This document shows positions 1 to 64,000 of a stretch of 64,000 nucleotides of DNA, in pieces. The number at the start of each line of letters is the position of its first letter. Positions within the stretch are counted from its first letter, which is position 1. A program made the position numbers and the translations under genes. Location of the stretch: the IMG/VR virus record IMGVR_UViG_3300010340_000980; one strand, given 5' to 3'. Under the pieces are notes generated by a model. The model worked only from the letters and a program-made list of their open reading frames with translations, was not told the origin of the DNA and ran no database searches. The DNA comes from an uncultured virus (IMG/VR IMGVR_UViG_3300010340_000980) (lineage: Duplodnaviria > Heunggongvirae > Uroviricota > Caudoviricetes).

Positions 1-125
1 TTCTTTCAGATCATAGTTACAATTAAAAATAGGATATAGTAAAGCAATTGCACATAATATCATAAACATTTTTATACGATTTTCTTTGATCGTATAAAAT
101 AAAAATCTTAAAATTCTTTTAAATA

Positions 126-470
126 TCATAAACTTTTAGTAACTAAATTTTCAAAAATATCATTTAAGTCAGAAGTTAACTCAACTTCATATTCATCAAT
201 AGTAACACTATTAATAGTAATATCAATAGAATCGATATTTACATCATAACTTGGTGGTGTCCAGTAATCACCCTTATCATAATAAGATTTGCCTGAAACA
301 TTAATCTCATAATCAATAGTTATACTAACCCCCTCACAATCAAAGGACATAAATTGTTCTTTTACAACGAAAGAACCATCTTCATAGATTCTATCAACAA
401 TATCGGCATATTTTAAGAAATCACCATCTACCAGATTCGTTTTATTCGGATTGAATGTTATGAAGTCCAT
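126..470 (-). CDS. hypothetical acidic protein
   Basis: 114-aa ORF with a TAttTTTG promoter box upstream (~486-494). Confidence 0.7.
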   Translation of the reverse strand: MDFITFNPNKTNLVDGDFLKYADIVDRIYEDGSFVVKEQFMSFDCEGVSITIDYEINVSGKSYYDKGDYWTPPSYDVNIDSIDITINSVTIDEYEVELTSDLNDIFENLVTKSL

Positions 471-543
471 CGTTTCTTTGTTTTTACAAAAATACGGAAA
501 TTTATTATAAAATAAAAATATATACTAAAAATAATGAGAAGAA

Positions 544-660
544 ATGACAAAAACAGGTAACAAGGTTAAAAAAAAATTAGGAAAGCATTCAAAAAAAAGA
601 CATTCAAATAGTAAAAATTCTAAAAACTATAAGAAATCTTATAGAGGACAAGGTAGATAA
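544..660 (+). CDS. small basic protein (38 aa, MTKTGNKVKKKLGKHSKKRHSNSKNSKNYKKSYRGQGR)
   Basis: Translated by hand. AATATATA box upstream (~517) and terminator immediately downstream. C-terminal YRGQG resembles small basic proteins of T4-like phages (recollection). Confidence 0.6.
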   Translation: MTKTGNKVKKKLGKHSKKRHSNSKNSKNYKKSYRGQGR

Positions 661-661
661 A

Positions 662-692
662 ATTAAACCCCTGTAAATCAGGGGTTTAATTT
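662..692. terminator. bidirectional intrinsic terminator
   Basis: taaacccctg-taaat-caggggttta hairpin between convergent genes. Confidence 0.75.
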
Positions 693-977
693 TTAAATAA
701 ATTTGTATAAAAAATATCCAAATAAAATTGAAATGCCAACAACAATAGTCCATTTACCAAGTTGGTTAAGTCTATAAACAATTTCTGAATTGTCACATAC
801 TCTATTATATGATTGTCCACTTATCAACCCATATACCCAAGTTAATGGTACAATTGAAGCTGACATTATTGCAACAATAATAAAAACACCACCAAAAATT
901 AAAACCAATGAGATTAGTAATAAAACCAATAGAAAAATGGCTTTATTAAAAAACGAAACTCTATTTTGATTAAACAT
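693..977 (-). CDS. small membrane protein
   Basis: Two hydrophobic segments; TAtaTTTG promoter upstream. Confidence 0.7.
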   Translation of the reverse strand: MFNQNRVSFFNKAIFLLVLLLISLVLIFGGVFIIVAIMSASIVPLTWVYGLISGQSYNRVCDNSEIVYRLNQLGKWTIVVGISILFGYFLYKFI

Positions 978-1033
978 AGGAATAAGGTTTTTGTGTATTC
1001 AAATATACAAAATTTAGTTGAATACACAAAAAC

Positions 1034-1324
1034 TTATGCAATTTTTTTTATTTCAGAAAAAACACTCTTTCGAGGTTGACGAACCTTTTCACTATAATGT
1101 AGATCACTAGGGGTATAAATTGCAGATTCGACTTGTGATGGACTTTTTACAGTATTTTCATCCTTGAGAATTTTATAAATTTTCTTTATTTGATCCATTG
1201 GTATTCCTGAATTAGCTAGGAATCCTTCGATAGATTCTCGAGGAATATCATGAAATTTTTTCCCAGATGCTAAGATGGCATCATTTGTTGCTGCTAAAAT
1301 TTTTTCAATTGATAAATTTTTCAT
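1034..1324 (-). CDS. hypothetical protein
   Basis: ORF at the end of a tightly packed operon. Confidence 0.65.
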   Translation of the reverse strand: MKNLSIEKILAATNDAILASGKKFHDIPRESIEGFLANSGIPMDQIKKIYKILKDENTVKSPSQVESAIYTPSDLHYSEKVRQPRKSVFSEIKKIA

Positions 1325-1334
1325 ATTTTATATT

Positions 1335-1829
1335 TTATAGTGAGATAACACGATCAAATCCTTCATCATGTTTAATAGGTTGATATGATGATATCATATT
1401 TTTAATAACATGCATAGGGATGCTTTTATTTTCTTCATCTGTTCTTTTTTTATTCCGAGTAATATATTCATTATCAGTAAGAATAGGGAAAATAACAGCA
1501 AGCTTATAGTAACTATCATCAAAAAAAGAAAGATTATATTTTCTTCTTTTTGAATTCATATGTGTCATATCAATAATAACATTTTTACCATCATCTGAAG
1601 CTTTTGATAAATTATAAATAAGTGTATTATCAACTTCTTTTTGATTAACAGTTTTAAATGCAGTATTATAATCATCATCTCCATGAAGATCAAGAACTAT
1701 TTCATCTCTTGAAATAAGTTCAAAAGAATCTGGTTCAAAGTTTTTTCTAATCCAAGTTGTTTTACCACTCAATGGGGGTCCAATAAGTATAATAACATAT
1801 GGTTCTTTTAATTTATCTAAATTCATCAC
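1335..1829 (-). CDS. P-loop kinase (AAA_33 / polynucleotide-kinase-like)
   Basis: GPPLSGKTT Walker A, ISRDEI, VIIDMTH, R-x-x-x-R lid. Confidence 0.8.
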   Translation of the reverse strand: MMNLDKLKEPYVIILIGPPLSGKTTWIRKNFEPDSFELISRDEIVLDLHGDDDYNTAFKTVNQKEVDNTLIYNLSKASDDGKNVIIDMTHMNSKRRKYNLSFFDDSYYKLAVIFPILTDNEYITRNKKRTDEENKSIPMHVIKNMISSYQPIKHDEGFDRVISL

Positions 1830-2347
1830 ACTTTATGATTATATCTTGCCCAATTAACAGCAATGATTGTTTTTGCATCTCTAAATCGAGTAGTCATTAA
1901 TTCCTCACGATCCATTTCAATAGTATCAATTTCTTCAAGTTCTCCAGGAACTCCACCACCATCACCAATTTTTTTGGATACTTCACAAAAATAAATAGTA
2001 ATTACCTCACTAGTTCCACCAGGTGACATATAACATTCATCAATTAACTTAATTGAATCAGTTGCGTATCCAACTTCTTCATCAATCTCACGTTTCATTG
2101 CATCACGAGGATCTTCTCCAGGCTTGTCAAGTGTTCCTGCAACAATTTCTACAATATCAGAAGCTGATCCTGGTCGCCATTGTGAGATAAGAATATACTT
2201 TTCTTTCACCGTGTCATAAAGAAGAGCACCGACTGCGTTTTGCCGAACCATTACTTCACGTTTCCCTTCTTTGCCAGATTTTGTTTTATAGGTAATCTCG
2301 TCAATGTTGAGATATCCTTTGTATTTATTTTTACGGTCAATAATCAT
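1826..2347 (-). CDS. NUDIX hydrolase (ADP-ribose pyrophosphatase-like)
   Basis: Nudix box AG..D.PGED..DAMKREIDEEVGY, QWR and SPG motifs. Confidence 0.9.
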   Translation of the reverse strand: MIIDRKNKYKGYLNIDEITYKTKSGKEGKREVMVRQNAVGALLYDTVKEKYILISQWRPGSASDIVEIVAGTLDKPGEDPRDAMKREIDEEVGYATDSIKLIDECYMSPGGTSEVITIYFCEVSKKIGDGGGVPGELEEIDTIEMDREELMTTRFRDAKTIIAVNWARYNHKV

Positions 2348-2844
2348 ATAAACTGATAGTTTTTTACAAATATAAGAAATTTTTCTAAATTGTCCTCTTT
2401 TGTAACGATTTTATTCCATTCATCACAAATAGTTTCAAATGCTAAAAAATTTACTAAAAGTTTTTCATAGTTTAATTTTAATATCTTTTCCTGTTCTTTA
2501 CTTAAATTCCATTTTACCGGACAAAGATTTTTCATAGTCTTAATCTTATCTTTATCAACAAAATGTGGATATGTTCTACATATCAAAGGTCTTATTTCAT
2601 AAACAGAACACTTATCATCTTTAAGAAATTGACAAATTCTATCAGGATTATTTAAACATAATACCCACTTTTTCTTTTTACCATTTTCCCATAAAATAAA
2701 TTTAGGAACATATCCAAAAGACTTATCATATTCTATTTTTTTAATAAAAGATAAGTCTTTTGAAATATTCAAATCTTCATGATCAATAAATACATCATAG
2801 TTTTTACAGCACTTTGCTGTACAGCTTGAACAAGGAACACTCAT
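2344..2844 (-). CDS. YkgJ-family cysteine-cluster protein
   Basis: CxxCxxxCC, CQFL...C.VYE.RP..CR.YP. Confidence 0.85.
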   Translation of the reverse strand: MSVPCSSCTAKCCKNYDVFIDHEDLNISKDLSFIKKIEYDKSFGYVPKFILWENGKKKKWVLCLNNPDRICQFLKDDKCSVYEIRPLICRTYPHFVDKDKIKTMKNLCPVKWNLSKEQEKILKLNYEKLLVNFLAFETICDEWNKIVTKEDNLEKFLIFVKNYQFI

Positions 2845-2875
2845 ATCTGAGTGTATATATACTATTTAAATTTCA

Positions 2876-3256
2876 TTATAATAAATTTTTGTTTTTTAGA
2901 AATTCAATAGCCTCAATATGGTTTGATATCTGATGGTATTTCCAAACTTTATCAGTATCCTCCATATAATTTGCGTTGAAATATGGATAGTCATGATACC
3001 TATCTCTTTCAATGAGTTGAATCATCATTTTTTTATTTTTCCAACCAGCACTTATATAAGAATCATCTTTAAGAACTGCTTTAAAAAAAATATAAACACA
3101 TTCTTCTGCATCCACACCATGTTGATTTACATACTCCTGTCTATATATTTTTTCAAATGAAAAATCAAACATACTAGAAGTTGAACTTTTCAATAATAGT
3201 TTTGAAACTTCTATGGCATCTGAATCACTAATTGTTTTTAATTTATCTTTTATCAT
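2876..3256 (-). CDS. hypothetical protein
   Basis: ORF; start moved to the ATG next to the upstream gene's stop. Confidence 0.6.
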   Translation of the reverse strand: MIKDKLKTISDSDAIEVSKLLLKSSTSSMFDFSFEKIYRQEYVNQHGVDAEECVYIFFKAVLKDDSYISAGWKNKKMMIQLIERDRYHDYPYFNANYMEDTDKVWKYHQISNHIEAIEFLKNKNLL

Positions 3257-3257
3257 T

Positions 3258-4010
3258 TTAATCATTTTTAATTCTAAAAACATTAAATGGTATATTACCA
3301 TCAGCTGCTATAATTCTGTGAAATCCATCAATGATTTTATAGTTGTCAATCTCACCACGAACTATACCTCTTGGTAATTCATAATTTGATGAATCATAAT
3401 GTGATAAATCTTCCATTTTAACATTAGTGATATGGTTTTGATTTAACTTCTTAAAATCAATATAATTTTTATAAATTGAAATAAGTTCAAAATCACAATC
3501 TTTTACATCATCTAATAAAAACCCATACTCTAGTTCAAGAACATATCTTAATTTTTCGGATAAAGTTTCTAATTGAAACAATTTCACACATTGATCATTA
3601 ATTATATTCAAAATATAAACATCAATAGTCACATCATCAATCTCTTGACCATAATAACCACCACAAATATTTACTTCCCAATATGACGCATCATATGCTT
3701 TGTTAATAGCAAGGATTCGATAAATACAATATTTATCAACAATCTCACCGCCATATAAAATTTCAGATATACGAATATCTCGTCTTTTAGTTTTTTTATC
3801 GCCAGTTATAAACTGAGAATATATTTCTTCTGTTAATCGAGATAGATTAATACTATCCACATAAGCATCTTTTATTTTACCACAACGACAAATACCCTCA
3901 TCATAACAGCCAGAAGAATCACAAAAGTGTTCTGTGTTGTAATCATAGGATGTGCAATATGTATAATCAAGTTTTAACATTTTTGGGTTTAGTCTTGTAG
4001 AATTTTCCAT
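3258..4010 (-). CDS. protein with Cys-rich N-terminus and C-terminal ParB/Srx-like motif
   Basis: IIDGFHRI motif; C...C...CRC cluster. Confidence 0.6.
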   Translation of the reverse strand: MENSTRLNPKMLKLDYTYCTSYDYNTEHFCDSSGCYDEGICRCGKIKDAYVDSINLSRLTEEIYSQFITGDKKTKRRDIRISEILYGGEIVDKYCIYRILAINKAYDASYWEVNICGGYYGQEIDDVTIDVYILNIINDQCVKLFQLETLSEKLRYVLELEYGFLLDDVKDCDFELISIYKNYIDFKKLNQNHITNVKMEDLSHYDSSNYELPRGIVRGEIDNYKIIDGFHRIIAADGNIPFNVFRIKND

Positions 4011-4260
4011 CTATATTCTTATAGAAGAAAAATTCCTTATTCTTTAATTTTTTCAAAATATATAATAATTCTTTATCTTTAATTTTTCTCCAATCAAGAA
4101 ATACTACTTCCTCTTCATTATATAGAAATCCTTTACCAACACGATTGATCTTACCAACATTACTATTGAAGTGCAAAAATCCATCATGAGAGAATTTTTT
4201 ACAATTCTCATTGTAATTTTTAAGTATTTGAGATATCAAATGCATTCTAATAAAATTCAT
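3967..4260 (-). CDS. hypothetical protein
   Basis: 97-aa ORF overlapping the next gene. Confidence 0.55.
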   Translation of the reverse strand: MNFIRMHLISQILKNYNENCKKFSHDGFLHFNSNVGKINRVGKGFLYNEEEVVFLDWRKIKDKELLYILKKLKNKEFFFYKNIDGKFYKTKPKNVKT

Positions 4261-4293
4261 AATATGTAAATATAGTAAATTTATATATATTAT

Positions 4294-4738
4294 ATGGAAA
4301 AAATTACAAAAAAATGTAATAAATGTTTAGAAGTAAAAAATCTTGATCTTTTTTATAAACACAAAAAAGTTTGCAAAATTTGCCATAATAAAATTTCTAA
4401 AGAATATAGATTATTAAATATAGATAAAGTCAAAGAAATTAGTCATAAAAACTATCTTAAAGATAAAGAAAAAAGAAGGGCTTTTATCGGAAGAAATACT
4501 TGGATGCACATTTGTTGAATTCAAATTATATTTGGAATCAAAATTTGAACCTTGGATGAATTGGGAAAATAGAGGAATATATAATGGTGATTTTAATTCC
4601 GGATGGGATATAGATCATGTAGTTCCTTTATCAACTGCAATAAAGGAAGAAGATATAATTAAATTAAATCACTACACAAATTTACAACCTCTGTGTAGTA
4701 AAATTAACAGAGATATTAAAAAAGATAAAGTAGAATAA
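4294..4738 (+). pseudogene. split/internally deleted HNH homing endonuclease
   Basis: N-terminal CxxC..CxxC fragment and C-terminal ILGC..FE.WMNWEN..WDIDHVVP...LNHYTNLQPL fragment in different frames; paralog of the intact gene at 36765..37439. Confidence 0.75.
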
Positions 4739-4936
4739 CCAGCCTTCTGTTTTTAAACACACAATTTATCTATTGTCCTCTACCTCGACATCATCGCGTT
4801 GCTCACCCGCTAGTCTGTTTTGAGTTTAATCCTCGATAGTGCTAACGACTTATTAGGTCTCCTATCTTAAGCAAAGATTGGCTGAGTTTCCTCACATCCA
4901 TTTCTGGGTAGTGCTGTGCGTCCTCTTTTTCTTCTT
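4728..4936 (-). ncRNA. rnpB: minimal RNase P RNA (catalytic domain only)
   Basis: Minus strand: GAGGAAACTCAGCC (CR-I) pairs with AACAGAAGGCTGGTTA (CR-V) to form P4. TAAACTC...GAGCAA (P15 region) and TAGATAAAT (CR-IV) present. P2 ACGCACAG/TTGTGTGT. TAtaTTTG promoter directly upstream. Confidence 0.8.
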
Positions 4937-4972
4937 ATATACAAATATAATAAAAAATTTAATATATAACCT

Positions 4973-5710
4973 ATGAAATATTTATTTATTTTACTAACAC
5001 TGATTGTTATAGGTTGTACTCCAAATAAAAATCTATCAAATAATTCAAATAAAAATGATAATTTTGTAGATTCTAATGAAGTAGAAGAGGTTTCAATGCT
5101 TATGAGTAAAAGAGAATCTTATAATCCAATTATAATTCCAGAAAGTAATCAAACACAAGAAAAACAAAAAGTTTTTAACAATAATTCAAGTATTGTTAAT
5201 ACCGAAACTAATTTAGGTCAAGTTGTTTATAAAGTACCTGATACAATGCAAGTAATGAAAAATTATGAAGTCATTGTTAGAATATCAAAGTCTCAAACTA
5301 ATGTTGAAATACATAACAATCTAAACGGTAAAGTATTCCAAAAGAATATCAAAACATCCAATAAAATGCAAGTTGAGTTAATAGACCCAACTGGAAATTC
5401 TTTTAAAGTTACTCCAGTTAATATTGTGAAACAACTTGTAGATTCAACTTATACAGAATGGAGATTTAATGTCACTCCTTTAAAATCAGGAACTAATAAA
5501 TTAAATTTAGTTATCTCTATATTCAAAGATGATGATATCAAACAAATAGTTTATTCAGATGATATATATGTTCGCTCAAATCCTAAAGCAGAGATTAAAT
5601 CTTTTTGGTATGATAACTGGAAATGGGTTTTTGAAAAAATGTTAATTCCACTAGCATCATGGTTGTTCGGTATATGGTTAGGTAGAAAAACGAAACGAAG
5701 AAGAAGATGA
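4973..5710 (+). CDS. putative lipoprotein with C-terminal membrane anchor
   Basis: Signal peptide with lipobox IVIGC; C-terminal hydrophobic helix followed by a basic tail. Confidence 0.7.
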   Translation: MKYLFILLTLIVIGCTPNKNLSNNSNKNDNFVDSNEVEEVSMLMSKRESYNPIIIPESNQTQEKQKVFNNNSSIVNTETNLGQVVYKVPDTMQVMKNYEVIVRISKSQTNVEIHNNLNGKVFQKNIKTSNKMQVELIDPTGNSFKVTPVNIVKQLVDSTYTEWRFNVTPLKSGTNKLNLVISIFKDDDIKQIVYSDDIYVRSNPKAEIKSFWYDNWKWVFEKMLIPLASWLFGIWLGRKTKRRRR

Positions 5711-6557
5711 GATACTTGAAAAAACATAATGAAATTTTTGGATTCTTTAATAAAAAAGATACTAATGTAAAAAATTCCATGTGGATAATTAATCCATCAT
5801 TGAATCTAATAGATCCTGGTGAAAACATATATAAATATCATGTAGATATTATAGATGATAGGAGTGAAAAATTCAATATTGATGATTTATCTAAAAAGCA
5901 ATTTGATGGCATAATGATGATAAAGCACTTTGGTTAAAAGATCGTCCTTATAATCGTTCTGGTAAAATGGTTAGAGTTAGTAATACACTAGAATATATTA
6001 GAGAAGGTGGTAAGTTATTTGACTTCAAAAAATATTTCAAAGAACTTCAAAAAACTTCAAAAGAAATAGGATATACTATCGGAACTAATGTTTATGTTAA
6101 AGAATTTGATAAAGTTGGAAAAATAGAATCTCTAAGAGAATCATGTATATGTACAATAAGTAATAGCGGTGGAGTCGAAAATATTGCCCTAACTATTTAC
6201 TATAAAGTAAATATTCCTGGAGAAAAACATCCTTATGGATTTTATTATAGTATATCTCAAATAGAAAAAATAGATCAACAAGAAAAACTAGGAATAGATC
6301 CTGATTATGTTTCTGACTTTTTTATAGATTTAATAGATAATGAATCTGTTAAATTAGATCTAGAAGTTTTACAAGATCAAAAAGGAGACTATCTGTTATG
6401 TATAATATCCTATATTGAAAGAATACAACCGATATTTAATGAATTAATGGAAAATTATTTAAGACTTACTAAAGCAATGAATTCGGAAAATAATTTCGTT
6501 ACAGAAATTGTAAATATTAGTATGTCTAAGATATCATTTAAAATAAAACAATCTTAA
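5707..6557 (+). pseudogene. probably one frameshifted gene (MRYLKKHNE-leader protein)
   Basis: The 76-aa ORF continues in a shifted frame (..HFG/LKDRPYNRSGKMVRV..) into the 196-aa ORF; single-base indel near 5933. Confidence 0.55.
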
Positions 6558-6559
6558 AA

Positions 6560-6588
6560 TAAAAAAGAAGGGATTAACCCTTCTTTTC
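6560..6588. terminator. bidirectional terminator
   Basis: aaaagaaggg-attaa-cccttctttt inverted repeat between convergent genes. Confidence 0.65.
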
Positions 6589-7389
6589 TACAAATTCATC
6601 ATATTTTTCAATAACTCGATTCGAGTCTCTTTTGTTCCAAGCCTTGTTTAGAAAAAGAAGTTTATTCTTATCAATTCCACAATTGCGGTTAGAAATATTA
6701 CCCTCATTGAAAAGAGCAATCATTTCATCCATACTCAAAGTCTTATGCTTACTATCAAATTTAGGATCAGGATGTGACCATCCAAATTTAAACAACCAAT
6801 TTAAAAGAGCCTTTTTATTGACATCTTTATAATCTTCTGTCGTTCCATTGCCACTTCTTTTTGAAAGTTTTTTATTTCCTTCGAAAAGGAGTCCGGCATG
6901 TATAACTTCAGGGAATTGCTTATCACCTTCAACTTTACAAATTTCATCCCAAATTCTTTTTTGTTTATCAAGGTTAGAAATATGATCCACACCACGAATG
7001 ATGTGAGTAATATCATAGTCATAATCATCTAAAATAGAACAGAAGTTATAAGTTGGAAATCCATTATTTCTAAGAATAACCATCTTATATTCTCCCATAT
7101 CAAGTTCGTAACCATTTTCAGTTTTGGTTCCGATCTTTTCAGCAACCTCCTTATATCGATCTAATCTATCAGATTGCTTGAAAGTCAAATCATAATCAAG
7201 ACCAAACTGGTCCATTTGATCAAAGATATAGTCAATATACTCTTGCTTATTTCTTTCTTGATCAGTATCATCGATGCGAAGTATAAATTGACCACCATTG
7301 GCTCTCGCCATCAAATAGTTAAGAAGAGATGTACGGAGATTTCCGATTTGAATATATCCCGTTGGGGATGGCGCAAAGCGACATTTCAT
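6574..7389 (-). CDS. glutamyl-tRNA synthetase catalytic domain only (GluRS/GluQ-RS-like, 271 aa)
   Basis: RFAPSPTG, HIGH-like QIGN, LRIDDTD, ITHIIRG.DH, KLSKR; no anticodon-binding domain. Confidence 0.85.
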   Translation of the reverse strand: MKCRFAPSPTGYIQIGNLRTSLLNYLMARANGGQFILRIDDTDQERNKQEYIDYIFDQMDQFGLDYDLTFKQSDRLDRYKEVAEKIGTKTENGYELDMGEYKMVILRNNGFPTYNFCSILDDYDYDITHIIRGVDHISNLDKQKRIWDEICKVEGDKQFPEVIHAGLLFEGNKKLSKRSGNGTTEDYKDVNKKALLNWLFKFGWSHPDPKFDSKHKTLSMDEMIALFNEGNISNRNCGIDKNKLLFLNKAWNKRDSNRVIEKYDEFVEKKG

Positions 7390-7558
7390 ATGTTTTTGTT
7401 TTCTTTTATATATTTTACAAAGATAATAAAAAATATAAGATTTTCAAATTTTTAAAAACTTTCACTTGGGTAACTTTTAGTAGTTAAAGGGTATACATAT
7501 AGATATTTCAGTTAGTCTCACTGAAATTAAGATATCTCAAATTATTTAGCATTAACTT

Positions 7559-8092
7559 TTAAACATTGAAATACAATGCCCACCCAAGTGGATAGATATT
7601 CGTGTTTCTTTTTTGCCATTTTTTAGTATCTTTCATTAGATATAGATAAATAGAGTCTTTTCTTTTATCACCTGTAGCTCCTATACAATATTCATCATAG
7701 TCTATTTTTATATCTTTTAATATCCATAATAATCTTGAATAAACTTCAATTGCTTCCCCTTTATCACTTGGATCCTCATAGTTTACTTGATTTCTATCAA
7801 ATAGAGTAAATGATATATGATAGATTTTTGTATTTGGCTCTTTATGTAATTCTAATTTATAATCACTTTCCGATTTAGATTTGAAAAGTATTAAATAATT
7901 ATCACCGTTTTTTTCAACATCATAATCAGTTTTAATACCATCAAAAACCTCCTCATTTACTTTTTTAAATCCATTTAGTACAAAATCTTTAGATTTCGAA
8001 TATATTCTATATTTTTCTTTTCTATCTAAGTAAGGATTATTATTATCATTTATGTATGATGTATAATGATCATATTTTACTAAAATATTCAT
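7559..8092 (-). CDS. hypothetical protein (late-type promoter)
   Basis: 177-aa ORF with TAATATATA upstream. Confidence 0.65.
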   Translation of the reverse strand: MNILVKYDHYTSYINDNNNPYLDRKEKYRIYSKSKDFVLNGFKKVNEEVFDGIKTDYDVEKNGDNYLILFKSKSESDYKLELHKEPNTKIYHISFTLFDRNQVNYEDPSDKGEAIEVYSRLLWILKDIKIDYDEYCIGATGDKRKDSIYLYLMKDTKKWQKRNTNIYPLGWALYFNV

Positions 8093-8102
8093 AGTTTATA
8101 TA

Positions 8103-9707
8103 TTAACCATTCCAACCTTCTTTAAGACTGACTGTTTTATTGAAAGCCTTACCACACTTGTCTAAAATGTAATATCCTTTACGCATCATTTGAACAGCAT
8201 CTTTCACATTTAAAACGTGTGGTTCAAAAACAGCTTTGTTATTCACAACTAATGAATTAGGATTCAAATCAGATATAAAATCATCTCCAGGAGTCTCAAC
8301 ACTGAATAATCTATCATATTCATTAACAGGTATATTAATACCATGTTCAATAGATACCCAGTGAATTGTACCTTTAATCTTTCTATCTAAAACCATTCCT
8401 GACTTAGAAAGAGGATCATAAGTACACTTGATTTCAATGACATCACCATTTAAATCCTTAATAACTTCTTCCGCCTTAATAACATACGCACCTTTCAATC
8501 TAACTTCACCACCTAATTTCAATCTGTGAAACTTGTTATTAGCTTCTTCTCTGAAATCTTCCTTTTCAATCCACAACTCACCACTGAATGGAATCATTCT
8601 CTTACCAGCAGTTTCATCTTCTGGATTATTCTCTACTTCAACCCATTCAGTGCCGCCAGTCCAGTTAGTTATAGTAACCTTTACGGGTTCCATAACGCCC
8701 ATTAATCGATTAGATTTTTTGTTTAGATCATTTCTAAGACACTCTTCTAAAAGAAGATATGAAACAACCGAATCTCTTTTAGTTACAGAAATTCTATCAC
8801 AAAAATCTTTAATTGACTCTGGTGTAAATCCACGTCTTCTTAATCCAGAAATAGTTGGCATTCTTGGATCATCCCATCCGTCAACAAATCCTTCTTCAAC
8901 TAATCTCTTCAATTTCCTTTTAGACATTACCATATAGTCAATATTCAATCTAGCAAACTCAGTTTGTACAGGAAGATCAGATGGTAAAAAGTTTTTCAAT
9001 TTGGTCAATATCCAATTATAAAATTCTCGATGTGTTTCAAATTCTAGTGTACATAAAGAATTAGAAATTTTTTCTAAAGCATCGGAAATAGGGTGAGCAT
9101 AATCATACATTGGATAAATACACCATTTATCACTTGTTCTATAATGTGTATGTTTTTTTATTCTATATAAGACCGGGTCTCTCATTAACATATTTGATGA
9201 TTCTAAATCAATTTTTGCCCTTAATGTAGCACCGCCTTCCTTATAATCTCCATTTTTCATTCTCTCAAAAAGAAGCAAATTTTCCTCAATGCTTCTGTTC
9301 CTAAATGGACTTTCAGTGCCTATGGTAAATGGAGTTCCATTATATCTTGAAAGTTCTTCAGAACTCAACTCACAAACATAAGCATCCCCATTACTAATTA
9401 GTATCTTGGCAAATTCAAAAAGAATTTCATAATAATCAGATGTATAAAATACATTTGATGGTTTGAATCCAAGCCATTCTATATTTTCAATAATTGGATT
9501 TATAAAATCAACCTTTTCAGTTGTTGGATTTGTATCATCGAATCTTAAATTACACTCAACTCCATATTTTTCCGCTAATCCGAAATTTAAACAGATTGAT
9601 TTAGCATGGCCAATATGCAAATATCCATTATTTTCTGGGCTAAATCTAAATTTTAGATTCTTTTCTTTAAATTCATCTTCTATAATTTTTTCTATAAAAT
9701 TTTTCAT
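8103..9707 (-). CDS. glnS: glutaminyl-tRNA synthetase
   Basis: RFSPENNGYLHIGH, RFDDTNP, WCIYPMYD, MSKRKL, GWDDPRMPTISG, KGTIHWVS. Confidence 0.97.
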   Translation of the reverse strand: MKNFIEKIIEDEFKEKNLKFRFSPENNGYLHIGHAKSICLNFGLAEKYGVECNLRFDDTNPTTEKVDFINPIIENIEWLGFKPSNVFYTSDYYEILFEFAKILISNGDAYVCELSSEELSRYNGTPFTIGTESPFRNRSIEENLLLFERMKNGDYKEGGATLRAKIDLESSNMLMRDPVLYRIKKHTHYRTSDKWCIYPMYDYAHPISDALEKISNSLCTLEFETHREFYNWILTKLKNFLPSDLPVQTEFARLNIDYMVMSKRKLKRLVEEGFVDGWDDPRMPTISGLRRRGFTPESIKDFCDRISVTKRDSVVSYLLLEECLRNDLNKKSNRLMGVMEPVKVTITNWTGGTEWVEVENNPEDETAGKRMIPFSGELWIEKEDFREEANNKFHRLKLGGEVRLKGAYVIKAEEVIKDLNGDVIEIKCTYDPLSKSGMVLDRKIKGTIHWVSIEHGINIPVNEYDRLFSVETPGDDFISDLNPNSLVVNNKAVFEPHVLNVKDAVQMMRKGYYILDKCGKAFNKTVSLKEGWNG

Positions 9708-9726
9708 ATTTTAATTTTTTAATATT

Positions 9727-10548
9727 TCAAGAGTTTATCCACCTCCTTATTGTGCTTCTGGTAACACCATATTTTTTTCCAACTTCTGTATAGTTTGATA
9801 GTTCAACTTCTTTGATTAAATCTTTTTTATTTGGTCTCTTTATTTTTCTTCTTTCTAAATCTTGACAATTTCTACATCTTTTTGATTTGTAAGAAATCAC
9901 ATTTCCACAAGAACATTTTGGTTTTTTACTTTCTATATTTCTACCGGCAAATGTTTCAAGTGTTGAATTGCAATTTGGACAAATTATTTGAAGATTTTCT
10001 ATTCTATTATCATTATTTATCCCATTTATATGATCTATTATCAGTGACATTTTTTTACCATGCCAATTCTCATCCTGACCACATAATTCGCATTTCCTCT
10101 CTTTTATTTTCTCCTCAAAGAGTCTTCTTTTAAGTGTTGATCTATCGTAATTCGAATTTTCTGTAAGAACTTCTGATAGTTTAACTTTTTCTTTTTTACC
10201 AAATCTGCTTCTTTTATTGAAAGACTCGAAATGTGAAATATCAATATTATATTTTTTGATATATTTATTTAGAGTTCTGAAATTACAACCGTGTGGTGTT
10301 AAACTCATTTTTATTAGAACATCAGTTTGATTAATTGACTCAGATATAAGCTTCGATAGATTATCTTTTTGCCAATGGTCTTTAACATAATCAAATTTGA
10401 AATTAATTTCATATTTTTCTAAATAAAATTTTAACGAATTATAGGAGGAGGCACCAACCTTTAATCCTAGTTTTTCAATTACTTCCTTAAATGTAGAAGA
10501 ACCTTCAACACATTTTTCCAAATTTTCTCTTGTCCATCTCTTTTCCAT
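9727..10548 (-). CDS. HNH homing endonuclease
   Basis: CELCG...DHING..NDNR.ENL...CPNC; C-terminal HTH. Confidence 0.9.
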   Translation of the reverse strand: MEKRWTRENLEKCVEGSSTFKEVIEKLGLKVGASSYNSLKFYLEKYEINFKFDYVKDHWQKDNLSKLISESINQTDVLIKMSLTPHGCNFRTLNKYIKKYNIDISHFESFNKRSRFGKKEKVKLSEVLTENSNYDRSTLKRRLFEEKIKERKCELCGQDENWHGKKMSLIIDHINGINNDNRIENLQIICPNCNSTLETFAGRNIESKKPKCSCGNVISYKSKRCRNCQDLERRKIKRPNKKDLIKEVELSNYTEVGKKYGVTRSTIRRWINS

Positions 10549-10616
10549 TATGTAGTGTTTTTTAAGTATATATTAAAATGGTGACTTAAAAACCGTTATT
10601 TATTGTTCCCAAATTG

Positions 10617-10687
10617 TTCCTCCATCTCGTACTGACCGAGATCCCAGTGTTTCAAAGACACTGATGCTTCCTTCACACCCTGGAGGA
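10617..10687 (-). tRNA. tRNA-Gln(UUG), atypical T-loop
   Basis: Acceptor TCCTCCA/TGGAGGA; anticodon arm AGTGT-CTTTGAA-ACACT; T-loop GTCAGTA. Confidence 0.7.
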
Positions 10688-10694
10688 GTGTTTG

Positions 10695-10768
10695 CTATCC
10701 GGGTAGGGTTTGAACCTACAAAAACTAAGGTCAAAGCTTAGTGCGTCTGCCAATTTCGCCACCGGACA
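10695..10768 (-). tRNA. tRNA-Gln(UUG)
   Basis: Acceptor TGTCCGG/CCGGATA; anticodon arm CTAAG-CTTTGAC-CTTAG; GGTTCAAACCC T-arm. Confidence 0.9.
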
Positions 10769-10775
10769 ATATTAG

Positions 10776-10848
10776 ATGCTCTGACAGGGTATGATCCTGT
10801 AATATCTGAGTCAAAGTCAGATGTGATAGCCAATTTCACCACAGAGCA
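10776..10848 (-). tRNA. tRNA-Gln(UUG)
   Basis: Acceptor TGCTCTG/CAGAGCA; anticodon arm TCTGA-CTTTGAC-TCAGA; T-loop ATCATAC. Confidence 0.85.
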
Positions 10849-10850
10849 AT

Positions 10851-10883
10851 AAAAAACCCGAATCAATTAGATTGATTCGGGTT
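10851..10883 (-). terminator. attenuator terminator upstream of the tRNA-Gln cluster
   Basis: AACCCGAATCAAT-CTA-ATTGATTCGGGTT followed by a U-tract ending 2 nt before the first tRNA. Confidence 0.9.
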
Positions 10884-10912
10884 CAGTACTTTTAGACAAT
10901 ACTATACCATTA

Positions 10913-10966
10913 TCAATCTGTTCGATTAATTTGTTGTTGCTGTTGGTATTGAGTAAAAGTTGTCAT
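10913..10966 (-). CDS. Gln-rich attenuator leader peptide MTTFTQYQQQQQINRTD
   Basis: 17-aa uORF with 6 Gln codons (5 CAA, 1 CAG); its stop overlaps AGATTGAT, which is complementary to the terminator 5' arm. Confidence 0.85.
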   Translation of the reverse strand: MTTFTQYQQQQQINRTD

Positions 10967-10970
10967 ATTG

Positions 10971-11012
10971 TTTATATATTTTTTATTATGTCTTTGTTTT
11001 ACAAATATACGG
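10971..11012 (-). promoter_or_regulatory. tandem host-type (TAtaTTTG) and AATATATA promoter boxes of the Gln leader
   Basis: ccgTATATTTGtaa ... aAATATATAaacaatATG. Confidence 0.65.
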
Positions 11013-11019
11013 ATTTTTA

Positions 11020-11529
11020 TTAAAAAATGTCTTCAACAATTTTCTTAAAAGTATTCATCAATATATCTAAATTAATATTTTCTTTAAATAAAATAAATGA
11101 TTGATTTCCATTTTCAACATTTGTGTATAATTTATAACTATAGTCTTTTTCTATTTCTTTAGAAAATCTCCAATACAGTTTTTTTCTACCTTCTGATTCA
11201 TCTAAAGATCCAAAAATTAAAGCATCTGGATCCTTAGTCTCAATCAAGTACTTCATTCCTTTTCTAACGGTTGATAAAACTGACATCTTACCGGTATTAA
11301 AATTAGTAAGTCCTGGATTCATAACATTTGTATTTTGATCATATAAATAAAATTTATAAGTCCAAATATTATTATCTCTGTTAATACAGTCTATTTGATA
11401 AACTTTTTCATCTACTGAAAAAAGACCTATCAGTTTATTAGACCTCTCAATCCATCTAATTTCTACATCAGAATCATAAGATTCTTTTAATTTGTCAAAA
11501 AAGATTTCAAGACTTTTAATGATTTTCAT
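11020..11529 (-). CDS. hypothetical protein
   Basis: 169-aa ORF; ends with an R.KLY motif region loosely similar to 7559..8092. Confidence 0.65.
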   Translation of the reverse strand: MKIIKSLEIFFDKLKESYDSDVEIRWIERSNKLIGLFSVDEKVYQIDCINRDNNIWTYKFYLYDQNTNVMNPGLTNFNTGKMSVLSTVRKGMKYLIETKDPDALIFGSLDESEGRKKLYWRFSKEIEKDYSYKLYTNVENGNQSFILFKENINLDILMNTFKKIVEDIF

Positions 11530-11554
11530 TTCATATATATCATTTTTCTATTTG

Positions 11555-11642
11555 TGTAGATGTGAGGAGTCGAACCTCAATTTACCTTACGGGAATCGAA
11601 CCCATACGGATGCCTCCGTTAAGTCACCAGACTACATCTACA
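11555..11642 (-). ncRNA. tRNA-like RNA with two T-arms and no anticodon loop
   Basis: Acceptor GTAGATG/CATCTAC-A, short D-arm, ACGGA-GGCA-TCCGT hairpin, then GGGTTCGATTCCC and GAGGTTCGACTCCTC. Confidence 0.55.
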
Positions 11643-12246
11643 TTATAATTATTTGTTTAATTTTATTTTTTATATTTTTACCACCATTTGTTTCTAATGT
11701 TGCATTGCAATTTGGACAAACAATTCTTAAATTTTCTAACCTATTATCGTCATTTACACCATTTATATGATCAAGAATTAAAGACATTTTTTTACCTCTC
11801 CAATTTTCATCTTGACCACATAATTCACACTCTTTCTTTTTAATTTCATTGCTAAATAAAACTTGTTTTATTTTTCTTCTGTCTGTAATAGAATTTTCTA
11901 CAAAAATATCATTTAATTTAGTGTTTGAATTCTTTTTTCTTTCTATATAAAAATGTGAAGTTTCTAATTTTTTTATTTTTATCCATTTTTTAATGGTATT
12001 TCTGTTACCGCCTGTTGTCTTTAATTTTAAATTTCTACATATATCAACTAAGTTTTTTGACTCTAAAACCACCTTATCAAACTCTTCACTTTCATAAAAT
12101 GAAGATGAATTAAATTTTAATCCAAGTTTCTTTGCTTTATTACCAATAGATCTTGGTGTTCTATTTAATTCCTCTGATAAAATTGTTGGTCCTTTAATTT
12201 CATAAAAATCAATCAATATTCTAATTTCAACCTCTGTCCAGTTCAT
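11638..12246 (-). CDS. HNH homing endonuclease
   Basis: CELCGQDENW..KKMSLILDHING.NDDNRLENLRIVCPNC; paralog of 9727..10548. Confidence 0.9.
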   Translation of the reverse strand: MNWTEVEIRILIDFYEIKGPTILSEELNRTPRSIGNKAKKLGLKFNSSSFYESEEFDKVVLESKNLVDICRNLKLKTTGGNRNTIKKWIKIKKLETSHFYIERKKNSNTKLNDIFVENSITDRRKIKQVLFSNEIKKKECELCGQDENWRGKKMSLILDHINGVNDDNRLENLRIVCPNCNATLETNGGKNIKNKIKQIIIM

Positions 12247-12306
12247 AACTTTTTTCTTTTATATATTAAAAAATACTTACACCCTGGACAGAGTTTGAAA
12301 GGTCAG

Positions 12307-12380
12307 CGGACATGAAGGGATTCGAACCCTCGATCTTCTCAGTGACAGTGAGATATGTTAGGCCTCTACACCACACGTCC
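12307..12380 (-). tRNA. tRNA-Asp(GUC)
   Basis: GGACGTG/CATGTCC-G; anticodon arm TCTCA-CTGTCAC-TGAGA; GGTTCGAATCC. Confidence 0.92.
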
Positions 12381-12386
12381 GGTTAG

Positions 12387-12458
12387 TAGGGTATACCAGA
12401 TTCGTCCAAAACCAAGCGCACTAACTAACGTTAGTTAGATGGACTTTGCTAATACCCT
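12387..12458 (-). pseudogene. degenerate tRNA-Pro copy
   Basis: Ends nearly identical to the tRNA-Pro at 12742; palindrome CTAACTAACGTTAGTTAG in the D-loop; 3' anticodon strand and 5' T-stem deleted. Confidence 0.7.
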
Positions 12459-12463
12459 ATTTG

Positions 12464-12552
12464 CGGACACACCCGGACTCGAACCAGGATCTACCCCACG
12501 CACGGGGCCACTCTAACCATCGACGATTTTCGTCTAATTAAGCTATATGTCC
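12464..12552 (-). pseudogene. tRNA-Asp-like RNA with aberrant anticodon loop and D-loop hairpin insertion
   Basis: GGACATA/TGTGTCC-G acceptor; intact T-arm; GACGA-AAA-TCGTC insertion; CCCC-GTGCGT-GGGG 6-nt loop. Confidence 0.6.
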
Positions 12553-12557
12553 TTTTG

Positions 12558-12645
12558 CAGTCCCAACGGGAATCGAACCCGCTATTCAGCTTTCACCTAC
12601 TTCCTGATAGACAGTCAGGTGCACCAACCATTATGCGCTAGGACT
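12558..12645 (-). tRNA. tRNA-Asp(GUC) with long variable region
   Basis: AGTCCTA/TGGGACT-G; CCTGA-CTGTCTA-TCAGG; ~20-nt variable region. Confidence 0.8.
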
Positions 12646-12656
12646 AAATTTATTTG

Positions 12657-12736
12657 TCGCAGAGGTGAGAATCGAACTCACCACTCTAATGCTTCCAATG
12701 CACTGAGGCCTTTTTCATTACCTTGGTCACTCCGCG
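12657..12736 (-). tRNA. tRNA-Pro(UGG), atypical D-arm
   Basis: CGCGGAG/CTCTGCG-A (C1-G72, A73 Pro identity); loop ATTGGAA; GAGTTCGATTCTC. Confidence 0.7.
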
Positions 12737-12741
12737 ATATG

Positions 12742-12815
12742 TAGGGTATGCCAGATTCGAACTGACGATCTCTTGGTCCCAAACCAAGCGCGATACCGGA
12801 CTTCGCTAATACCCT
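12742..12815 (-). tRNA. tRNA-Pro(UGG)
   Basis: AGGGTAT/ATACCCT-A; CTTGG-TTTGGGA-CCAAG; CAGTTCGAATCTG. Confidence 0.9.
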
Positions 12816-12872
12816 TTTTTCTAATTCTATGCAAGGCCCAAGCCTTCTATGAATTAGTAACAGTCTCACTCG

Positions 12873-12944
12873 CAGTCCGTACGGAAATCGAATCCGCTTC
12901 TTCCGGTTGACAGCCGGATATTTATACCAACATACCCACGGACT
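12873..12944 (-). tRNA. tRNA-Asp(GUC)
   Basis: AGTCCGT/ACGGACT-G; TCCGG-CTGTCAA-CCGGA; GGATTCGATTTCC. Confidence 0.85.
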
Positions 12945-12960
12945 ATTTTTTAGATAAACT

Positions 12961-12997
12961 TACAAATATATTTCAAATTTTCTTAACTTCCAAATTT
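12961..12997 (-). promoter_or_regulatory. Bacteroidota-type promoter (-33 TTTG / -7 TAtaTTTG) directly upstream of the Asp/Pro tRNA cluster
   Basis: aaaTTTGgaag...aaaTATATTTGtaag on the minus strand. Confidence 0.6.
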
Positions 12998-13016
12998 ATT
13001 TTTACTTTTTAAAAAC

Positions 13017-13052
13017 AAAAAACCCAGTTAATCTTTTCAGACTAACTGGGTT
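13017..13052 (-). terminator. attenuator terminator upstream of the Asp/Pro tRNA cluster
   Basis: AACCCAGTTAGTCT-GAAA-AGATTAACTGGGTT followed by a U-tract. Confidence 0.9.
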
Positions 13053-13075
13053 CAGTTCTTTATAATGTCTCTACA

Positions 13076-13180
13076 TTACATAAACATGCAGTTAGCCTCT
13101 ATCGTATCAGGATCCTGATCCTGATCGACTACAACTTGTGGTTGCGGTTGGCTAACAAATATGTTTACAAATGTTTTCAT
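13076..13180 (-). CDS. attenuator leader peptide MKTFVNIFVSQPQPQVVVDQDQDPDTIEANCMFM
   Basis: 34-aa uORF rich in Pro/Asp/Gln/Val; contains AGGCTAACTG, complementary to the terminator 5' arm CAGTTAGTCT. Confidence 0.8.
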   Translation of the reverse strand: MKTFVNIFVSQPQPQVVVDQDQDPDTIEANCMFM

Positions 13181-13264
13181 TTCTTTATATATTAAAAAGT
13201 TTTTGTCTCTTTTGATTTTATATTACAAATATACGGAAAGTTTTTAAAACTTCCAAATTTATTT

Positions 13265-13606
13265 TTATTTTTTTGTAAAAATTGGTTCTGTTCTTGAACC
13301 AACTGATACCCACCTTACATTCAACTTTCCTTCTTTTACTAAAAGACTCAGACAAACTGATATCAATTTATAATGATAATAATAGTTAGGATGCAATGTG
13401 ATTACATGCTTAAATGAACTAAAGTAGTTCGTTGTTCTAACTATAGGATTAAGTGTGTTAAACTTATTCATAAAGTCTTCAATAGTAAACTCGTTTCCAA
13501 GTTTCGATTCAACAAATGGGTAAACATATCGACCAAAATAATCTGGTTGAACTTGTTCTTTTGCCCATCCTGTATAATTTGGGTTCCAAAGTGATTCGTA
13601 TTTCAT
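13265..13606 (-). CDS. hypothetical protein
   Basis: 113-aa ORF with TAtcTTTG promoter upstream. Confidence 0.65.
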   Translation of the reverse strand: MKYESLWNPNYTGWAKEQVQPDYFGRYVYPFVESKLGNEFTIEDFMNKFNTLNPIVRTTNYFSSFKHVITLHPNYYYHYKLISVCLSLLVKEGKLNVRWVSVGSRTEPIFTKK

Positions 13607-13727
13607 AACTTTAAAATTTATGAAAACTATCGTGTTTCTGTTACGCCACCACTGACTATTTTATTTTCATCAGTTATCAGTTCTGATTTCTTTTACAAAG
13701 ATAAGGAATTTTTTTGAACCACCAAAA

Positions 13728-14123
13728 TTAAATAGTATTTTTAATAATAACTCCACCTTTTGGATTATATTTTGGTAATCCAGTATGAATCTTCTTCAAA
13801 TATCTTTCATACTTTCTAAGAAGTTCTCTGATTTTTGGATCACTTGTATCATTGTAATCAAGTATACTTACTATAATTTGTTCTTTTTCATTATCTGGTG
13901 CTGATTCAATTTTTTCCTTCAGTAATGAAACCGTATCATCACTTACCCATAATTCGGATGGATTTATATATCCATCTAAAATAGATTGATAAAACTTGCT
14001 TTTTAGACCTTCTTTATTTCCAAATTTTGAATTTGCAATAATTTGAGTTTTATTAAATACTTTTTCACCAATTTTTTCTTTTAAAGAATTAATAATTTGA
14101 TCTTGTTTATTTTGTTTAGTCAT
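13728..14123 (-). CDS. hypothetical protein
   Basis: ORF; start moved to the ATG downstream of the tRNA. Confidence 0.6.
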   Translation of the reverse strand: MTKQNKQDQIINSLKEKIGEKVFNKTQIIANSKFGNKEGLKSKFYQSILDGYINPSELWVSDDTVSLLKEKIESAPDNEKEQIIVSILDYNDTSDPKIRELLRKYERYLKKIHTGLPKYNPKGGVIIKNTI

Positions 14124-14136
14124 AAATTTTAAATAG

Positions 14137-14210
14137 TGGGCCATGCTGGGTTCGAACCAGCGACCTTCTCGTTATGAGCGAGTTGCTCTGACCGACTGAG
14201 CTAAAGGCCC
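14137..14210 (-). tRNA. tRNA with CAU anticodon (probably Ile2, lysidine-modified)
   Basis: GGGCCTT/ATGGCCC-A acceptor; CTCG-CTCATAA-CGAG; body resembles ileX-type tRNAs. Confidence 0.85.
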
Positions 14211-14320
14211 TTGATTAATTTCTTTTACAAATATAATCAAAAAAGTTTACAAAAAAACATTTTTTGAAAATACTTTTCTAATATATAGTATAGAGGATAA
14301 AATAAAAAAATAACTAAACT

Positions 14321-14863
14321 ATGGAAAGGGAAGTATTAGAGAAATTTTTAGAAGATGGTTACTCATTAAACAAAATTTCAAAAGAAACTGGGAAATCATT
14401 AACTACAATAATATATTGGAAGGAGAAATATCAACTAAAATCAAATTATAAAAATTTTAAAAATCTTGAAAAAAGTGAATACGGTGAAACAAGATTTTGC
14501 CAAAGATGTCAAAAAGATGTTAAAACAGAAAATTTTTATCAAAGAAGAGGAAGAGAAAATAGCTCACCATATTGTAAACCATGTACAAATGAGCAAACAA
14601 TTGAAAGAACTAGAAAATTAAAGACTCAAATGATTAAGTATAAAGGAGGTTGTTGTGTTAGATGTGGGTATGATAAGTATCAAGGAGCTCTAGAGTTTCA
14701 TCACTTAGACCCAAAAGAGAAAGACTTCAATCCCTCACATTTAAAGAAATATTCTTTTGATGATAGAATAAAGAATGAACTTGATAAATGTATTCTTGTT
14801 TGTGCAAATTGTCACAGAGAGATACACTTCGAAATAAGTGAAAAACAAAAAGAGACACTCTAA
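14321..14863 (+). CDS. HNH homing endonuclease
   Basis: HTH, CxxC..CxxC, GGCCVRCGY....ALEFHH.DP..K....ELDKCILVCANCHRE.H. Confidence 0.9.
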   Translation: MEREVLEKFLEDGYSLNKISKETGKSLTTIIYWKEKYQLKSNYKNFKNLEKSEYGETRFCQRCQKDVKTENFYQRRGRENSSPYCKPCTNEQTIERTRKLKTQMIKYKGGCCVRCGYDKYQGALEFHHLDPKEKDFNPSHLKKYSFDDRIKNELDKCILVCANCHREIHFEISEKQKETL

Positions 14864-14877
14864 AGTGTCTCTTTTTT
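14848..14877. terminator. bidirectional terminator
   Basis: aaagagacact-ctaa-agtgtctcttt hairpin between the HNH gene and the tRNA. Confidence 0.7.
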
Positions 14878-14878
14878 G

Positions 14879-15157
14879 TGATCCCGACAGGATTCGAACC
14901 TGTGACCCACAGCTTAGACATACCACTATAGCTTTCGCTACCTATTGTTTGTGGTCTGGACTATATCATCACCTTCAACCTAGTTGTTCAGGTGCCTCCC
15001 CCTTAGTCTCTACACACTCCCTCATTTGAGGTTTGGCTCGGTATTACCATCAACATTACTTGGAAGGTTTCACCGAATTCGAGAAGTTCTATTCTAACTA
15101 TTTCTAATTAGATGCCCCCTTTGAGGCTGTTGCTCTATCCAGCTGAGCTACGAGACC
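14879..15157 (-). tRNA. tRNA-Arg(UCU) interrupted by a group I intron (exons 15157-15124 and 14918-14879)
   Basis: Spliced product GGTCTCGTAGCTCAGCTGGATAGAGCAACAGC-CT^TCTAA-GCTGTGGGTCACAGGTTCGAATCCTGTCGGGATCA. Confidence 0.9.
14919..15123 (-). mobile_element. group I self-splicing intron (IC3-like, ~205 nt) after U33
   Basis: P GAATTCGGTGAAACC, Q AATACCGAG, R GTGTAGAGACTA, S ATGATATAGTCC; P1 GCCU/GGGC with U-G wobble; terminal G. Confidence 0.9.
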
Positions 15158-15211
15158 GTTTTTTGATTGTTTCTATCTTATTACAAATGTAAGAATAAGT
15201 TTTTTAACTAC

Positions 15212-15406
15212 CTAATTTATTTTCATACTTTTTATTATCTCAATAGTTTTGGCATCACTAATTTTAGCAATTACGTCTTCCAATGCTTGGTTATATCCAT
15301 CTCTATTAGCCCATGTCAAATAGTCTGCAATTTGACCTTTTAATATGTGTGTATTAAAGTCTGCCTTATTTGAAAGGCGATCAATTAAATCTTTTAAGTT
15401 TTTCAT
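15212..15406 (-). CDS. hypothetical protein
   Basis: Short ORF with its own TAtaTTTG promoter. Confidence 0.6.
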   Translation of the reverse strand: MKNLKDLIDRLSNKADFNTHILKGQIADYLTWANRDGYNQALEDVIAKISDAKTIEIIKSMKIN

Positions 15407-15443
15407 TTTACAAATATAAGAATAAGTTTTTTAATTACCTAAT

Positions 15444-15734
15444 TTATTTTTCTTTTTCATAATCATCTGAAAAAACGCCGGTTCTAACCCACCACTTTTC
15501 AAGATTACCTTCTTTGGTTTTAACATCAACTTCAAAAATGTTCTCACCCTTATTCAACCAATTATATGGTGTTCCAAATACGGTCATATGTGTTTCAATA
15601 TCAATAATTTCATATTGATTACTAAGAGCCCATTGTTTGACATTATCTTTACCCATCTCTATTTTTGATACAAGAATAAAAATGACTAATCCAATAATAA
15701 ATATAACTCCAAAAATCTCAAATACACTTTTCAT
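15444..15734 (-). CDS. membrane-anchored hypothetical protein
   Basis: N-terminal TM helix; own TAtaTTTG promoter. Confidence 0.65.
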   Translation of the reverse strand: MKSVFEIFGVIFIIGLVIFILVSKIEMGKDNVKQWALSNQYEIIDIETHMTVFGTPYNWLNKGENIFEVDVKTKEGNLEKWWVRTGVFSDDYEKEK

Positions 15735-15755
15735 TTTACAAATATAAGGAAAAAA

Positions 15756-16157
15756 TTAGTCTATTAATTTTGATATATCTTTAACCATATTATGAGAGTT
15801 GGAATGATCGTAGACATTATTCCATAACTCAGGCATATGAATCATTTCATGAAGCTTTGATTTTGGTAAAACTTTAAATGAATTATAATAGGTGTCATAT
15901 TTACCATTATTATCTAATAGCCAGTTATCAATTTTTAATAAAATATGAGAAAACTTAACATCATAGTTGGGTTTTCCAAATGGAGGAGTATCTGATTCGA
16001 TATAAACATATTCTGGATCTATATTGAATTTTTCTTGAATTATACTACCTAAATAGTATGAAAAGGTTCCACATCCTCCAAAGTTAATATGAGGATATTT
16101 TTGATTTATTGTTGGGAGTATTTCTAGTACTTTAGAAATAATATCTATACTTTGCAT
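15756..16157 (-). CDS. hypothetical protein
   Basis: GGCG and H..L.I motifs, possibly a papain/transglutaminase-like fold. Confidence 0.6.
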   Translation of the reverse strand: MQSIDIISKVLEILPTINQKYPHINFGGCGTFSYYLGSIIQEKFNIDPEYVYIESDTPPFGKPNYDVKFSHILLKIDNWLLDNNGKYDTYYNSFKVLPKSKLHEMIHMPELWNNVYDHSNSHNMVKDISKLID

Positions 16158-16172
16158 GAAAAATGAGTGAAA

Positions 16173-16589
16173 TTAAGATGATACTTCAACACTATAAAAT
16201 TTTGGACTATTTTTAGATAGAAATTCTTTCAACATATTAAATACTTTTTCAAACTCTGGCTCTGAGTCTTTTGCGGACTCAACATCTTTTCCTAATTCAG
16301 TTAGTATAATTTCAATAAACTTATTATAGTCTTCTATATAATCTTCTTCTTTAGAATTTCTAATCTCGTCTACATAATTTGGATTATGATCATCATCTGT
16401 GATGATTGTTCCGAACACACAAGAGTATAAATCACCTTTTATTTGACCACCGTGGTAAGGAAAATCTATTTCCCAAAACTTTCCATTGATATTTTTTCCA
16501 AATTCTACATCATAATCATGTAGAAGGTTATTTAGTTCTGTATTTTCAGACACTTTATGTCCAAAACAATATAAGTTATATGTGTACAT
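16173..16589 (-). CDS. hypothetical protein
   Basis: 138-aa ORF in operon with coaD. Confidence 0.6.
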   Translation of the reverse strand: MYTYNLYCFGHKVSENTELNNLLHDYDVEFGKNINGKFWEIDFPYHGGQIKGDLYSCVFGTIITDDDHNPNYVDEIRNSKEEDYIEDYNKFIEIILTELGKDVESAKDSEPEFEKVFNMLKEFLSKNSPKFYSVEVSS

Positions 16590-16592
16590 ATT

Positions 16593-17063
16593 TTAAATTT
16601 TAACTAGATATTTTTCTCCACTACCTGGTCTAAAAGATTCTAATGCTCTAATTGCAGATGAACTGATATGTTCAAATTCTTCATCACAACGGATGAAAAC
16701 TACATTAACATCCTTTTTAAAATCTTTGATAAATTTCAATTGGTTATCTTCGTAGTCCAAATCATCACCATTTCGTAACCCACGAACTAAAATAACATTA
16801 TATCCTTCAGTCTCTTTCTTCTCAATCAATTCGTGTAAGAAGGTAGTATATACTTCTACTGGAACATCTAATCCTTTTGATAGTTTTAGTGCACGATCAA
16901 GAAGTTCAGATTGATCCATTGGTGTAGTAACCTTTGAGGGGTTTACACCAATGGCAATCATAATATTTCCATATCCGAATATTTTTTCCATTTTATTTAC
17001 TATATTCAAGTGACCAATATGGAATGGATTGAAACTACCACAATATACAGCTAGTGTCTTCAT
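16593..17063 (-). CDS. coaD: phosphopantetheine adenylyltransferase
   Basis: Y.GSFNPFH.GH, LVRGLR...D..YE, ISSSAIR. Confidence 0.85.
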   Translation of the reverse strand: MKTLAVYCGSFNPFHIGHLNIVNKMEKIFGYGNIMIAIGVNPSKVTTPMDQSELLDRALKLSKGLDVPVEVYTTFLHELIEKKETEGYNVILVRGLRNGDDLDYEDNQLKFIKDFKKDVNVVFIRCDEEFEHISSSAIRALESFRPGSGEKYLVKI

Positions 17064-17095
17064 ATTTGATTTGTTGTTTTACAAATATAAGGATA

Positions 17096-18295
17096 TTAAT
17101 CGAAATTATTCCATTTTTCTGAAATTGGATATTGATTAATTGGAAGTGTTTCATCATCATTTAGGTCAATAAAATCAGATAAATCAAGTTCATCAATATA
17201 TTCTTCGAGTTCTTGACGATTTGCCTCAGTCACTCGTCCATCAGAATATGTTACTTTCAATAAAAAACCATCCCATGTCATTGTGAAATATGAAAGCTCT
17301 ATATCTTCTAAAAAGTTATAGATTGCAGCTTCTTCATTTATGATTCTTAAAGGATCAAGTTCAATAGATACTAGTTTACCAGTTAGTTTTTCAACTTCAA
17401 TGGAACTAACATATCGATATTCTTCATCCCAGAATCTAATCTTCTCAGTTTTAGCAACTGGTGTCATTGGCTTATATGAAGATGTTGTGTAACTTGGATA
17501 TGGATATTCCCAATCATCCCAACCACTTCGTCCACTATATCCATAACCATAAGAAGAGTATTCAACTTTAGAAGGATCACGCTCAACTGGTAATGAATTC
17601 CAATCAACTTTAGTACAAGCTTCAGCTAACTTTGTTAAGTGTTCGATATCTTGTCTCTCACTAAAAGTGTGTTCGGAATAATACCCTACTGAAATATTTG
17701 TACATTCTGGATAGATTTTTACAAATTGAGCAGAGTCTGTATAAATACCAGTTGGGTCATTTTTATATTTGAAACTAGATTCAGCATCATTAAGTTGTTT
17801 AGAAAGTTCTTCTCCAAACTTATCTGAACAACATCTTGAACTAGCTTGAAAAGTTATTACTGAATCGGTTCCTCTACGGTCAAATGAGATTACTTTATTT
17901 ATATAAGGTAATTTTTCTATTTTGTGTTTTTCAGCAACTTTTTTAGAACCAATACAACCAACTTCCTCACCCAAAAAAAAGTAATAGAGTCCTGGAATGT
18001 TCTTCTCAATCATATAAAACATAATAGTCATACCTGCCTTATCATCAGCACCTAATATTGTAGTACCATCTGTTTTAATAATATCACCATCAAAAACATG
18101 ATTAATTTTAGTATAAGCTGAAGTCGCTGTATCTAAGTGAGAAGTAAACATAACATCACTTTCACCAATTTTTATGAAAAGATTACCAAAATCATCCATT
18201 TCTAGATTCTGTGGTAGTCTATCAAATAACTCATGTTCCTTACCGTGTGGGTAAGTATGAGTGGTAAGACTTATAAATTTTTCTTTAATGTTCAT
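17096..18295 (-). CDS. M20/M28-family metallopeptidase-like protein
   Basis: SHLDT, LGADDKAG, GEEVG..GS, SFDRRG, NISVGY...H. Confidence 0.85.
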   Translation of the reverse strand: MNIKEKFISLTTHTYPHGKEHELFDRLPQNLEMDDFGNLFIKIGESDVMFTSHLDTATSAYTKINHVFDGDIIKTDGTTILGADDKAGMTIMFYMIEKNIPGLYYFFLGEEVGCIGSKKVAEKHKIEKLPYINKVISFDRRGTDSVITFQASSRCCSDKFGEELSKQLNDAESSFKYKNDPTGIYTDSAQFVKIYPECTNISVGYYSEHTFSERQDIEHLTKLAEACTKVDWNSLPVERDPSKVEYSSYGYGYSGRSGWDDWEYPYPSYTTSSYKPMTPVAKTEKIRFWDEEYRYVSSIEVEKLTGKLVSIELDPLRIINEEAAIYNFLEDIELSYFTMTWDGFLLKVTYSDGRVTEANRQELEEYIDELDLSDFIDLNDDETLPINQYPISEKWNNFD

Positions 18296-18421
18296 AGATT
18301 CACACTATTAGTCGAAATAAACATATTTCAGATACAAATATAAGAACTTTTATTTAATTTACAAATTTTCATCACACTTTTAAAAAACTTTTTACAAATA
18401 TACTAATTTTATATATACATC

Positions 18422-20716
18422 ATGTCACAGATTCTAAATGATTTTAACACTGGTATAATAAACATTAGTCAAAAATATAATGTATCAGCTACTCAATCAG
18501 AGATAGATGCAACTCCATATTTTGAAAATATAGAACAAGAATACACAATATCTTTTATACAATTAGAAAAAATTAAAAAATTTACAAAATTTTCTTACAT
18601 TGCTTCTGATATGCTAGAAACAAGATATTTAAACGCATATTATAGAATATCTAGAAATGGAAGTTCTTGGACAGATTGGTTAATTTTAATTGATAATTCT
18701 GGAGATGAAATAGAAAATAATGCTGAGATATATAATTTTCCATTATTTGATCCACTTGATAAAATGTGGATAGATATAAAATTTATTAGAAAAGGTTCTA
18801 AAGAAGATGGTGATATAAGACTAATTTCATTTGAAATAGAAGGGGAACTATTAAAAGATTTAAATGATGGTACGGTAATAGTTAAAAATGGTAAAGAATC
18901 TATAATAGAACCACCATTTATATTTAAAGTTTTCAAAATACAAGATATTGAAATAATATCATCAAATAATTTATTAGATGTTGAATTTAAATATAGATTT
19001 TCACAAGATAATTCTAGAACTTGGTCAGAGTGGGAACCACTTACAAAACAAAATATATCAACAAAAAGAATAAATCCTATTCGTTTTTTTCAAATTCAAT
19101 ATTTGATAATTAATAATTCTGGATCATCTGTAAAAATACAAGATATAAATCTAATTGGAGATTTTCAAAATGTATCTCTTGATAGCCAAAAAACTAATCT
19201 ATATGGTATAAGAGATTGTTGCCAATCATATGTACTTGCTGATGGTTCAATTGTAAATGGTGCTTTAGATGAAAATGGTAATATAGTTATAAATACAACT
19301 GGTGTTTTGGATAGTCAATCCTGTACAACTGGAAATGTTTTTAAACCATTAACTACTGATGAAAAATCGAAATTATATAATCCTTATCAACAAAATTCTG
19401 CTATGAATTTACTTAATAAACTAAGTAATGATGCTATGGAAGTTTTTGGTTGGAGAGTTAAATATTTTGTCACCGATCCAGATGGTAAAGGTATAGACTA
19501 TTCATTACATGAATTCCAATTATACAATATTGTATGTGAGGAAGAGATTAAAATAGCAGTTGAAAATAATCAATTCCCGGATAATCAAATAGTAATGAAT
19601 CAATTCGACCTATCACTATTTGATTCATTTGAAGTTCATATAACTAAAGAATCATTTAAAGCATCTTTTGGTGTTCAAAGAAGACCTTCAAAAGAAGATT
19701 TAATATATTTTTGTGATATTAACAGAATGTTTATTGTCGATCATGCCCAACAATTTAGAAATTTTAATAATGCTGCAATATATTATAAAGTTGTATTGAA
19801 AAAATACAACAAATCTTCAAATGTATTACCAGGAAGTAAAGGTGTTGAGGATAGAATTAAGGAGCTTACTAAAAATTCAACGATTGATGAATTATTTGGT
19901 GTTGAAAATTCTCAAGATAAAAATTCTATTGCTAATAAACCACAACAACAAACACTCACAAAAGATCCAATTAGATTAGAATATAAATCAGATATAGTAA
20001 AAGAATTAATTGAAAATTCATCAACAATTATATCTAAACAACATTATGATTTTGCAAGTTTATTAATAAATGGATTTGTAGTTGCTACACAATCTATACC
20101 AGCTGTTACATATAAATCGATTGATTCTACTTTAAAAGTATCAGATAATATTGGATACTTTATGTGGTTTAATATAAATAATTATATTCAAGATGAAGTC
20201 TATAATATATTTACAAATTATGATGAAAGTAATAATTTAGGCTGGAAGATAAATCTAAAAAATGATAATATTAAACTTAATATAAATAGTGATTCATATA
20301 CATTTAGTTTTACTGGATCAACAAATTCTGTAAGTGATATATATGAAAATATTTGGTATTGTTATGTGATTAATGTAGATCAACGAAATAGAAAATTAGA
20401 TCAATGGATTTATAAAAGAAATGTTGATATAGATTCAGAAGACGAAGCTAGATTTCTACCATCAACTATTTTAGAAAAAGTCTTTGTAAATACTCAAGAA
20501 TATACCCCTGTTGATTTCCAATTAGAAGGAGTTGATTCTTTAATTTATGCATCAGATATGAAAGTAACAAATATTAGATTATTTAATGATGTGATTCCTG
20601 TAACTGAACATAATAAAATATTAAATCAGTATATTATAGGTGATGATTCTAAACATTTAGTATTTGCGGATAATGCAAATATCCGTTTAACTCTTCCAAA
20701 TTTTCCTTTAAATTAA
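18422..20716 (+). CDS. probable virion protein (neck/head-completion-like central region, LamG-like C-terminus)
   Basis: 764 aa; late-type TATATATA promoter; RRPSKEDLIYF resembles T4 gp14-type neck proteins. Confidence 0.5.
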   Translation: MSQILNDFNTGIINISQKYNVSATQSEIDATPYFENIEQEYTISFIQLEKIKKFTKFSYIASDMLETRYLNAYYRISRNGSSWTDWLILIDNSGDEIENNAEIYNFPLFDPLDKMWIDIKFIRKGSKEDGDIRLISFEIEGELLKDLNDGTVIVKNGKESIIEPPFIFKVFKIQDIEIISSNNLLDVEFKYRFSQDNSRTWSEWEPLTKQNISTKRINPIRFFQIQYLIINNSGSSVKIQDINLIGDFQNVSLDSQKTNLYGIRDCCQSYVLADGSIVNGALDENGNIVINTTGVLDSQSCTTGNVFKPLTTDEKSKLYNPYQQNSAMNLLNKLSNDAMEVFGWRVKYFVTDPDGKGIDYSLHEFQLYNIVCEEEIKIAVENNQFPDNQIVMNQFDLSLFDSFEVHITKESFKASFGVQRRPSKEDLIYFCDINRMFIVDHAQQFRNFNNAAIYYKVVLKKYNKSSNVLPGSKGVEDRIKELTKNSTIDELFGVENSQDKNSIANKPQQQTLTKDPIRLEYKSDIVKELIENSSTIISKQHYDFASLLINGFVVATQSIPAVTYKSIDSTLKVSDNIGYFMWFNINNYIQDEVYNIFTNYDESNNLGWKINLKNDNIKLNINSDSYTFSFTGSTNSVSDIYENIWYCYVINVDQRNRKLDQWIYKRNVDIDSEDEARFLPSTILEKVFVNTQEYTPVDFQLEGVDSLIYASDMKVTNIRLFNDVIPVTEHNKILNQYIIGDDSKHLVFADNANIRLTLPNFPLN

Positions 20717-20766
20717 TACAAACAAAACAATTTATTCAATATATAAATTAAAATATTAAAGAGATT

Positions 20767-21030
20767 ATGGGATCAATGAAAGAAGAGTCTATTAGAAATT
20801 ATGTATTATCTATTGACTTCAATAAAGATGATTGGAGACTTTCACAAATAAAAGAGGATATGAGAAAATTTCTTGGAGAAGAACCTGGAATTGACATTCT
20901 TTATAAAAAAGATGTAATTCTTAATGAATTTATTGGAGAAGCTGAAGAAATTAAAAAAATTGAAAAAATATCAATCGTTTTCACAGATTTGGATGATAAA
21001 TTTAAAAAAATAGAATTCTTAATCGACTAA
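20767..21030 (+). CDS. hypothetical protein
   Basis: 87-aa ORF. Confidence 0.65.
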   Translation: MGSMKEESIRNYVLSIDFNKDDWRLSQIKEDMRKFLGEEPGIDILYKKDVILNEFIGEAEEIKKIEKISIVFTDLDDKFKKIEFLID

Positions 21031-21046
21031 AAAATTATTTTTATGA

Positions 21047-21277
21047 ATGGATATTACAAATTATTATCTAAATTTTGGAGCACTTAATTTACTTGAAAAA
21101 GAAGATAAAACTAGAATACATGAATACTATCGAGACATGGTTTATGCAAACTCAGATGGTCGAAAAGAAGTCGTTACTTCTTTATTTAATACTCTAAATC
21201 AAAATGGATTTTTACTAAATATTAGAGAAGAAAAATTAAATAATATTTTAGATGGAGATAACAGCATCGATTCTTGA
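21047..21277 (+). CDS. hypothetical protein with REEKLNNIL motif
   Basis: ORF in operon. Confidence 0.6.
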   Translation: MDITNYYLNFGALNLLEKEDKTRIHEYYRDMVYANSDGRKEVVTSLFNTLNQNGFLLNIREEKLNNILDGDNSIDS

Positions 21278-21533
21278 TTATCTTGGCAAATATGAAAACG
21301 GAATTCTTGTATCTGTAGGATTAATGTATAAAGATAAATTTTATAATTCTATATTTTATTATACTGAAAATCAAATGATCATTAATGTTGAAGAAAAAAT
21401 GATTAATGATGTTGGTTACGAAATTGAACAACATAAAGATTACTTACCATTACTTAAATCTATAATAGAAAAATGTGAACCATTTGAAGAAGTTATAGAT
21501 CAATTAAATGAAATAAAAACAAATAATGAATGA
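21252..21533 (+). CDS. hypothetical protein
   Basis: ORF in operon. Confidence 0.6.
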   Translation: MEITASILDYLGKYENGILVSVGLMYKDKFYNSIFYYTENQMIINVEEKMINDVGYEIEQHKDYLPLLKSIIEKCEPFEEVIDQLNEIKTNNE

Positions 21534-21864
21534 AGATTTAAAAAATATAGTAGGTTTGTATAATTTTGTAGATGAAGATACATTTCGTCCAAAATCCAGA
21601 CTTATAAGATATATTGATGGTCAATTATTTCACTCACCATTATTAAGTATGTCAGCTGAAATGGTACAAGATTTAAGAGCCTATATGTCACAAGAACAGG
21701 TTGAAATTGAAATCACAAGTACTATTCTAAAAGAATATAAGTTAGAACAATATACTTTGATGAATGAATCTGATATTCAAAAAGCATCTGAACAGATTGA
21801 GTACCTTAAAAAGGTTATACTTAGAGATATTAAAATTAATGAGATTTTAAATGGAAATATATAA
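21526..21864 (+). CDS. hypothetical protein with RDIKINEIL motif
   Basis: ORF in operon. Confidence 0.6.
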   Translation: MNEDLKNIVGLYNFVDEDTFRPKSRLIRYIDGQLFHSPLLSMSAEMVQDLRAYMSQEQVEIEITSTILKEYKLEQYTLMNESDIQKASEQIEYLKKVILRDIKINEILNGNI

Positions 21865-21886
21865 TTTCTGTTTAATTAACATTATT

Positions 21887-22270
21887 TTACATAACGAATG
21901 ATAAATACATCTGACTGAAATAATCAGGTATCAATTCAAAAAATTCTTCAAAATTAAATTCAGGAGTTGTAATATCAGAACTTTCATTCTCAGTCCAATA
22001 ATAAGAGAGTTCGAAATTTTCCGAACTTAGATATGTGATTAAATGTTCAAGTATACCTTTAATCACATTTTTGTCAATAATTTTATAGTGGTCTTCGAAA
22101 TCTATTTCGATTTTTTTCCTATCATTTGTTGGAAAAGTTACTTTATAATTTATAAATTCATCTTTAAGTGGTAATAGAATATCATCAATTTCAGATGGAA
22201 GTATATCCCTTCTAAATTTATAATTATTACCACTTATACTTGCCTCATTAAATTTTCTCAAATATTTCAT
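21887..22270 (-). CDS. hypothetical protein with MKYLRKFNE leader
   Basis: ORF in a late-type unit. Confidence 0.65.
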   Translation of the reverse strand: MKYLRKFNEASISGNNYKFRRDILPSEIDDILLPLKDEFINYKVTFPTNDRKKIEIDFEDHYKIIDKNVIKGILEHLITYLSSENFELSYYWTENESSDITTPEFNFEEFFELIPDYFSQMYLSFVM

Positions 22271-22668
22271 ATTTTTATGTTTTTCTTATATGTTTTGTAT
22301 ATTCCTAATACAGCACCTGCTGCCCAAATTATAAAGTGTGGCACACCTGGTTCTTGTCCTTTATTAGTTACAAAAGGTTCTACTCCAGAGATATCTAAAA
22401 CAATTGAAAGTAAATAAAAAATAAAACTTCCTAATATAGCACCTAACTCATATTTTAATAGTTTTAGCTCTAGTTTATAATAAAATTTTAGCAATTTTTT
22501 AGCAATTTCTAATTTTGGAGTATTTTCATCAATATCTAGTTTTTCTTTAAGTAATTTTTTTATTTCTTTTAAATTAAATTTATTATATAAATCTGATAAT
22601 TTGCTTTCAAAAATAAATGTATTTTGATTTTCATTGAACTCTCTGAAATTTTGTATGTTCTTAACCAT
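22267..22668 (-). CDS. membrane protein with NIQNFREFNE leader
   Basis: Two C-terminal TM segments; TAATATATAC upstream. Confidence 0.65.
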   Translation of the reverse strand: MVKNIQNFREFNENQNTFIFESKLSDLYNKFNLKEIKKLLKEKLDIDENTPKLEIAKKLLKFYYKLELKLLKYELGAILGSFIFYLLSIVLDISGVEPFVTNKGQEPGVPHFIIWAAGAVLGIYKTYKKNIKI

Positions 22669-22745
22669 AACAATAAATTTTGTTTAAAGTATATATTAAA
22701 CTACTTAGTTAATTTTGAATAAAAATAAAAAATAATTTTTATGAA

Positions 22746-24458
22746 ATGTTAATTGAAGAAATTGGAATCAAAAATTTTAAATCATTTGGAAATGCTAGAC
22801 AATCTGTGACTCTAAATACTGAGAAAGGTGGTCTTATTTTATTGGTGGGTAATAATGGTATGGGTAAATCTAGCTTTTTACAATCATTTGATTATATTTT
22901 ATATGGTAAGTGTCGTGGATCAAAGAAGAAATGGGCATCACAATCCACACTACCCAATAGAATAAATGGCGGTGAATTACAGATAGATATAAAATTCAAA
23001 TCTAAAGGAACGGATATAATATTAAAGAGAGGAATTTCACCAAATATATTAGAACTCTGGGAAAATGGTGTTTTAAATGAAAGAGCTGGTAAAATTAATA
23101 TAGATCAGAGGGTAGAAGATTATATTGGAATGGATGTAGAAACATTTAATTCTTTTATGTCAATGAATGTAAATTCATTTAAAAATTTTATCTCATTGAG
23201 TTCAGAAGAAAAACAACTACTTCTTGATAAGTTATTTAATCTTGAAGTTATTAATATTCTTAACTCAATTCTTAAAGAGTTAAATAAAAATAATAAGATT
23301 CGTATGGCAAGTTTAGACTCTGAAATATCTACACTTAATGAATCTATTCAATCTATTCAGAGATCTATTGATAAAGCAATTGAAAAAGAAAAAGAAAATA
23401 CACAATCGGAAATTGATAAGATTAAGTCTGATATGGATTCTAAGAAAGAAGAATATGCTTCTTTAAAAGAAAAAGTTGAAAAAATTAAATCTAAAGATTC
23501 TGAATTAGTTGACGAATTAGAAAAAGAGAAACGCCAATATATCATTTTACAAACTGATATTAAAGGTGTTCAAAAAGATATTGATCTTTATGATTCTGGT
23601 AAATGTCCAACTTGCAAAACAGATTTCGATTCTGATCATTTTGTCTCTTTAAGATCGACACTTGTTGAAAAGAAACAATCACTGGAAAATATTAGATTGG
23701 AGTTAGAAACTAATATCAAAAGTATTAAAGAAAAACAACTTAAACTACAAAATATTTCTGAAAAAGCTTCAAAAGCTTTTAACGATATAACTTATTTTTT
23801 AAAAAATTGTAAGTCTCAAATTGAAAAATTACAACTAAAACAAACAAAAGAAGATGATAAATCTTCTGATAATGTTAGTGAGTTTAAAAAAACAATAGAG
23901 GATTTAGATAAAAAGAAATCTACATCAGGTGAAAATATTGCACAATGTAAAGATAAGGAGTTGTACTATAAAGAATTAAATAAAATATTTGGTGAAGATG
24001 GTGTTAAGAAATCAATTATATCAGGTATTATTAAACCTATCAATTTCTTTATTAATGAGAATATTAAAAAAATGGGAATGAATTTTGAAGTTTCTTTAGA
24101 TGAAACATTTACAGCAGAAATAAAACATTTAAATTCTCAAATTGATCATGATACATTGAGCACTGGTGAGCAAAAGAAAATTAATGTCGCAATATTAATC
24201 GCTTACTTAAAACTTATTCGTACAAAAAGACATATAAATGTACTTTTCTTAGACGAAGTATTTTCATCAATCGATTTAGAGGGTATATCAGACATATTGT
24301 TGTTGTTAAAGTCATTTTCTAATGAATATAATATTAATATCTTTGTTGTACATCATGCTCTTTTAAATCATGAGAATTTTGATAGAATTATCAGAATTAA
24401 TAAAGAAATATTTTCAAGTATAGAAGAAGTAAATTTTGATACTTTAGTCGATGGATAA
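22746..24458 (+). CDS. Rad50/SbcC/T4 gp46-like recombination ATPase
   Basis: NFKSFGN, GNNGMGKSS, coiled coil with CPTC zinc hook, LSTGE signature, LFLDE. Confidence 0.92.
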   Translation: MLIEEIGIKNFKSFGNARQSVTLNTEKGGLILLVGNNGMGKSSFLQSFDYILYGKCRGSKKKWASQSTLPNRINGGELQIDIKFKSKGTDIILKRGISPNILELWENGVLNERAGKINIDQRVEDYIGMDVETFNSFMSMNVNSFKNFISLSSEEKQLLLDKLFNLEVINILNSILKELNKNNKIRMASLDSEISTLNESIQSIQRSIDKAIEKEKENTQSEIDKIKSDMDSKKEEYASLKEKVEKIKSKDSELVDELEKEKRQYIILQTDIKGVQKDIDLYDSGKCPTCKTDFDSDHFVSLRSTLVEKKQSLENIRLELETNIKSIKEKQLKLQNISEKASKAFNDITYFLKNCKSQIEKLQLKQTKEDDKSSDNVSEFKKTIEDLDKKKSTSGENIAQCKDKELYYKELNKIFGEDGVKKSIISGIIKPINFFINENIKKMGMNFEVSLDETFTAEIKHLNSQIDHDTLSTGEQKKINVAILIAYLKLIRTKRHINVLFLDEVFSSIDLEGISDILLLLKSFSNEYNINIFVVHHALLNHENFDRIIRINKEIFSSIEEVNFDTLVDG

Positions 24459-24720
24459 AAACATACTCATAAAATACGATATTAAAGGAGACTTTCAAGA
24501 AAGATACTTCTACAATATCACATTTATTTATAATAAAGCATCTAATATAATTACTCTTGAGAATGATCCGATTGATGGTGATCTATTTCTTAAAGAAATA
24601 GATGGTAAAAGTATATTAATGGAATATCGAGGGATTTCAAGAGTTGATGGTATGAAAATATTTGTCTTGAATTCTTCTAAAATACGAAGAGAATATAAAA
24701 TTAATGAAATATTAAAATGA
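24451..24720 (+). CDS. hypothetical protein with C-terminal REYKINEIL
   Basis: ORF in operon. Confidence 0.6.
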   Translation: MDKNILIKYDIKGDFQERYFYNITFIYNKASNIITLENDPIDGDLFLKEIDGKSILMEYRGISRVDGMKIFVLNSSKIRREYKINEILK

Positions 24721-25121
24721 AATCATATCTAATAATTAATGAGGACCAAATAATATCAGTTAATCATGTTGATAATCCGATTCGCAGTAAAATGGCTAAT
24801 TCATTTAGACCACTTGGTAATACCTATTCCGAATTAAATATCATACTAAATGTTGATGAATATGTTAAAATTAGAGATTTTTTTGGAACAGATAGAAAAA
24901 AAGAATTTTCTTTAGTTAATATTTATGATGATGATCAAATTTCATTAGTAAAATATTATGGTTCTTATATAAAAGAAATTGCAATACCTCATAACTTTGA
25001 ATCTATTGATGTTGAAATAAATTCAGATTATCATGAAGTTTTTTATGAGAATCTTGATGATTTAAAATATTTATTTAAATCTTGGGAAAGAGAGCGTAAA
25101 ATAAACCAATTGGGAATATAA
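24717..25121 (+). CDS. hypothetical protein with C-terminal RERKINQLGI
   Basis: ORF in operon. Confidence 0.6.
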   Translation: MKSYLIINEDQIISVNHVDNPIRSKMANSFRPLGNTYSELNIILNVDEYVKIRDFFGTDRKKEFSLVNIYDDDQISLVKYYGSYIKEIAIPHNFESIDVEINSDYHEVFYENLDDLKYLFKSWERERKINQLGI

Positions 25122-25123
25122 AT

Positions 25124-25351
25124 ATGGCAGATTTAAATAATGTATCAACAACAATAGTTGGTAATCAAAATATTTCGTATAACGGATCTGTATTTACTAC
25201 TGAAATATCAATTGGTAGTGATATGACTGATTTTTTTGAATTAGTTTTAGCAGCACTTGGATATGATATTACTTATGATGATTTTAGAAAAATGAAAAAA
25301 CATGAACGTAATAAACTAATCCGAGATATAAAATTAAAAACTATAATTTAA
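25124..25351 (+). CDS. hypothetical protein with C-terminal RDIKLKTII
   Basis: ORF in operon. Confidence 0.6.
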   Translation: MADLNNVSTTIVGNQNISYNGSVFTTEISIGSDMTDFFELVLAALGYDITYDDFRKMKKHERNKLIRDIKLKTII

Positions 25352-25755
25352 TGGGATTTAATAAAAGATTTATAAGCAAAGATTTAGTTCTTTCTCAAAA
25401 AAAATTTGAAGATATTGAGAGATTATTTAATGCAGATGCTTTAATATTTGATAATTGGTCATCTAATTTTTTTCAAAGGTTTGATGAAAAATATAAGGAA
25501 TATCAAGATAAAAGAAATAAAATAAATGAGGATCATAAATTTAAATCATCTTGGCCAGATGTCTCAACACTTGATGGATATTATTTAAGTAATATTTTAA
25601 TTAACTTAAAATTAGATCCAAATTGGATTGATATACAACTTTGTATTGAGAATTTTAGACCAATTGATATTCCACAAAGTATTTCAGGTAAATTTGACCT
25701 AATGTGTAATTTTTGCATACAACTAATAGAAAATAAATTAGAAAATGAATTTTAA
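25351..25755 (+). CDS. hypothetical protein
   Basis: ORF starting MGFNKRF, in operon. Confidence 0.6.
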   Translation: MGFNKRFISKDLVLSQKKFEDIERLFNADALIFDNWSSNFFQRFDEKYKEYQDKRNKINEDHKFKSSWPDVSTLDGYYLSNILINLKLDPNWIDIQLCIENFRPIDIPQSISGKFDLMCNFCIQLIENKLENEF

Positions 25756-26473
25756 CAAAAATTACTATAATATACTCGGTGTTACTCATGAGAGTACTGA
25801 GAAAGAAATAAAAAAATCTTATTATAAATTATCATTTGTTTATCATCCAGATAGAAACAAAGACATAGATACTACTATATTTAATTCTATAACAGAAGCA
25901 TATGATGTTCTTATGAGTTCTGAATTAAAATTAGAATATGATAAGAAAAGTAAATATGGTAAAGAATATAATGAACTTGAAGAATTATTTAAAGTAAATC
26001 TAGAATTCGATTATAATAGAGAAAATAATAAGTATGAGGAGTTTAAAAAAAATGCAGTACTTAATATAATTGAATATGTGGATGATAATTTTAATGGAAC
26101 AATTGAATATAATCGATGGGTTATATGTAAAAAATGTAATGGATCTGGTAAAGATACCAAATCTAAATTTGTTATTAAAGATGATAAAGGTAATATAAAA
26201 GGAGTTTTTGATTCAGATGATGGATGTGATTTTTGTGAAGGAACAGGAAAAGATCATTGGGGTAATAAATGTAGTTTCTGTTTCGGTCAAGGAAAAATAG
26301 GTTCTAAAGATTGTGATACTTGTAAAGGTGAAAAACGAATACTAGGAAAACAAAAACTAACAAAGATAAAATTAGATAAAGATAAAGATGAGACAATAGT
26401 TTCACACATGGGTCATTTTTCTAAATATGAGCCTGGTAAAGTTGGAAACCTTATACTAGTTAAAAAAATTTAA
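25745..26473 (+). CDS. DnaJ-family co-chaperone (J domain + zinc finger)
   Basis: YY.ILGV, HPD, four CxxCxGxG-type repeats. Confidence 0.92.
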   Translation: MNFNKNYYNILGVTHESTEKEIKKSYYKLSFVYHPDRNKDIDTTIFNSITEAYDVLMSSELKLEYDKKSKYGKEYNELEELFKVNLEFDYNRENNKYEEFKKNAVLNIIEYVDDNFNGTIEYNRWVICKKCNGSGKDTKSKFVIKDDKGNIKGVFDSDDGCDFCEGTGKDHWGNKCSFCFGQGKIGSKDCDTCKGEKRILGKQKLTKIKLDKDKDETIVSHMGHFSKYEPGKVGNLILVKKI

Positions 26474-29400
26474 TTTTTTTTCTTCGTTTCTGGTAATAAA
26501 TTAAAAATTCCTTTACTACTACCAGTCGTCTCTACACTACCAATACCACCAGAAAAACTGATAACAGGATTAATAGCTGTCTCAAATAAAGTCTCAGTAA
26601 TATTGATACTATCAATTAATGAAAATTCAGAATCGGAGTAATTTATTTGTGGAGCTACTGATGATAATGGTGCTTGAATTGATTGATTGATTCTATCCTC
26701 TCCGGCATAGTAGAAGAATGGAATAGCATCTACTTCATACATTTTAATGTAATCAAACTCAGTAGTATAAGGTTTTAATACAAAAACTACACCACCATCA
26801 GTTCCTAATGGAGTATTGTCATAATATGGTATACTAATACGAGCTAAGTAACCCCACACAGGATCAATTGTAATATCTTCTATTATAAAGAATCTATTAA
26901 TTTGTCCATTTAGATTAACATTTCTTTTAGAAACATATACTACGTCACCACCAGTTAAACCTGGATTTGATCCTGTAAAACCTAAATTATAACCACCACC
27001 ACTTGCTATAATATCATAAAAGTAAAGAGTTTGTGCCATAACCATTTGTAAAGATGGTTTATTATAGAAATATTCTTTCTTAATTATCTCAGATGTTTGA
27101 TTATGACCAACGATATCAGGAACTGCTGAAATATATGATACCAAATCATCACCTGTAAATAATTTAGCTTGAGGCTCATTTAATAAATATGGATATTTAA
27201 ATCCATTATTTTGAGATTGATGATTCATTTCAAATTCAATAATAGAATATCTAAATTTAGGTATATTTTTTGTGTTATCATTTTCAAGTAAAAATGGTCT
27301 ACTACTTTGAGTAACTGAAAATATTTTTAACTTATCAATATTATCAACAGATGTATTGGCAGTTAAAAATGGAGCCATTGTAACTCCACTAAAACTAGGA
27401 GTTAAAATACTTGTTCTCCACTTATTATTTTTTGTAAATCTATATAATCCTGGTATAGAGTATGTAACTCCCATTTCATATGATTCTGTTAACCCATCAA
27501 CATCCGACTCGAATAAACCGGTTACAAAACTTTGAGTTGAATTTATAGGATAATTAAAAAATGGATTTTCTATATAATCATCATATATTTGATATTTCCA
27601 CCCTAATGAATAATCTTTTATATCATCATTAAAAGTATTCTTAAAACTTGATATACTTGATAATATATCTTTAGTTGGATATCCATTATAATTAAGAATA
27701 GCTTTATTTGTTTCTAAATTAGCATCCCAAGAAATAGAATCTCTATAGATATTAGTCATTGATGATGTAAAATAATTTACATCAATCCAAGAATTATATT
27801 TTAAATAATTTTTAAATGTTGTAGAATCACTAAATCCGATATTTTCATCTTTGAATATAAAATTTTGAACTAATCCTGATGGATAGATAACAATCTGTCT
27901 ATCTTCATTTGAATTGTCAATATCATCCTGAATAGACATAGTTAATCCTTTAAATCTACCACCTTCAAACCTACCATCAATCCATTGAGAATCTATCATT
28001 TTTGTAATATATGGCCTTCCTTTAAATAATCCATTATTCCAAATTCCTTTAAATAATCCATTTAAAAATGCACCATTAAGCCAAATATTTTTTGAAAGAG
28101 AAATTAGATGGTTTTCAGAATCTTTTGAAATCCTTCTAATTGGGAAATTTAAAGTAACTTGTAATTTAATTATATCATCAGATACCTCAATAACTGTAAA
28201 ATAATCTCTTATAAGCTTTCTAGTATTATTAGAATCTAAACTAACAATATTACCAACAGCAACTTTATCACCAACTTTAAAATAATTTGGTATATTAAAA
28301 TCTTGTTGATTTAAAAATAAACCGTCATAATGAATATAACCTTTAGTTTTTCTTAAAGAAATAATCCAATTTTTAGTAGATGTTTTAATTTTTGTTAGAT
28401 TATTATCTATACTAGATGCTATATTTCCAATTTTTGTAGATTTTATATCAATAGATCCAGGAAAAGATAACGGTTTAGTGGTTCCTGGAAATATATCAAA
28501 ATCATCAAATAAATAAACATATTTATCATATCTCAATCCTTCATTCCAAACCCCATTTTCCCAAATACTTGAGAAAGCACTAGATGTTCCACTTGTGAAA
28601 ATACCATTACCAAATCGTGTAGATATTATATTACCATTGGATAAACCACCAATTAAGTCAATACTTGGTAGTAATAAATTATCATTATACGATGGGGTTG
28701 AATTTAACATTGAGTAAGTTGCGCAATTATATTCAGAATACTGAGATGTTTTTTTAACAACTTTAGCACTAGTTATTATTACTCTACCACCAGATGTGCC
28801 CGATATTTTTTTAATTTTCAATCTATCTAAATCTGAATAAGTTGCACCAATTGAAGTTGGTTCAAATGTTGAAGTCCAAGTTAACTCATCACTCTGACCA
28901 TACCAGGTCCCACTTGGTGGACATCCTATTTGATAAACTCTTAAATTCTGTGAAATTGATTCAACAAATCCACCATTATCATATCCAGGAAAATATCCTA
29001 CTTCTACTTGAAATCCTACTATTGCTATATTATTTAATGGTTCTGAAAAAGTTGGTCCATATTGTAGAACATATTTTATCTCAATATCATATTGACCAAA
29101 ATCTCTAAATATATTTCTATTTTGAGATGTATTTAAAGCGTATAAATAATTACCACCATTATATTCTATATAATAATTAGTATTATTCATAACTTGAGTT
29201 CCTTTATTCCAAACATATGGACCACCTGCAAATCCAACTGATGTAGTACAGTTTGTTAAATTTAAATATTTAGTATAAGATGTGGAATATTTCCATCTTT
29301 GTTGTGAACTTACAACAGACTGTGTAAAAGAAAGAGATGTTATATTTGGTTGGTCTTGTATAACTAACCAAGATGGATCAACACTAACAGTGAATGCATC

Positions 29401-32400
29401 ATTTATGAAAACATCACGATAACTATTATCATTAACAGATTGTCTATATAAAGAAATATTTGTTAATATATCAGAAACATATCCCTCATTAACTTCTATT
29501 CTTGGCGTACAAGACTCTTCTTGTATGATAATGCTATCAATATAAAAATCAGAGGTTCCATATGGATTAACATGTAAATAAAATTTACCATCATCTCTCG
29601 ATGTCAATATTTCAGTGATAGTTCCACCTAAAGTAGCTTGATAACCATCAACCCCAGATATTAATAAGTCAGGTACAGAACTTCCTACATGTCCTTCTAG
29701 ATCTGATAAATAATGAAAAATACTTATAGAATCTTCTCCTGATGCTACTTCTATAGCACTTGGATATAATGACCCATTATATGTTCCTGTAGTCTCACCA
29801 TATGATGCATTTATTTCACCTGGTCTACCTATACTAAATTGAATTCCAATTTTAGATAAATCAGATACATTAGCTATAGATACTGTTCCTATAGTAATAG
29901 TAATTTTATATTTATTTCCTAATGTGAATTGATTAGGAGATGTTGTTTTAATAAATGGTAGTCCAACACTATTAACAAGACTTAATGAATTATCAATGTC
30001 TAATTCAGTATCTTGATATGTTGAATAGAATCCAGAAACCTCCTCAACAAATGAAAAACTTGCACCATTTGTTATTGAAGTATCAACAAAAACTCTTGAT
30101 GATCCATTTAATGGTGAATTAGATAAATCTAGATTATCCCAAACTGAGTTCATTGCTAGATTAGCAATAGAACCATATGTATATAAACATCCATTAGGGT
30201 TAACACTATCATAACTAAAAGGAGATCCGTTCCAATTACCATTTCGCCATACACCACCTTCCCAATAAATATTATATGAATTCATATAATTAGCAACTCC
30301 GTTTTTCCATATCATCCCAACCGCAGTTCCAGATATCCATTTACCATTATTCCATTTAGAAATATAAAATTCTGAATCTTCAAATATTCCATTATCCCAA
30401 TAACAATTATCACTTATATTAAATCCACTTGTTCCCTTAACAACCTCAATATTTGAAATTGAGCAAGTTGCGATATTCCAACTTGGGACTGATGATAAAT
30501 TAGGAATTGTTTTAGGAATAAATTCTAAGCAAAAATCAGGGCCTACTGCATTAAATGTGTATGAAAAACTAGTTTTAGATGAAATATCAGATGATGTTAA
30601 GATAGTATTTCCAGTTAAAATAAACCCAGATAATTTATAAGTTGTATTAATAGTATTTGGTATAATTTGTAATACTAAGTCAGAATAAGCAGCTTCAAAT
30701 GTAAGAAAATATTCATTTGATGTACCACTAGGTACAGAATATGTGAAATTAGTATTAATAATAAAGTCATTTTGTAAAACACCACTTTCAATTATAACTT
30801 GGCTTGAGTCACAACTACCAACATATGGTGATGTAAATGATATTTCATCAAATGTGTAGAACTTAACAGTATAGATTTTACCAATATCTAAAATATCTGG
30901 ATATATTATATAACCAATACTATCACTTGTAGATGCATCATATTCAATATATCCTGGTGATCCAGTGGCGACCATCAATGTTGGTAATGTGGATGATGAT
31001 GTACTTGATAATATCCAATTTGAAAAAGATCCTGAAATTCCCTCAGTTAAATTTCTATTTCTAAGTGATGATGTCCAATTACCAAATCGAATTTCATTGT
31101 TATAATTTTCATCAACTATTAATCTCAATGTATATGTTTCTCCAATAATTAAACCTGATGTTTGATTGATATTAAGAATACTTGATGTTCCTAAAAATTT
31201 TAATAATTTACTAGAATCATTTGAATATAATTGATTAGATAAAACTTCAACCTGAGCTCCAATTATATCACCACTATCATAATCAAAATCAGTATAAGAA
31301 TTGTTCCAATATCCAATAGATCCTAAATTATTTTGATCAATTAATTGGAAATTACCATTTACTAAATAATTTACATAAGGATTAAATGATGATTTATAAA
31401 ATTTACCATTTAAAAAAGAACCACCAGTCCAAACAGAATTTTCCATAATTGCATTATTATGTGAAAATGTACCACCTCTCCATAATGAATTTTTAAATTC
31501 TACTGTAAGTGATTTCTTTTTCTTTGTAAATTGTCTTTCTAATTTTGTAAATGTTTTTTTATTTTTAATAGCAATATCTTTTACTTCACTAACATAACCA
31601 TTGTTCCATAACCCGTAAAAACTATCTGAAAAATTAGAAACATAACTAGGTATATTTGATAAATTTGTAGATTCTGTTCCAGAACCTATAAAATATCCTT
31701 TTGTTAAAATACCAGAATTCCAATATCTTCCTATAAAAATACCACCATTAAATTCACCATCATACCATGTTGAATTAGTACCTAAAGATGCGTTTCCAAA
31801 TTCACCACCGTTAAATTTACCATCTTGCCATGCAAAACTACTAGACCCAGCAGATGAATATGATGCTGCTGTAACATAAGGGTATCCATAATATGAAGTA
31901 AATTTACCATTATTAAATTCACCATTTTTCCAAATAGCTATATCATCAAAAGATCCATTATTAAAAGTTCCGTCATACCAAATTGCATTAAAAGGATAAC
32001 TAGGAGCAATTGATTCATACATTGATTCATCAATTTTAACTCCAAATAGACCGTTATTAAATATACCATTATACCAATCAATTTGGAAACTTCCAGAAGT
32101 GGCACCAGTTGGATTTTCAGTTTTAAATTCGGCTGAAATAACATTAATATTACTAAATGATCCTGATAATATACGTGTTAATGGATATTTTAAATTTCTT
32201 TTACCAAAATTTCCAGAAATTGCTTTTCCTGTTAAGAAAGTTGAATTATAGAAATCACCATTTGAAAATAAACCATTTTCAAAATTACTTAATTCAAATG
32301 ATCCATTTTCAAATGTTCCATTTTGCCAAGAATATCTTGTAATTCCTTGATTAATTAAATTCTTTTGCTTATAATAAGATTGTTTCAAATCACTATAAAT

Positions 32401-35400
32401 ATCAGATGTTAATGGTAAATTTGACTTATTTTTGTAAAATAACCCATTTTCAAAAATACCATTAATCCAAGTTGATTCTTTAACTATACCATTTTTAAAT
32501 TTATTAGTTATAGTAGAATTTATATTAGATCCAGTTGCTGAATTAGACCAAGTAAAACTATCAACATTCCAAATTGAATTATAGAATATACCATTTTCCC
32601 ACTTATCAGTTCCTGATATAAAAGATGAGTTAATAATTAATCCTGATTTTATAGTATTATTATTATCAGTGAATAAAATATCAGACAATAATAAGCTTCT
32701 CCAATTATTATAATTAATTGGATCTTTATCTAAATTATTAAATAATTGATTATCAATTATACAATCTTTGAAATAACTTCTTCTAAAAATACCAGATTGT
32801 ATTTTAGAATTTTCAAATTTAACAGGGTGTAAATAATTATAAGCATTTAATGCAAATTTTGTTGTTAATGAACTGACTGATACAGCATTTGTTACGTTAA
32901 ATAAAACAGATGATGTCACATATATAGCATCACTTATTTTTAAAACTCGACCATTACCACCTGGTGAATTACTATTAACTTTATATGTTTCTGGTAATTT
33001 AACTAGGTTATCACCACCTGTTAAAGTGGTATCATAATATAATCCATTTATAAACAAAATATCCGACTCTTTAAATAACTCTCTTCTATAATTTGAATAA
33101 ACAGATAATTCAATAGTACCTAAAGAACTATCTATATTTACAGCATCATAATATGATGATGATAATCCTGTATTCAGCGAATTATCTTTATTATAATTTA
33201 TATAGTTACCACTTATCCAAGTAGAATCTTTAAATAAACCACTCTTAAAATCGGAATCAACTAAATATGCATTAGATATATCTAATGTTTTAATAGTTTC
33301 AGAAAATACATTTCTATTAGATTGTGTAGAATAAATTGCAACTTCTGTAAAATCAACACCATCAGTTAATATTAAACTATCATATGTGTAAGATCCTTCT
33401 ACTGAAAAAATATTTCCACTATATGTCCATGTTCCAATCGATAAATTTGTTAGCTCATCATAAAGAATAGAATTCGAAAAAGTTGATGAAATAGTAGGAG
33501 AACCACCAGAATAGAAAATTTGTAAAACTGATAAGGTGGCATTCCAAGAAGTAGTTGATAAAAATTGAGATATGTCAAATATGTAGGGACCATATGATTC
33601 CTCAACTATTTGACTATTAAAATCTTCTATATTATTACTAGGACTAGCACAAATTATAATATCTATTGATGGATATCCATAATTAATATTAATACTTACT
33701 GATCCGTAAAGACCTGTTGGTATTTTATAATTATCTTCTTTAGTAGATAACTGTGTTATTACTCTTTTCTCACCTTTAGTGTTATCATCAAATGTTGAAT
33801 AATAAGAATCAATTGTAAATTTATCATCAAAGAAATTTAATACTGGTAAATTATTTTTAGTAATATTCAAACCATCAAAATAAAAACTTTGATTTTCTTT
33901 GAGTCTTTTAAATCCATCATCATTAATATAAAATTTATACATCTTATATTGAACATAATCTACACCATTATACCAATTAAATATTTTCTCATCATAATTT
34001 TGTATTTTGATTATTTTATCTGATGTGAATTTAGAATCTAAGAAAAGAGATTTCTCAAATTCAGAATTAACTGATTTCGATTTAAAAATTTTCGAATTTG
34101 AAATAATTGAACTAAATAATGATGAGTTAAGTATATTACTATAAATTATATCAGAATTTATATAATTACCAGATTTTGTAGTAACTGAATATGTTGGTGT
34201 TTGTGATATTAAATAATCTCCTAAAACCAACTCACTTGAGAAAGATCCAATTATAGAGTCATTGAATGTACCATTCTCAATTATAGAATTTTTTATATAA
34301 GAATCATAAACATAATTATATCCAATTCCTGAATTATTTTTCGCATTAATTTTAATATTTGGTAATCCAAATTCATCAAATGATGTGAAATATGATTCAT
34401 CACTACCAATTCCTTTCCCAATATTACCTATAATCCATTTAGTATTTAAAATACTACCCAATGAAAATTTAACATCTGATCCACTATAATTAATAGTTTC
34501 TTGATGAGTTCCTAATAAACCTTGATTAAATTCTCCTTTTTTGAAAGTACCATTTCTGAAGTTTTGTTCAGTTATTATTGGATTTAAATATTTTCTATCA
34601 ACCTTCCAAGTTGATTCATAATTATATGTATATCCTCTTTTAAATTTAATTCCAGATTTTTCAAAATCACTATTCATGATTTTCAAATCTCCATTATTTG
34701 TAAGACCTAATGATAAATAGTTACTATGACTACCTGATATAACATCAATTGTGATGTCTCTTAAATACCCAGATATTGTTCCACTAAGAACTAGAAATGA
34801 ATTTGAATAGGTTAAATAACTAATACCAGATGATGTAAATCCTAATATACCATATTCATTACCAGTAACTGAAAATGTACCATTAATATATAAAAAGTTA
34901 TTATTAGAAAATGTCCCATAATTAGAAAATCTATTAGCAACATAATCGTAATCTCTAGTAGAAGTTGTTTGAATAAAATAATCAAATTCTTCCTGACTTG
35001 ATGCAACATAAACTTTAACAAAATTATCAAGTGGTTCTTCAATATATGGAAGATTTCCATTATATTCAATATCTAAAACAACTTTAGTTCTATCAACATA
35101 TTGAACTATATAACCATCTGAAAGTTTATTAAACTTATTTTTCTGTATAACTAAGTCGGAATCATATTGACCACCCGTTATAAAAACTCTATCTCCTAAT
35201 TTTAAATTATGATCTACCTCAGTATAAAATAAAGTATATCTCTGGCCTTTAACTAAATATGGTTCAACATAATTTAATAATCTGATAGAAAAGCTTTTAT
35301 TGATTTTTTTATATAAAATCTCTTTAGTATTTAAAGAGACTATACTTTTAGTAGAATTTACACTAATTGTGGAATCTACAACTTTCTTATCAGCATCTGA

Positions 35401-35448
35401 TAGTTTTTTAGTTATGGTCTGAAGTGGAAATTTACCGGGTATTTTCAT
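26470..35448 (-). CDS. very large probable virion protein with (W/F)xxGx repeat blocks
   Basis: 2992 aa; many WxxGxFxxG pentapeptide blocks; S/T/N/G-rich; AATATATAC promoter. Confidence 0.7.
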   Translation of the reverse strand: MKIPGKFPLQTITKKLSDADKKVVDSTISVNSTKSIVSLNTKEILYKKINKSFSIRLLNYVEPYLVKGQRYTLFYTEVDHNLKLGDRVFITGGQYDSDLVIQKNKFNKLSDGYIVQYVDRTKVVLDIEYNGNLPYIEEPLDNFVKVYVASSQEEFDYFIQTTSTRDYDYVANRFSNYGTFSNNNFLYINGTFSVTGNEYGILGFTSSGISYLTYSNSFLVLSGTISGYLRDITIDVISGSHSNYLSLGLTNNGDLKIMNSDFEKSGIKFKRGYTYNYESTWKVDRKYLNPIITEQNFRNGTFKKGEFNQGLLGTHQETINYSGSDVKFSLGSILNTKWIIGNIGKGIGSDESYFTSFDEFGLPNIKINAKNNSGIGYNYVYDSYIKNSIIENGTFNDSIIGSFSSELVLGDYLISQTPTYSVTTKSGNYINSDIIYSNILNSSLFSSIISNSKIFKSKSVNSEFEKSLFLDSKFTSDKIIKIQNYDEKIFNWYNGVDYVQYKMYKFYINDDGFKRLKENQSFYFDGLNITKNNLPVLNFFDDKFTIDSYYSTFDDNTKGEKRVITQLSTKEDNYKIPTGLYGSVSININYGYPSIDIIICASPSNNIEDFNSQIVEESYGPYIFDISQFLSTTSWNATLSVLQIFYSGGSPTISSTFSNSILYDELTNLSIGTWTYSGNIFSVEGSYTYDSLILTDGVDFTEVAIYSTQSNRNVFSETIKTLDISNAYLVDSDFKSGLFKDSTWISGNYINYNKDNSLNTGLSSSYYDAVNIDSSLGTIELSVYSNYRRELFKESDILFINGLYYDTTLTGGDNLVKLPETYKVNSNSPGGNGRVLKISDAIYVTSSVLFNVTNAVSVSSLTTKFALNAYNYLHPVKFENSKIQSGIFRRSYFKDCIIDNQLFNNLDKDPINYNNWRSLLLSDILFTDNNNTIKSGLIINSSFISGTDKWENGIFYNSIWNVDSFTWSNSATGSNINSTITNKFKNGIVKESTWINGIFENGLFYKNKSNLPLTSDIYSDLKQSYYKQKNLINQGITRYSWQNGTFENGSFELSNFENGLFSNGDFYNSTFLTGKAISGNFGKRNLKYPLTRILSGSFSNINVISAEFKTENPTGATSGSFQIDWYNGIFNNGLFGVKIDESMYESIAPSYPFNAIWYDGTFNNGSFDDIAIWKNGEFNNGKFTSYYGYPYVTAASYSSAGSSSFAWQDGKFNGGEFGNASLGTNSTWYDGEFNGGIFIGRYWNSGILTKGYFIGSGTESTNLSNIPSYVSNFSDSFYGLWNNGYVSEVKDIAIKNKKTFTKLERQFTKKKKSLTVEFKNSLWRGGTFSHNNAIMENSVWTGGSFLNGKFYKSSFNPYVNYLVNGNFQLIDQNNLGSIGYWNNSYTDFDYDSGDIIGAQVEVLSNQLYSNDSSKLLKFLGTSSILNINQTSGLIIGETYTLRLIVDENYNNEIRFGNWTSSLRNRNLTEGISGSFSNWILSSTSSSTLPTLMVATGSPGYIEYDASTSDSIGYIIYPDILDIGKIYTVKFYTFDEISFTSPYVGSCDSSQVIIESGVLQNDFIINTNFTYSVPSGTSNEYFLTFEAAYSDLVLQIIPNTINTTYKLSGFILTGNTILTSSDISSKTSFSYTFNAVGPDFCLEFIPKTIPNLSSVPSWNIATCSISNIEVVKGTSGFNISDNCYWDNGIFEDSEFYISKWNNGKWISGTAVGMIWKNGVANYMNSYNIYWEGGVWRNGNWNGSPFSYDSVNPNGCLYTYGSIANLAMNSVWDNLDLSNSPLNGSSRVFVDTSITNGASFSFVEEVSGFYSTYQDTELDIDNSLSLVNSVGLPFIKTTSPNQFTLGNKYKITITIGTVSIANVSDLSKIGIQFSIGRPGEINASYGETTGTYNGSLYPSAIEVASGEDSISIFHYLSDLEGHVGSSVPDLLISGVDGYQATLGGTITEILTSRDDGKFYLHVNPYGTSDFYIDSIIIQEESCTPRIEVNEGYVSDILTNISLYRQSVNDNSYRDVFINDAFTVSVDPSWLVIQDQPNITSLSFTQSVVSSQQRWKYSTSYTKYLNLTNCTTSVGFAGGPYVWNKGTQVMNNTNYYIEYNGGNYLYALNTSQNRNIFRDFGQYDIEIKYVLQYGPTFSEPLNNIAIVGFQVEVGYFPGYDNGGFVESISQNLRVYQIGCPPSGTWYGQSDELTWTSTFEPTSIGATYSDLDRLKIKKISGTSGGRVIITSAKVVKKTSQYSEYNCATYSMLNSTPSYNDNLLLPSIDLIGGLSNGNIISTRFGNGIFTSGTSSAFSSIWENGVWNEGLRYDKYVYLFDDFDIFPGTTKPLSFPGSIDIKSTKIGNIASSIDNNLTKIKTSTKNWIISLRKTKGYIHYDGLFLNQQDFNIPNYFKVGDKVAVGNIVSLDSNNTRKLIRDYFTVIEVSDDIIKLQVTLNFPIRRISKDSENHLISLSKNIWLNGAFLNGLFKGIWNNGLFKGRPYITKMIDSQWIDGRFEGGRFKGLTMSIQDDIDNSNEDRQIVIYPSGLVQNFIFKDENIGFSDSTTFKNYLKYNSWIDVNYFTSSMTNIYRDSISWDANLETNKAILNYNGYPTKDILSSISSFKNTFNDDIKDYSLGWKYQIYDDYIENPFFNYPINSTQSFVTGLFESDVDGLTESYEMGVTYSIPGLYRFTKNNKWRTSILTPSFSGVTMAPFLTANTSVDNIDKLKIFSVTQSSRPFLLENDNTKNIPKFRYSIIEFEMNHQSQNNGFKYPYLLNEPQAKLFTGDDLVSYISAVPDIVGHNQTSEIIKKEYFYNKPSLQMVMAQTLYFYDIIASGGGYNLGFTGSNPGLTGGDVVYVSKRNVNLNGQINRFFIIEDITIDPVWGYLARISIPYYDNTPLGTDGGVVFVLKPYTTEFDYIKMYEVDAIPFFYYAGEDRINQSIQAPLSSVAPQINYSDSEFSLIDSINITETLFETAINPVISFSGGIGSVETTGSSKGIFNLLPETKKKN

Positions 35449-35561
35449 TTATACTTTAACTATATAGTTTCTGTATATATTATTAACACATTTTTATCCT
35501 ACTAATTTGTTTATATGATTTTTTATATTTATATTTGTCTATTACAATAAAAAAGTCATAA

Positions 35562-36650
35562 ATGAGTAATTTCAAAGTTTCAAAAGAAAAAATATCTTTA
35601 TTTACACACCCTAACGCGGATGCACTTATGTTAGGTCGAATTGGTTCATACCAAGTTGTTGTTCAGAAAGGTCTATATAATGATGGTGATGAAGTAGTAT
35701 TCGCACCCGAAAAGTCTGTGCTTACTGGTCAGTTGAAATCCGAGTTCGAAAAATATCTTGCCGGACCCAATAAAGACCGTGTAAAAGCTGTTCGACTTCG
35801 TGGTGAGATTTCAAGTGGAATTATTGTACCACCATTTCTTGTTCCTAATATGTTTGAACTTGAAGTTGGTACTGATGTATCTGAATTACTTGGAATTACT
35901 AAATATGAGCCACCAATTCCAACACAATTGGCTGGTAAAGTAAAAACATTTGATATGCCATTCGTTGGTAGTCATGATTGTGAGCACGCTAATGTCTATG
36001 TTAATGATCTTATAGACGGTGAGCGTGTTGTAATTACCGAGAAAGTTCATGGTAGTCAATTCATCTTGGCACATAATATTGATGATAATGAAACAATTGT
36101 TTCTTCCAAAGGACTGTTAAAGAACGGTTTGACTATTGAGGAAAGTGATGAAAATTCTTACTGGTTAGCAGCTAAGAATGACGATATTATCAATAAAATT
36201 CGTTCTAACTGGACATCTGGAGTTGTTCAAATCTTTGGTGAAGTTATTCCAGTTCAAGGTGGTTACTCATACGGCCAAACTAAACCAACTGCAAGTTTGT
36301 TCGATATTCGAGTAAATGGTGAATCTATTCCATATGATGTGGTTCCTGATATTTTCAAAACACATTGGGTTCCTGTTATTTACGATGGTGTTTTGAATTT
36401 GGATAAAAAAGAAGTTGTAATCTACTCTGATCCAGAGCGTGGTATTCATAAAACACGCATTGACTACATTCTTCCAAAAAGTATCGTTGATCTTTGTAAA
36501 GGTAACGAACTTGTATCTGGTCGAGAAGTTCATATCCGAGAAGGTGTTGTTCTTCGACCATACATCGATAGAACAGCTGTTGATGGTACAAAACTTCGTT
36601 TGAAAATCATCAATCCTGCTTACAAAGAAACGGGTGAAGAAATCAATTAA
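35562..36650 (+). CDS. RNA ligase (DRB0094/Rnl2-like) with N-terminal OB-type domain
   Basis: HPNAD.L, VRLRG..S.G, TEKVHGS (motif I), FGE, FDI, REGVV, LKIINP. Confidence 0.88.
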   Translation: MSNFKVSKEKISLFTHPNADALMLGRIGSYQVVVQKGLYNDGDEVVFAPEKSVLTGQLKSEFEKYLAGPNKDRVKAVRLRGEISSGIIVPPFLVPNMFELEVGTDVSELLGITKYEPPIPTQLAGKVKTFDMPFVGSHDCEHANVYVNDLIDGERVVITEKVHGSQFILAHNIDDNETIVSSKGLLKNGLTIEESDENSYWLAAKNDDIINKIRSNWTSGVVQIFGEVIPVQGGYSYGQTKPTASLFDIRVNGESIPYDVVPDIFKTHWVPVIYDGVLNLDKKEVVIYSDPERGIHKTRIDYILPKSIVDLCKGNELVSGREVHIREGVVLRPYIDRTAVDGTKLRLKIINPAYKETGEEIN

Positions 36651-36657
36651 ACAATTT

Positions 36658-36690
36658 AAGGTCTCTTTTATATAAAGAGACCTCTTTTTA
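36658..36690 (+). terminator. intrinsic terminator
   Basis: aggtctcttt-tatat-aaagagacct followed by a T-rich tract. Confidence 0.7.
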
Positions 36691-36764
36691 TTTTTATGTT
36701 AATTTATAAATCCCACCATTCTTGACCTTTTAATTTTAATATATATCCTAAAATTAATTTTAAA

Positions 36765-37439
36765 ATGGAACAAAATGAAAAAAAAGAGAAAAGGAGAAAA
36801 TACTATCTTGATAATAAAGAAAAATATAAAAAGTGGAGAAAAAAATGGCATGATAATCCAGAAAATGAATCATATAAAAAGGAAAAATTGAAGGAGTGGA
36901 GAGAAAATAATGTAGAGTATTTAAAAGAATATTCAAAAAATCGATATGAAGAAAATAAAGATTCAATAACTGAGAATAAAAAATCTTGGAGAAAGAATAA
37001 TAAAGATAAAATAAATGAGTATAGAAGAAATTATCAAAAAGAAAGACTAAAAAATGATCCGTTATTTAAGTTAAAATCTTCTATTAGAAATAGAGTAAAT
37101 TTAAGTTTTAAAAGAGGAGGATTTACTAAGAGATCAAAAACAGGTGATATACTTGGTTGTTCTTTTGAAGAATTTAAACTATATTTAGAGCCTTTGTTTG
37201 TGGAAAACATGAATTGGGAGAATCAAGGTGAGTGGCATTTAGATCATATAATACCTATAAGCCTAGCAAAAACAGAAGAAGAGGTAATTAAGCTTAACCA
37301 CTATACGAATTTTCAACCATTATGGGCTGAAGATAATATAAGAAAGAGTAATAGAATAGATAAAGAAAGAGAACAAAAATTGAATAAAATTATAGATGAA
37401 AAAGAAAATATTAATATTCACAGGAGCTGGTGTAAGTAA
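36765..37439 (+). CDS. HNH-type homing endonuclease
   Basis: Basic helical repeats, ILGCS, MNWEN.GEWHLDHIIP, LNHYTNFQPLW..DN..K. Confidence 0.85.
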   Translation: MEQNEKKEKRRKYYLDNKEKYKKWRKKWHDNPENESYKKEKLKEWRENNVEYLKEYSKNRYEENKDSITENKKSWRKNNKDKINEYRRNYQKERLKNDPLFKLKSSIRNRVNLSFKRGGFTKRSKTGDILGCSFEEFKLYLEPLFVENMNWENQGEWHLDHIIPISLAKTEEEVIKLNHYTNFQPLWAEDNIRKSNRIDKEREQKLNKIIDEKENINIHRSWCK

Positions 37440-38115
37440 AGAAAGTGGAATCGACACATTCCGTGACAATGGTGGATTGTGGATGAATTATGATATTCAG
37501 AAAGTCGCTCATATTAATGCGTGGAAGGAAAATCCACAATTAGTATTAGACTTCTATAACATGCGTAAAAATGATATGTTAGGTGTCAAACCTAACATCG
37601 CACATGAAATAATTGCTGATCTTGAAAATTATTTTGATGTAACAGTAGTTACACAAAATGTTGATGATTTACACGAGAAAGCAGGTTCAACAAAAGTAAT
37701 TCACTTACATGGTGAACTATCAAAGATTAGAAGTGAGAATAGTACTGAATTTGTATATCCATATGATAAAGATATAAAAATTGGAGATTTGGCGGAAGAT
37801 GGTAATCAACTACGACCATATATAACTTGGTTTGGTGAGAATTTAGATTGGAAAAATGTTAAATTAGCAGAAGAATCAGCTTTCGATTCTGATGTTTGTA
37901 TTATAGTTGGTACATCTATGCAAGTAGCTCCTGCAAATAGTATTCCTTTTCAAACTAAAGAAACTGCATTAATATATTATGTTGATCCAAGTGATGTTGG
38001 TTTTTTTATTCCAGGATTTAGAGAATATTTTTTCTATCATATAGCAGAGCCAGCAACAAAAGGAATGGAGAGTGTGAGAAAAGAACTTTTAGATATATTT
38101 TCAAATGCAAATTGA
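37396..38115 (+). CDS. cobB: NAD-dependent deacylase (sirtuin, CobB-like)
   Basis: TGAGVS.ESGI.TFR, TQNVDDLHE.AG, HLHG, RP...WFGE, VGTS. Confidence 0.92.
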   Translation: MKKKILIFTGAGVSKESGIDTFRDNGGLWMNYDIQKVAHINAWKENPQLVLDFYNMRKNDMLGVKPNIAHEIIADLENYFDVTVVTQNVDDLHEKAGSTKVIHLHGELSKIRSENSTEFVYPYDKDIKIGDLAEDGNQLRPYITWFGENLDWKNVKLAEESAFDSDVCIIVGTSMQVAPANSIPFQTKETALIYYVDPSDVGFFIPGFREYFFYHIAEPATKGMESVRKELLDIFSNAN

Positions 38116-39412
38116 AAAATTAGGTAGAAATGCATTAGATTTTTTAAAAACAAAATCTAAATTACCAAATTCTGGCATTATTGCTGGTGGTTCTTTGGGT
38201 AATTTAATATGGGAACAAGTCTCCGGAAATATTGCTATTATTAATGATATCGATATTTTTGTTTTTGAAAATACTATAAACATAGATGAAGTCTATGGTG
38301 ACAACACAAATACAAATAATAGAAAAAAGTTATTTTATCGTAGTCAAGAAAAGATATATTGGAAAGACTATACTGGACTTTGTGAAGGTTCTAGGACTAA
38401 AGATTTCTATTTAATTGAAAAAACAAGTACAGATGGATTGATTAATTATATTCATTATTCATCTACATCAAATAAACCTGAACTAGTAATTGATTCATTT
38501 GATATTAATTGCACTCAAATTGGATATGACATAGAAAATGATAGATTTTTTTGGACAAAAGAATTTGAATATTTTTTAAAAACTGGAAATCTAAAATTAA
38601 CTAATTTAGGAAGTCCACAACATTCATCAATTCGTATTCTTAAAAAAAGGGATGAACTCAATGCGAATTTAGATGATATCGAGTTAAAAATAAGTGCCTT
38701 TACTATTTCAAAGTCTTTATCTGGAATAACTAGAAGATATTTTTCAGATAAATACTTTGAAGTTTATAAAAAATATCACAATGAACTTTCTGAGTATTTT
38801 AAAATCTCTAAAGAAGATCAAATTGCAAATTTGATAAATGAAAGGAAACAATCTATTGGTGATCCGGGACCAGATAAAATTAATATTTATACATTAAACA
38901 CAATCATTGCGTGTGAAAATATTTTTAAAGATGAAATAGAACTAGATATACTTAATAAAATTTGGAATTGTAATGATTTTTTATTTTTCATGAGGAATAT
39001 TCAAAATGAATTTAACTCATTTAAAGTGTGGTGTAAATTACAACCACTTTATATATATGAAGATTATTTAGATTGTGAACCATCTGATGATGATTTAGAT
39101 CAATTGAGTAGAGTCATTGAAAATATACCGAACTCAATAAAAAACTTACAAGGATTTACACTTTCAAATCAAATCAAATTTATTAAAAAACTATTTGAGG
39201 TATTTAAAGATGATATATCAATAGCATTCGCTCTATTAGAAAATAAGAGAATAGATCCTAATATTTTGTTTGATAAACAAAATATATTACTTTTAGAGCT
39301 TTCTGTAAGAAAAGAAATTGTAAATAATAACTATAATATTGATAAAATATTGTGTAATAAAATTATTTTTACACAAGATCTAAATAAAAACGACATTGAT
39401 TTACTTTTTTAA
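38105..39412 (+). CDS. nucleotidyltransferase-superfamily protein (CCA-adding/poly(A) polymerase-like head)
   Basis: IAGGSL...DIDIF, FDINCTQIGY, RILKK. Confidence 0.6.
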   Translation: MQIEKLGRNALDFLKTKSKLPNSGIIAGGSLGNLIWEQVSGNIAIINDIDIFVFENTINIDEVYGDNTNTNNRKKLFYRSQEKIYWKDYTGLCEGSRTKDFYLIEKTSTDGLINYIHYSSTSNKPELVIDSFDINCTQIGYDIENDRFFWTKEFEYFLKTGNLKLTNLGSPQHSSIRILKKRDELNANLDDIELKISAFTISKSLSGITRRYFSDKYFEVYKKYHNELSEYFKISKEDQIANLINERKQSIGDPGPDKINIYTLNTIIACENIFKDEIELDILNKIWNCNDFLFFMRNIQNEFNSFKVWCKLQPLYIYEDYLDCEPSDDDLDQLSRVIENIPNSIKNLQGFTLSNQIKFIKKLFEVFKDDISIAFALLENKRIDPNILFDKQNILLLELSVRKEIVNNNYNIDKILCNKIIFTQDLNKNDIDLLF

Positions 39413-39435
39413 TATATAAATAAAATTCATAAATT

Positions 39436-39987
39436 ATGCAAGAATTATTAAATAGATGGAATATTAAACTTGATTATAATATTCTTCTCTCAATGTGGAA
39501 TGAATCTCATAGAACATATCATAATCAAAATCACTTACTTGATTTGTTAAATCAAATAAATGAGAACAAATCTAAATTTGAATCTCATAAAGATTATGAA
39601 AAAATGATACTTTGTGCACTTTTTCACGATTGTATTTATAATCCAATGAGTAATGATAATGAGGAGAAAAGTGCTGAGTTTTTCATGAATTGTTGTCAAG
39701 AAAAAAATCAAGATGTTTTAGATATTAAACAAATGATTCTTGATACAAAAACACATGAATCTACTACACCTCTTTCCGAAGAGTTCAATCAATTAGATAT
39801 GAACATTGTAGAAAGAGATTTCAATCAATTACTTGAATGGGAAAATGGTATTCATGAGGAGTATAAAGCATATGGTGATATGTATAAAATGGGTCGTCTT
39901 CAATTTTTAGAAAGCTTATTGGATAAATACCCACATAATACAGAAAATTTATTAAAATTGATTGATTGGGTCAAAACTAATTACTAA
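39436..39987 (+). CDS. HD-superfamily hydrolase
   Basis: R.YH...H, LFHDCIY, NEEKSA, T..H, D. Confidence 0.85.
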   Translation: MQELLNRWNIKLDYNILLSMWNESHRTYHNQNHLLDLLNQINENKSKFESHKDYEKMILCALFHDCIYNPMSNDNEEKSAEFFMNCCQEKNQDVLDIKQMILDTKTHESTTPLSEEFNQLDMNIVERDFNQLLEWENGIHEEYKAYGDMYKMGRLQFLESLLDKYPHNTENLLKLIDWVKTNY

Positions 39988-39990
39988 ATT

Positions 39991-40458
39991 ATGGAATATG
40001 GTATTTTATATGCTAAAGTTACTTTTCCAAGTAATCATAAATTAAGTTGGTTGAATTACTGTTTTTTAACGGATATTTTGCCAAAAAATTTACAAAATGA
40101 AATTAAAAAATTATCTACTGAAATAAATTTAAAATATAAAGATTCTATAGTTATTCCAATGGATAATAGAATTATACCTGGATGTGTTTCAAAGCCTGAA
40201 ATGATTGAAGAAATTGCCAATGAAATATACCAAGGTATGTTAAATATTTTTAAAAAACTTACTGGTGAAGAAAATTGTATTAGATTGGTATATGGTATAG
40301 GTGATATAGATCAAGATCATTTAGAGAATAATGTAGATTCAACTCATGAAATTGGTAACTTCCCAATAATGATCAAAATAGGACATTTTTTAGATTATGG
40401 TCCAGCTGGTAAAAAGTCTGGAAAGAATGATTATACACCAGGTATATTTAAAGTATAA
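39991..40458 (+). CDS. hypothetical protein
   Basis: 155-aa ORF. Confidence 0.6.
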   Translation: MEYGILYAKVTFPSNHKLSWLNYCFLTDILPKNLQNEIKKLSTEINLKYKDSIVIPMDNRIIPGCVSKPEMIEEIANEIYQGMLNIFKKLTGEENCIRLVYGIGDIDQDHLENNVDSTHEIGNFPIMIKIGHFLDYGPAGKKSGKNDYTPGIFKV

Positions 40459-40663
40459 ATTTATTGGTATCATCCAATAAATGTTCTATTTTTTTATCTC
40501 TAAGCTCTTCTCTATATGATTTTTCACATTGGTCAATCATACAGTTCATAGTTTTTCGAGTTTGTTCGGTATCAAATTCCCATTGAAACCTCAGGGCTAT
40601 TTCTATTCTTTGTTCAGTATATTTTCTACCAATTTCTTTAACAGATTCTTCAATACTTTTCAT
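40448..40663 (-). CDS. hypothetical protein with RDKKIEHLL motif
   Basis: Coupled to the upstream peptidase gene. Confidence 0.6.
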   Translation of the reverse strand: MKSIEESVKEIGRKYTEQRIEIALRFQWEFDTEQTRKTMNCMIDQCEKSYREELRDKKIEHLLDDTNKFIL

Positions 40664-41772
40664 TATTTTTTAAATTCTTTTTTATCATTTGAGATATAAA
40701 ATTTATCAAAATCATAATATTGTTCATAAACTTTTTTGATATCTGATAATTTTACCGTATCTAAAATATCATAGACAGACCAACCTTCAGGTTGAATCCA
40801 TTGATTAACATTTTTATATCGAAGGATCTCGTCTTTTTCCATTCTTACTTTATAGTAATCTTTTACTAGATCAAATCGTTCTTTATTTAAAAACTTTTTA
40901 GGATCATTCAGAACAGTTTTAATACCTTCAATTACTCCATCAAAATTTCTATTTGAAGTTTGTGTATCAATTGATATTATCCCTTGTTTATTAAGTCTAG
41001 CTTGATAACAGTGTATATAATACACTAATCCTCTTTTTTCTCTAACCTCATCATAAAGTGGGGATTTTAATCCAAGTGATAACATAGCATTTAAAAAATG
41101 TACTTCAGCATTCTTCTCCTCAATAAATTGACTTAGGCAAATGATTGAAGTTTTATCTTTAAAATCATTATTTAATTCAAGAGGTACTTTATGATTGCCA
41201 AATTCAAATTTTTTATCAATTTTTCTATCAGAAAATTCAATGTCTAAATTTTTCAATTTTTTGTTTTTAGACACATTAATAATTTTTGTAGGTTTTGCAT
41301 ATTGTAATTCATAGAAATTTAAACAATCCATGAATTTTAATTTTTCTAAATCTTCTTTAAATCCAATTGGATCATAGTCGTTAAATAACTTTCTACTTAA
41401 ATTCAATGAATGTGATTGCGACTGATCATTAAAAGTATCTTCATATTCTTGTAAAACAATTTGTCTTTCATTTTCAAACTGATCTTTTGTTATTTCAAAA
41501 CTTTGAAGAGCTTCTAAATATCCCTTTTTATGTTTGTCTATCTTTTCATCGAGACCAGTCATGTAAAATACAATTTCATTCGATGATGTATAAGCATTCC
41601 ACTCAATACCGTCTCTATCGAAATCTTGAATCATATGGAAAAAAGTCTTGCATAAAAGGTGCTCCATAAGATGTGACAACCCATACCATCCTGGCTTTTC
41701 AATGTTTGTTGAACCTTCATAAACAACATAAAGTCCTGATAAACTAGATTGTGATTTTAAATTTATTATCAT
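40663..41772 (-). CDS. M16 (insulinase) family zinc peptidase
   Basis: G.SHLMEH (HxxEH), NAYTS, S.LY.EVREKRGLVY. Confidence 0.92.
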   Translation of the reverse strand: MIINLKSQSSLSGLYVVYEGSTNIEKPGWYGLSHLMEHLLCKTFFHMIQDFDRDGIEWNAYTSSNEIVFYMTGLDEKIDKHKKGYLEALQSFEITKDQFENERQIVLQEYEDTFNDQSQSHSLNLSRKLFNDYDPIGFKEDLEKLKFMDCLNFYELQYAKPTKIINVSKNKKLKNLDIEFSDRKIDKKFEFGNHKVPLELNNDFKDKTSIICLSQFIEEKNAEVHFLNAMLSLGLKSPLYDEVREKRGLVYYIHCYQARLNKQGIISIDTQTSNRNFDGVIEGIKTVLNDPKKFLNKERFDLVKDYYKVRMEKDEILRYKNVNQWIQPEGWSVYDILDTVKLSDIKKVYEQYYDFDKFYISNDKKEFKK

Positions 41773-41871
41773 TTTATAGTTAAATTTAAATTATATATCA
41801 ATTTTTATCATCTTAATGTTGGATATTGTCACACAAAGGAACATAATTTTTATATATAAAATAAAAATTAT

Positions 41872-42843
41872 ATGAATAAAGAACTATTTGATTATTTTAC
41901 AACAGATAATAATTCTGGTAAAAAATGCACAGAAAAATGGCTAAGAAATAATAATGAATCACTCTATAATGAAATTAATAGTTGGTCAGAAAGAACTGAC
42001 ATTCTAAAAGATATAGAATTCAAAAGGAAAGTATATCATTATATAAATGAAATGACTTATATACCAACTTGTAAAACTTGTGGATCTTCTATTAAATATA
42101 GAAGATTAAAAGATGGATACGGAACTTATTGCTCAGATAAATGTGTGAAAAACTCAGATGAGTATTATGAAAATTGGTTGTCTTCTATTAAAAAGACCAA
42201 TAGTAGTGGTCTATATTTAGAAAAAAGAAAAAAAACTCTTGAATCTAAATATGGAAATCTATATAATAAAGTTATACAAGAGAATAGAGAAAAGTCGATG
42301 AATGAAAAATATGGAGTTTATAATTCATTTCAAATTTTGGAAATAAAGAAAAAAAGAAAAAAAACTCTTAAAGAAAAATATGGTTCTGAAAAATTTAATA
42401 ATCCAGATAAAACAAGAATTACTAGAATAAAAAACGGAACACAAATTAATGACGAAATTATAAAAGAATTTATAGATTATAAAAAAGTTGCAACAAATAG
42501 AACAATAACTATTTATAATAATAATAAAGAATTGATAAATCCAAAAAATTTAAAAAGGTCTAAGAAGGACTACCATATAGATCATATCTACTCATTAAAA
42601 CAAGGATTTTTGAATAATATACCTGTTGAAATTATAACGCATCCATGTAATCTACATATGATAAATTATAAGGATAATTTAATTAAACAGGATAATTGTT
42701 GGATAGAAATTGAAGATCTTTTAAAAAAGATAATATATTTTAATATTGAGATAAATTTCACACACGAAAATTTAAAAAATAAATACTCAGATATTAAAGA
42801 AAAGTCAGAAAATATATTAATTGATTTATATTATCAACCTTAG
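41872..42843 (+). CDS. putative homing endonuclease (Zn-finger, KYG repeats, HNH-like)
   Basis: C..CG, YCS.KC, KYG repeats, YHIDHIYS...GF...H..NL..N..K. Confidence 0.7.
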   Translation: MNKELFDYFTTDNNSGKKCTEKWLRNNNESLYNEINSWSERTDILKDIEFKRKVYHYINEMTYIPTCKTCGSSIKYRRLKDGYGTYCSDKCVKNSDEYYENWLSSIKKTNSSGLYLEKRKKTLESKYGNLYNKVIQENREKSMNEKYGVYNSFQILEIKKKRKKTLKEKYGSEKFNNPDKTRITRIKNGTQINDEIIKEFIDYKKVATNRTITIYNNNKELINPKNLKRSKKDYHIDHIYSLKQGFLNNIPVEIITHPCNLHMINYKDNLIKQDNCWIEIEDLLKKIIYFNIEINFTHENLKNKYSDIKEKSENILIDLYYQP

Positions 42844-43718
42844 TTCTTATTTAAAAGCAAGGATATTAAATACTTATTTCTGTATTCTACTTTTGATTTC
42901 TTTTTAATATCCCAAATAAGTAATAACATTGTGATAATAAAAAATATAGAAATAAAAATAATTGTATTTACATATTTTGAAAAATTCAAATTTAATTTAG
43001 ATATAAGTAATTCTTGAGACTTTTTATTTTCATAATTAAAATCTGAAATTCTACTATTTAAAATTAATCTAATTTCATAAGATAAATTATTATTTATAAA
43101 AATATAATTTTGAAATGAGTTATAATCAATTTTTTGATTTGTCTTATTAAATTTTGAAAATCCATCTATATCAAATTCACTGGTGGTTCGATAAACCGTA
43201 TCTATATCAATTATAGTATCTGTTTTAGATTTACTAAATAATCTACCTTTAGTTTTAATAATCTTAGTAGTAGGAATATATTCAGTGACAATTTTGTCAA
43301 CTTTAAAGTCATTCTTATCAATTTTTATATCATTGCTTTTCTTATAAGAGTTTATAACTCTAAATAATATATCTTTCTCTATAAAAAGAGAGTCAATTAA
43401 ATCTGATTTTTTTTTCGATAAATTAAAACTATCTTTATATGAATAATAAGTATCTAACTTTTCATCAATATTTAAATTTTTAAGAGACATTGATAACAAT
43501 TCATCTTCTAATAAAGAAAAGTTATTTAATCGTTCTATCAATTTAATTCTCTCAATTTCTGTTTTATTTATTTGTATAGTAATAGATTTTGCAGAATCTA
43601 CCGAATCTCTAATATAGTTATATCCAAATGATATACTAAATCCCATTGAAAATATCAATATGAATATTTCCAAATTTATAAATGTTAATACTTTTAAAAT
43701 GGATTTTATCTTACTCAT
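42840..43718 (-). CDS. two-TM membrane protein (sensor-ectodomain-like topology)
   Basis: N- and C-terminal TM helices; start moved to the ATG behind TAATATATAC. Confidence 0.6.
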   Translation of the reverse strand: MSKIKSILKVLTFINLEIFILIFSMGFSISFGYNYIRDSVDSAKSITIQINKTEIERIKLIERLNNFSLLEDELLSMSLKNLNIDEKLDTYYSYKDSFNLSKKKSDLIDSLFIEKDILFRVINSYKKSNDIKIDKNDFKVDKIVTEYIPTTKIIKTKGRLFSKSKTDTIIDIDTVYRTTSEFDIDGFSKFNKTNQKIDYNSFQNYIFINNNLSYEIRLILNSRISDFNYENKKSQELLISKLNLNFSKYVNTIIFISIFFIITMLLLIWDIKKKSKVEYRNKYLISLLLNKN

Positions 43719-43798
43719 AAAAGTATATATTAGAATTCTTTTGATAAAATTTGTTTTGTAATCATTTTTAACTATATTTGTGTTTATAAATAAAAGGA

Positions 43799-44431
43799 AT
43801 GTTAGAAATAGGATTAACAGGGTGTAGATATTCTGGTAAAACATCAGTATCTAAATTATTTAGAAAAATTGGAGTTCCTGTATTTGATTCAGATACAGTT
43901 CTAAAATTCATTCTAAATTTTAGAACTCATGTGGATGAACCAATCAGATCAAATGTTGGTAGTTTTGTTTATAATTCAGGATTTTTAGATCCATCAGCAT
44001 TTATAACAGATTCATTATTTGACAGAACTATCGATGTGGTAGAATTTGAACTACTACAAGCTTGGGATAAATTTAAAGAAAAACATAAAGACAAACCATA
44101 TGTTATTTTTGAAAGTTCTATTCTCTTTGAAAGAAAGTGGGATCAAAAATTTGATCGGGTAATATCAGTTTTTGCACCAAAAGAGGAAAGAGTTTATAGA
44201 GCAAAGATGGATTCAAGTATGAGAATTGATTATATTTGGTCTTCTTTTGATAAAGAGATATCTGAGTTAGAAAAAAACTCAAATAGTAACTATATAATTC
44301 ATAACTATGATGGGGGACCTGATGTATTAGATCAAGTCAATGGTATTGATACTAAAATCACCAATATTCATCTTGATAATAAAATAGTTAAAAAGAAACA
44401 ATTAACAAAAAATGTTTTTATTTTCCAATAA
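43799..44431 (+). CDS. coaE: dephospho-CoA kinase
   Basis: IGLTG...SGKT.V, G.PV.DSD, E..ILFE, YII.N. Confidence 0.88.
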   Translation: MLEIGLTGCRYSGKTSVSKLFRKIGVPVFDSDTVLKFILNFRTHVDEPIRSNVGSFVYNSGFLDPSAFITDSLFDRTIDVVEFELLQAWDKFKEKHKDKPYVIFESSILFERKWDQKFDRVISVFAPKEERVYRAKMDSSMRIDYIWSSFDKEISELEKNSNSNYIIHNYDGGPDVLDQVNGIDTKITNIHLDNKIVKKKQLTKNVFIFQ

Positions 44432-44880
44432 TGAAAAAAATTCAAATTCAAATTAAACTTATTGAACCATGTACTCATAAATTACTCTTTGTTAAATTAA
44501 TAAAAGAGTGTAGTAATCTGGGTTTAAAAGAATCTAAAGATATTTGTGATAGACTTCATTCATTTCCTCGAGAAATTCAGACTTTTGAAGTTCGTGATGA
44601 TGATGTTATATATGCTAAAAAATTCAGACAAGATATTGTTAATTGTGGTGGTAAATTTCAAGTAAGTGGAGGTGTTGAGTTTCAACGAAACTATAAAATG
44701 TTAGAACTTGGAATTGGGGATGATTCAGACTATATAGATTTTATATCTGAATCTTTTTTTGAAAATAGTTTGGAAAATCCAGAAGAATTTCTTAAATTTG
44801 TACTCACAAAATTCAACAGAGAACAATTAATTGAACTTTTTAATAGAGCAAAAGAATCATATAAATATTTATTAGATTAA
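44431..44880 (+). CDS. protein with ribosomal L7/L12 C-terminal-like domain
   Basis: KL..VKLIKE..NLGLKESKD..D resembles the L7/L12 CTD KI.VIK.VR...GLGLKEAKDLVE. Confidence 0.7.
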   Translation: MKKIQIQIKLIEPCTHKLLFVKLIKECSNLGLKESKDICDRLHSFPREIQTFEVRDDDVIYAKKFRQDIVNCGGKFQVSGGVEFQRNYKMLELGIGDDSDYIDFISESFFENSLENPEEFLKFVLTKFNREQLIELFNRAKESYKYLLD

Positions 44881-45276
44881 ATGGCAAACGCACACGTACA
44901 TTCAAAATCATCAGCTCGTCGATATGGTGGGCAACCAGAAGATTATTTAAATATCCATATTAAAATGGACTGTTCAAAAGCTTATGTGGCCGATAATCGG
45001 CATCGAGCTCTCACACACACAAATTTTTGGATTCATGAGGTCATGATTCCAATTTTTGGTTATACTATTAAAAATTCAGTTGGTCGCGAAGTGTGTGTAA
45101 AAGATTTATGTGAACAACATATTCTTGAAGATTTTGGTATGAGATTTATTCCCACTGCTCAAGACTACCTAGAAAATATGGAGTTTAAAGACTGGATGCA
45201 AAATGGTATCAAAGGTCATCCTGCTTCTTTTGAAAAAATTTCACAAAAAGGCAATATTAAAATAAATGCTGATTAA
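44881..45276 (+). CDS. conserved phage protein (DUF6915-like)
   Basis: H..SSARRYGG.PEDY..IH..MD, RHRAL.H, EQHILED. Confidence 0.7.
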   Translation: MANAHVHSKSSARRYGGQPEDYLNIHIKMDCSKAYVADNRHRALTHTNFWIHEVMIPIFGYTIKNSVGREVCVKDLCEQHILEDFGMRFIPTAQDYLENMEFKDWMQNGIKGHPASFEKISQKGNIKINAD

Positions 45277-45953
45277 TGAGAGTAATAAGTCTTAAATCAA
45301 ATTCAAAGATATTAAAAGGTGTTGTTTATGAGGCAGACACATTTAATATTACTCGTATAAGAATTCAATATCCAACTGGTGGATATGGATCGTATCTCTC
45401 TAAAAACTTTACGGATTTAAATGGAAATCCACTACCCGCAATAAGTTATGTAAATCCAAATAGCCAAACTATTGAAGAAGAATTTGATATCGATAGTTTA
45501 AAAATAAATGATATTATTGTTTGTAACTCAAACAAATATAAATACTTAGTAAAAGGTGCCAAATATCAGATCTTAGAAATTTCAAATAAAAATATTTGGA
45601 GTGCACAAATTAAACTCAAAGGATATAATCGTAGAATTAAATTTACTAAATGGGATTTTAGAAAATTATCTCTGCAAGAGACTAGAGAAATTGCACTTTC
45701 TCAAATTTTCAATCAACCTGAAAACTTCTCAGTTGATTTTGTTAGAAAATTTGATAAAGAAACGAACAAAACTAAAATATTAGTACAATCATTAGCTAAA
45801 TCTATTTTAGATCCTTATCGACATCAATATAATATTGTTGATTGGTCAATAGAAAAGACTAAATTTCAAAATCTTAAAAAAGAAGATTTCAATGAAATAA
45901 TGAATTTACCACTTTCAGAAGTTTTAAAACTTTATGAAAATTCAATAGTATAA
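45276..45953 (+). CDS. hypothetical protein with internal REIALSQIF motif
   Basis: 225-aa ORF. Confidence 0.6.
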   Translation: MRVISLKSNSKILKGVVYEADTFNITRIRIQYPTGGYGSYLSKNFTDLNGNPLPAISYVNPNSQTIEEEFDIDSLKINDIIVCNSNKYKYLVKGAKYQILEISNKNIWSAQIKLKGYNRRIKFTKWDFRKLSLQETREIALSQIFNQPENFSVDFVRKFDKETNKTKILVQSLAKSILDPYRHQYNIVDWSIEKTKFQNLKKEDFNEIMNLPLSEVLKLYENSIV

Positions 45954-45984
45954 TAAATCTTTAACACTTAAATAAATAAATAAA

Positions 45985-46470
45985 ATGGAAGAAATGATAT
46001 TAGAAATTAAGGAAAAACAAGCTGAAATAAAAAAAATGCAAAAAGAATTGCAGAAAAGATCAGGTGATATTTTCCTATCATCATTCAAAAAATTGTTTGA
46101 AGAAAATCCAGAGTTGAAAAGTTTTGGTTGGACACAATATACACCATATTTCAATGATGGTGATACTTGTTATTTTTCAGCAAATACCGATTATCTTTGG
46201 ATAAATGGTGAAAATGAAGATGATGCATCTTGGGCTCAAGAGAAAAAAGTAATCAGTTGGGGAACATATAATCGTGATAAACGAGTATATGAGGGTAGAA
46301 TTGAACAAGATAATCCGGACTATAATCCAAAACTTAAAGAAATCTCAAATAAAATTAAAAACTTTTTAAATATATTTGATGAGGATTTTTATAAAAACCA
46401 ATTTGGAGATCATACTAAAGTAACAATAACTGAAAAAGGTATTGATACTGATGATTATGAACATGATTAA
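45985..46470 (+). CDS. conserved hypothetical phage protein
   Basis: WTQYTPYFNDGD.C.F and FGDH..V....Y.HD motifs. Confidence 0.7.
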   Translation: MEEMILEIKEKQAEIKKMQKELQKRSGDIFLSSFKKLFEENPELKSFGWTQYTPYFNDGDTCYFSANTDYLWINGENEDDASWAQEKKVISWGTYNRDKRVYEGRIEQDNPDYNPKLKEISNKIKNFLNIFDEDFYKNQFGDHTKVTITEKGIDTDDYEHD

Positions 46471-46525
46471 TCATTCTAAAAACATCAATAATTAAACAAT
46501 TTAAATAAACCAAATAAACTAAATT

Positions 46526-46875
46526 ATGAACACAATTTTAGATTTCGCATCTAGTTACTGGTGGATTGTAGCCATTTTGCTCTCCGCTGTATTTTACAAA
46601 TCCATTTTCCGCCTTTTCGGTATAGTAATTGTACCAGAAGATAAAATCGGGCTTGTTACAAAAAAATTCGTTCTGTTCGGAGCGAACAAAGAACTTAGTG
46701 GTGATCGTATCATCGCAACAAATGGTGAAGCTGGTCTTCAATCAGACTATCTAGCACCAGGGGTGGAACATCAATAGATGGTTTACTTGGACTTCAAATC
46801 TTAGACAAAATGGGTAAAAGCATTGCTCCTACTCAGGAAGTAAAAGAAATTGAAGAACCAAAGTCTAAGAAATAA
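46526..46875 (+). pseudogene. SPFH/band-7 (flotillin-like) gene with large internal deletion
   Basis: N-terminus ..VPEDKIGLVTKKF..IIATNGEAG.Q...LAPG joined out of frame to a C-terminal tail GGTSIDGLLGLQILDKMGK..KK. Confidence 0.7.
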
Positions 46876-46887
46876 TTTAGACTTTAA

Positions 46888-46927
46888 TAAAAAACCCCTG
46901 TCAATTAACTTTGACAGGGGTTTTTTG
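46888..46927. terminator. bidirectional terminator
   Basis: aaaaaacccctgtcaa-ttaact-ttgacaggggtttttt. Confidence 0.85.
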
Positions 46928-47192
46928 TTGTTGGATTATTTAACTATATTTTTACCGACTATTTTATTTTCTAGCCACTTTGATATAAATCTAAAGTCTC
47001 TAGTTTTTATATCAGTATATTCACCAATATCTCTTTTCATATCTTCAAGTAGATCATCCCAAGTAATAGTATCTGAATTACCTGAGTTTGTAATTGAATC
47101 TTTTCTCTTCTGAAGATATTCTCTAACCTTATCAGAATTATTCTGTATATATTAAAGTTTAAAATCAAAAAACCTACATATACACCCAACCG

Positions 47193-47528
47193 TTAGACAA
47201 CATTCAGTTTGAAGAACCCACATTTACCATCCTCAACTTCGTCATCATAATCCTTGTATTTGAAGAAAATCCAACCACCAGTTCTACTATGTTTGATGTC
47301 TATTGTATCTTCAATAACAAATTGTCCTATTTCAGACATTTCTTCTATTAGTATTTTCTTCAAACCTTCGTCATCCATCGCACAATGTTGAAGATTAACA
47401 CTATCCCTATGTCCATCATTAGTAAGTAGATAAACTGAACGTTGTCTAACATCAGATATATTCAAGTTTTCTGATTCAGTTAGTTTCTGTTTGAAAGTGT
47501 CTATGTATTTTCTCATTTCGTGTTCCAT
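47193..47528 (-). CDS. cassette protein with attC-encoded leader (..LTESENLNISD-VR)
   Basis: 111-aa ORF whose stop lies within the GTCTAAC core. Confidence 0.7.
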   Translation of the reverse strand: MEHEMRKYIDTFKQKLTESENLNISDVRQRSVYLLTNDGHRDSVNLQHCAMDDEGLKKILIEEMSEIGQFVIEDTIDIKHSRTGGWIFFKYKDYDDEVEDGKCGFFKLNVV

Positions 47529-47601
47529 AATTTTGCTTTATATATAAATATCAGAAAACCTAAATATATCTGAGGAGCGTTATGTGTAATAAAAAATAAA
47601 A

Positions 47602-47808
47602 CTACTTACTTCCTTTCTGAACACCAATTATATAACCATTGACAAACGATATTAGTTCTGAGTTATTATTGTCAAATCCACCAAAATTATCTGCTTCTTC
47701 CATTGCTTCTTCTATTAAGTCATCATCATCTGATATACAATGTGATTTGACAATATAGAACATTTCGCTATATTCTTTACTTTCATTGAATTTTCTAATA
47801 TGTTTCAT
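47602..47808 (-). CDS. cassette protein with MKHIRKFNES leader
   Basis: 68-aa ORF between ~22-bp inverted repeats. Confidence 0.7.
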   Translation of the reverse strand: MKHIRKFNESKEYSEMFYIVKSHCISDDDDLIEEAMEEADNFGGFDNNNSELISFVNGYIIGVQKGSK

Positions 47809-47865
47809 AATTAATCCCGTTTTATTTTTACTACACATAACAAGGTGTATATGTAAGTTTTTTAT

Positions 47866-48214
47866 TTAGTTATATCCTCTTTTTCTTTCATGTAATCTCA
47901 TGAAATAAACCGCTAATGATTTTATAACTAATTCTTTATCAACACAATCACTAATTAAATTGGTGAGTTCTTCGACATGATCAATAATCTTCATTCGATC
48001 ATTATCATCTATTTCATCTAAATCTTCTTGTAAATCTTCGAAATTAGCACTACCAAATTGCGTTGATAAGATAGAATCTTCTTCACTACCGAACCATTCC
48101 ATATCTTTATTTTCTTCAGCTTATCTACTATTAATTCAAATGAAATAATTAGTAAAGACAGTAATTTTGTTTTCTTTTTTGGAATTCATTAAATTTTTTA
48201 ATATGATTATTCAT
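47866..48214 (-). pseudogene. disrupted gene with MNNHIKKFNEF leader
   Basis: ATG at 48214 gives MNNHIKKFNEFQK then stops; an acidic 78-aa remainder survives at 47866..48102. Confidence 0.5.
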
Positions 48215-48336
48215 AATTATTTTTATTTATTTTTTGAATCCCCGAATAGTCAAAATGAAAATTCAGTAAAGTTATTTATATATAAAATATCCACTTCCCT
48301 ATATGAATAATGTTCAAGAAAATATATATTAAAATT

Positions 48337-48364
48337 AAATGACTATCGGCTTGATAGTCATTTA
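48337..48364 (-). terminator. hairpin/terminator
   Basis: aaatgactatc-ggctt-gatagtcattt. Confidence 0.6.
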
Positions 48365-48381
48365 AAATTATTTCCATCATT

Positions 48382-48939
48382 TCAAGTGGTCTTTAATTTA
48401 TACAAGTCAATAAGTGATTTAATACACTCAATTACTTTCTCAGATGAGGTTCCTATTTCAACTTCCATTGAAGTTCCACGATGATCATATCCAATGTGAA
48501 ATTTAACACCATCTATCTCAACAAAATGAGATGCGAACCTTGATTTGTTTTCTGGTTCTAAATAATCATCAGTTTCATCATCATACTCACCTTCAAAACC
48601 TTCACCGAATTCATCGTGGTATAGTGGATCACCAAGTAGAGATTTAAGAACATCTTCATCAAAAACTGATGTAAATACAAATATTCCTATATTGGCGTAT
48701 ATCCTTTCAGATTTACCATTCAATTTATCAATAATTCGAAGTTTATCTATCTTATCATTATAAAATGATAATCCACCTGGCAGGTCTCCATCAAATACAT
48801 CAACAAAATACTTCCCAACTTCAGCATACCAATTTTTACTCCTATCATTGATAAGAATATTCATCTGTGGGGTTAGCTTTGTTTTACCCTTTACATAATC
48901 ACTTAATTCTTTTGAATAAGATTCAAACTTCTTTATCAT
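48382..48939 (-). CDS. hypothetical protein with MIKKFESY leader
   Basis: 185-aa ORF. Confidence 0.65.
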   Translation of the reverse strand: MIKKFESYSKELSDYVKGKTKLTPQMNILINDRSKNWYAEVGKYFVDVFDGDLPGGLSFYNDKIDKLRIIDKLNGKSERIYANIGIFVFTSVFDEDVLKSLLGDPLYHDEFGEGFEGEYDDETDDYLEPENKSRFASHFVEIDGVKFHIGYDHRGTSMEVEIGTSSEKVIECIKSLIDLYKLKTT

Positions 48940-48960
48940 TTGGATATAATTTAGACAACC

Positions 48961-49608
48961 TTAGTATCGGTAATTTTTTTCAGGTTTACGACATTTTATT
49001 TGAGAACGCCAGTTATTTTTCTCACCAATTGCTACTTCAAGTTTTGCATTCTTTCTTTTCATTACAAGACCTTCTATCATTTCGATTTTAGTATAGTTAT
49101 CAAAAATATTTTTAAAACCTGAGTCATATGATTTTGAATGATAGATATTGTCTGATATACCATAAAAGTATTCTTTATCTGATGAATTTTGACCATATAT
49201 ATTATCTAACATATCTATTCTTTCTTCAAAAGTCTTTCCTATTAGATAATCAGAATCTAAAACTAATATATCAAAAATAATTAATTTTTGGTTGAAAATA
49301 ATACCTCTTTCATCCCTTTTACTTTTATTTAAAGTTTCACCATTTAAAACTAACCATCCACCTTTAATATTTAAAGGCCTATATAGGTTTTCTATAATTT
49401 CATCTCTTGATATTTGAAAATTTGTTAGATTTTGATTGTGTCTTCCCATTACTCTAAGAGTTTCACCATTAGTGAAAATCAATGTGTTGGAACCATTGAT
49501 TTTCAATTGTGATTTCATTGTTCTGTTATCCCAGAAATTTAAATCTTCTGGACTTATAGCATTGGCAGGACGACAAGGGTAGATATATCTGAAATTATTA
49601 TACGTCAT
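48961..49608 (-). CDS. ATP-dependent ligase/capping-enzyme-type nucleotidyltransferase domain
   Basis: QLKING (KxNG), LNGE, IFDIL, EGLVMK, QIKCRK; no OB domain. Confidence 0.75.
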   Translation of the reverse strand: MTYNNFRYIYPCRPANAISPEDLNFWDNRTMKSQLKINGSNTLIFTNGETLRVMGRHNQNLTNFQISRDEIIENLYRPLNIKGGWLVLNGETLNKSKRDERGIIFNQKLIIFDILVLDSDYLIGKTFEERIDMLDNIYGQNSSDKEYFYGISDNIYHSKSYDSGFKNIFDNYTKIEMIEGLVMKRKNAKLEVAIGEKNNWRSQIKCRKPEKNYRY

Positions 49609-49675
49609 ATTTTTAGTAATTTATACAAAGGTAAGGAATATTTTTAATATATATAGTAAAATTGGGAATAAAAAT

Positions 49676-50725
49676 ATGAAAACTATTTGGACTAAGGATA
49701 GATGTTTAGAAGAAGCTTTAAAATTTAAAACTAGAAATAATTTTAGAAAAAATTCTCCAAGTGCATATAATAAATCATTAAAGAAAAAATGGCTAAATGA
49801 TATTTGTACTCATATGAATGAAGTAAAAAAGCCTAAAGATTATTGGACTAAAGAAGAATGTCATAAAGAGTCTCTAAAATATAGTACAAGAAGTGACTTT
49901 AATAGAGAAAGTGTTTCTGCCTATTCAAAAGCTTGGGAGAATAATTGGTTAGATGATATATGTAATCATATGAAATATTGTGGTAATAAATTTAAAAGAT
50001 GTATTTATGTTTATGAGTTTTCAGACAACCATGCCTATGTTGGTTTGACATTTAATATACATACACGTAATCAACAACATTCGAAAAGAGGCCCAGTATT
50101 TAATCATATCAAATCTACTAATATAAATCCAGAATTTAAAAAAATAACAGATTATATAAATATAGATGATGCTAAAATTAAAGAATTTGATTATATAAAT
50201 TTATATAAAAAAAATGGTTGGAAATTATTAAACTCTGCGAAATCCGGAGCTTGTGGTGGTGGTGATAGAAAATGGACAAAAGAAAAGTGTGAGATAGAAG
50301 CTTTAAAATATAGTAATGTGTGTGATTATAAGAAAAACTCTCTTTCTTATAGAGCAGCAGTTAGAAACAAATGGTTAGATGATATATGTACTCATATGAA
50401 TCGTAAAAAAAATCCACATAATTACTGGACCAAAGAAAAATGTCAGGAAGAGGCTTTAAAATTTAAAACAAGAAAAGAATTTGAGCTAAAATTTCCAGGT
50501 GGTTATGCAGCTAGTAGAATAAATGGTTGGTTAGATGAAATATGCTGTCATATGAATAAAATAAAAGTCAAGCCTGCCGGATATTGGACAAAAGAAAAAT
50601 GTTATAATGAATCAATCAAGTATAAATATAGAAGTGATTTTCAAAAAGGATGTATATCAGCATATACAATTTCAGTAAGAAATAAATGGTTGGATGAAAT
50701 TTGTCAACATATGATCAGTAAATAA
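49676..50725 (+). CDS. GIY-YIG-like endonuclease with five ~50-aa tandem repeats
   Basis: Central CIYVYEF...AYVGLT....R..QH..E...LN; repeats WTKEKC..EALKY..R..F......AY......WLDDIC.HM. Confidence 0.75.
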   Translation: MKTIWTKDRCLEEALKFKTRNNFRKNSPSAYNKSLKKKWLNDICTHMNEVKKPKDYWTKEECHKESLKYSTRSDFNRESVSAYSKAWENNWLDDICNHMKYCGNKFKRCIYVYEFSDNHAYVGLTFNIHTRNQQHSKRGPVFNHIKSTNINPEFKKITDYINIDDAKIKEFDYINLYKKNGWKLLNSAKSGACGGGDRKWTKEKCEIEALKYSNVCDYKKNSLSYRAAVRNKWLDDICTHMNRKKNPHNYWTKEKCQEEALKFKTRKEFELKFPGGYAASRINGWLDEICCHMNKIKVKPAGYWTKEKCYNESIKYKYRSDFQKGCISAYTISVRNKWLDEICQHMISK

Positions 50726-50771
50726 TAATTCAACTACAAATTTAATATATAAACAAAACTTATAAATATTT

Positions 50772-51278
50772 ATGAAACTAAATGAACTATTTGATGATGA
50801 ATTTCAGAAAAATCTAAATCAAGATTTATCTAAGGATGATATAACTGATCAAGATATAGATACTAATTTTAGAAGTCCTGTAGCTGGTTTTTTTAAAAAA
50901 TTAAGATACTTCATTCCTGTTCTTAACAAGTGTATAGATTTTGAAGATGAAAATCATTTTGTATTACAAAAAAATGATGTTTTTTTATTTATAGTTAGAA
51001 ATGAATCTTACCACGTAAGTATATCAATCTATTTTAGAGAAAAATCAAAAGTAGATTTATGTATTTTATACCAAAAATCTGATTATCGTGGTGATGTGTT
51101 TGTTAAAGATATAACAACTGGTGATACTGAGTATTGTTACTTAACAGATTTTGATAATGTTACAATAGAGGAAACTATTGATATTTTGAAAAACAATTTT
51201 CTACCTTTATTAAAAAGATTGGGATTTACAGAAGATTATTCTTCAAATAAGAATAAAAATATTGAAAGATTTAATTAA
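50772..51278 (+). CDS. hypothetical protein
   Basis: 168-aa ORF with AATATATA upstream. Confidence 0.6.
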   Translation: MKLNELFDDEFQKNLNQDLSKDDITDQDIDTNFRSPVAGFFKKLRYFIPVLNKCIDFEDENHFVLQKNDVFLFIVRNESYHVSISIYFREKSKVDLCILYQKSDYRGDVFVKDITTGDTEYCYLTDFDNVTIEETIDILKNNFLPLLKRLGFTEDYSSNKNKNIERFN

Positions 51279-51597
51279 AATTGCTTAGAGATTCACTCAA
51301 GCTAAGTATAGCATTTTTTAGATCCTCAGCATTTTTATATCCTTCTTTTAAAGCATATTCATATGTTCTATTTGCAGCATCTAATACAACATCTTGATTT
51401 ATTGAGTCTCTATCCATAGAGTCAATACCTATTTCAGATTGTATTTTATCTTCAGCATCTTTACTTGTAATTGTATATTTTTCAGAAATAAACTTTCTGA
51501 ATTCAATAATCGATTCAGAGTTTTTAATAATTGATTTCTTAACCTCTTTTGGGAAAGGTAAGAGTTTAACAGCAATTTTTAGATTATCTAGTGTCAT
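51271..51597 (-). CDS. hypothetical protein
   Basis: 108-aa ORF. Confidence 0.6.
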   Translation of the reverse strand: MTLDNLKIAVKLLPFPKEVKKSIIKNSESIIEFRKFISEKYTITSKDAEDKIQSEIGIDSMDRDSINQDVVLDAANRTYEYALKEGYKNAEDLKNAILSLSESLSNFN

Positions 51598-51731
51598 TCA
51601 GTTTCTTTATTTAGTTCTTCAACTAATTGTTGATATTGCCAATCTTTGAACATTTGGCAAAGTGTTAAATATTGTGATTCTGAATCAAAATCAAAATTCT
51701 CTTTAACTTCTTCAAAATATTGCTCAGACAT
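51594..51731 (-). CDS. small acidic protein (45 aa, MSEQYFEEVKENFDFD...)
   Basis: Translated by hand; TAtaTTTG promoter upstream; ATGA overlap with the next gene. Confidence 0.6.
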   Translation of the reverse strand: MSEQYFEEVKENFDFDSESQYLTLCQMFKDWQYQQLVEELNKETE

Positions 51732-51760
51732 AGTATTTAGATTTATACAAATATAGTAAA

Positions 51761-52573
51761 TTATTTCTTATCTACAAAATTATACGAATATAAATACTCA
51801 AATCTGAACTGAAATTTCCTTATAATATCAGGATTTAAGTCAAAATAATTTGTAGACCATCCTTCAAGCTTTGACCAATCTTCTCTTTTCATATCTTTTA
51901 CTGGATATGAATCACATAATATTTTACAGACTAATCTTTCAGATGTATTATTAGATTTAAAGATCACATTTTCACCTTTTTTAAATTTTTCTGAACGTGT
52001 TGTTGCTGTTCTTAATCCAGCTTTAATAGCATCAAATGTTGTATAGATTTTTTGTTCTAATAAATCTTTTCTAAATTGACCAGGGACTAATTGACTATGA
52101 CCTAGTTTATTATGCTCATAATTCATTGCTAATTCTTTCGCAGTTTTTAACTCAGATGGTCTTGGGACTATTTTACCCAGTTTATTATGATATCCAAATT
52201 TTTCAAGAAGAATATCACATAAAAATTGATAAGTTTTTGGTGCTTTTTCTTTTAGTTTAGCACGATCTGTTCCGTATCCACCCTCTGAAAAAATTATTGT
52301 TGTTCCGAATAATAATTCATCTGATATTTTTTTAATATCTTGATTTATTTTCTTTTTATTTTCTTCAAATTCATCATCCGTGTAATAAGCATCTTTTTCG
52401 TGAGTAGGTTTCTTTTTAGTTCTAATTCCTAAAGTATTTGATTCATTTCGGATAATTGCTTGACCACCTAAACCAGTTCGTAAATCATTATCACCATAGA
52501 TGAAAATCTTATTCGGTGATTTTATAACATCTTCAACGGACCAAAATCCTTTAAATACTTGTATCATCATCAA
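51761..52573 (-). CDS. two-domain protein (phage FIYGDN domain + ASCH-like RNA-binding domain)
   Basis: IFIYGDN..R.G.GGQA.IR...GI.TK; AIKAGLRTATTR ASCH signature, EG. Confidence 0.65.
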   Translation of the reverse strand: MMMIQVFKGFWSVEDVIKSPNKIFIYGDNDLRTGLGGQAIIRNESNTLGIRTKKKPTHEKDAYYTDDEFEENKKKINQDIKKISDELLFGTTIIFSEGGYGTDRAKLKEKAPKTYQFLCDILLEKFGYHNKLGKIVPRPSELKTAKELAMNYEHNKLGHSQLVPGQFRKDLLEQKIYTTFDAIKAGLRTATTRSEKFKKGENVIFKSNNTSERLVCKILCDSYPVKDMKREDWSKLEGWSTNYFDLNPDIIRKFQFRFEYLYSYNFVDKK

Positions 52574-52901
52574 TTATCTTTTTCAATTGGAGGTTTCTCA
52601 GTTGTTGCTTGATGGATGCATCATCTGTTCCATTTGAAATAACTTCAATAACCTCATTAAATCTATTTATTAGATTTTCAAAATTATTAAAATTCATAAT
52701 ACCAGGATTTGTTGAATATTTTGAGCCTTGCCAAATTAATTCTACTTTTGTTTCCGATTTTACTGGCATAATCCATGTTGTTACATTCTCAAATGAGAAA
52801 TGGCTTCTAACCTGTTCTACTGATTCTCTAGCCATTTTAGTGGAATATCCACTAACATTTATATAAACAATAAATATTGGATTTTCTAAATTTAATTCCA
52901 T
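52551..52901 (-). CDS. hypothetical protein with RNLQLKKII motif
   Basis: ORF in operon. Confidence 0.6.
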   Translation of the reverse strand: MELNLENPIFIVYINVSGYSTKMARESVEQVRSHFSFENVTTWIMPVKSETKVELIWQGSKYSTNPGIMNFNNFENLINRFNEVIEVISNGTDDASIKQQLRNLQLKKIIDDDTSI

Positions 52902-53437
52902 TATTTTTTCTTAGGTTTTAGTATCATATTCCACTTAGATCCCTCTAATTTAGGCATTGCTTCTGGAACGCCAACTTCTTCAACTAAAGTTGCAAATCTT
53001 AACATAACAACTTGTCCTTGTTGTGCCATATTATGTTGACGACCTTTAAGTAAAAGTGTTAATTTAACTTTATTTCCATCCTCTAGGAATTCTAAAGCTT
53101 TTTTAGATTTGACTCCTAAATCATGGTCTGCAATAGTTACAGAAAGTGAGATTTCTTTAAGTTCTGTTTTCTTTTGATTTTTTCGGCTTTCTTTTTCACG
53201 TTTCTCTAGTTCATAGAGAAATTTACCATAGTCTTCAATTCTTACAACGGGAGGCGTTGCATTTTCTGAAATAAGAATCAAATCTTTTTCATTATCCTCT
53301 GCAAGTTTAGATGCTTCATAAGAAGACATAATTTGGCCCTGACCGATTTCACCAGTAACTCGTACTTGTGGAAATCTTACTTCACCATTTGTTTTGTGTT
53401 TTTTCTCCTTCACTGGAGGCTTTTTTCTATTATTCAT
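52901..53437 (-). CDS. infC: translation initiation factor IF-3
   Basis: N..VR...VRV, DL.LIS..A.PPV.RI.DYGKF.YE, KEI.LS..I..HDL..K....FL..G.KVK. Confidence 0.95.
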   Translation of the reverse strand: MNNRKKPPVKEKKHKTNGEVRFPQVRVTGEIGQGQIMSSYEASKLAEDNEKDLILISENATPPVVRIEDYGKFLYELEKREKESRKNQKKTELKEISLSVTIADHDLGVKSKKALEFLEDGNKVKLTLLLKGRQHNMAQQGQVVMLRFATLVEEVGVPEAMPKLEGSKWNMILKPKKK

Positions 53438-53981
53438 AATTTAAAATACGGTCTATTGATATATCTCTTTGTTCCTGAGTTGTTCTGTGATACCACCAAG
53501 TTTTTTCATAATGTTTTTTTAATTCTTTCCAATCTGGAAGTTTATCCCAAACTCCATATATTAGTAAATCATCACTCCATATAATCAGATGATTTATTCT
53601 AGTATCAATATCAAAAAAATAAGTTTTAAAGTTTCTACTTATACCATCACTATCCACACTTGTATATTGAAAACTTCTTCTATATTCCCAATTTCTTCTA
53701 TATGACGCCCATTCTATCTCAATAGTTTGATCACAAAGTTTATCATGTAAGTAAATTCCTATCTTTGGATAATGTAAAGTATCTATACGATCTGATAATA
53801 CTTCTTCATATAGAAATAATTGACCAGGTCTATTAAGATTATATTTACAATTAAAGTAACTATTTTTTTTATGATGTTCAATATAATTATTATATAACTC
53901 CTCATCTACTTTATTAATAAGTATAGTTGGCTCATACTTATTGTAGAATGCTTTATGTTCTTCTGTGAAAGGAATTGCCAT
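53430..53981 (-). CDS. hypothetical protein with C-terminal RDISIDRIL
   Basis: ORF in operon. Confidence 0.6.
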   Translation of the reverse strand: MAIPFTEEHKAFYNKYEPTILINKVDEELYNNYIEHHKKNSYFNCKYNLNRPGQLFLYEEVLSDRIDTLHYPKIGIYLHDKLCDQTIEIEWASYRRNWEYRRSFQYTSVDSDGISRNFKTYFFDIDTRINHLIIWSDDLLIYGVWDKLPDWKELKKHYEKTWWYHRTTQEQRDISIDRILNYE

Positions 53982-54373
53982 TAATTAAAATCCATATTTG
54001 TTCGATATTTTCCTAATCCGATAGTATCAAATTCATCTTGATTAGAAATTCTTTGAATACCCATTAGTTTTAAAACATCATTAATGGGCTTAACTGACCA
54101 GTCTTGTTCATCAGATTTATCATAAACTTTTTTATTATTTATAAAAAGTTTAGCAGATTGATTACCAGATCCACCAAAATAGTCTGTTTCAATTTTTGCA
54201 ATAGTTTTATTAATACCAAATTCTTTAATATTTGGTATTTGAGTAGTTGCAAGAATATTAGAACCTAATTCTTTGAATTTTATTCCAATGTTTTTATTTT
54301 CTAAAATTGAAACAATTTTAGAATCTCTAATTTCCTCTTTTCGGATTAAATATACTGATATACTATGACTCAT
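53981..54373 (-). CDS. hypothetical protein
   Basis: IETDYFGG.G.QSA and DEFD.IGLG.YR motifs; internal RDSKIVSIL. Confidence 0.65.
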   Translation of the reverse strand: MSHSISVYLIRKEEIRDSKIVSILENKNIGIKFKELGSNILATTQIPNIKEFGINKTIAKIETDYFGGSGNQSAKLFINNKKVYDKSDEQDWSVKPINDVLKLMGIQRISNQDEFDTIGLGKYRTNMDFN

Positions 54374-54400
54374 ATTAAATATACATTATATTAAATAGTT

Positions 54401-55249
54401 TTAATAAGTTTTTTCTAAAAAAGCAGAGTAATAAATAAATTCACTTTGACCTGGACTAAGACCGGATACTTGCCCATCACCACACTCAAGAATCATCCAA
54501 GACCCATCTTCTTTTTCGGCAATATCAATAGTAAAATAATTAGAGTCTATGTTTGGAATAATATTTTTTAAAAACTCATAATTAGGAACTTGTCCATAAC
54601 CAAGATCAGTATTTTGTTCTACTGAAATTATATTATGATTATAAACAAAAATTCTATATTCATTTGTTTTATCACCATATTTTCTCAAATTACAAAATTC
54701 TTTAAAAACAATTCCTTCATTAAATAATTTACCTCTACTTTCTTTAAACTTGACAACTCTTTCAAAAAAATCATTAGGAGATAGTGAATTTTCTAAATGA
54801 AAAATTTCATCAAATCCTTTTTCAGATTTGACATAATCTTTAATAATAATATCAGTTCCAATATGCTTACGGCATATATCAACATTTAATTGGTCTATTG
54901 TATTAAACCAAATAGATCGTGGTGCATAACTTTCAATATGCTTATATACATTTGGATAATAATGACAATTTAAATATTGTTCTGGTGAATTTATTAATTC
55001 AATTTTATTTCGAGATAGTGTATTATATAATTCTCGATACTGATCTCCTTTTAACATCCAGGAACGAAGAATCATTTTCCCACCATCAGAGAAATCAATA
55101 TTGGAAATAAGTTGTTTATAGCTCACAAACTGGTCATGATCAAATAAATAAACTTTAAAATCCATTTTAATTAATGCCTCATACTCTTTTTGAAAATCTT
55201 GATCGACTTTCTTAGTATTCATTGGCTCACAAGGTAATAAAAACATCAT
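54401..55249 (-). CDS. ATP-grasp domain protein (DUF4343-like)
   Basis: IIKDYVKS, EYR.F, FTIDIA..DG.W.I.E.GDGQVSG. Confidence 0.8.
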   Translation of the reverse strand: MMFLLPCEPMNTKKVDQDFQKEYEALIKMDFKVYLFDHDQFVSYKQLISNIDFSDGGKMILRSWMLKGDQYRELYNTLSRNKIELINSPEQYLNCHYYPNVYKHIESYAPRSIWFNTIDQLNVDICRKHIGTDIIIKDYVKSEKGFDEIFHLENSLSPNDFFERVVKFKESRGKLFNEGIVFKEFCNLRKYGDKTNEYRIFVYNHNIISVEQNTDLGYGQVPNYEFLKNIIPNIDSNYFTIDIAEKEDGSWMILECGDGQVSGLSPGQSEFIYYSAFLEKTY

Positions 55250-55263
55250 AGTTATTATATTTA

Positions 55264-55292
55264 AAAATCCCAGTATTAATACTGGGATTTGA
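55264..55292 (-). terminator. hairpin terminator
   Basis: aaatcccagtat-ta-atactgggattt. Confidence 0.7.
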
Positions 55293-55299
55293 TTTACTT

Positions 55300-55716
55300 T
55301 TAAATTACTGACTTTTTAACCATTTCTGATACCAATTTTTTATCAACTGGTAAAGAATTAAACTCTTTCATTATCATTCCTAAGTTTTTAACACCTGATG
55401 CAACAAGAGAGTCAATTTTAGATTGAATTTCTTCAACTGAAAGTTGTGTTGGTAGATATGATTCTACAATTCTTAGCTCAGTTTGAGTTGCTGATATTTT
55501 TACAGTCTCAGAAAGTGATGTTAAGGTTTCTTTTAAAGATTTTAAAGTCTTATTAAGAATTTTAATAACATCTTCGTCTGAAAGATTTTCCGCACCTGTG
55601 TTCTTTTCGATAGTTTGAATCTCACCTTTAATTACAGAAAGTAAGTTCTTTGCTACAGTATTTTTAGCCTTGAATGCTTCAATGTAGTCTTTGTTAATTT
55701 TTTCTTTCAGTTTCAT
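55300..55716 (-). CDS. GatB/YqeY domain protein
   Basis: L.EKI..D...A.KAK....L..IK.EI, E..I.ESYLP.QLS.EEI, G.IMK. Confidence 0.88.
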   Translation of the reverse strand: MKLKEKINKDYIEAFKAKNTVAKNLLSVIKGEIQTIEKNTGAENLSDEDVIKILNKTLKSLKETLTSLSETVKISATQTELRIVESYLPTQLSVEEIQSKIDSLVASGVKNLGMIMKEFNSLPVDKKLVSEMVKKSVI

Positions 55717-55743
55717 ATTCGTTGTTTTAAAAATTTAAATTAA

Positions 55744-55887
55744 AATGAAAAACTGGAACTTCTGTCAAGTATGGACGAAATCCTAGAACCTCACCTTGAC
55801 TTTTAGTGGTCTGACCACTTGGGATTCCTTTTAATGAGTTCATCACTCTTGGTTTAGCAGTGTTACCATTCTGCAGTGTTTTTCATT
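55744..55887 (-). ncRNA. unidentified structured RNA
   Basis: GC-enriched 144-nt segment closed by AATGAAAAAC/GTTTTTCATT with four internal helices. Confidence 0.5.
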
Positions 55888-56186
55888 AATAGTGTTTTCG
55901 AATCATAATTTTCATATCATATTATAATTCAAACCCAAACTAATACTATCATATAGTTCGAGCTTATCGGTATTTTATCATAAACCCACTCACATCACCG
56001 ATTTTGATCGTCGGACACCTTAGTTCATCTATTATATTACCATTTGACAAGATGGTTCATGGAGTTTTATCAAAAGTGTAATCTTATTAATCCACTAATT
56101 ACCATCATATAATACAAACTTACTCTAAATGGTAATTTCAGTTTGTAATTTTTCATTCTATACAAATATAGAAAAATATTTTAGAA

Positions 56187-56618
56187 TTAAAAATCTTTTC
56201 TTCGTAATTCTCTTTCAATATCTTTCTTTTTTATAGAATTTCTTTTATCATAGTCTTTTTTACCTTTACATACTCCAACTTTAAGCTTAAATCTTCCTCT
56301 AACTGTGAATATTTCCAGAGGTATCATTGCGATTCCTCTTGTCTCAGTCAATTTAGAAATCTTAGAAATTTCTTTTTTAGTAAGAAGAATCTTTCTATCT
56401 CTCATTTCTTCATGATTTTGAAAGGTTGCTTCTTTATATTTAGAAATACTCATATTCTTAACATAGAGCTCACCATCTTTAAAAAAGATGAATGAATCAC
56501 CAAAGTTAAAATTATTCTCTCTGATAGATTTAACCTCTGAACCAACAAGCATTAAACCTGCGGTGAAGTCTTCAATCACTTGATAATTATAATATGCTTT
56601 TTTATTGACAATTTTCAT
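56187..56618 (-). CDS. smpB: SsrA-binding protein
   Basis: NKKAY.NY, AGL.L.GSEVKSIR, R.RK.LL.K.EI, GKK.YDKR..IK. Confidence 0.95.
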   Translation of the reverse strand: MKIVNKKAYYNYQVIEDFTAGLMLVGSEVKSIRENNFNFGDSFIFFKDGELYVKNMSISKYKEATFQNHEEMRDRKILLTKKEISKISKLTETRGIAMIPLEIFTVRGRFKLKVGVCKGKKDYDKRNSIKKKDIERELRRKDF

Positions 56619-56642
56619 AGTTGCAAATATATGTATAATTTT

Positions 56643-56861
56643 TTATTTTTCCAAATAATAGTCTTGAGCCAATTTCTCATACTTTCCAAATATTTGTTTA
56701 AGTTTTCTTTCTCTAACACATTCGGTATCATTATTGATGTGATATTTTAATTTTTCAAGAACTCCACTAAACTGATAGTCAGAATCGCACCATCTAATCA
56801 TTTTATCACAGTTTTGACATGTAGTAGATTCAGATCTAGATATATTATTATAATTTTTCAT
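56643..56861 (-). CDS. small Zn-binding hypothetical protein
   Basis: CxxC...H.....C; RERKLKQIF motif. Confidence 0.6.
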   Translation of the reverse strand: MKNYNNISRSESTTCQNCDKMIRWCDSDYQFSGVLEKLKYHINNDTECVRERKLKQIFGKYEKLAQDYYLEK

Positions 56862-56866
56862 AATAA

Positions 56867-57409
56867 TTATTCAAATATTAAATTTGATATTTGAATTCTT
56901 GATTCAAAATCGTTTCTATCTTTTATAACAGTTAGATTATTTCTTTCTAAATAAACACAATAGTCTGATGAGTATAATGGATCTGATCCACCTATTAACA
57001 TACTTTTCTCATAACCATTATCAAAGGCGGTATATATAGAATTTAATAAAATTAATTTAATATTTCTACCATCAGTTGAGAGTTGATATAATTTAGAATT
57101 TAAAAAATTAACTAATTCTCTAATATCTCTAGATTGTGAAAATAGTCTATTATCGTCTTCATTTTTAAGATTATTTAAATTCAAAATAATATTTATAGAA
57201 ACAGATTCATCTAGTAATTCTATAAGTTTTATTTCTCGTATAACTTCTTTAGAAGTGAAATATTCAATATATTTTTCTTTAGAAAATACATTATCAAATA
57301 TAATTTTACTCGGAATGTTGTCAACTATTTTTTGAACAGTTTCTTCATTCCGAGTATCATAACCTATTAGTGAGCATCTATGTGATAATATTTTACTAAT
57401 TATTTTCAA
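56867..57409 (-). CDS. hypothetical protein (possible degenerate RecA/DnaB-like fold)
   Basis: GG....Y.SD..V.L and V.KDR end motifs; REIKLIELL motif. Confidence 0.55.
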   Translation of the reverse strand: MKIISKILSHRCSLIGYDTRNEETVQKIVDNIPSKIIFDNVFSKEKYIEYFTSKEVIREIKLIELLDESVSINIILNLNNLKNEDDNRLFSQSRDIRELVNFLNSKLYQLSTDGRNIKLILLNSIYTAFDNGYEKSMLIGGSDPLYSSDYCVYLERNNLTVIKDRNDFESRIQISNLIFE

Positions 57410-57735
57410 CTTGTAAGGTGTTTATCGATTAACTCCTTTAATTGGTTTTTTGAAATAGCACCAGTGTTTCTTTCAACAATTTGACCATCTTTATAAATGA
57501 GAATGGTTGGTATATTTCTAATTCCTAATATTTTAACAGTTTCTGATGAATCATCCGCGTCTAGTTTTCCAAAAACTAACTTGTCTCTATATTCATCAGA
57601 AAGTTCATCAATAATTGGACTTAATACTTTACAAGGACCACACCAATTTGCTTTTATATCTACAACTGTCAATCCTGTTGAAGTATGTTCAGTATAATTA
57701 TCATTATTTAATTCTAATACATTTACTATTAACAT
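57406..57735 (-). CDS. trxA: thioredoxin
   Basis: WCGPC, IRNIPT. Confidence 0.95.
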   Translation of the reverse strand: MLIVNVLELNNDNYTEHTSTGLTVVDIKANWCGPCKVLSPIIDELSDEYRDKLVFGKLDADDSSETVKILGIRNIPTILIYKDGQIVERNTGAISKNQLKELIDKHLTS

Positions 57736-57754
57736 AAATTATTTTATTTTTATA

Positions 57755-58348
57755 TTATAAAAACATATCATCTAATAATTCAAACTCTTTTTCAGTCTCT
57801 TTCATTAGAATGTTTCTACCATTACGTATTTGAGATTTCACTGTAGATAAATTAAGTTTTAATTTATCAGCGATATCTTTATATTGCATTTTATCAATTT
57901 CCCTCATTTCTATAACTCTTCTATAAGGATCTTTTAATTCAGAAATTCTTTTTTTCATTATTTCTGCTTTTTGTAACATCAAATTATGTAGATATTCCTG
58001 TGATTCTTCTTCTTGAAGAAAATCTTTCATTGTTGTGCCTTCTTCATCAATTTCAACATCAAGTGACATTGTTTTTTTAGAATTTTTAATGTCTTGTAAC
58101 ATTAAGTTTTTAGCGATAGTGAAAAGCCAAGTTGAGAATTGAGACTTTTCTTTTTCATACTTATCAATTTTTTCAAATGCAATTAAGAATGAGTCAGTTG
58201 AAATATCTTCAGCTTTTTGTGGATCATTACACATTCTAGATGTGTAATAAATTAATTTTGGGTAATACTTTGTGTAAAAGAAAGAAAAATCTTTTCCTGT
58301 TCTTTCTCTAAATAATTTTTCTTGCTCTGGAAAAAATGTTGAAATCAT
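57755..58348 (-). CDS. ECF-type RNA polymerase sigma factor
   Basis: AEDI..D.F, FSTWLFTIAKN, Y.DIA..L.....TVKS.I..GR. Confidence 0.93.
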   Translation of the reverse strand: MISTFFPEQEKLFRERTGKDFSFFYTKYYPKLIYYTSRMCNDPQKAEDISTDSFLIAFEKIDKYEKEKSQFSTWLFTIAKNLMLQDIKNSKKTMSLDVEIDEEGTTMKDFLQEEESQEYLHNLMLQKAEIMKKRISELKDPYRRVIEMREIDKMQYKDIADKLKLNLSTVKSQIRNGRNILMKETEKEFELLDDMFL

Positions 58349-58506
58349 AAGTGCCTTTAATTTTTTTTAATTCAGTTTGTAACCGATAATTGCCGTTTAA
58401 ATATAATGTATTTTACACATCATATTACTATTTTATAGTTTTATATATTCAAAAGTTTTATTCCCTGAATATTTATTTGGTAATTTTTACAACATTTTAT
58501 TTATCA

Positions 58507-58893
58507 TTAATTTAAAATTTCATTTAATTTTTCTTCTCTTATTTTTTGAATAGGGTCTTCGATCCATTCAATTAAATTTGAATCTATCCAAGAGTTATTA
58601 ACCATAGATATCATTTGATTTTTACTTGCCCCCTCACTATTAAATTCAGCACTAGATGTTGAAAGATTAATTACTTCAACTTTTGATCTATTTTGAGTTT
58701 TTTCTAATTCACCAACTTCAAATTGAGCATCAACATTCTTAGCACCACTATTAATAGAATATGAATTTGTATAAATTCCTCTTCTTAGGTATTTAGGCCT
58801 TTTTGTTTTTTGTTTATTTATTTTAATAAGTTGATATATTTTTAATAAAAAAATACCTGTAATAATTCCTAAGATATAATATAAGTAAAACAT
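58507..58893 (-). CDS. membrane-anchored protein with C-terminal REEKLNEILN
   Basis: N-terminal TM helix. Confidence 0.6.
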   Translation of the reverse strand: MFYLYYILGIITGIFLLKIYQLIKINKQKTKRPKYLRRGIYTNSYSINSGAKNVDAQFEVGELEKTQNRSKVEVINLSTSSAEFNSEGASKNQMISMVNNSWIDSNLIEWIEDPIQKIREEKLNEILN

Positions 58894-58899
58894 TTTATT

Positions 58900-59406
58900 T
58901 TATTTTTCGTTATTTAAATATTCATCCCAAAATTCATCATCCGAGACAGAGTTGTCAATATAGTTATCAATACCAAGACTGGTAAATTTCTTATTAATAG
59001 ATTCGTATTTCCTAATATTTGACTTGATTTTATTTTCAACATATTCAAGAATTTCTTCACCAGCATTACCTACAAATTTACCATCATCATCTACTTTATC
59101 AATATGACCTTTTTTAAAATGAATTACATTGATATGAGACTCACCAAGAACTTCAGAGATAGATTTATCTCTATTAAAAGATTTAGTGATTCCATTAGCA
59201 CTAAAAAAATCATCCATGCTTTTCATGGACTCATTTAGGGTAATTCCAAGTCTAGTAATTGCTGGTGCAATTGTTTTATACTTATTGGCATCAAACCAAT
59301 TAGGTGAATATTCATCCGAACATTTATTTTTATACTTAACAAAATATCCATCACCCTGTGCATAGTCATATGATTTGAAGGGTGTTCTCCATACAATATA
59401 TTTCAT
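58900..59406 (-). CDS. hypothetical protein
   Basis: ORF; internal RDKSISEVL. Confidence 0.6.
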   Translation of the reverse strand: MKYIVWRTPFKSYDYAQGDGYFVKYKNKCSDEYSPNWFDANKYKTIAPAITRLGITLNESMKSMDDFFSANGITKSFNRDKSISEVLGESHINVIHFKKGHIDKVDDDGKFVGNAGEEILEYVENKIKSNIRKYESINKKFTSLGIDNYIDNSVSDDEFWDEYLNNEK

Positions 59407-59416
59407 ATTTATAATA

Positions 59417-59851
59417 TTAACTATCAAACCAAAATACACATCTTACATTATCTGGATTTTGATCAATTTTTTTCATTTTTTCAATTGATTTAAGGAAACC
59501 TTCTAAATGCACATCTTCATATTTATTCCAATCCACATTTAATAGTTCTGTTAAGGTTATATAAGATGTAGAATGTGCATCCCATTCCCATCCTTGATAA
59601 TGATCTTTCAAATCATCTGATGCATCATCTGGAAATCCTCTTTGATCAACAATAGTGCCTTCTCGAGGAGAAGTTCTTACATTAGCAAGAACACCAAATA
59701 GACCATAATTTCTATCATCATACCATTCACCATCAACTAAAGTCCAATCAGGATCAATAGAATCATTTTCTTCAAGAACTTCATTGATTGACTGGTTTCG
59801 TTTAAATTGTGTAGATTTTTTTTCTACAAAAAAGTGAATATCACATCCCAT
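59417..59851 (-). CDS. conserved phage protein (MGCDIH...RNY.LF..LA.VR...F.FD family)
   Basis: Recognisable motif pattern, with RNQSINEVL inserted near the N-terminus. Confidence 0.7.
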   Translation of the reverse strand: MGCDIHFFVEKKSTQFKRNQSINEVLEENDSIDPDWTLVDGEWYDDRNYGLFGVLANVRTSPREGTIVDQRGFPDDASDDLKDHYQGWEWDAHSTSYITLTELLNVDWNKYEDVHLEGFLKSIEKMKKIDQNPDNVRCVFWFDS

Positions 59852-59853
59852 AA

Positions 59854-60033
59854 TTACATTAGTTTAGTTCTAATATCATTTAAAATTCCAGCGAAGAATC
59901 CCAAAATAAGTCCAAGTCCAATTGACTCTCTTAATCCAAGAAGCAAGAAAATATATGATATAAAAATAAAAATAATGCTGTAAAATCCTAATTGATAAAA
60001 TCCTTTAAAATTATATTTTTTATTATTTTCCAT
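59854..60033 (-). CDS. small membrane protein (59 aa)
   Basis: Translated by hand; two hydrophobic segments; fills the gap in the operon. Confidence 0.6.
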   Translation of the reverse strand: MENNKKYNFKGFYQLGFYSIIFIFISYIFLLLGLRESIGLGLILGFFAGILNDIRTKLM

Positions 60034-60034
60034 A

Positions 60035-60298
60035 TTAATATACTCCTATTTTTTCTACCTCTCCATGATTCTCCAAAATATAGTTCATAGCATCATCAAA
60101 TGACTTGAATTCATCAATATGAGTCCAATCCGTTTCATATGCTTCACCACCTTCAAATTCATCTATCCATAGATTATAAGATTTGTTTTTAGTAGTTACT
60201 AACTTTTGAGACTTTGCATCCCATTTATTCTCAAAGTCTTCATTAATTGAAAATCCAATATCAGGATTTGATTTCAGTTGAAAGATTGTAATTTTCAT
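60035..60298 (-). CDS. hypothetical protein
   Basis: ORF in operon. Confidence 0.6.
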   Translation of the reverse strand: MKITIFQLKSNPDIGFSINEDFENKWDAKSQKLVTTKNKSYNLWIDEFEGGEAYETDWTHIDEFKSFDDAMNYILENHGEVEKIGVY

Positions 60299-60482
60299 TT
60301 TTATCTTGTATTTTTAGTTCTTTACGATATTTTCTTCTTTTTAAAATTTTCATTTTTGACCTCACTTTTCGAGCGTTTCCATATCTTGGACCTCTTTCTT
60401 CTTGCCAAAAAGCACCTTCACGATCTTCGTTTAAACTCAGTTTAACTCCGGATCTTTTTGAGTATTTACTTCTTTTTTTCAT
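60261..60482 (-). CDS. small basic protein
   Basis: K/R-rich ORF in operon. Confidence 0.55.
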   Translation of the reverse strand: MKKRSKYSKRSGVKLSLNEDREGAFWQEERGPRYGNARKVRSKMKILKRRKYRKELKIQDKNENYNLSTEIKS

Positions 60483-60484
60483 AT

Positions 60485-60736
60485 TTATTTTGATAAATTG
60501 TCAAAGTGTTTCTCAAAGTTTTCCTTTGAGATGGTTATTAAAGGACATCCTGATAACAAAAGAAGAATTTCCTCTCTATTACTCTCTGGATTTATCCAGA
60601 TACTATAATCCAATATCTCTCCAATTGATAGTGTCATTCCTTCTAATTTAGCTTTCATTTTACAAATACAAGATCCTGATAAATTATCAATCGCATTTTG
60701 CATTGCAATTTGTGTTGTATAGGAGTTTAGCGTCAT
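60485..60736 (-). CDS. hypothetical protein
   Basis: ORF in operon. Confidence 0.55.
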   Translation of the reverse strand: MTLNSYTTQIAMQNAIDNLSGSCICKMKAKLEGMTLSIGEILDYSIWINPESNREEILLLLSGCPLITISKENFEKHFDNLSK

Positions 60737-60741
60737 TAGTT

Positions 60742-62598
60742 TTATTTTAAAAGATTTTCTAATTGTTCAATCGTCATAATTGACACACCAAGATCAATAG
60801 CCTTTTTCTCTTTGGAAGAACCTGAACCTACCGCTTTCATAATAAGATATGTAGTTGTTTTACTTACACCACTACCAATCTTACCACCACGAGATTCAAT
60901 AACAGATTCTAAATCGGCTCTACGAACACCCGTGAATACAAAAGTCATACCATCTAAGTCATTTGATACTTTTACAGCTTCTTTTTTCTCTTGAATGGTA
61001 ATTGGAAGACCATCAATAAATTCAAAGAACTTATCATACCCATCAATATAAGATTTTGCTGAAATTTCAGCGAATCCTTCTATTTCAAGAATTTGATCTA
61101 TCTTTGGCTTAGTTGTAAAGTGTTCAAGTAAAACCAGCTTTTTAGAACCTAAATTTTTGAAAATACCAGTAGCATGTTGAAGCTTAGAAAGACTTACATC
61201 ACTCATTGCTTTCTTAATAGAATTATACACAATCTGAGCTTTACGTTTTCCAAAACGGTCAATTTTTTCTAAATCAGATTGAGAAAGATTTAAAATATCT
61301 TTAACACTTTTATGACCATTGTCCCACAATTGTTTGATAACACCTTCTCCAAAACTATCAGTTTCAAGAATCTCAAAGAAAGAGACTACTTGTTTAAATC
61401 GTTGTTCATCAGTTTCGGTAAGTGTGATTAATTCTATACCATTATCATTCCATCCAATGTTTGGAACATCAGGCATTTGAAATTCAACTGTTGTGATAAC
61501 ATCAGCAATAATAGGAATAACCATTCCTGATCGTTTTACAAGAACTTTAGCACCAACACCAAGACCCATATCTTTTACAAAACGAGCATTATTACCAGTA
61601 ACATTAGATACAGTTACTCCATCTAAACGAACTGGTTTAATATGTAGAATAGGTTTTAATAAACCTTGTTTAGAAATATTCCAAGAAATACCAATAACCT
61701 CAGACTCAGCAGATTGTTCAAAGCTAGGATGTTTAAATGCTCTGGCCCAAACTGGATTGTTAGAAGATGTTTCACGACCTAACTTATTTTGTAAAGAAAG
61801 ATCATTAATTTCGATAATAAGACCATCTATCTCATATTCAGTACCAAATTTATGAAATAAACTAATAAGTAATTCTTCTGTTAAGTCTGAAATTTTACAA
61901 ATATGATACTCGACCTTTGTGTTTTGATATTCATTGAGTTTATCTAAGATCTCTTGTTTTGTATTTGGAATAAATGATTTTGATGGAATACCACCATATT
62001 TAATATAATTACAATCTGTAAGTGATGGTCTAGCATCTGGTGAGTTAAGAAGACCTGCTATAAAATTTCGTGGATTAGCAAAATCCATAGAATATCTATC
62101 TAAAAATGTTTTTTTAGGCATCATAACTTCGCCATATGTGAAATAAAATTCAATCTCTTTAAATGGGTCGCCATAAATATAGACATCTTCATATAAGTGA
62201 TTTCCAATGAATTTATAGTGTTCATTAGATTTTTGACCAAATTCACCATCCCCGCGAGTCCATGCCTCATAAGATGTCTCTTTTACACAAAGAGACAAAC
62301 CATCAAATTTAGGAGTGATTATAACGATTTCGTTTTTAGATATGCCTTTAAGACGACACCAATCGTCAATATCTAACATAGATTTAATCTTATTCATTGA
62401 AGCCATTTCAATAGGAAGGCGACTTTTACGAGATTCATCTTGAATCTCATGTCCTACTATATTGAGTAGATCATTATTTGGATCCAAACTTCTTAATTCA
62501 TCAATAAGAATATCATATTGAGAATCTGACATAATTGGTTTTCCAGTTCTATATAGATGATTGGCTTCTTTAATTTTACTAATAAGTTTTTCTATCAT
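60742..62598 (-). CDS. ligA: NAD-dependent DNA ligase
   Basis: Y....P.MSD..YD, KFDG, TRGDG..G, NPRN..AG, DGL.I, A.K, HhH motifs, C-terminal BRCT. Confidence 0.95.
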   Translation of the reverse strand: MIEKLISKIKEANHLYRTGKPIMSDSQYDILIDELRSLDPNNDLLNIVGHEIQDESRKSRLPIEMASMNKIKSMLDIDDWCRLKGISKNEIVIITPKFDGLSLCVKETSYEAWTRGDGEFGQKSNEHYKFIGNHLYEDVYIYGDPFKEIEFYFTYGEVMMPKKTFLDRYSMDFANPRNFIAGLLNSPDARPSLTDCNYIKYGGIPSKSFIPNTKQEILDKLNEYQNTKVEYHICKISDLTEELLISLFHKFGTEYEIDGLIIEINDLSLQNKLGRETSSNNPVWARAFKHPSFEQSAESEVIGISWNISKQGLLKPILHIKPVRLDGVTVSNVTGNNARFVKDMGLGVGAKVLVKRSGMVIPIIADVITTVEFQMPDVPNIGWNDNGIELITLTETDEQRFKQVVSFFEILETDSFGEGVIKQLWDNGHKSVKDILNLSQSDLEKIDRFGKRKAQIVYNSIKKAMSDVSLSKLQHATGIFKNLGSKKLVLLEHFTTKPKIDQILEIEGFAEISAKSYIDGYDKFFEFIDGLPITIQEKKEAVKVSNDLDGMTFVFTGVRRADLESVIESRGGKIGSGVSKTTTYLIMKAVGSGSSKEKKAIDLGVSIMTIEQLENLLK

Positions 62599-62634
62599 TT
62601 TTAAGTATTTAAGCAAATGTAAGGATTAATTTTA

Positions 62635-63024
62635 TTAATTCAATAGTTCATTTAATTTATCTTCTCTTTCCCATTGAAGTGTTACATCTTTACAAGGAGG
62701 TAGTCCAGTGAATGGACTCGTTATAAGAAAATTATCTAATGTAACATTTTTATTAATAATTGGATTAACAATATTAATATTTTCAATCCAAGTCCATTCG
62801 TATTTAGTATCTTCTGGATTATCACCAAAATGAAGTAGTTTATTATGATAAATTTTAACTAAAACACTTTCTTTTGTATATGATGCCGGGAAAGTTTCTC
62901 TTTTAACCCAACAAAAATTAGGTTCTATAAAAATAAAATCTCCTTTATACAAAACAAATTCATCAAACTCACCATTAGATGTGTAAGAGATAGAACAATC
63001 TTTTATGATCTCATAGACTTTCAT
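62635..63024 (-). CDS. hypothetical protein with C-terminal REDKLNELLN
   Basis: ORF. Confidence 0.6.
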   Translation of the reverse strand: MKVYEIIKDCSISYTSNGEFDEFVLYKGDFIFIEPNFCWVKRETFPASYTKESVLVKIYHNKLLHFGDNPEDTKYEWTWIENINIVNPIINKNVTLDNFLITSPFTGLPPCKDVTLQWEREDKLNELLN

Positions 63025-63257
63025 AATAGTTCTTCGAGATTTTTATTACGATTATAAGTTTTCTCATCATACACTTCAATCACATACCCATCAATTTTAA
63101 ATTCTGAGGCCCAAACATCATATCCTCTTTTGTAATTAGGATTTTCCTCTAAGACTTTATCAATAGCTCCTTGTTTCGATTCTGAAACTATAGTAAAATT
63201 TGGTCTTGGACCACTATACCAACCACCATCATTGAATGTGACTACCCAGATTTTCAT
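63021..63257 (-). CDS. hypothetical protein with C-terminal RNKNLEELL
   Basis: ORF with TAtcTTTG promoter upstream. Confidence 0.6.
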   Translation of the reverse strand: MKIWVVTFNDGGWYSGPRPNFTIVSESKQGAIDKVLEENPNYKRGYDVWASEFKIDGYVIEVYDEKTYNRNKNLEELL

Positions 63258-63342
63258 AAAAAATTTTATACAAAGATAAGAAAAAAAACATTACGTGAGA
63301 AAAATCGATTAATTAATATATAAAAAAAATTAAAGCCTAATT

Positions 63343-64000
63343 ATGCCAATTCAAAGTTCATTTGTAACGGTAGCTAATCAAATAACCGCATATAATAAAA
63401 ATATTGTAGAAACTCTATCTAAAATCAATGCTTTATCTACAACGAAGGAGCCATCTGTTGATGTTCAAATAATTGATGTTGAGGGTGTATTAAGAAGTTA
63501 CAGTTTGCCTTCTTTTACATTTTTAAAAACAGAGATTGAAAGATTAAATAATTCAATTAATTCACTTTATAGTATAGATACTGCTGGTGCTTTAATTCAA
63601 ACATCAACATCAAATAAATTTAAAAAAATAATTACAGTTGATTTAAATAGAGAGCCTAACCCAATTAATGACTTAGGTTCTATTACACAATTTAAATCTC
63701 AGAAGAATTGGTTTTTCGATTCTATGTTAAATCCTGCTTTATTTATAGAGTTTGATTTAAGTAATAAAATTGAAAATAATGTTAGAAAGACATTATCTAG
63801 AAGATATATGATTGATTTTAATAAAGATGCTGATGGTAATTTTACAAATTTAGGACAATCTGCTATTAATAGTTTTAATCAATTATTTAGAGGTAAAAGT
63901 GACGTAGATATTCAAGATTTTGAAAATTGGCATAGAACTACTCCAGGCATTGTAAGCCCATTGGAACCTAATTATGATGAACAAGTTTTTGATTTAGAAC
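63343..64000 (+). CDS. 5' part of a large probable structural protein (runs off the window)
   Basis: Open frame from MPIQSSFVTVANQITAYNKNIVETLSKIN... to the window end; TAATATATA upstream. Confidence 0.7.
   Translation, partial: MPIQSSFVTVANQITAYNKNIVETLSKINALSTTKEPSVDVQIIDVEGVLRSYSLPSFTFLKTEIERLNNSINSLYSIDTAGALIQTSTSNKFKKIITVDLNREPNPINDLGSITQFKSQKNWFFDSMLNPALFIEFDLSNKIENNVRKTLSRRYMIDFNKDADGNFTNLGQSAINSFNQLFRGKSDVDIQDFENWHRTTPGIVSPLEPNYDEQVFDLE

Follow-up and report, generated by a model that had tools for sequence, protein, structure and literature searches.

The whole 64-kb stretch of DNA analysed here (the window) comes from a very large phage and carries a gene for a small structured RNA. 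This RNA is probably (at a rough probability of three in four) a phage-borne RNase P RNA, descended from bacterial type A and reduced to its catalytic domain, for which we infer catalysis. RNase P RNA, a ribozyme universal among cells, trims newly made tRNAs. The identity of the phage RNA as a catalytic domain is supported by its topology, by universally conserved motifs, by covariation and by the co-occurrence of an RnpA gene in relatives, all read from sequence. A preliminary description of the region had proposed a minimal phage RNase P RNA lacking the specificity domain (S-domain). The proposal holds for the catalytic domain on these four grounds; no Rfam RNase P model matches the RNA, and the S-domain is replaced by a hairpin.

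The gene occupies positions 4936–4719 of the window on the minus strand and encodes a structured RNA of ~210–218 nt. The 5′ end of P1 lies near 4936–4933 and the 3′ end within a T-run at 4723–4719. The extent originally given, 4728–4950, covers roughly the same stretch; the true low end reaches ~4719, and 4950–4937 is upstream DNA. The site is intergenic, between the plus-strand ORFs 4532..4738 and 4973..5710, and is GC-richer (0.41–0.43) than the flanking windows of the GC profile (0.13–0.35), both as first described. The motifs GAGGAAACTCAGCC (4893–4880) and AACAGAAGGCTGGTTA (4751–4736) are likewise present on the minus strand where they had been placed. The RNA had also been credited with its own TAtaTTTG promoter. 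The word TATATTTG is found upstream of P1 at 4949–4942 (minus strand), a tentative candidate promoter element which we take to be possibly of the Bacteroidota −7 type, but the motif is not kept across the family. A TAnnTTTG word occurs near the RNA start in 5 of 19 family members (84 nt examined in each). It stands at a comparable position in four of the 19, namely the window, L037, L026 and L044, and inside the RNA in L068. In the relatives L059 and L021, a GC hairpin and a T-run lie immediately 3′ of P1.

The family consists of the window RNA and 25 more distinct full-length relatives from phage and metagenome contigs. The covariance model R1, built from relatives, matches the window at 4718–4940 on the minus strand with 213 bits (E 4.7e-70). 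Across the alignment of the 26 distinct full-length sequences, 96.7% of 1362 pair cells hold standard pairs, compared with a mean of 67.7% after shuffling; none of 500 shuffles reaches the observed level and slid controls give 34–44%. Covariation among homologues, one of the checks named in the preliminary description, is strongly positive, with compensatory changes in 43 of 53 pairs. A MAFFT-only alignment of 19 sequences gives 93.1% pairing, with compensatory changes in 41 of the 53 pairs. The R1 score and the compensatory changes confirm that the structure exceeds chance by far.

Covariation is seen in P1, P2, P4, P5, P6 and P15–P17. All 11 pairs of P1 show compensatory changes across the family, as do the three pairs of P5 (100% paired), the three of P15 and six of the eight of P4 (98.1% paired). 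P2 and P6 lie outside the structure of the model, yet 97.4% and 99.0% of their cells are paired and all of their pairs covary (6/6 and 4/4, respectively). The U-G/G-U pairs (8 at P4 pair 62/357 and 6 at P17 pair 274/298) are compatible with the minus strand only. The single-sequence fold of the window RNA is not unusually stable (z = −1.64), which is uninformative because the RNA is pseudoknotted.

Along the minus strand, the RNA begins with the 5′ strand of P1 (4933–4923). Its 3′ strand (4733–4723) leads into the T-run; the P1 register in the window was assigned by eye, and pairing there requires internal loops. The 5′ strand of P2 (4921–4915) pairs with 4763–4757 and forms a pseudoknot with P4. 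The P3 hairpin (4913–4893) is capped by a GAAA loop and contains a UA/AU internal loop that does not vary. This invariance is due to ascertainment through the search pattern, and member L086, which was found through RnpA, has a different P3. The ability of P1 and P2 to form, previously suggested, is confirmed, and P3 forms as well. The GAGGAA of CR-I and the P4 5′ strand AAC(U)CAGCC follow at 4893–4880, with the bulged U, present in 26 of 26 members, at 4885. As had been claimed, P4 shows compensatory changes; it pairs with GGCUGGUU (4744–4737) to give 8 bp plus the bulged U. The P5 5′ strand (4879–4877) pairs with 4830–4828. The P6 5′ strand UUGC (4874–4871) forms a pseudoknot with GCAA (4802–4799) in the P17 loop, which is also found in L086 as GAAC/GUUC.

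A 32-nt irregular hairpin (4866–4835, minus strand) stands at the site of the S-domain (P7–P14). It is composed of Pa (4866–4862/4839–4835) and Pb (4859–4847) and is enlarged in two members, L016 and L035. A K-turn reading of its internal loop was considered by eye and did not fit. The distance between P4 and P15, put at ~45 nt in the preliminary description, is indeed short and measures 55 nt from the end of the P4 5′ strand (4880) to the P15 5′ strand (4824). This gap holds P5, the P6 5′ strand and the 32-nt hairpin, and therefore an S-domain stub remains. The S-domain had been described as absent; the specificity domain of roughly 160 nt is missing, but a small conserved hairpin takes its place.

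The J5/15 AAA (family consensus NAA) and the P15 5′ strand CUC occupy 4827–4822 on the same strand, and the L15 internal loop, P16 and P17 occupy 4821–4781. The 5′ side of L15 is AAAACA (4821–4816) and the 3′ side is GAGGUA (4786–4781), which includes a GGU conserved in 26 of 26 members, shifted by one column in two of them. P16 is formed by 4815–4813/4789–4787 and P17 is the hairpin at 4812–4794. The P15 3′ strand GAG (4780–4778) and the CR-IV sequence GACAAUAGAUAAAU span 4780–4764 with no P18 between them. The remainder of the core (4763–4737) comprises the P2 3′ strand, J2/4 with the ACAGAA of CR-V, and the P4 3′ strand. The sequences TAAACTC and GAGCAA, earlier listed as a landmark pair, have other roles, the former being J5/15 with the P15 5′ strand and the latter the P17 loop that forms P6. 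A reading of the two as S-domain remnants was rejected, as they only resemble E. coli S-domain motifs.

The comparison with bacterial type A RNase P RNA (RF00010) used the E. coli rnpB sequence from its RefSeq record. The elements of the phage RNA follow the same order, P1–P6 and P15–P17, with P1, P2, P3 and P4 arranged alike, the P2/P4 pseudoknot and the P6 pseudoknot, which joins the strand following P5 to the loop of P17. The E. coli sequence GAGGAAAGUCCGGGC has the CR-I/P4 layout of the phage RNA, and the order GAGGAA, P4 with bulged U and P5 is common to both; the bulged P4 of the phage RNA (4893–4880 with 4744–4737) lies between CR-I and CR-V. E. coli P5′-CAA-P15-AAAUA, which reads CAA-GGCC across J5/15 and the P15 5′ strand, corresponds to P5′-NAA-P15-AAACA in the phage family, and P16′-GGGUA-P15′ corresponds to P16′-G(A)GGUA-P15′. 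The E. coli stretch UAGAUGAAU-P2′-..ACAGAA-P4′ corresponds to UAGAnAAAU-P2′-..ACAGAA-P4′. The family consensus before the P2 3′ strand, tAGA.aaAT, is aligned by nhmmer with E. coli UAGAUGAAU. Both RNAs have a CR-IV of the form AGAnnAAU, a CR-V of the form ACAGAA....G..UA and a P2 of 6–7 bp, a length criterion taken from the available text of PMC3579882. They also have in common P5, P15, a 3-nt J5/15 with conserved A that ends in AA, and a GGU on the 3′ side of L15. In bacterial RNase P this GGU pairs with the 3′ RCCA of the tRNA, and the roles of J5/15 and P15 are likewise given in the part of PMC4919922 available.

The phage RNA measures ~215 nt, whereas E. coli M1 RNA is 377 nt. The specificity domain P7–P14 of type A, with CR-II and CR-III, was not found in the phage RNA, which has the 32-nt hairpin instead. 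Nor was a P18 hairpin found between the P15 3′ strand and CR-IV, the one running straight into the other. P15, P16 and P17 are merely 3, 3 and ~4–5 bp long.

Rfam models, the other check that had been named, give no RNase P match. None is found over the whole window at the gathering threshold (100 bits for RF00010). At E ≤ 10, over 4500–5200 and four relatives, none of the RNase P families (bacterial A and B, archaeal, type T, nuclear) matches; weak matches to mir-1502, VrrA and AS-pc02 were put down to chance. RF00010 run over the whole of LR756502.1, LR756511.1 and G001 misses the RNA and returns only spurious matches of 8–11 bits elsewhere. In the opposite direction, R1 has no match at the E. 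coli rnpB locus with default filters, and switching the filters off yields no more than a local match of 5.5 bits. The family HMM, with nhmmer filters off on a 36-kb test set, has its best match in the CR-IV/CR-V stretch of rnpB on the correct strand, at a weak E of 0.04. With no model match either way and a weak nhmmer match, the case for homology is thus built on topology and short motifs.

Among natural RNase P RNAs, a comparable reduction is seen in archaeal type T of the Thermoproteaceae, which has kept the catalytic domain (C-domain) while most of the S-domain is missing, and which for that reason escaped the standard Rfam models (PMC3579882, available text, where an Rfam model for type T is also described). 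The phage RNA is like type T in this loss. Type T differs in that its P2 is 3 bp long, its P5/P15 linker is 2 nt and its core is archaeal type A-like (same source, available part), and these three characters were not found in the phage RNA, just as the Rfam type T model did not match it at E ≤ 10. Its 6–7-bp P2, 3-nt linker, L15 GGU and P6 pseudoknot are instead bacterial features. According to the available portion of PMC4919922, the bacterial C-domain alone cleaves pre-tRNA both in the presence and in the absence of RnpA, with a lowered rate and affinity. Engineered C-domain-only RNAs, such as Eco CP RPR, resemble the phage RNA in having a catalytic domain without an S-domain, and they cleave pre-tRNA less efficiently, whether or not RnpA is there (PMC4919922 and PMC5839562, available sections). 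These are laboratory deletions in which P18 is retained, whereas the phage RNA is a natural conserved gene with a replacement hairpin.

It is plausible that the RNA has a putative role in maturing the phage's own tRNAs. Same-strand tRNA genes abut the RNA at 10 of 30 family loci, about a third, and here it lies inside tRNA arrays. In the window it is 5.7 kb from the nearest tRNA gene. None of the seven window tRNAs encodes a 3′ CCA with which the conserved GGU could pair. The loss of the S-domain had been thought to suit non-canonical T-loops in several of these tRNAs. Six of the seven have the standard TTCRANN and only tRNA-Gln (10775–10848; ATCATAC) is odd, so that this rationale fails.

That the RNA is a ribozyme derived from RNase P whose job has changed, with general tRNA 5′ maturation not its main role, is an unlikely explanation and the strongest of the alternatives. 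Its substrates may include tRNAs or mRNAs of the host, polycistronic transcripts of the phage or tRNA-like structures, and it may also serve its own release from tRNA arrays. Such a change would fit the shrinkage of the S-domain, which recognizes the tRNA elbow, to a conserved 32-nt hairpin and the loss of P18. It would also fit a gene that stands alone, away from tRNAs, in the window and the ~600-kb phages, and a host RNase P that should already handle phage tRNAs. It sits poorly with the retention of all elements (J5/15 AA, L15 GGU, CR-I/IV/V) that hold the tRNA at its acceptor stem, N(−1) and 3′ end, with the third of loci found within tRNA arrays, and with the RnpA partner encoded by relatives.

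This protein partner was detected with PF00825 (RnpA; cut-off 22.3) in LR756502.1 at 52–53 bits and in LR745206.1 at 49 bits, two phage genomes of ~640 kb each. Both proteins contain the RNR motif and have RNase P proteins of the PDB as their best matches. A tblastn search with the LR756502.1 RnpA (E ≤ 1e-3) against 50,697 phage records matched these two only, and each of them carries the RNA. LR745206.1 came to light by way of its RnpA alone; R1 then gave it 97.1 bits, although its P3 differs. The GlnRS of the window is closest to those of LR756502.1 and LR745206.1 (69.7% and 64.9% identity), and the two RnpA-bearing phages are the closest relatives of the window in GenBank. No RnpA was found in the 64-kb window by tblastn with the phage protein, and PF00825 was not found in G001–G003, nor in LR756511.1 and a complete 210-kb IMG/VR phage, both carriers of the RNA.

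The many carriers without their own RnpA would agree with a non-catalytic decoy or adaptor, which binds host RnpA or another host factor and diverts or shuts down host RNase P. The conserved protein-binding core (P2–P4, J2/4, CR-IV) points the same way, and there is a viral precedent. The RNase P-like RNA of orthopoxviruses (camelpox), for which a decoy role was once proposed, did not cleave pre-tRNA in vitro according to the available part of PMC3001073; resemblance to RNase P is therefore no guarantee of activity. That RNA is also virus-encoded, with a secondary structure resembling bacterial or archaeal RNase P RNA, as described in the same part of PMC3001073. It belongs to a eukaryotic virus and is set apart here by its description, not by sequence comparison; in the phage RNA, by contrast, the conserved core nucleotides are complete, and relatives have a gene for the cognate protein. 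A decoy could do without the bulged U, the adenosines of J5/15, the GGU of L15 and the P6 pseudoknot, all conserved or covarying in 26 of 26 members. As two relatives encode their own RnpA, the building of an enzyme is favoured over titration, and a decoy is even less likely than a changed job.

The RNA is present in one copy per phage genome. Its carriers are filed as phage records or as virus contigs of IMG/VR, and genes of phage families occur in the window. Ten pattern matches were obtained in 185,579 representative prokaryote genomes and none is a real member; all ten are chance matches in unrelated DNA with low R1 scores. A further 19 metagenome or viral pattern loci were rejected as chance in unrelated DNA (R1 6.2–22.5 bits, or no match). 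A blastn search of GenBank phages with two GC-richer members found nothing for L036 and only LR756502.1 again for L055. An unrelated structured phage RNA with a chance likeness, or a cellular (e.g. ultra-small bacterial) RNase P RNA on mis-binned contigs, is highly improbable, for although neither covariance model matches in either direction and two carrier contigs, L055 and L068 (424 and 464 kb), are without classification, more than six independent RNase P landmarks are correctly ordered and accompanied by the correct pseudoknots, RnpA is encoded alongside the RNA in relatives, and both the filing of the carriers and the prokaryote search argue against it.

Three metatranscriptome runs from three studies each contain one contig at least 99% identical to 4739–4918. 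This shows presence in RNA libraries and falls short of proving transcription. The contigs leave the gene flanks uncovered, and the same short contig appears in a probably-DNA run; they therefore give no information on transcript ends. In L072 and L073, the RNA gene is interrupted by an insert of ~640 nt, almost the whole of which is filled by a GIY-YIG ORF. A group I intron was rejected, as Rfam finds no intron and the ORF leaves little of the insert.

The favoured reading, in which the phage RNase P RNA has been cut back to the catalytic domain, predicts the following mechanism. The RNA would bind RnpA through the conserved P2–P4/J2-4 core, using the phage's own protein where one is encoded and that of the host otherwise. 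The complex would cleave pre-tRNA 5′ leaders, with metal-ion catalysis of the usual kind at P4. Recognition would go by acceptor stem, N(−1) and 3′ end, and the T-loop/D-loop elbow would not be read. Maturation of the phage's many tRNAs during infection would thus be secured independently of the host ribozyme.

A wider reading has four parts, which taken together are put at slightly better than even odds. Huge phages would own a two-part RNase P, made up of a ~215-nt ribozyme and, in some cases, an RnpA of the phage. It would be the smallest bacterial-type RNase P in nature, blind to the elbow, and would mature a large, partly odd tRNA set if host RNase P is limiting or shut off. Within tRNA arrays, cleavage at the 5′ end of the next tRNA would also make the 3′ end of the ribozyme. 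The gene would be conserved enough to act as a homing site for the GIY-YIG endonuclease that resides inside it.

In the literature searched, apart from the supplementary tables of huge-phage genome papers, which could list an RnpA annotation, no phage RNase P RNA is described. If the identification is true, the RNA would be evolution's own minimal functional core, beside the laboratory C-domain constructs and archaeal type T, and a compact ribozyme for structural and engineering work. It would also explain why Rfam-based annotation of megaphages yields only tRNAs and tmRNA, as reported in the available text of PMC8172020. As a phage RnpA goes with the RNA, the hypothesis can be put to a direct test in vitro. 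For the phages themselves, RNase P would join the parts of the translation system that huge phages bring with them.

The RNA encoded at 4936-4719 of the window (minus strand, about 210-218 nt) is real. It almost certainly (a probability of about 0.9) descends from bacterial type A RNase P RNA and has been cut to the catalytic domain. The RNase P-like motifs reported in the preliminary description were all located on this strand, at the positions given there. The stretch is intergenic, with plus-strand ORFs on either side (4532..4738 and 4973..5710), and its higher G+C was likewise confirmed: 0.41-0.43, compared with 0.13-0.35 for the profile windows to either side.

The fold was recovered from the family, that is the RNA with its phage and metagenome relatives. 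RNAalifold returned P1, P3, P4 with its bulge, the Pa/Pb hairpin pair and P15-, P16- and P17-like helices. Three further elements came from scanning all column pairs of the alignment for covariation: P2, pseudoknotted with P4; P5, immediately 3′ of the P4 5′ strand; and a pseudoknot of 4 bp in which the strand following P5 pairs with the P17 loop, the position of P6 in type A RNAs. The expectation that P1, P2 and P4 would form was thus borne out. In a MAFFT alignment of 19 sequences, 93.1% of cells were paired and 41 of 53 pairs carried compensatory changes, with none of 500 shuffles as high and slid controls at 35-44%. The model-based alignment of 26 sequences, biased towards nested helices, gave 96.7% and a positive covariation result (43/53 pairs compensatory, 0/500 shuffles as high, slid controls at 34-44%). 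P2 (97.4%) and P6 (99.0%) were paired here with all pairs covarying, though neither helix is in the model. The U-G and G-U pairs place the RNA on the minus strand.

Compared with E. coli rnpB (NC_000913.3), the family holds CR-I, CR-IV and CR-V in place, as well as the P4 bulged U, the J5/15 adenosines and the L15 GGU. In RNase P, the partner of the J5/15 adenosine is N(-1) and that of the L15 GGU is the 3′ RCCA (excerpts of PMC4919922). The CR-I, P4 and P5 region reads GAGGA-AAG(U)CCGGG-P5 in E. coli and GAGGA-ANN(U)CNNNN-P5 in the family. From P5′ to the 5′ side of L15 the order is P5′-CAA-GGCC-AAAUA-P16 and P5′-NAA-P15(3 bp)-AAACA-P16, respectively, and on the 3′ side of L15 P16′-GGGUA-P15′ and P16′-G(A)GGUA-P15′. 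Between P15′ and the 3′ end, E. coli contains P15′-P18-CUAGAUGAAU-P2′-CACGACAGAA-P4′-AU-P1′ and the family P15′-GNCAAUAGAnAAAU-P2′-..AACAGAA-P4′-UAY-P1′; P18 is absent from the phage RNAs. The S-domain (P7-P14, CR-II and CR-III) is missing, as had been proposed, but it is not simply absent: a 32-nt irregular hairpin (4866-4835), with loop nucleotides conserved in the family, is found instead.

The formal sequence and structure searches between the family and rnpB are weak. R1, the covariance model of the family built from 19 sequences, did not find E. coli rnpB, and the best match of a family HMM in a 36-kb test set was the rnpB CR-IV/CR-V region, with an E-value of only 0.04. The Rfam check was also negative. 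In the window, Rfam 15 at the gathering threshold matched the seven tRNAs and nothing else, and at E<=10 neither 4500-5200 nor four relatives matched an RNase P family, whatever its type. RF00010 did not match the RNA in three whole RNA-carrying phage records. Archaeal type T RNase P RNA has a similar history, having escaped the archaeal Rfam model because most of its S-domain is absent (excerpts of PMC3579882). The phage RNA is bacterial in character, as its P2 of 6-7 bp and P5/P15 linker of 3 nt are unlike those of type T (3 bp and 2 nt, same source). Since Rfam membership fails and two parts of the architecture (P18 and the S-domain) are missing, the RNA is ranked as a variant of type A RNase P.

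Relatives were obtained by several routes. Blastn against 50,697 GenBank phage records returned two homologues, LR756502.1 and LR756511.1; a P3/CR-I-region pattern gave five IMG/VR loci and a pattern of the same kind 49 metagenome loci. R1 scored 113-213 bits in 29 of 57 phage or metagenome sources, window included, and 64-75 bits in nine more, which are interrupted genes. One 5′ fragment scored 25 bits, and the remaining sources were chance pattern matches. Five phage records searched from end to end carry one copy each. Among 185,579 representative prokaryote genomes the pattern matched ten times, never in a member of the family. The search pattern fixes P3 and GAGGAA, so the invariance of both in this set is ascertainment.

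In two lineages, an insert of about 640 nt interrupts the gene after the L15 5′ strand; it is nearly filled by an ORF for a GIY-YIG homing endonuclease of 211 aa (L072, contig locus G003:C1:71400-72700, minus strand) or 210 aa (L073, G002:C1:4000-5300, minus strand). The Pfam GIY-YIG E-values are 3.5e-11 and 4.7e-09. The L072 ORF terminates at the UGA within the conserved GGUGAGC P17 loop. The 3′ halves are intact with matching pairing partners, and sister genes (L036, L038) lack the interruption. Nothing pointed to a group I intron, and Rfam finds none. In the 5′ half of L073, about 22 additional nt, with a GCAA repeat on both sides, separate the P5 3′ strand from P15.

The window is phage DNA by gene content, with PHROG matches to HNH endonucleases, an SbcC-like protein, RNA ligase and NAD-dependent DNA ligase, and seven tRNA genes (Rfam 15, gathering threshold). 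A 2992-aa ORF (26470-35448, minus strand) has no PHROG match at E<=1e-5. A translation cluster (6574-10848) comprises a 271-aa ORF (6574-7389) limited to the catalytic domain of a class I (Glu/Gln) synthetase, a full glutaminyl-tRNA synthetase (8103-9707), an HNH endonuclease (9727-10548) and two differing tRNA-Gln(UUG) genes (10694-10768; 10775-10848, the second with T-loop ATCATAC). The nearest relatives of the full synthetase are in two uncultured phages of 634,780 and 642,428 bp (69.7% and 64.9% identity). Beside another HNH endonuclease ORF (11638-12246), 12306-12944 holds three anticodon-GUC (Asp) tRNA genes quite unlike one another; the one at 12557-12645 measures 89 nt and has a long variable arm, unusual for tRNA-Asp.

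At 10 of 30 family loci, the RNA directly adjoins tRNA genes on its own strand. The flanks examined contained no tRNA in the AT-rich group, which includes the window, or in the three ~600-kb phages; within the window, 5.7 kb lie between the RNA and the nearest tRNA gene, which is on the same strand. The suggestion that S-domain loss suits odd T-loops finds no support here, because only one of the seven window tRNAs has a non-standard T-loop. None of these genes (10694-14210) encodes the 3′ CCA, which is at odds with the strictly kept GGU, its pairing partner in bacteria. A TATATTTG word lies 6 nt upstream of the likely 5′ end; of the 19 members examined, four, the window among them, have TAnnTTTG at about this spot, and in another relative, L068, the word falls inside the RNA. 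Two relatives have a clear hairpin and T-run directly after P1. Three metatranscriptome runs from three studies each yielded one short contig (164-180 nt, >=99% identical, within 4739-4918), as did a probably-DNA run; the former show the sequence to be present in RNA libraries, no more.

Among the papers covered by a full-text literature search, there was no report of a phage-encoded RNase P RNA. Rfam gave only tRNAs and one tmRNA for circular megaphages (excerpts of PMC8172020), and the orthopoxvirus RNase P-like RNA is described as having no activity (excerpts of PMC3001073).

A putative protein partner, RnpA, is encoded by some of these phages. LR756502.1 has an RnpA gene at 525186-525488 (L074:1687-1992 in the extracted stretch; PF00825, 52-53 bits, cut-off 22.3) with the RNR motif and RNase P proteins as top PDB matches. 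Tblastn with this protein against the 50,697 records matched only itself and LR745206.1 (51.6% identity; 76462-76740, L085:947-1294; PF00825, 49 bits; RNR motif). Both are uncultured phages of about 640 kb. No PF00825 match came from LR756511.1, from a complete 210-kb IMG/VR phage or from two incomplete IMG/VR contigs, and RnpA was not found within the 64-kb window. Every RNA search before the RnpA match had missed LR745206.1, in which R1 then gave one match at 97.1 bits. As this record was reached through the protein, its RNA is free of pattern bias: P3 differs and motifs are altered to GAGAAA and GCAAAA, with matching partners in P2, P4 (bulged U), P5 and P6 and the CAA linker and GGU kept. 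The miniature RNA is thus in both RnpA-encoding phage records. Judged from these sequences, its likeliest function would be pre-tRNA 5′ processing with an RnpA protein, which is probable.

What the first reader, a model, noticed from the sequence alone, without database searches (positions are those of the whole stretch)
8103..11012. Gln-sensing ribosome-dependent attenuator controlling three phage tRNA-Gln genes and GlnRS
Seen in sequence (minus strand), in order: promoter boxes; an unannotated uORF MTTFTQYQQQQQINRTD (10966-10913; 6 Gln codons, 5 of them CAA); a strong terminator (10883-10851); then, 2 nt later, three tRNA-Gln(UUG), an HNH gene and glnS. The end of the uORF (AGATTGAT-aat-GGT, containing the stop codon) is complementary to the terminator 5' arm (ACC-cga-ATCAATCT). 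There is no room for a promoter between the terminator and the first tRNA. Established: this is the trp/his-type attenuation layout, in which stalling on control codons frees the antiterminator. Inference: the phage senses shortage of charged tRNA-Gln (starvation or host tRNA-cleaving defence) and responds by transcribing replacement tRNAs and the cognate synthetase. I know of no description of leader-peptide attenuation governing phage tRNA genes.
Basis: partly seen in the sequence, partly recalled or inferred. Interest (0 to 1): 0.95.

Follow-up and report, generated by a model that had tools for sequence, protein, structure and literature searches.

The report
Leader-peptide switches gating phage tRNA genes
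A huge phage places a tiny glutamine-rich test gene and a switchable transcription stop in front of its glutamine tRNA genes, and its relatives do the same with matching codons before almost every tRNA block, so these phages probably make tRNAs only when ribosomes run short of them.

Summary
On the minus strand, a 17-codon ORF with 6 Gln codons (10966-10913) is followed by a strong terminator (10883-10855). tRNA-Gln(UUG) starts 2-3 nt after the T-run. Only two tRNA-Gln are canonical; the third is a divergent cloverleaf.

The ORF, terminator and antiterminator pairing recur in 13 distinct leaders from related huge uncultured phages, including all 8 glnS-found relatives that have upstream sequence.

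It is one of seven classes. In four related genomes (385-642 kb), seven tRNA arrays each have their own leader ORF, and its codons mirror the tRNAs behind it. At the codon-anticodon level the true leader-array pairing is the best of 5040 permutations in all four genomes. Each terminator's 5' arm has a complementary strand inside its own leader (rank 1-2 of 5040). A second unit of this kind, with Asp/Pro/Gln codons, lies in the window at 13180-13021.

The mechanism is classical ribosome-mediated attenuation; tRNA genes as the target are new. Eight literature searches found no description. Earlier unchecked notes of this scan report similar gates in other phages.

Weaknesses: no expression data, weak antiterminator covariation within the Gln class, and promoter-like boxes in the window that may bypass part of the control.

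The parts
11002..11009 (-). Promoter-like box TATATTTG (TAnnTTTG type), 36 nt upstream of the leader ATG. It is followed by AAATATATAAAC, a variant of the TTTAATATATA motif.
   Evidence: That this is the Bacteroides -7 element is recalled, not tested.
10913..10966 (-). Leader ORF MTTFTQYQQQQQINRTD* (17 codons plus TGA).
   Evidence: Conserved in 13 of 13 distinct related leaders.
10931..10951 (-). Regulatory codons: CAA TAC CAA CAG CAA CAA CAA (6 Gln, read by the UUG anticodon of the tRNAs behind).
10924..10930 (-). Segment 1, ATTAATC. It pairs with GATTGAT in a weak hairpin of -3.9 kcal/mol.
   Evidence: On 13 leaders 95.6% of cells are paired, and 6 of 500 shuffles do as well.
10906..10919 (-). 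Segment 2, the antiterminator 5' strand AGATTGAT-aat-GGT, which contains the TGA stop codon.
10884..10905 (-). Spacer that forms the apical hairpin of the antiterminator. The whole nascent-transcript structure is -17.4 kcal/mol.
10851..10883 (-). Intrinsic terminator AACCCGAATCAAT-cta-ATTGATTCGGGTT plus T-run. Its 5' arm and loop form segment 3.
   Evidence: Covariation: 98.2% of cells paired, 7 of 13 pairs with compensatory changes, 0 of 500 shuffles.
10775..10848 (-). tRNA-Gln(UUG), copy 1.
   Evidence: 56.5 bits.
10694..10768 (-). tRNA-Gln(UUG), copy 2.
   Evidence: 54 bits.
10618..10687 (-). Divergent tRNA-like cloverleaf with a UUG anticodon loop. Not called by ARAGORN or Rfam.
   Evidence: The same element is kept in L042.
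9727..10548 (-). HNH endonuclease gene, absent at this place in 8 relatives. It is preceded by a TTTTAATATATAC motif.
8103..9707 (-). glnS, glutamine--tRNA ligase.
13076..13180 (-). Second leader ORF MKTFVNIFVSQPQPQVVVDQDQDPDTIEANCMFM* (Asp, Pro and Gln codons). A TATATTTG box lies at 13233-13226.
   Evidence: Conserved in 10 distinct leaders.
13021..13052 (-). Terminator of the second leader. GGCTAACTG inside the ORF is complementary to CAGTTAGTC of its 5' arm.
   Evidence: Duplex -14.1 kcal/mol, z = -2.5.
12963..12998 (-). Promoter-like boxes (TAAATTTG, TATATTTG) between the second terminator and tRNA-Asp. Present only in the window, this is a possible bypass promoter.
   Evidence: Absent in L001, L002, L036, L139 and L140.
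12306..12944 (-). tRNA array Asp(GUC), Pro(UGG), Asp, Asp.

Best explanation
This is a ribosome-mediated (leader-peptide) transcription attenuator that gates the phage's tRNA-Gln genes and, in relatives, glnS directly.

How it would work. Steps marked shown are read from the sequence or computed from it.
- Transcription starts at a promoter-like box upstream (inferred).
- A ribosome translates the 17-codon leader (inferred).
- If Gln-tRNA(UUG) is plentiful, the ribosome runs to the TGA stop. That stop lies inside the antiterminator strand AGATTGAT..GGT, so the ribosome covers the strand. The terminator hairpin then forms and RNA polymerase stops 2-3 nt before the first tRNA. The geometry is shown; the outcome is inferred.
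- If charged tRNA-Gln is short, the ribosome stalls on the CAA/CAG run, at least 13 nt upstream of that strand. The strand pairs with the terminator's 5' arm and loop as soon as these emerge, giving a -17.4 kcal/mol structure against -16.6 for the terminator. Transcription then reads on into the tRNA-Gln genes and the genes behind them.

The product, more tRNA-Gln and GlnRS, relieves the stall, so the loop is a negative feedback on charged tRNA-Gln supply.

The same design, with other codons, heads six further tRNA arrays in related phage genomes and the Asp/Pro array in this window. The phage clade therefore appears to make each tRNA set on demand.
For: (1) Anatomy at the stated coordinates.

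(2) Conservation.
- 13 of 13 distinct related leaders keep the ATG, a Gln run (CAA/CAG only) and a stop in or next to the AGATTGA motif. A terminator follows 22-33 nt after the stop.
- Of 9 non-self loci found through glnS at 57% identity or more, 8 have upstream sequence, and 8 of those 8 have the leader.

(3) Terminator covariation: 98.2% of cells paired, 7 of 13 pairs with compensatory changes, 0 of 500 shuffles.

(4) Antiterminator.
- Window duplex: -11.6 kcal/mol, z = -4.4.
- Gln class: mean z = -4.4 over 13 leaders.
- RNAalifold predicts the same helix on leaders truncated before the 3' arm.
- The divergent L037 has a different terminator arm (CATTCGACC) and a matching ORF end (GGTTGAATG).
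- In L036 a 1-nt change moves the stop codon while AGATTGA is kept, which points to an RNA-level constraint.

(5) Geometry: 6 of 6 Gln codons leave the strand free when a ribosome stalls on them, and a ribosome on the stop codon covers 14 of 14 nt of the strand. The constrained folds agree.

(6) Generality.
- I curated 43 leader units in 7 classes.
- Leader residues against downstream tRNA identity: the true pairing ranks 1, 1, 1 and 2 of 5040 permutations in four genomes.
- At the codon-anticodon level it ranks 1 of 5040 in all four. For example, AUA codons sit before tRNA-Ile(UAU) and AUU codons before tRNA-Ile(GAU).
- Leader 3' region against its own terminator arm: ranks 1, 1, 2 and 2 of 5040.
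- All 43 units pair better than their shuffle mean, with mean z = -2.9.
- The antiterminator is in the nascent-transcript MFE in 32 of 43 units.

(7) Share of tRNAs covered: 37 of 43, 50 of 53, 28 of 52 and 32 of 34 ARAGORN-called tRNAs in the fetched regions of the four genomes lie directly behind a leader.

(8) Coding signal: pairwise differences by codon position are 727, 763 and 1108.
Against: - There is no evidence of translation, termination or read-through. The RNA-library contigs that matched came from relatives and cannot show ends or levels.
- Within the Gln class the antiterminator is conserved rather than covarying: 2 pairs have double changes, 76 of 500 shuffles do as well, and 83% of cells are paired. 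RNAalifold gives it only -1.67 kcal/mol.
- 11 of 43 units, 5 of them in the Gln class, lack the antiterminator in the nascent MFE.
- In three classes (Phe/His/Lys, Glu/Tyr, Asn/Leu/Val/Thr) a ribosome parked on the stop codon overlaps the strand by 0-2 nt, so termination would depend on a ribosome in transit.
- In the window a promoter-like box follows the Asp/Pro terminator, and a TTTTAATATATA motif precedes the HNH gene. Part of the downstream genes may therefore escape the switch.
- The four genomes are related, so their permutation results are not independent.
- Third-position enrichment is modest, and the pairs counted are not independent.
- Whether transcription and translation are coupled in the (unknown) host, or which RNA polymerase reads these units, is unknown.
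Confidence: 0.8

Rival explanations
1. The small ORF plus terminator is an independent short transcription unit, either a micropeptide gene or a small RNA. Its terminator only insulates the tRNA genes, which would be transcribed constitutively by read-through or from elsewhere. The codon content would then be coincidence or low complexity.
For: In the window the Asp/Pro unit is followed by a promoter-like box, so promoter-sORF-terminator could stand alone there. The genome is 27% G+C, so CAA runs are cheap.
Against: - There is no room for a promoter between the terminator and tRNA-Gln.
- The leader-to-array match is the best of 5040 permutations at the codon level in four genomes.
- The only Gln-dense stretch in six frames of the window is this ORF.
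- The complementary strand tracks each terminator.
- Outside the regulatory residues the peptide sequence is poorly conserved, which is not what a functional peptide would show.
Confidence: 0.05
2. The leader works as an RNA that binds tRNA directly, without translation, in the manner of a T-box. The codon-like triplets would pair with anticodons of uncharged tRNA to stabilise the antiterminator.
For: The targets (tRNA, aaRS) are those that T-boxes sense or control, and the leader holds many cognate triplets.
Against: - There is no T-box or other Rfam family match at E up to 1 in 8000-15000.
- All 43 curated units begin with ATG and run in frame through the cognate triplets to a stop, though an ATG start was a criterion for curating them.
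- In the Gln class, indels before the Gln run are in multiples of three.
- The stop codon sits in or just after the antiterminator strand.
- Up to six different amino acids are sampled in one leader, which a single specifier loop cannot do.
Confidence: 0.05
3. The switch is real but senses general ribosome availability or transcription-translation coupling, for example a host shut-off or the stage of infection. It would not sense the charging of particular tRNAs, and the codon bias would be secondary.
For: An eighth unit of the same design (MKTLHTYKNVIDWM*/MRALHTYKITIDLG*) precedes a protein operon rather than tRNAs. Without a ribosome the antiterminator forms by default. Earlier unchecked scan notes describe all-amino-acid leaders before tRNA arrays in other phages.
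Against: A general sensor needs no class-specific codons, yet the codon-level match to the array behind each leader ranks 1 of 5040 in four genomes. This includes the AUA/AUU split between the two Ile tRNA arrays.
Confidence: 0.1

Closest known systems
Classical leader-peptide attenuators of amino-acid operons (trpL, hisL, pheL, leuL; the multivalent thr and ilv leaders). Named from established knowledge. The general mechanism also appears in the abstract of PMC1183508, seen only in a search listing.
   Same: A short leader ORF with a run of regulatory codons, an intrinsic terminator, a mutually exclusive antiterminator whose formation depends on where the ribosome sits, and several amino acids sampled in one leader, as in thr and ilv.
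   Different: - The genes controlled are tRNA genes, so the switch measures the product it controls.
- In the Gln unit the stop codon lies inside the antiterminator strand, and segment 1:2 is weak (-3.9 kcal/mol). The no-ribosome default is therefore read-through, not termination.
- There is no match to the Rfam leader families.
- It occurs in phage genomes, as a set of at least seven codon-matched paralogous units.
Attenuators before aminoacyl-tRNA synthetase genes: pheST in gamma-proteobacteria, and predicted trpS and leuS attenuators in Streptomyces (PMC1262725, passages read).
   Same: A leader-peptide attenuator sensing a charged tRNA and controlling the cognate synthetase. In 8 relatives glnS follows directly behind the gated tRNAs, and in L037 it follows the leader with no tRNA between.
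   Different: Here tRNA genes come first. In the window an HNH gene with its own promoter-like motif lies between the tRNAs and glnS.
T-box riboswitches (established knowledge; mentioned in PMC1262725).
   Same: They sense tRNA charging and control aaRS genes through a terminator/antiterminator choice.
   Different: T-boxes bind tRNA directly and need no translation. No T-box match was found, and the element here is an ORF.
Leader-ORF terminator gates before tRNA arrays in other uncultured phages, noted earlier in this scan. These are AI notes, unchecked and unpublished.
   Same: A small ORF plus a switchable terminator at the head of phage tRNA arrays. Several of the notes report codons matched to the array.
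   Different: There is no sequence similarity to this window. Here a single-amino-acid leader (Gln) belongs to a set of seven class-specific leaders per genome, two of which stand in series.

Membership tests
Ribosome-mediated leader-peptide transcription attenuator (mechanistic class) | Short ORF with start and stop codons in the transcribed leader | tested here: met
   Window 10966-10913. The ORF is kept in 13 of 13 Gln leaders, and all 43 curated units hold an ATG-to-stop ORF by construction.
Ribosome-mediated leader-peptide transcription attenuator (mechanistic class) | Regulatory codons cognate to what is controlled | tested here: met
   6 of 16 codons after the ATG are Gln, all readable by the UUG anticodon. 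This is the only such site in the window. The class-wide match ranks 1 of 5040.
Ribosome-mediated leader-peptide transcription attenuator (mechanistic class) | Intrinsic terminator between the leader ORF and the controlled genes, with no promoter after it | tested here: met
   The gap to the tRNA is 2-3 nt. This is not met for the window's Asp/Pro unit, where a promoter-like box follows the terminator.
Ribosome-mediated leader-peptide transcription attenuator (mechanistic class) | Antiterminator that excludes the terminator and is exposed or hidden according to ribosome position | tested here: met
   Duplex and permutation tests and constrained folds. Covariation within the Gln class is weak.
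Ribosome-mediated leader-peptide transcription attenuator (mechanistic class) | The leader is translated, and read-through rises when the cognate charged tRNA is scarce | not testable with these tools
   Only assembled contigs of RNA libraries were available, and they came from relatives.
Described Rfam leader families (His, Trp, Thr and Leu leaders and others) | Match to the family covariance model | tested here: not met
   cmscan of 8000-15000 at E up to 1 returned only tRNA and chance-level hits.
T-box riboswitch | Stem I specifier and T-box sequence (Rfam model match) | tested here: not met
   No T-box hit at E up to 1.

The most novel reading that the evidence does not exclude
These huge phages run a closed-loop, codon-resolved tRNA-on-demand circuit. 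At least seven paralogous leader peptides each sample the codons read by the tRNA array behind them. Two of them stand in series: the Asp/Pro/Gln leader comes first, then the Gln leader. The same switch also gates glnS and, in relatives, RNA-ligase and RNA-repair-type genes. The circuit would let the phage detect loss of particular host tRNAs, whether from a codon-usage mismatch with a 27% G+C genome or from host anticodon nucleases, and replace or repair exactly those tRNAs.
Probability: 0.5. Interest if true: 0.95.

Novelty: new variant of a known kind. Interest (0 to 1): 0.88.

Why it matters
How phages regulate their own tRNA genes is largely unknown, and the genes are usually treated as constitutive cargo. 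A set of codon-matched attenuators would show that a virus measures the decoding capacity of the infected cell codon by codon and adjusts its tRNA, synthetase and perhaps RNA-repair supply accordingly.

It would also be a case of leader-peptide attenuation controlling tRNA genes, the molecules the sensor itself reads. Eight full-text searches found no described example.

It gives testable parts for work on phage-host conflict over tRNAs. The leaders, short and modular, could also serve as natural sensors for the charging of specific tRNAs in Bacteroidota-type hosts.

Tried and rejected
- **Whole genome of the window:** none is held.
- **Expression data:** one run search and one laying. The four RNA-labelled runs gave only assembled contigs, and those matching the leader or the tRNAs carried flanks unlike the window, so they come from relatives. 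They show neither transcript ends nor levels, and I draw no conclusion from them.
- **MAFFT alignment of the leaders (A1):** it mis-registers terminators of different stem length. I replaced it with a covariance-model alignment (R1, A3).
- **Automatic choice of the longest sORF before each terminator:** it picked wrong frames in 7 Gln-leader cases. The units were then curated by start coordinate. Rows with no tRNA behind them were not used in the tests: WIN 176, L003 2105 and 5716, L005 2431, L036 5535, L120 6659, L122 846, L124 4965 and 8345, and L127 4085, 17994, 29055, 40899 and 49305.
- **More distant phages:** loci with tRNA-Gln near glnS at 46-53% GlnRS identity have no Gln-rich sORF (L007, L015, L020/L021/L038, L032, L033). 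Upstream sequence was read in L007, L015, L020, L027 and L032 and showed no leader or terminator. The system is therefore clade-limited.
- **Weak model hit at window 46819-46926:** this is an ordinary bidirectional terminator between convergent genes.
- **TAnnTTTG boxes:** only mildly enriched in the window, 138 against 114.9 +/- 11.1, with 1 of 100 shuffles reaching that count. They do not by themselves establish a promoter.
- **Sigma-70-type scan:** 40 sites found against 42 expected, so it is uninformative.
- **Literature:** eight searches and a term search inside PMC7162821 (0 occurrences of attenuat, leader or terminator) found no description of leader-peptide attenuation of tRNA genes. 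Subscription-only papers and supplements were not seen.


Full report
**1. What is in the window**

On the minus strand a TATATTTG box lies at 11009-11002. It is followed by an 18-codon frame, ATG...TGA, at 10966-10913, encoding MTTFTQYQQQQQINRTD* with five CAA and one CAG.

Twenty-nine nt after the stop comes a hairpin, AACCCGAATCAAT-cta-ATTGATTCGGGTT, with a T-run. The terminator scan places it at 10884-10854 with 14 pairs. My own scan gives 10883-10855, at -16.6 kcal/mol.

tRNA-Gln(UUG) begins at 10848 and a second copy lies at 10768-10694 (ARAGORN; Rfam 56.5 and 54 bits).

An HNH gene follows at 10548-9727 (PF01844), and then glnS at 9707-8103 (TIGR00440, 651.7 bits against a cut-off of 425.8).

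Over six frames of the 64-kb window, the only seven-codon windows with at least five Gln lie in this ORF. The window is 27% G+C.

**2. The alternative structures**

The ORF end CAGATTGATAATGGTA pairs with AACCCGAATCAATCTA, the terminator's 5' arm and loop, at -11.6 kcal/mol. This is z = -4.4 against 200 dinucleotide shuffles, none of which is as good.

I folded the transcript only as far as the terminator loop, which is what exists before the 3' arm is made. That gives a -17.4 kcal/mol structure in which this helix is closed by a spacer hairpin.
- Masking a ribosome on Gln codon 9 or 12 leaves the structure intact.
- Masking a ribosome on the stop codon removes it and leaves the terminator arm free.
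- The full-length MFE shows the terminator plus a weak ATTAATC/GATTGAT hairpin of -3.9 kcal/mol.

So the layout is that of a leader-peptide attenuator, with one difference from trp. Without any ribosome the antiterminator, not the terminator, is favoured during transcription.

**3. Relatives**

blastn against the phage collection found the leader and terminator in two uncultured phage genomes of 642 and 635 kb, LR756502.1 and LR745206.1.

A glnS-based search is blind to the leader.
- In IMG/VR it gave 37 loci. The best 80 metagenome loci were kept.
- Nine non-self loci have GlnRS at 57% identity or more. Eight of these have upstream sequence, and all eight carry a Gln-rich sORF and terminator.
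- A leader-pattern search added three more contigs.

In all there are 13 distinct leaders. Examples: MTTSFQQQQQQQINRTD, MTTTQQIQQQQINQTD, MRTTTQYQQQQQINPTD, MRIVISYQQQQQQIDRTD, MSQTQTHIQQLQQQFDTKG.

- Only CAA and CAG occur in the Gln runs, and length differences before the run are in whole codons.
- In L036 a one-base change shifts the frame after the run, so the stop moves 7 nt downstream while AGATTGA is kept. This points to an RNA-level constraint on that motif.
- In eight relatives glnS follows the tRNAs directly.
- In L037 the leader and terminator are followed by a PF18143 RNA-repair-type HAD gene and glnS, with no tRNA.
- More distant phages that have tRNA-Gln near glnS lack any such leader.

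**4. Structure statistics for the Gln class**

All counts are on a covariance-model alignment of the 13 leaders.

| Structure | Cells paired | Pairs with compensatory changes | Shuffles as good |
|---|---|---|---|
| Terminator | 98.2% | 7 of 13 | 0 of 500 |
| Antiterminator | 83% (13-55% when slid) | 2 | 76 of 500 |
| Segment 1:2 hairpin | 95.6% | 2 | 6 of 500 |

The antiterminator is therefore conserved rather than covarying inside this class. The variable terminator positions are the basal ones. The apical TCAATCT, which must pair with both partners, is nearly fixed. RNAalifold on leaders cut before the 3' arm predicts the same helix, but weakly at -1.67 kcal/mol. The clearest co-changes come from two leaders:
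- L037: GGTTGAATG with CATTCGACC.
- L001: CAGATTGATG with CGTTAGTCTG, through G-U pairs.

**5. The finding is one of a set**

The window holds a second unit.
- Its parts are a TATATTTG box (13233-13226), an ORF MKTFVNIFVSQPQPQVVVDQDQDPDTIEANCMFM* (13180-13076), and a terminator (13052-21).
- Behind it lie tRNA-Asp, Pro, Asp, Asp.
- It is the only place in the window with at least 9 of 12 residues in {D, P, Q}.
- Ten distinct homologues exist.

I located all tRNAs in four related genomes, fetched the arrays, and listed every terminator within 150 nt upstream of a tRNA. Each had a small ORF before it.

| tRNA array | Leader peptide motif |
|---|---|
| Phe/His/Trp/Lys | ..THKHFSKSNKWFSN.. |
| Arg/Ser | ..TSKSSSSRSS.. 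|
| Glu/Tyr | ..SYYYEE.. |
| Ile(UAU)/Gly/Ala | ..ISIAIIAGGAGS.. |
| Asn/Leu/Val/Ile(GAU)/Thr/Met | MTTMNLNMNMNLTVV.. |

With Asp/Pro and Gln this makes seven classes and 43 curated units.

| Permutation test (rank of the true pairing out of 5040) | W01 | W02 | G001 | G002 |
|---|---|---|---|---|
| Leader residues vs tRNA identities | 1 | 1 | 1 | 2 |
| Leader codons vs codons readable by the array's anticodons | 1 | 1 | 1 | 1 |
| Leader 3' region vs its own terminator arm | 1 | 1 | 2 | 2 |

- Ile codons split as AUA before tRNA-Ile(UAU) and AUU before tRNA-Ile(GAU).
- All 43 units pair better than their shuffle mean, with mean z = -2.9.
- 32 of 43 have the antiterminator in the nascent-transcript MFE.
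- The four genomes are related, so these are repeated views of one evolutionary pattern rather than four independent tests.
- In the fetched regions 37 of 43, 50 of 53, 28 of 52 and 32 of 34 ARAGORN-called tRNAs lie directly behind a leader.

**6. Series arrangement and local differences**

In LR756502, LR745206, G001, G002, c5048 and c2795 the Gln leader follows the Asp/Pro array with no promoter box. The Asp/Pro leader itself contains Gln codons. The two attenuators therefore stand in series, and the first also samples the codon of the array behind the second.

In the window, and in L036, L042 and L128, the Gln leader has its own TAnnTTTG box.

Two features of the window weaken the control there:
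- A promoter-like pair of boxes lies between the Asp/Pro terminator and tRNA-Asp (12998-12963). It is absent in relatives.
- A TTTTAATATATA motif precedes the HNH gene. The same motif lies 11-41 nt upstream of 17 of 65 long ORFs in the window, so it is probably a phage promoter.

**7. Mechanism and its limits**

Shown:
- the parts, their order and their conservation;
- the complementarity;
- the geometry. For example, a stop-codon ribosome covers 14 of 14 nt of the Gln antiterminator strand, and 6 of 6 Gln codons lie far enough upstream to leave the strand free.

Inferred:
- the ORFs are translated;
- RNA polymerase and the lead ribosome are coupled;
- stalling raises read-through.

In three classes the antiterminator strand lies 20-45 nt before the stop codon, so a parked ribosome does not cover it. 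There the decision would depend on a ribosome in transit.

The RNA-library contigs that matched come from relatives and show nothing about transcript ends.

**8. Comparison with what is known**

The mechanism is that of the classical amino-acid-operon attenuators. The multi-amino-acid leaders resemble the thr and ilv leaders (established knowledge). Attenuators before synthetase genes are known or predicted: pheST, and Streptomyces trpS and leuS (PMC1262725, passages read).

No Rfam leader family or T-box matches. What is different is the target, tRNA genes, and the genome-wide set of codon-matched paralogues in a virus.

Eight full-text searches and a term search in the huge-phage paper PMC7162821 found no description. 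That paper (passages read) says the genomes above 634 kb are predicted to infect Bacteroidetes. The link to LR756502 and LR745206 rests on their lengths only, because the accession LR756502 does not occur in its main text.

Earlier notes of this scan report leader-ORF/terminator gates before tRNA arrays in other uncultured phages. They are unchecked AI notes on unrelated sequence, so the scan has met this kind of element before on other DNA. I treat them as leads, not as support.

**9. Verdict**

It is a new variant of a known regulatory kind. It remains untested by experiment.

Noticed in passing
L120 (LR756502.1) 6659-6756 and L127 (LR745206.1) 4085-4179: An eighth leader of the same design (MKTLHTYKNVIDWM* / MRALHTYKITIDLG*, with ATTGACTGG complementary to the terminator arm CCAGTCAAT) stands before a protein operon, not before tRNAs. 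The operon holds a small ORF, a class-II aaRS core fragment of about 210 aa (PF13393 tRNA-synt_His) and two PF09414 RNA-ligase proteins. These are possibly tRNA-repair genes under the same kind of switch.
   Followed up: partly
L037 377-2526: In a more distant phage (GlnRS 57% identical) the Gln leader and a terminator of different sequence are followed by a PF18143 HAD_SAK_2 (RNA-repair HAD) gene and glnS, with no tRNA between.
   Followed up: partly
window, e.g. 10576-10560, 12275-12262, 13195-13184, 8103-8094 (minus strand); 17 of 65 long ORFs: The motif TTTAATATATA lies 11-41 nt upstream of many start codons, including the leader ORFs. It is probably a phage-specific promoter, and in the leaders it stands in tandem with the TAnnTTTG box.
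   Followed up: partly
window 10620-10560 versus L042 2975-3060: L042 has a tRNA-Gln(CUG) after the divergent tRNA-like element. The window keeps only its first few bases and then has the HNH gene, so the HNH insertion seems to have removed that tRNA.
   Followed up: no
window 12222-12301, 11555-11641, 12440-12560; L120 2090-2175; L127 24170-24260: The arrays hold further tRNA-like sequences that ARAGORN does not call. Examples are His- and Tyr-anticodon cloverleaf-like stretches in the 'gaps' after terminators, and a 29-bit Rfam tRNA hit at 11555-11641. The tRNA counts are therefore lower bounds.
   Followed up: no
window 6574-7389 (minus): A 271-aa GluRS/GluQRS-like catalytic-domain protein (TIGR00464 at 222 bits, below its cut-off) has its own TATCTTTG and ATATATAA boxes. 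It lies downstream of glnS and ends at the terminator 6585-6565.
   Followed up: partly
window 14880-15100 (minus): A structured, G+C-richer stretch ends in a tRNA-like T-arm (GGTTCGAATCC) and a terminator (14873-14850). It has no Rfam match above chance and its identity is unknown.
   Followed up: no
L126 (G002) 1633: ARAGORN calls a tRNA with a CUA anticodon (amber suppressor type) standing alone, with no leader before it.
   Followed up: no

Follow-up and report, generated by a model that had tools for sequence, protein, structure and literature searches.

Leader-peptide attenuators are known from enterobacteria, where they include trpL, hisL, leuL and pheL and the multivalent thrL and ilvL. 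The pheM leader attenuator of E. coli pheST (phenylalanyl-tRNA synthetase) extends the principle to a translation-apparatus gene, which is controlled by a cognate-codon leader peptide, and T-box riboswitches work independently of translation, by binding the uncharged tRNA itself. Phage tRNA genes are commonly regarded as constitutive add-ons. Here we analyzed a stretch of 64,000 nucleotides (hereafter the window) from an uncultured virus of the Caudoviricetes (IMG/VR record IMGVR_UViG_3300010340_000980), in which transcription starting at a promoter, P1, appears to be gated by a ribosome-mediated (leader-peptide) attenuator of a huge phage. The gated genes would be a tRNA-Asp/tRNA-Pro cluster encoded by the phage itself and, in the ancestral arrangement, also tRNA-Gln and the glutaminyl-tRNA synthetase (GlnRS) gene. 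We give this reading a probability of roughly 0.7.

All window features described here lie on the minus strand. An earlier note had placed a small upstream ORF and a terminator before the tRNA cluster, and both are present. The leader ORF, MKTFVNIFVSQPQPQVVVDQDQDPDTIEANCMFM, has 34 codons plus TAA (13076..13180), and its end is followed after 22 nt by a strong intrinsic terminator with the Asp/Pro tRNA cluster downstream. This hairpin (13020..13053) comprises 15 pairs (-18.1 kcal/mol) followed by TTTTTTGTTTTT, with the T tract running to ~13009, and is the strongest terminator-like site within positions 8000-17000. The D+P+Q fraction of the leader peptide is 0.364, a value reached by only 2 of the 416 window ORFs of 15-60 codons, the leader itself included. 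Gln gives the largest single residue enrichment (z = 4.4). Asp+Pro enrichment alone is weak (7/33 residues, P = 0.034), and in the leader copy of a relative, G003, it amounts to 5/31 residues (P = 0.17).

The three competing pairings that had been proposed for this leader (1:2, 2:3 and 3:4) can all be read directly in the window sequence. Segment 1 (GTTAGCC, 13156-13150), the putative anti-antiterminator arm, pairs with GGCTAAC at 7/7 standard pairs. Segment 2 (AGGCTAACTG, 13098-13089), the putative antiterminator arm, lies inside codons 28-31 of the 34 and pairs with segment 3 (CAGTTAGTCT, 13048-13039) at 10/10 positions, including a single G-U pair. The 3:4 pairing corresponds to the terminator hairpin itself, segment 4 being its 3' arm. 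The leader RNA folds with z = -8.99, and none of 200 shuffles folded equally well. The 2:3 duplex has an energy of -14.1 kcal/mol, compared to -8.2 ± 1.8 kcal/mol in shuffled sequences, and was matched by 4/500 shuffles. In masked-ribosome folding, with a ribosome footprint of ±15 nt and the specific probability of 2:3 pairing as the measure, P(2:3) in the window was 0.15 for the ribosome-free RNA; it fell to 0.00 when the ribosome was placed at the stop codon and rose to 0.77-1.0 when it was placed at codons 11-24. A looser measure, segment 3 paired with anything, was dropped as it was contaminated by a local 5-bp hairpin.

These features suggest the following sequence of events. RNA polymerase would transcribe the leader whilst a ribosome translates alongside. 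With Pro-, Gln- and Asp-tRNAs plentiful, the ribosome would cover segment 2 and reach the stop codon, leaving segment 3 free for segment 4, such that the terminator would form and no tRNA transcription would proceed from P1. Slow decoding of the P, Q and D codons would stall the ribosome upstream of segment 2; 2:3 would then pair before segment 4 is made, no terminator would form, and the polymerase would read into the tRNA genes. The proposed regulatory codons are Q11 to D25 (QPQPQVVVDQDQDPD, 13106..13150), assigned from the family columns described below and from the masked-ribosome folding. As the cargo supplies exactly the decoders sensed as short, the element would be a feedback 'tRNA on demand' device, with which the phage probably makes its Asp and Pro (and Gln) tRNAs when they are needed. 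Translation of the leader, stalling and the change in read-through are steps that we infer from this arrangement.

Like the enterobacterial attenuators, the locus combines a short ORF rich in codons for the controlled pathway with an intrinsic terminator, its antiterminator shares the 5' arm of the terminator, and the other antiterminator arm lies where the ribosome decides. The proposed sensing of several amino acids by one leader recalls the thr and ilv leaders. Unlike the enterobacterial systems, this element is phage-encoded, its cargo is tRNA genes and aminoacyl-tRNA synthetases rather than biosynthetic enzymes, and its regulatory codons occupy the interval from segment 1 to segment 2 instead of segment 1 itself. 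The 1:2 helix is a further difference: although perfect in the window, it is not conserved across the phage family, where 69% of alignment cells pair and the central G-C is found in only 6/48 members. Searches of positions 8000-17000 returned no match at E ≤ 1 to any of Rfam's curated leader families (such as those for His, Leu, Thr and Trp), nor to the T-box or any other cis-regulatory Rfam family.

Relatives of the leader were collected from viral and metagenome contigs, giving 48 distinct versions (77 pattern instances) in a set whose metagenome part was retrieved by terminator sequence, so that it cannot show 3:4 covariation and is biased to close relatives. The ORF was kept in all of them: each of the 48 distinct ORF DNAs has an ATG and a stop codon and spans 27-34 codons. 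Gap runs were multiples of three in 15/16 distinct runs inside the ORF, compared to 5/20 between the stop codon and the terminator, and entropy at codon positions 1, 2 and 3 was 0.555, 0.712 and 0.951. The invariant or near-invariant columns across the family are P, Q and D. The third base of the Pro codons varies freely (CCG/CCT/CCA/CCC counts of 26/10/3/0 and 20/11/11/3 in two columns), and the Asp columns are GAT in 47/48 and 48/48 members. Judged by these patterns, the leader ORF is evolving as a coding sequence. Val/Ile codons (VV[VI]) are conserved in about half of the members, and neither there nor for the Val run of the window leader does the cargo hold a cognate tRNA. We rejected the idea that the Asp-codon run is solely a by-product of the palindrome ATCAGGATCCTGAT, because members lacking the palindrome (e.g., ..GATCAGGATCGT..) retain D-Q-D.

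The terminator and the alternative 2:3 pairing are conserved in this family. Pairing between segments 2 and 3 was retained in 91.5% of 445 alignment cells, compared to 2-46% in slid controls, and the substitutions are one-sided and preserve pairing (G-U 31 with A-U 18 at one pair; A-U 45 with G-U 4 at another). Small ORFs are abundant in the window, which is what a chance ORF with chance hairpins in AT-rich intergenic DNA would draw upon; such an origin is next to impossible, as it is contradicted by 48 distinct versions whose substitutions and gaps follow a coding pattern, by the fold z-score and by the kept 2:3 pairing.

The cargo of the window begins with a tRNA-Asp(GUC) gene (12872..12944; Rfam 42.8 bits) and a tRNA-Pro(UGG) gene (12741..12815; 65.5 bits), and includes a tRNA-Asp(GUC) with a long variable arm (12557..12645; 43.3 bits) and a further tRNA-Asp(GUC) (12306..12380; 62.2 bits). 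Among 42 usable family members, Asp(gtc) was found in 40/42, Pro(tgg) in 40/42 and Gln(ttg) in 27/42, and the first tRNA lies within 25 nt of the terminator in 25/42.

P1 (13210..13273) carries a TAnnTTTG-type box (TATATTTGTAA, 13233-13223), which we take to be a Bacteroidota-type -7 element. A second promoter between the terminator and the tRNAs, noted previously, is indeed there: P2 (12947..13010; box TATATTTGTAA at 12970-12960) is a lineage-specific duplicate of P1, the two forming 64-nt direct repeats (12947-13010 and 13210-13273) with 77% identity. The window tRNAs thus need no read-through, and since P2 also drives them, attenuation in the window can only add to a basal level. The unit of P1, leader and terminator corresponds exactly to the 263-nt repeat spacing, as an inserted cassette would. 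Together with P2, this would fit a self-contained micro-gene or small-RNA unit, bounded by a promoter and a terminator of its own and having no regulatory link to tRNAs that are made from P2 only. We see a very slim chance of this being correct, as only 3/42 family members have a TAnnTTTG box in the spacer that separates the terminator from the first tRNA, and in the other 39, as in those with the first tRNA so close to the terminator, the tRNAs would be promoterless. The conserved 2:3 pairing would also be purposeless. Two motifs that the earlier note had counted as design features shared by the modules did not hold up as such, and are instead generic promoter and gene-start motifs of the phage: TATATTTG(TAA) occurs 28 times (12.9 expected), and TTAATATATA has 14 copies (2.7 expected), most of them 5-35 nt upstream of an ORF start. 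The copy of TTAATATATA at 13186..13195 lies 6 nt upstream of the leader ATG.

A paralogous module precedes the tRNA-Gln genes of the window (10854..11009), with a promoter box (11009-10999), a leader MTTFTQYQQQQQINRTD (10966-10913) and a terminator (10884-10854). Homology of the two leaders, suspected beforehand, is borne out by 74% column identity and by the in-frame correspondence of CCAACCGCAACCACAA and CCAACAGCAACAACAA. Two tRNA-Gln(UUG) genes follow (10694..10848), the first starting 6 nt after the stem-and-tail span of the Gln terminator, and a glutamine--tRNA ligase gene lies at 8103..9707 (TIGR00440, 651.7 bits); in relatives, the ligase gene directly follows the tRNA-Gln genes. The suggestion that the Gln codons of the Asp/Pro leader link it to the downstream Gln cluster gained support, since tRNA-Gln is the first tRNA in 15/42 relatives. 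At three loci of relatives (L008, L010, L044), the Gln leader with its tRNA-Gln genes comes next on that strand, and no promoter box intervenes. The tRNA-Gln genes of the window are found 2 kb downstream, beyond two inserted ORFs, and have their own promoter and their own attenuator.

Masked-ribosome folding was extended to the family, and P(2:3) reached 1.0 at some stall position in 49/49 members. In most members the antiterminator was predicted already with no ribosome present (median P(2:3) 0.97), and a ribosome parked at the stop codon (±15 nt) blocked 2:3 in only 22/49, meaning that termination would depend on timing. With the antiterminator as the default and the 1:2 helix unconserved, the RNA taken by itself reads most simply as 'translation off = tRNAs on'. 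The leader could then be a general sensor of translation coupling, in which a ribosome crossing segment 2 brings about termination, failure of translation (host shut-off, ribosome shortage) brings about read-through, and P, Q and D are conserved for some other reason. We regard this as unlikely, because it leaves unexplained that conservation singles out just P, Q and D and leaves the third codon base free to vary, and that nine paralogous leader types carry the codons of their own cargo, a match which ranked first of 5040 in each of two permutation tests.

This match emerged from the scan for pairs of upstream ORF and terminator before tRNAs that the earlier note had called for. The scan covered 112 sequences (the window and 111 loci). 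Of the 76 distinct terminators in them that are followed by a tRNA within 160 nt, 74 are closely preceded by an ORF of 10-45 codons. At least nine leader types were distinguished, in which codon content tracks the downstream tRNAs or aminoacyl-tRNA synthetase, as had been predicted. Besides the Asp/Pro leader, a Q-rich leader stands before tRNA-Gln and GlnRS, a KLNDD..D..D leader (Asn-Asp-Asp) before an aspartate--tRNA(Asn) ligase (NF003483, 477 bits), and an NNNNHN leader (Asn run) before asnS (AsnRS; TIGR00457, 392.6 bits). The SSSSRSS leader precedes one Arg and three Ser tRNAs, YYYEGE precedes Glu and Tyr tRNAs, and GGGAGA precedes Gly and Ala tRNAs. An HKHF.K..KWF leader is found before Phe, His, Trp and Lys tRNAs, and an N/L/M/T/V/I-rich leader before Asn, Leu, Met, Thr, Val and Ile tRNAs.

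For seven hand-picked leader types, the true assignment of leaders to cargo was the best of 5040 permutations. The same was seen with seven automatically found modules, these being all that the scan found in one relative genome (97% complete), although two of the seven G003 leaders score best with another cargo set. The modules also share their RNA architecture. In 14 of 15 representatives of the nine leader types, the best duplex between the leader and the 5' arm of the terminator was matched by at most 23/500 shuffles, and in every case this duplex maps to the 3' portion of the ORF or to the stop codon, with segment sequences that are unrelated between types. The remaining representative (L011), which has a different terminator, gave no significant duplex of this kind (461/500 shuffles reached it).

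The variety of these peptides bears on a further alternative, that the PQPQ...DQDP peptide itself slows the ribosome and acts as a nascent-peptide arrest sensor, reporting for example EF-P activity and not tRNA supply. Pro and Asp are poor peptidyl-transfer substrates that form slow peptide bonds, and the Pro positions of the family conserve the amino acid and not the codon, which fits a peptide-level signal as well as a codon-level one. Peptides as unlike as poly-Q, SSSSRSS, GGGAGA and NNNNHN nevertheless share the architecture, each matched to its cargo, and a separate arrest motif would be needed for every leader; we therefore consider peptide arrest very unlikely.

Returning to codon-specific attenuation, we would give slightly better than even odds to a wider regulon, in which each phage tRNA block and each aminoacyl-tRNA synthetase is preceded by a codon 'test strip' of its own. 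With these the phage would gauge host decoding per codon family and switch on only those tRNAs or synthetases that are short, for example after cleavage or depletion of host tRNAs. The modules would be paralogs, evolving by duplication with retuning of their codons and of the 2:3 pair. The phage leaders linked to AspRS, AsnRS and GlnRS are direct analogs of pheM, from which the system differs in that its cargo is mostly tRNA genes and that at least seven modules occur in one phage genome. It resembles the T-boxes in that a shortage of charged tRNA would turn on genes restoring charging through a choice between terminator and antiterminator, and is set apart from them by a leader ORF that evolves as coding sequence. 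The E. coli tRNA-Phe gene pheV, a candidate precedent for attenuation, has no leader ORF upstream in its sequence. Full-text literature searches found no published description of leader-peptide control of tRNA genes (passages of PMC3082878 were not relevant); as far as these searches reach, this would be the first such case.

The element suggests that expression of phage tRNAs is under feedback control, each tRNA responding to the very decoding capacity that it brings back. Why and when phages need their own tRNAs and synthetases would become directly testable, as the leaders state which codons are monitored. The modules are small (~170 nt), portable and programmable, with nine natural codon specificities in one architecture, and could serve as sensors of aminoacyl-tRNA supply.

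The leader family appears limited to one clade, as four distant phages (L012, L020, L025, L034) with GlnRS ~50% identical have tRNA clusters without a leader or terminator in front. A neighboring 113-aa ORF used as bait in viral contigs found no relatives, and the annotated phage collection gave weak partial DNA matches only, the best being to a 635-kb uncultured phage (24% query cover, 71.7% identity; unannotated). The one further ACCC..GGG terminator picked up by a pattern scan of the first two relatives' contigs, in L007, proved to be an ordinary end-of-gene terminator with no tRNA.

The cluster behind the window leader also holds several tRNA-like elements. The earlier note had counted three tRNA-Asp(GUC) and two tRNA-Pro(UGG) genes; ARAGORN and Rfam called all three of the former and only one of the latter. 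The supposed second Pro(UGG) gene (12657..12737), called by neither tool, is by eye a tRNA-like element of non-canonical form that carries UGG in place of the anticodon. An Asp-like element with a 23-nt D-loop insert lies at 12464..12552 (RF00005, 34.5 bits), and a disrupted tRNA-Pro-like copy, not called as a tRNA, at 12386..12466, where repeats D5-D7 match parts of the tRNA-Pro at 89-95% identity. The long-variable-arm form of tRNA-Asp is also found in a relative (L002, 1896-1984), and relatives conserve, immediately downstream of the terminator, a non-canonical tRNA-like element similar to that of the window.

The Asp/Pro leader is best read as a case of classical ribosome-mediated attenuation, in which a leader retuned to sense how well Pro, Gln and Asp codons are decoded would be translated, a ribosome would stall on it, and regulated read-through of the terminator would release the phage's own tRNAs for those codons. 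Its mode of action would resemble that of the trp, his, thr and ilv leaders and that of pheM, the leader of pheST. Rfam leader and T-box models gave no match to the Asp/Pro leader, and the portions of the literature reached by our full-text search yielded no account of tRNA genes, or of phage tRNA clusters, being under leader-peptide attenuation. E. coli pheV was considered as a tRNA-gene precedent and rejected, as its upstream sequence contains no leader ORF.

All parts of the module lie on the minus strand. A promoter box TATATTTGTAA (13233-13223) and the gene-start motif TTAATATATA (13195-13186) precede the 34-codon leader ORF (13180-13076), which is followed by a terminator of 15 pairs with a T tract behind it (13053-13020). 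Between the terminator and the tRNAs lies a second TATATTTGTAA box (12970-12960), after which come tRNA-Asp(GUC), tRNA-Pro(UGG), a tRNA-like element, a tRNA-Asp(GUC) with a long variable arm, two degenerate copies and a third tRNA-Asp(GUC), extending to 12306. Over 64 nt this internal promoter duplicates the one before the leader, the two copies lying 263 nt apart, so the tRNAs of the window have a constitutive route to which the attenuator can only add. The TAnnTTTG boxes would point to a host of the Bacteroidota type.

The relatives of the window, viral contigs from IMG/VR, measure up to 476 kb. A terminator-region pattern found two viral contigs with both leader types on each, another six members, more distantly related, came from the surroundings of phage GlnRS genes, and a second pattern, for the terminator, gave 7 viral and 60 metagenome loci. 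Four of the 77 pattern instances (including duplicates and the window) were set aside, two being cut upstream and two having a different leader, and the rest gave 48 distinct ORF sequences. This sample is biased by the search pattern and, since the terminator sequence served as bait, is uninformative on covariation within the terminator. All 48 versions keep the ATG and the stop codon, at a length of 27–34 codons. In a frame-blind MAFFT alignment, gap runs were a multiple of three in 15 of 16 distinct cases within the ORF versus 5 of 20 between stop codon and terminator. Column entropy was 0.555, 0.712 and 0.951 at codon positions 1, 2 and 3, and the two best-conserved Pro columns draw on CCG, CCT, CCA and CCC. 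Two Asp columns never vary, and Gln makes up 96% of the two main Gln columns; once the start codon, Lys2 and an Asn in segment 2 are set aside, P, Q and D are therefore precisely the residues that are conserved. Judged by these alignments, the leader ORF evolves as a coding sequence.

Enough downstream DNA for a count of cargo was present in 42 of the 48 distinct members. By ARAGORN calls, which miss non-canonical tRNAs, Asp(gtc) and Pro(tgg) each occurred in 40/42 and Gln(ttg) in 27/42, with any other type in at most 3. The first called tRNA begins within 25 nt of the terminator in 25/42 members, and in most others the gap is occupied by a conserved non-canonical tRNA-like element. A TAnnTTTG box was seen in this gap in only 3/42 (the window's lineage, represented by L052, and the loci L069 and L087). 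Nearly all relatives have no visible promoter except the one before the leader, so their tRNAs must be reached by read-through of the terminator.

The earlier note proposed that leader codon content is tuned to the tRNA cargo, and tests on the relatives supported this. A blind scan of 112 sequences (the window and 111 loci) returned 223 distinct terminators. An ORF of 10–45 codons lay just upstream of 74/76 terminators with a tRNA within 160 nt downstream, versus 57/147 of the others. Leaders MIVIKLNDDSYLLADCFAD or MKRIFKLNDDCYLWTDCSQISDR, with the same terminator as the Asp/Pro type, precede aspartate--tRNA(Asn) ligase; MKSLSINNNNHNRKP precedes asparagine--tRNA ligase, a Q-rich leader stands before a 149-codon ORF and GlnRS, and further leaders precede multi-tRNA clusters. 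In the relative genome G003 (476 kb, 97% complete by CheckV, 59 Rfam tRNA matches), an automatic scan of every tRNA-bearing region found seven leader-terminator modules (L113-L118). There, ..THKHFSKSNKWF.. is followed by tRNAs Phe, His, Phe, Trp and four Lys; ..SKSSSSRSS.. by Arg and three Ser; ..YYYEGE.. by Glu, Glu, Tyr, Glu, Glu and Tyr; ..IIGGGAGA.. by Gly, Gly and Ala; and ..NLNMNMNLTVVLNTLCIR.. by Asn, Ile, Leu, Val, Thr, Met and others, while a copy of the Asp/Pro leader precedes four tRNA-Asp and one tRNA-Pro, and a Gln leader three tRNA-Gln. Behind a module stand 51/56 ARAGORN-called tRNAs of G003, the exceptions being Met, Cys, Leu+Arg and Met; some clusters have internal TAnnTTTG boxes. 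In G003 the initiator-like tRNA-Met genes immediately follow promoters, with no leader in between, and the same holds for the tRNA-Met of the window (14136-14210).

Leaders were scored against cargo by a binomial z, with the window's long ORFs as background. For the seven G003 modules the true assignment was the best of 5040 permutations, as it was again for seven hand-picked leader types, and in G003 the leader's own cargo was the top column for 5/7. The Asp/Pro leader had the weakest enrichment of the set when only Asp and Pro were counted (P = 0.034 in the window, 0.17 in G003). With Gln added the signal was strong, the D+P+Q fraction of 0.364 being reached by only 2/416 small window ORFs. 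This match of codons to cargo speaks against a translation sensor blind to codon identity, against a sensor working by nascent-peptide arrest, and against an unlinked micro-gene, all of which are disfavoured.

The pairings named in the earlier note (1:2, anti-antiterminator; 2:3, antiterminator; 3:4, terminator) are exact in the window sequence, and the leader fold is far more stable than those of shuffles (z = -8.99). In the 2:3 duplex, segment 2 (codons 28-31, within the ORF) pairs with the 5' arm of the terminator at -14.1 kcal/mol, a value reached by only 4/500 dinucleotide shuffles. Across 49 sequences 91.5% of cells in this helix pair, versus 2–46% with the partner slid, and changes preserve pairing (G-U/A-U 31/18; A-U to G-U in 4). 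Transcripts up to the terminator loop were then folded with 30 nt masked as ribosome, footprint and equilibrium folding being crude stand-ins for a kinetic process. The predicted probability of 2:3 in the window was 0.15 without a ribosome, where 1:2 wins, 0.77–1.0 with a ribosome at codons 11–24, 0.16 at codon 25 and 0.00 at the stop codon; it reached 1.0 at some stall position in 49/49 members. The Val run of the window leader has no cognate cargo; in the predicted fold its GUUGU may pair with the GCAAC found in the Pro/Gln codons.

Three points weaken the classical reading. The 1:2 pairing does not hold family-wide, its central G-C pair occurring in 6/48, so that the antiterminator is the default in most members (median 0.97). 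Under the assumed footprint, a ribosome standing on the stop codon covers segment 2 in no more than 22/49 members. Finally, in L011, the sole member with another terminator, the leader pairs only with the loop and stem top and fails the shuffle test (461/500). The perfect 1:2 helix of the window is, like its internal promoter, a feature of its lineage. The strongest structural argument for attenuation comes from the paralogues: in 14/15 representatives of nine leader types the best duplex of leader and terminator arm was reached by at most 23/500 shuffles, and its position is without exception either the last third of the ORF or the stop codon, with segment sequences unrelated between types.

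The Gln module, 2 kb downstream, consists of leader MTTFTQYQQQQQINRTD and a terminator, with two tRNA-Gln genes beginning 6 nt past the terminator span and GlnRS beyond an HNH gene. Its homology to the Asp/Pro module was borne out by 74% alignment identity in a shared reading frame, with QPQPQ opposite QQQQQ, the two differing by C/A changes at the second position of codons. In L008, L010 and L044 a single-strand unit comprises promoter, Asp/Pro leader, terminator, Asp and Pro tRNAs, Gln leader, terminator, Gln tRNAs and GlnRS. The window has this order, interrupted by two HNH genes, a 169-codon ORF and extra promoters. Between the tRNA clusters and GlnRS stand the paralogous ORFs at 12246-11638 and 10548-9727 (minus strand). 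Both have an HNH-type motif at the C terminus, with a Pfam HNH match for 9730-10548 only. Relatives such as L008 are without them, which suggests that one ancestral operon was broken up by the entry of mobile endonuclease genes. The Gln leaders of L057 (+3266) and L108 (-4666) have a terminator, CCCGTTAGTCTGAG.AGATTAACGGG, that resembles the Asp/Pro type and not the usual Gln type, which hints at recombination between modules.

The window, with a G+C of about 27%, looks like part of a huge phage. Its ORFs encode GlnRS, IF3 (52904-53437), a YqeY-like protein (55303-55716), SmpB (56190-56618), a 271-residue GluRS/GluQRS-like catalytic fragment (6577-7389), a sigma factor, ligases, HNH endonucleases and a protein of 2992 residues (26473-35448, minus strand) with no Pfam match at E <= 1e-5. 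Despite the SmpB gene, no tmRNA was found within the window. DNA matches among deposited phages were only weak, to unannotated uncultured phages of 630–740 kb. The motif TTAATATATA has 14 copies (4959-63322) versus 2.7 expected, mostly 5–35 nt upstream of same-strand ORF starts; preceding ordinary genes as well as the leader ORF, it may act as a promoter specific to the phage or as an element of translation start, and is separate from the TATATTTGTAA boxes.

The tRNA-like element (12657-12737, minus strand, about 80 nt) has a tRNA-like acceptor stem and T arm with UGG at the anticodon position (CGGGAAGTGACTAAGG...), and neither ARAGORN nor Rfam calls it. It is conserved with its UGG across the family, and stands directly after the terminator in, for example, L049, L057, L067 and L083; a tRNA-Pro of non-canonical form is one possible identity, a processing signal another. 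The tRNA-Asp(GUC) at 12557-12645 (minus strand) has a long, class II-like variable arm, unusual for tRNA-Asp and seen in the same form in L002 (1896-1984). A borderline tRNA match at 11555-11641 (minus strand; RF00005, 29.1 bits, 87 nt), possibly class II by its length and without an ARAGORN call, overlaps the 3' end of an HNH-like ORF. A further tRNA gene without an ARAGORN call (14872-15156, minus strand) contains a group I intron (14936-15133; RF00028, 62.1 bits, E = 1.4e-15) that splits it close to the anticodon loop, and is adjoined on the opposite strand by a 180-codon ORF (14321-14863) that resembles the window's HNH ORFs.
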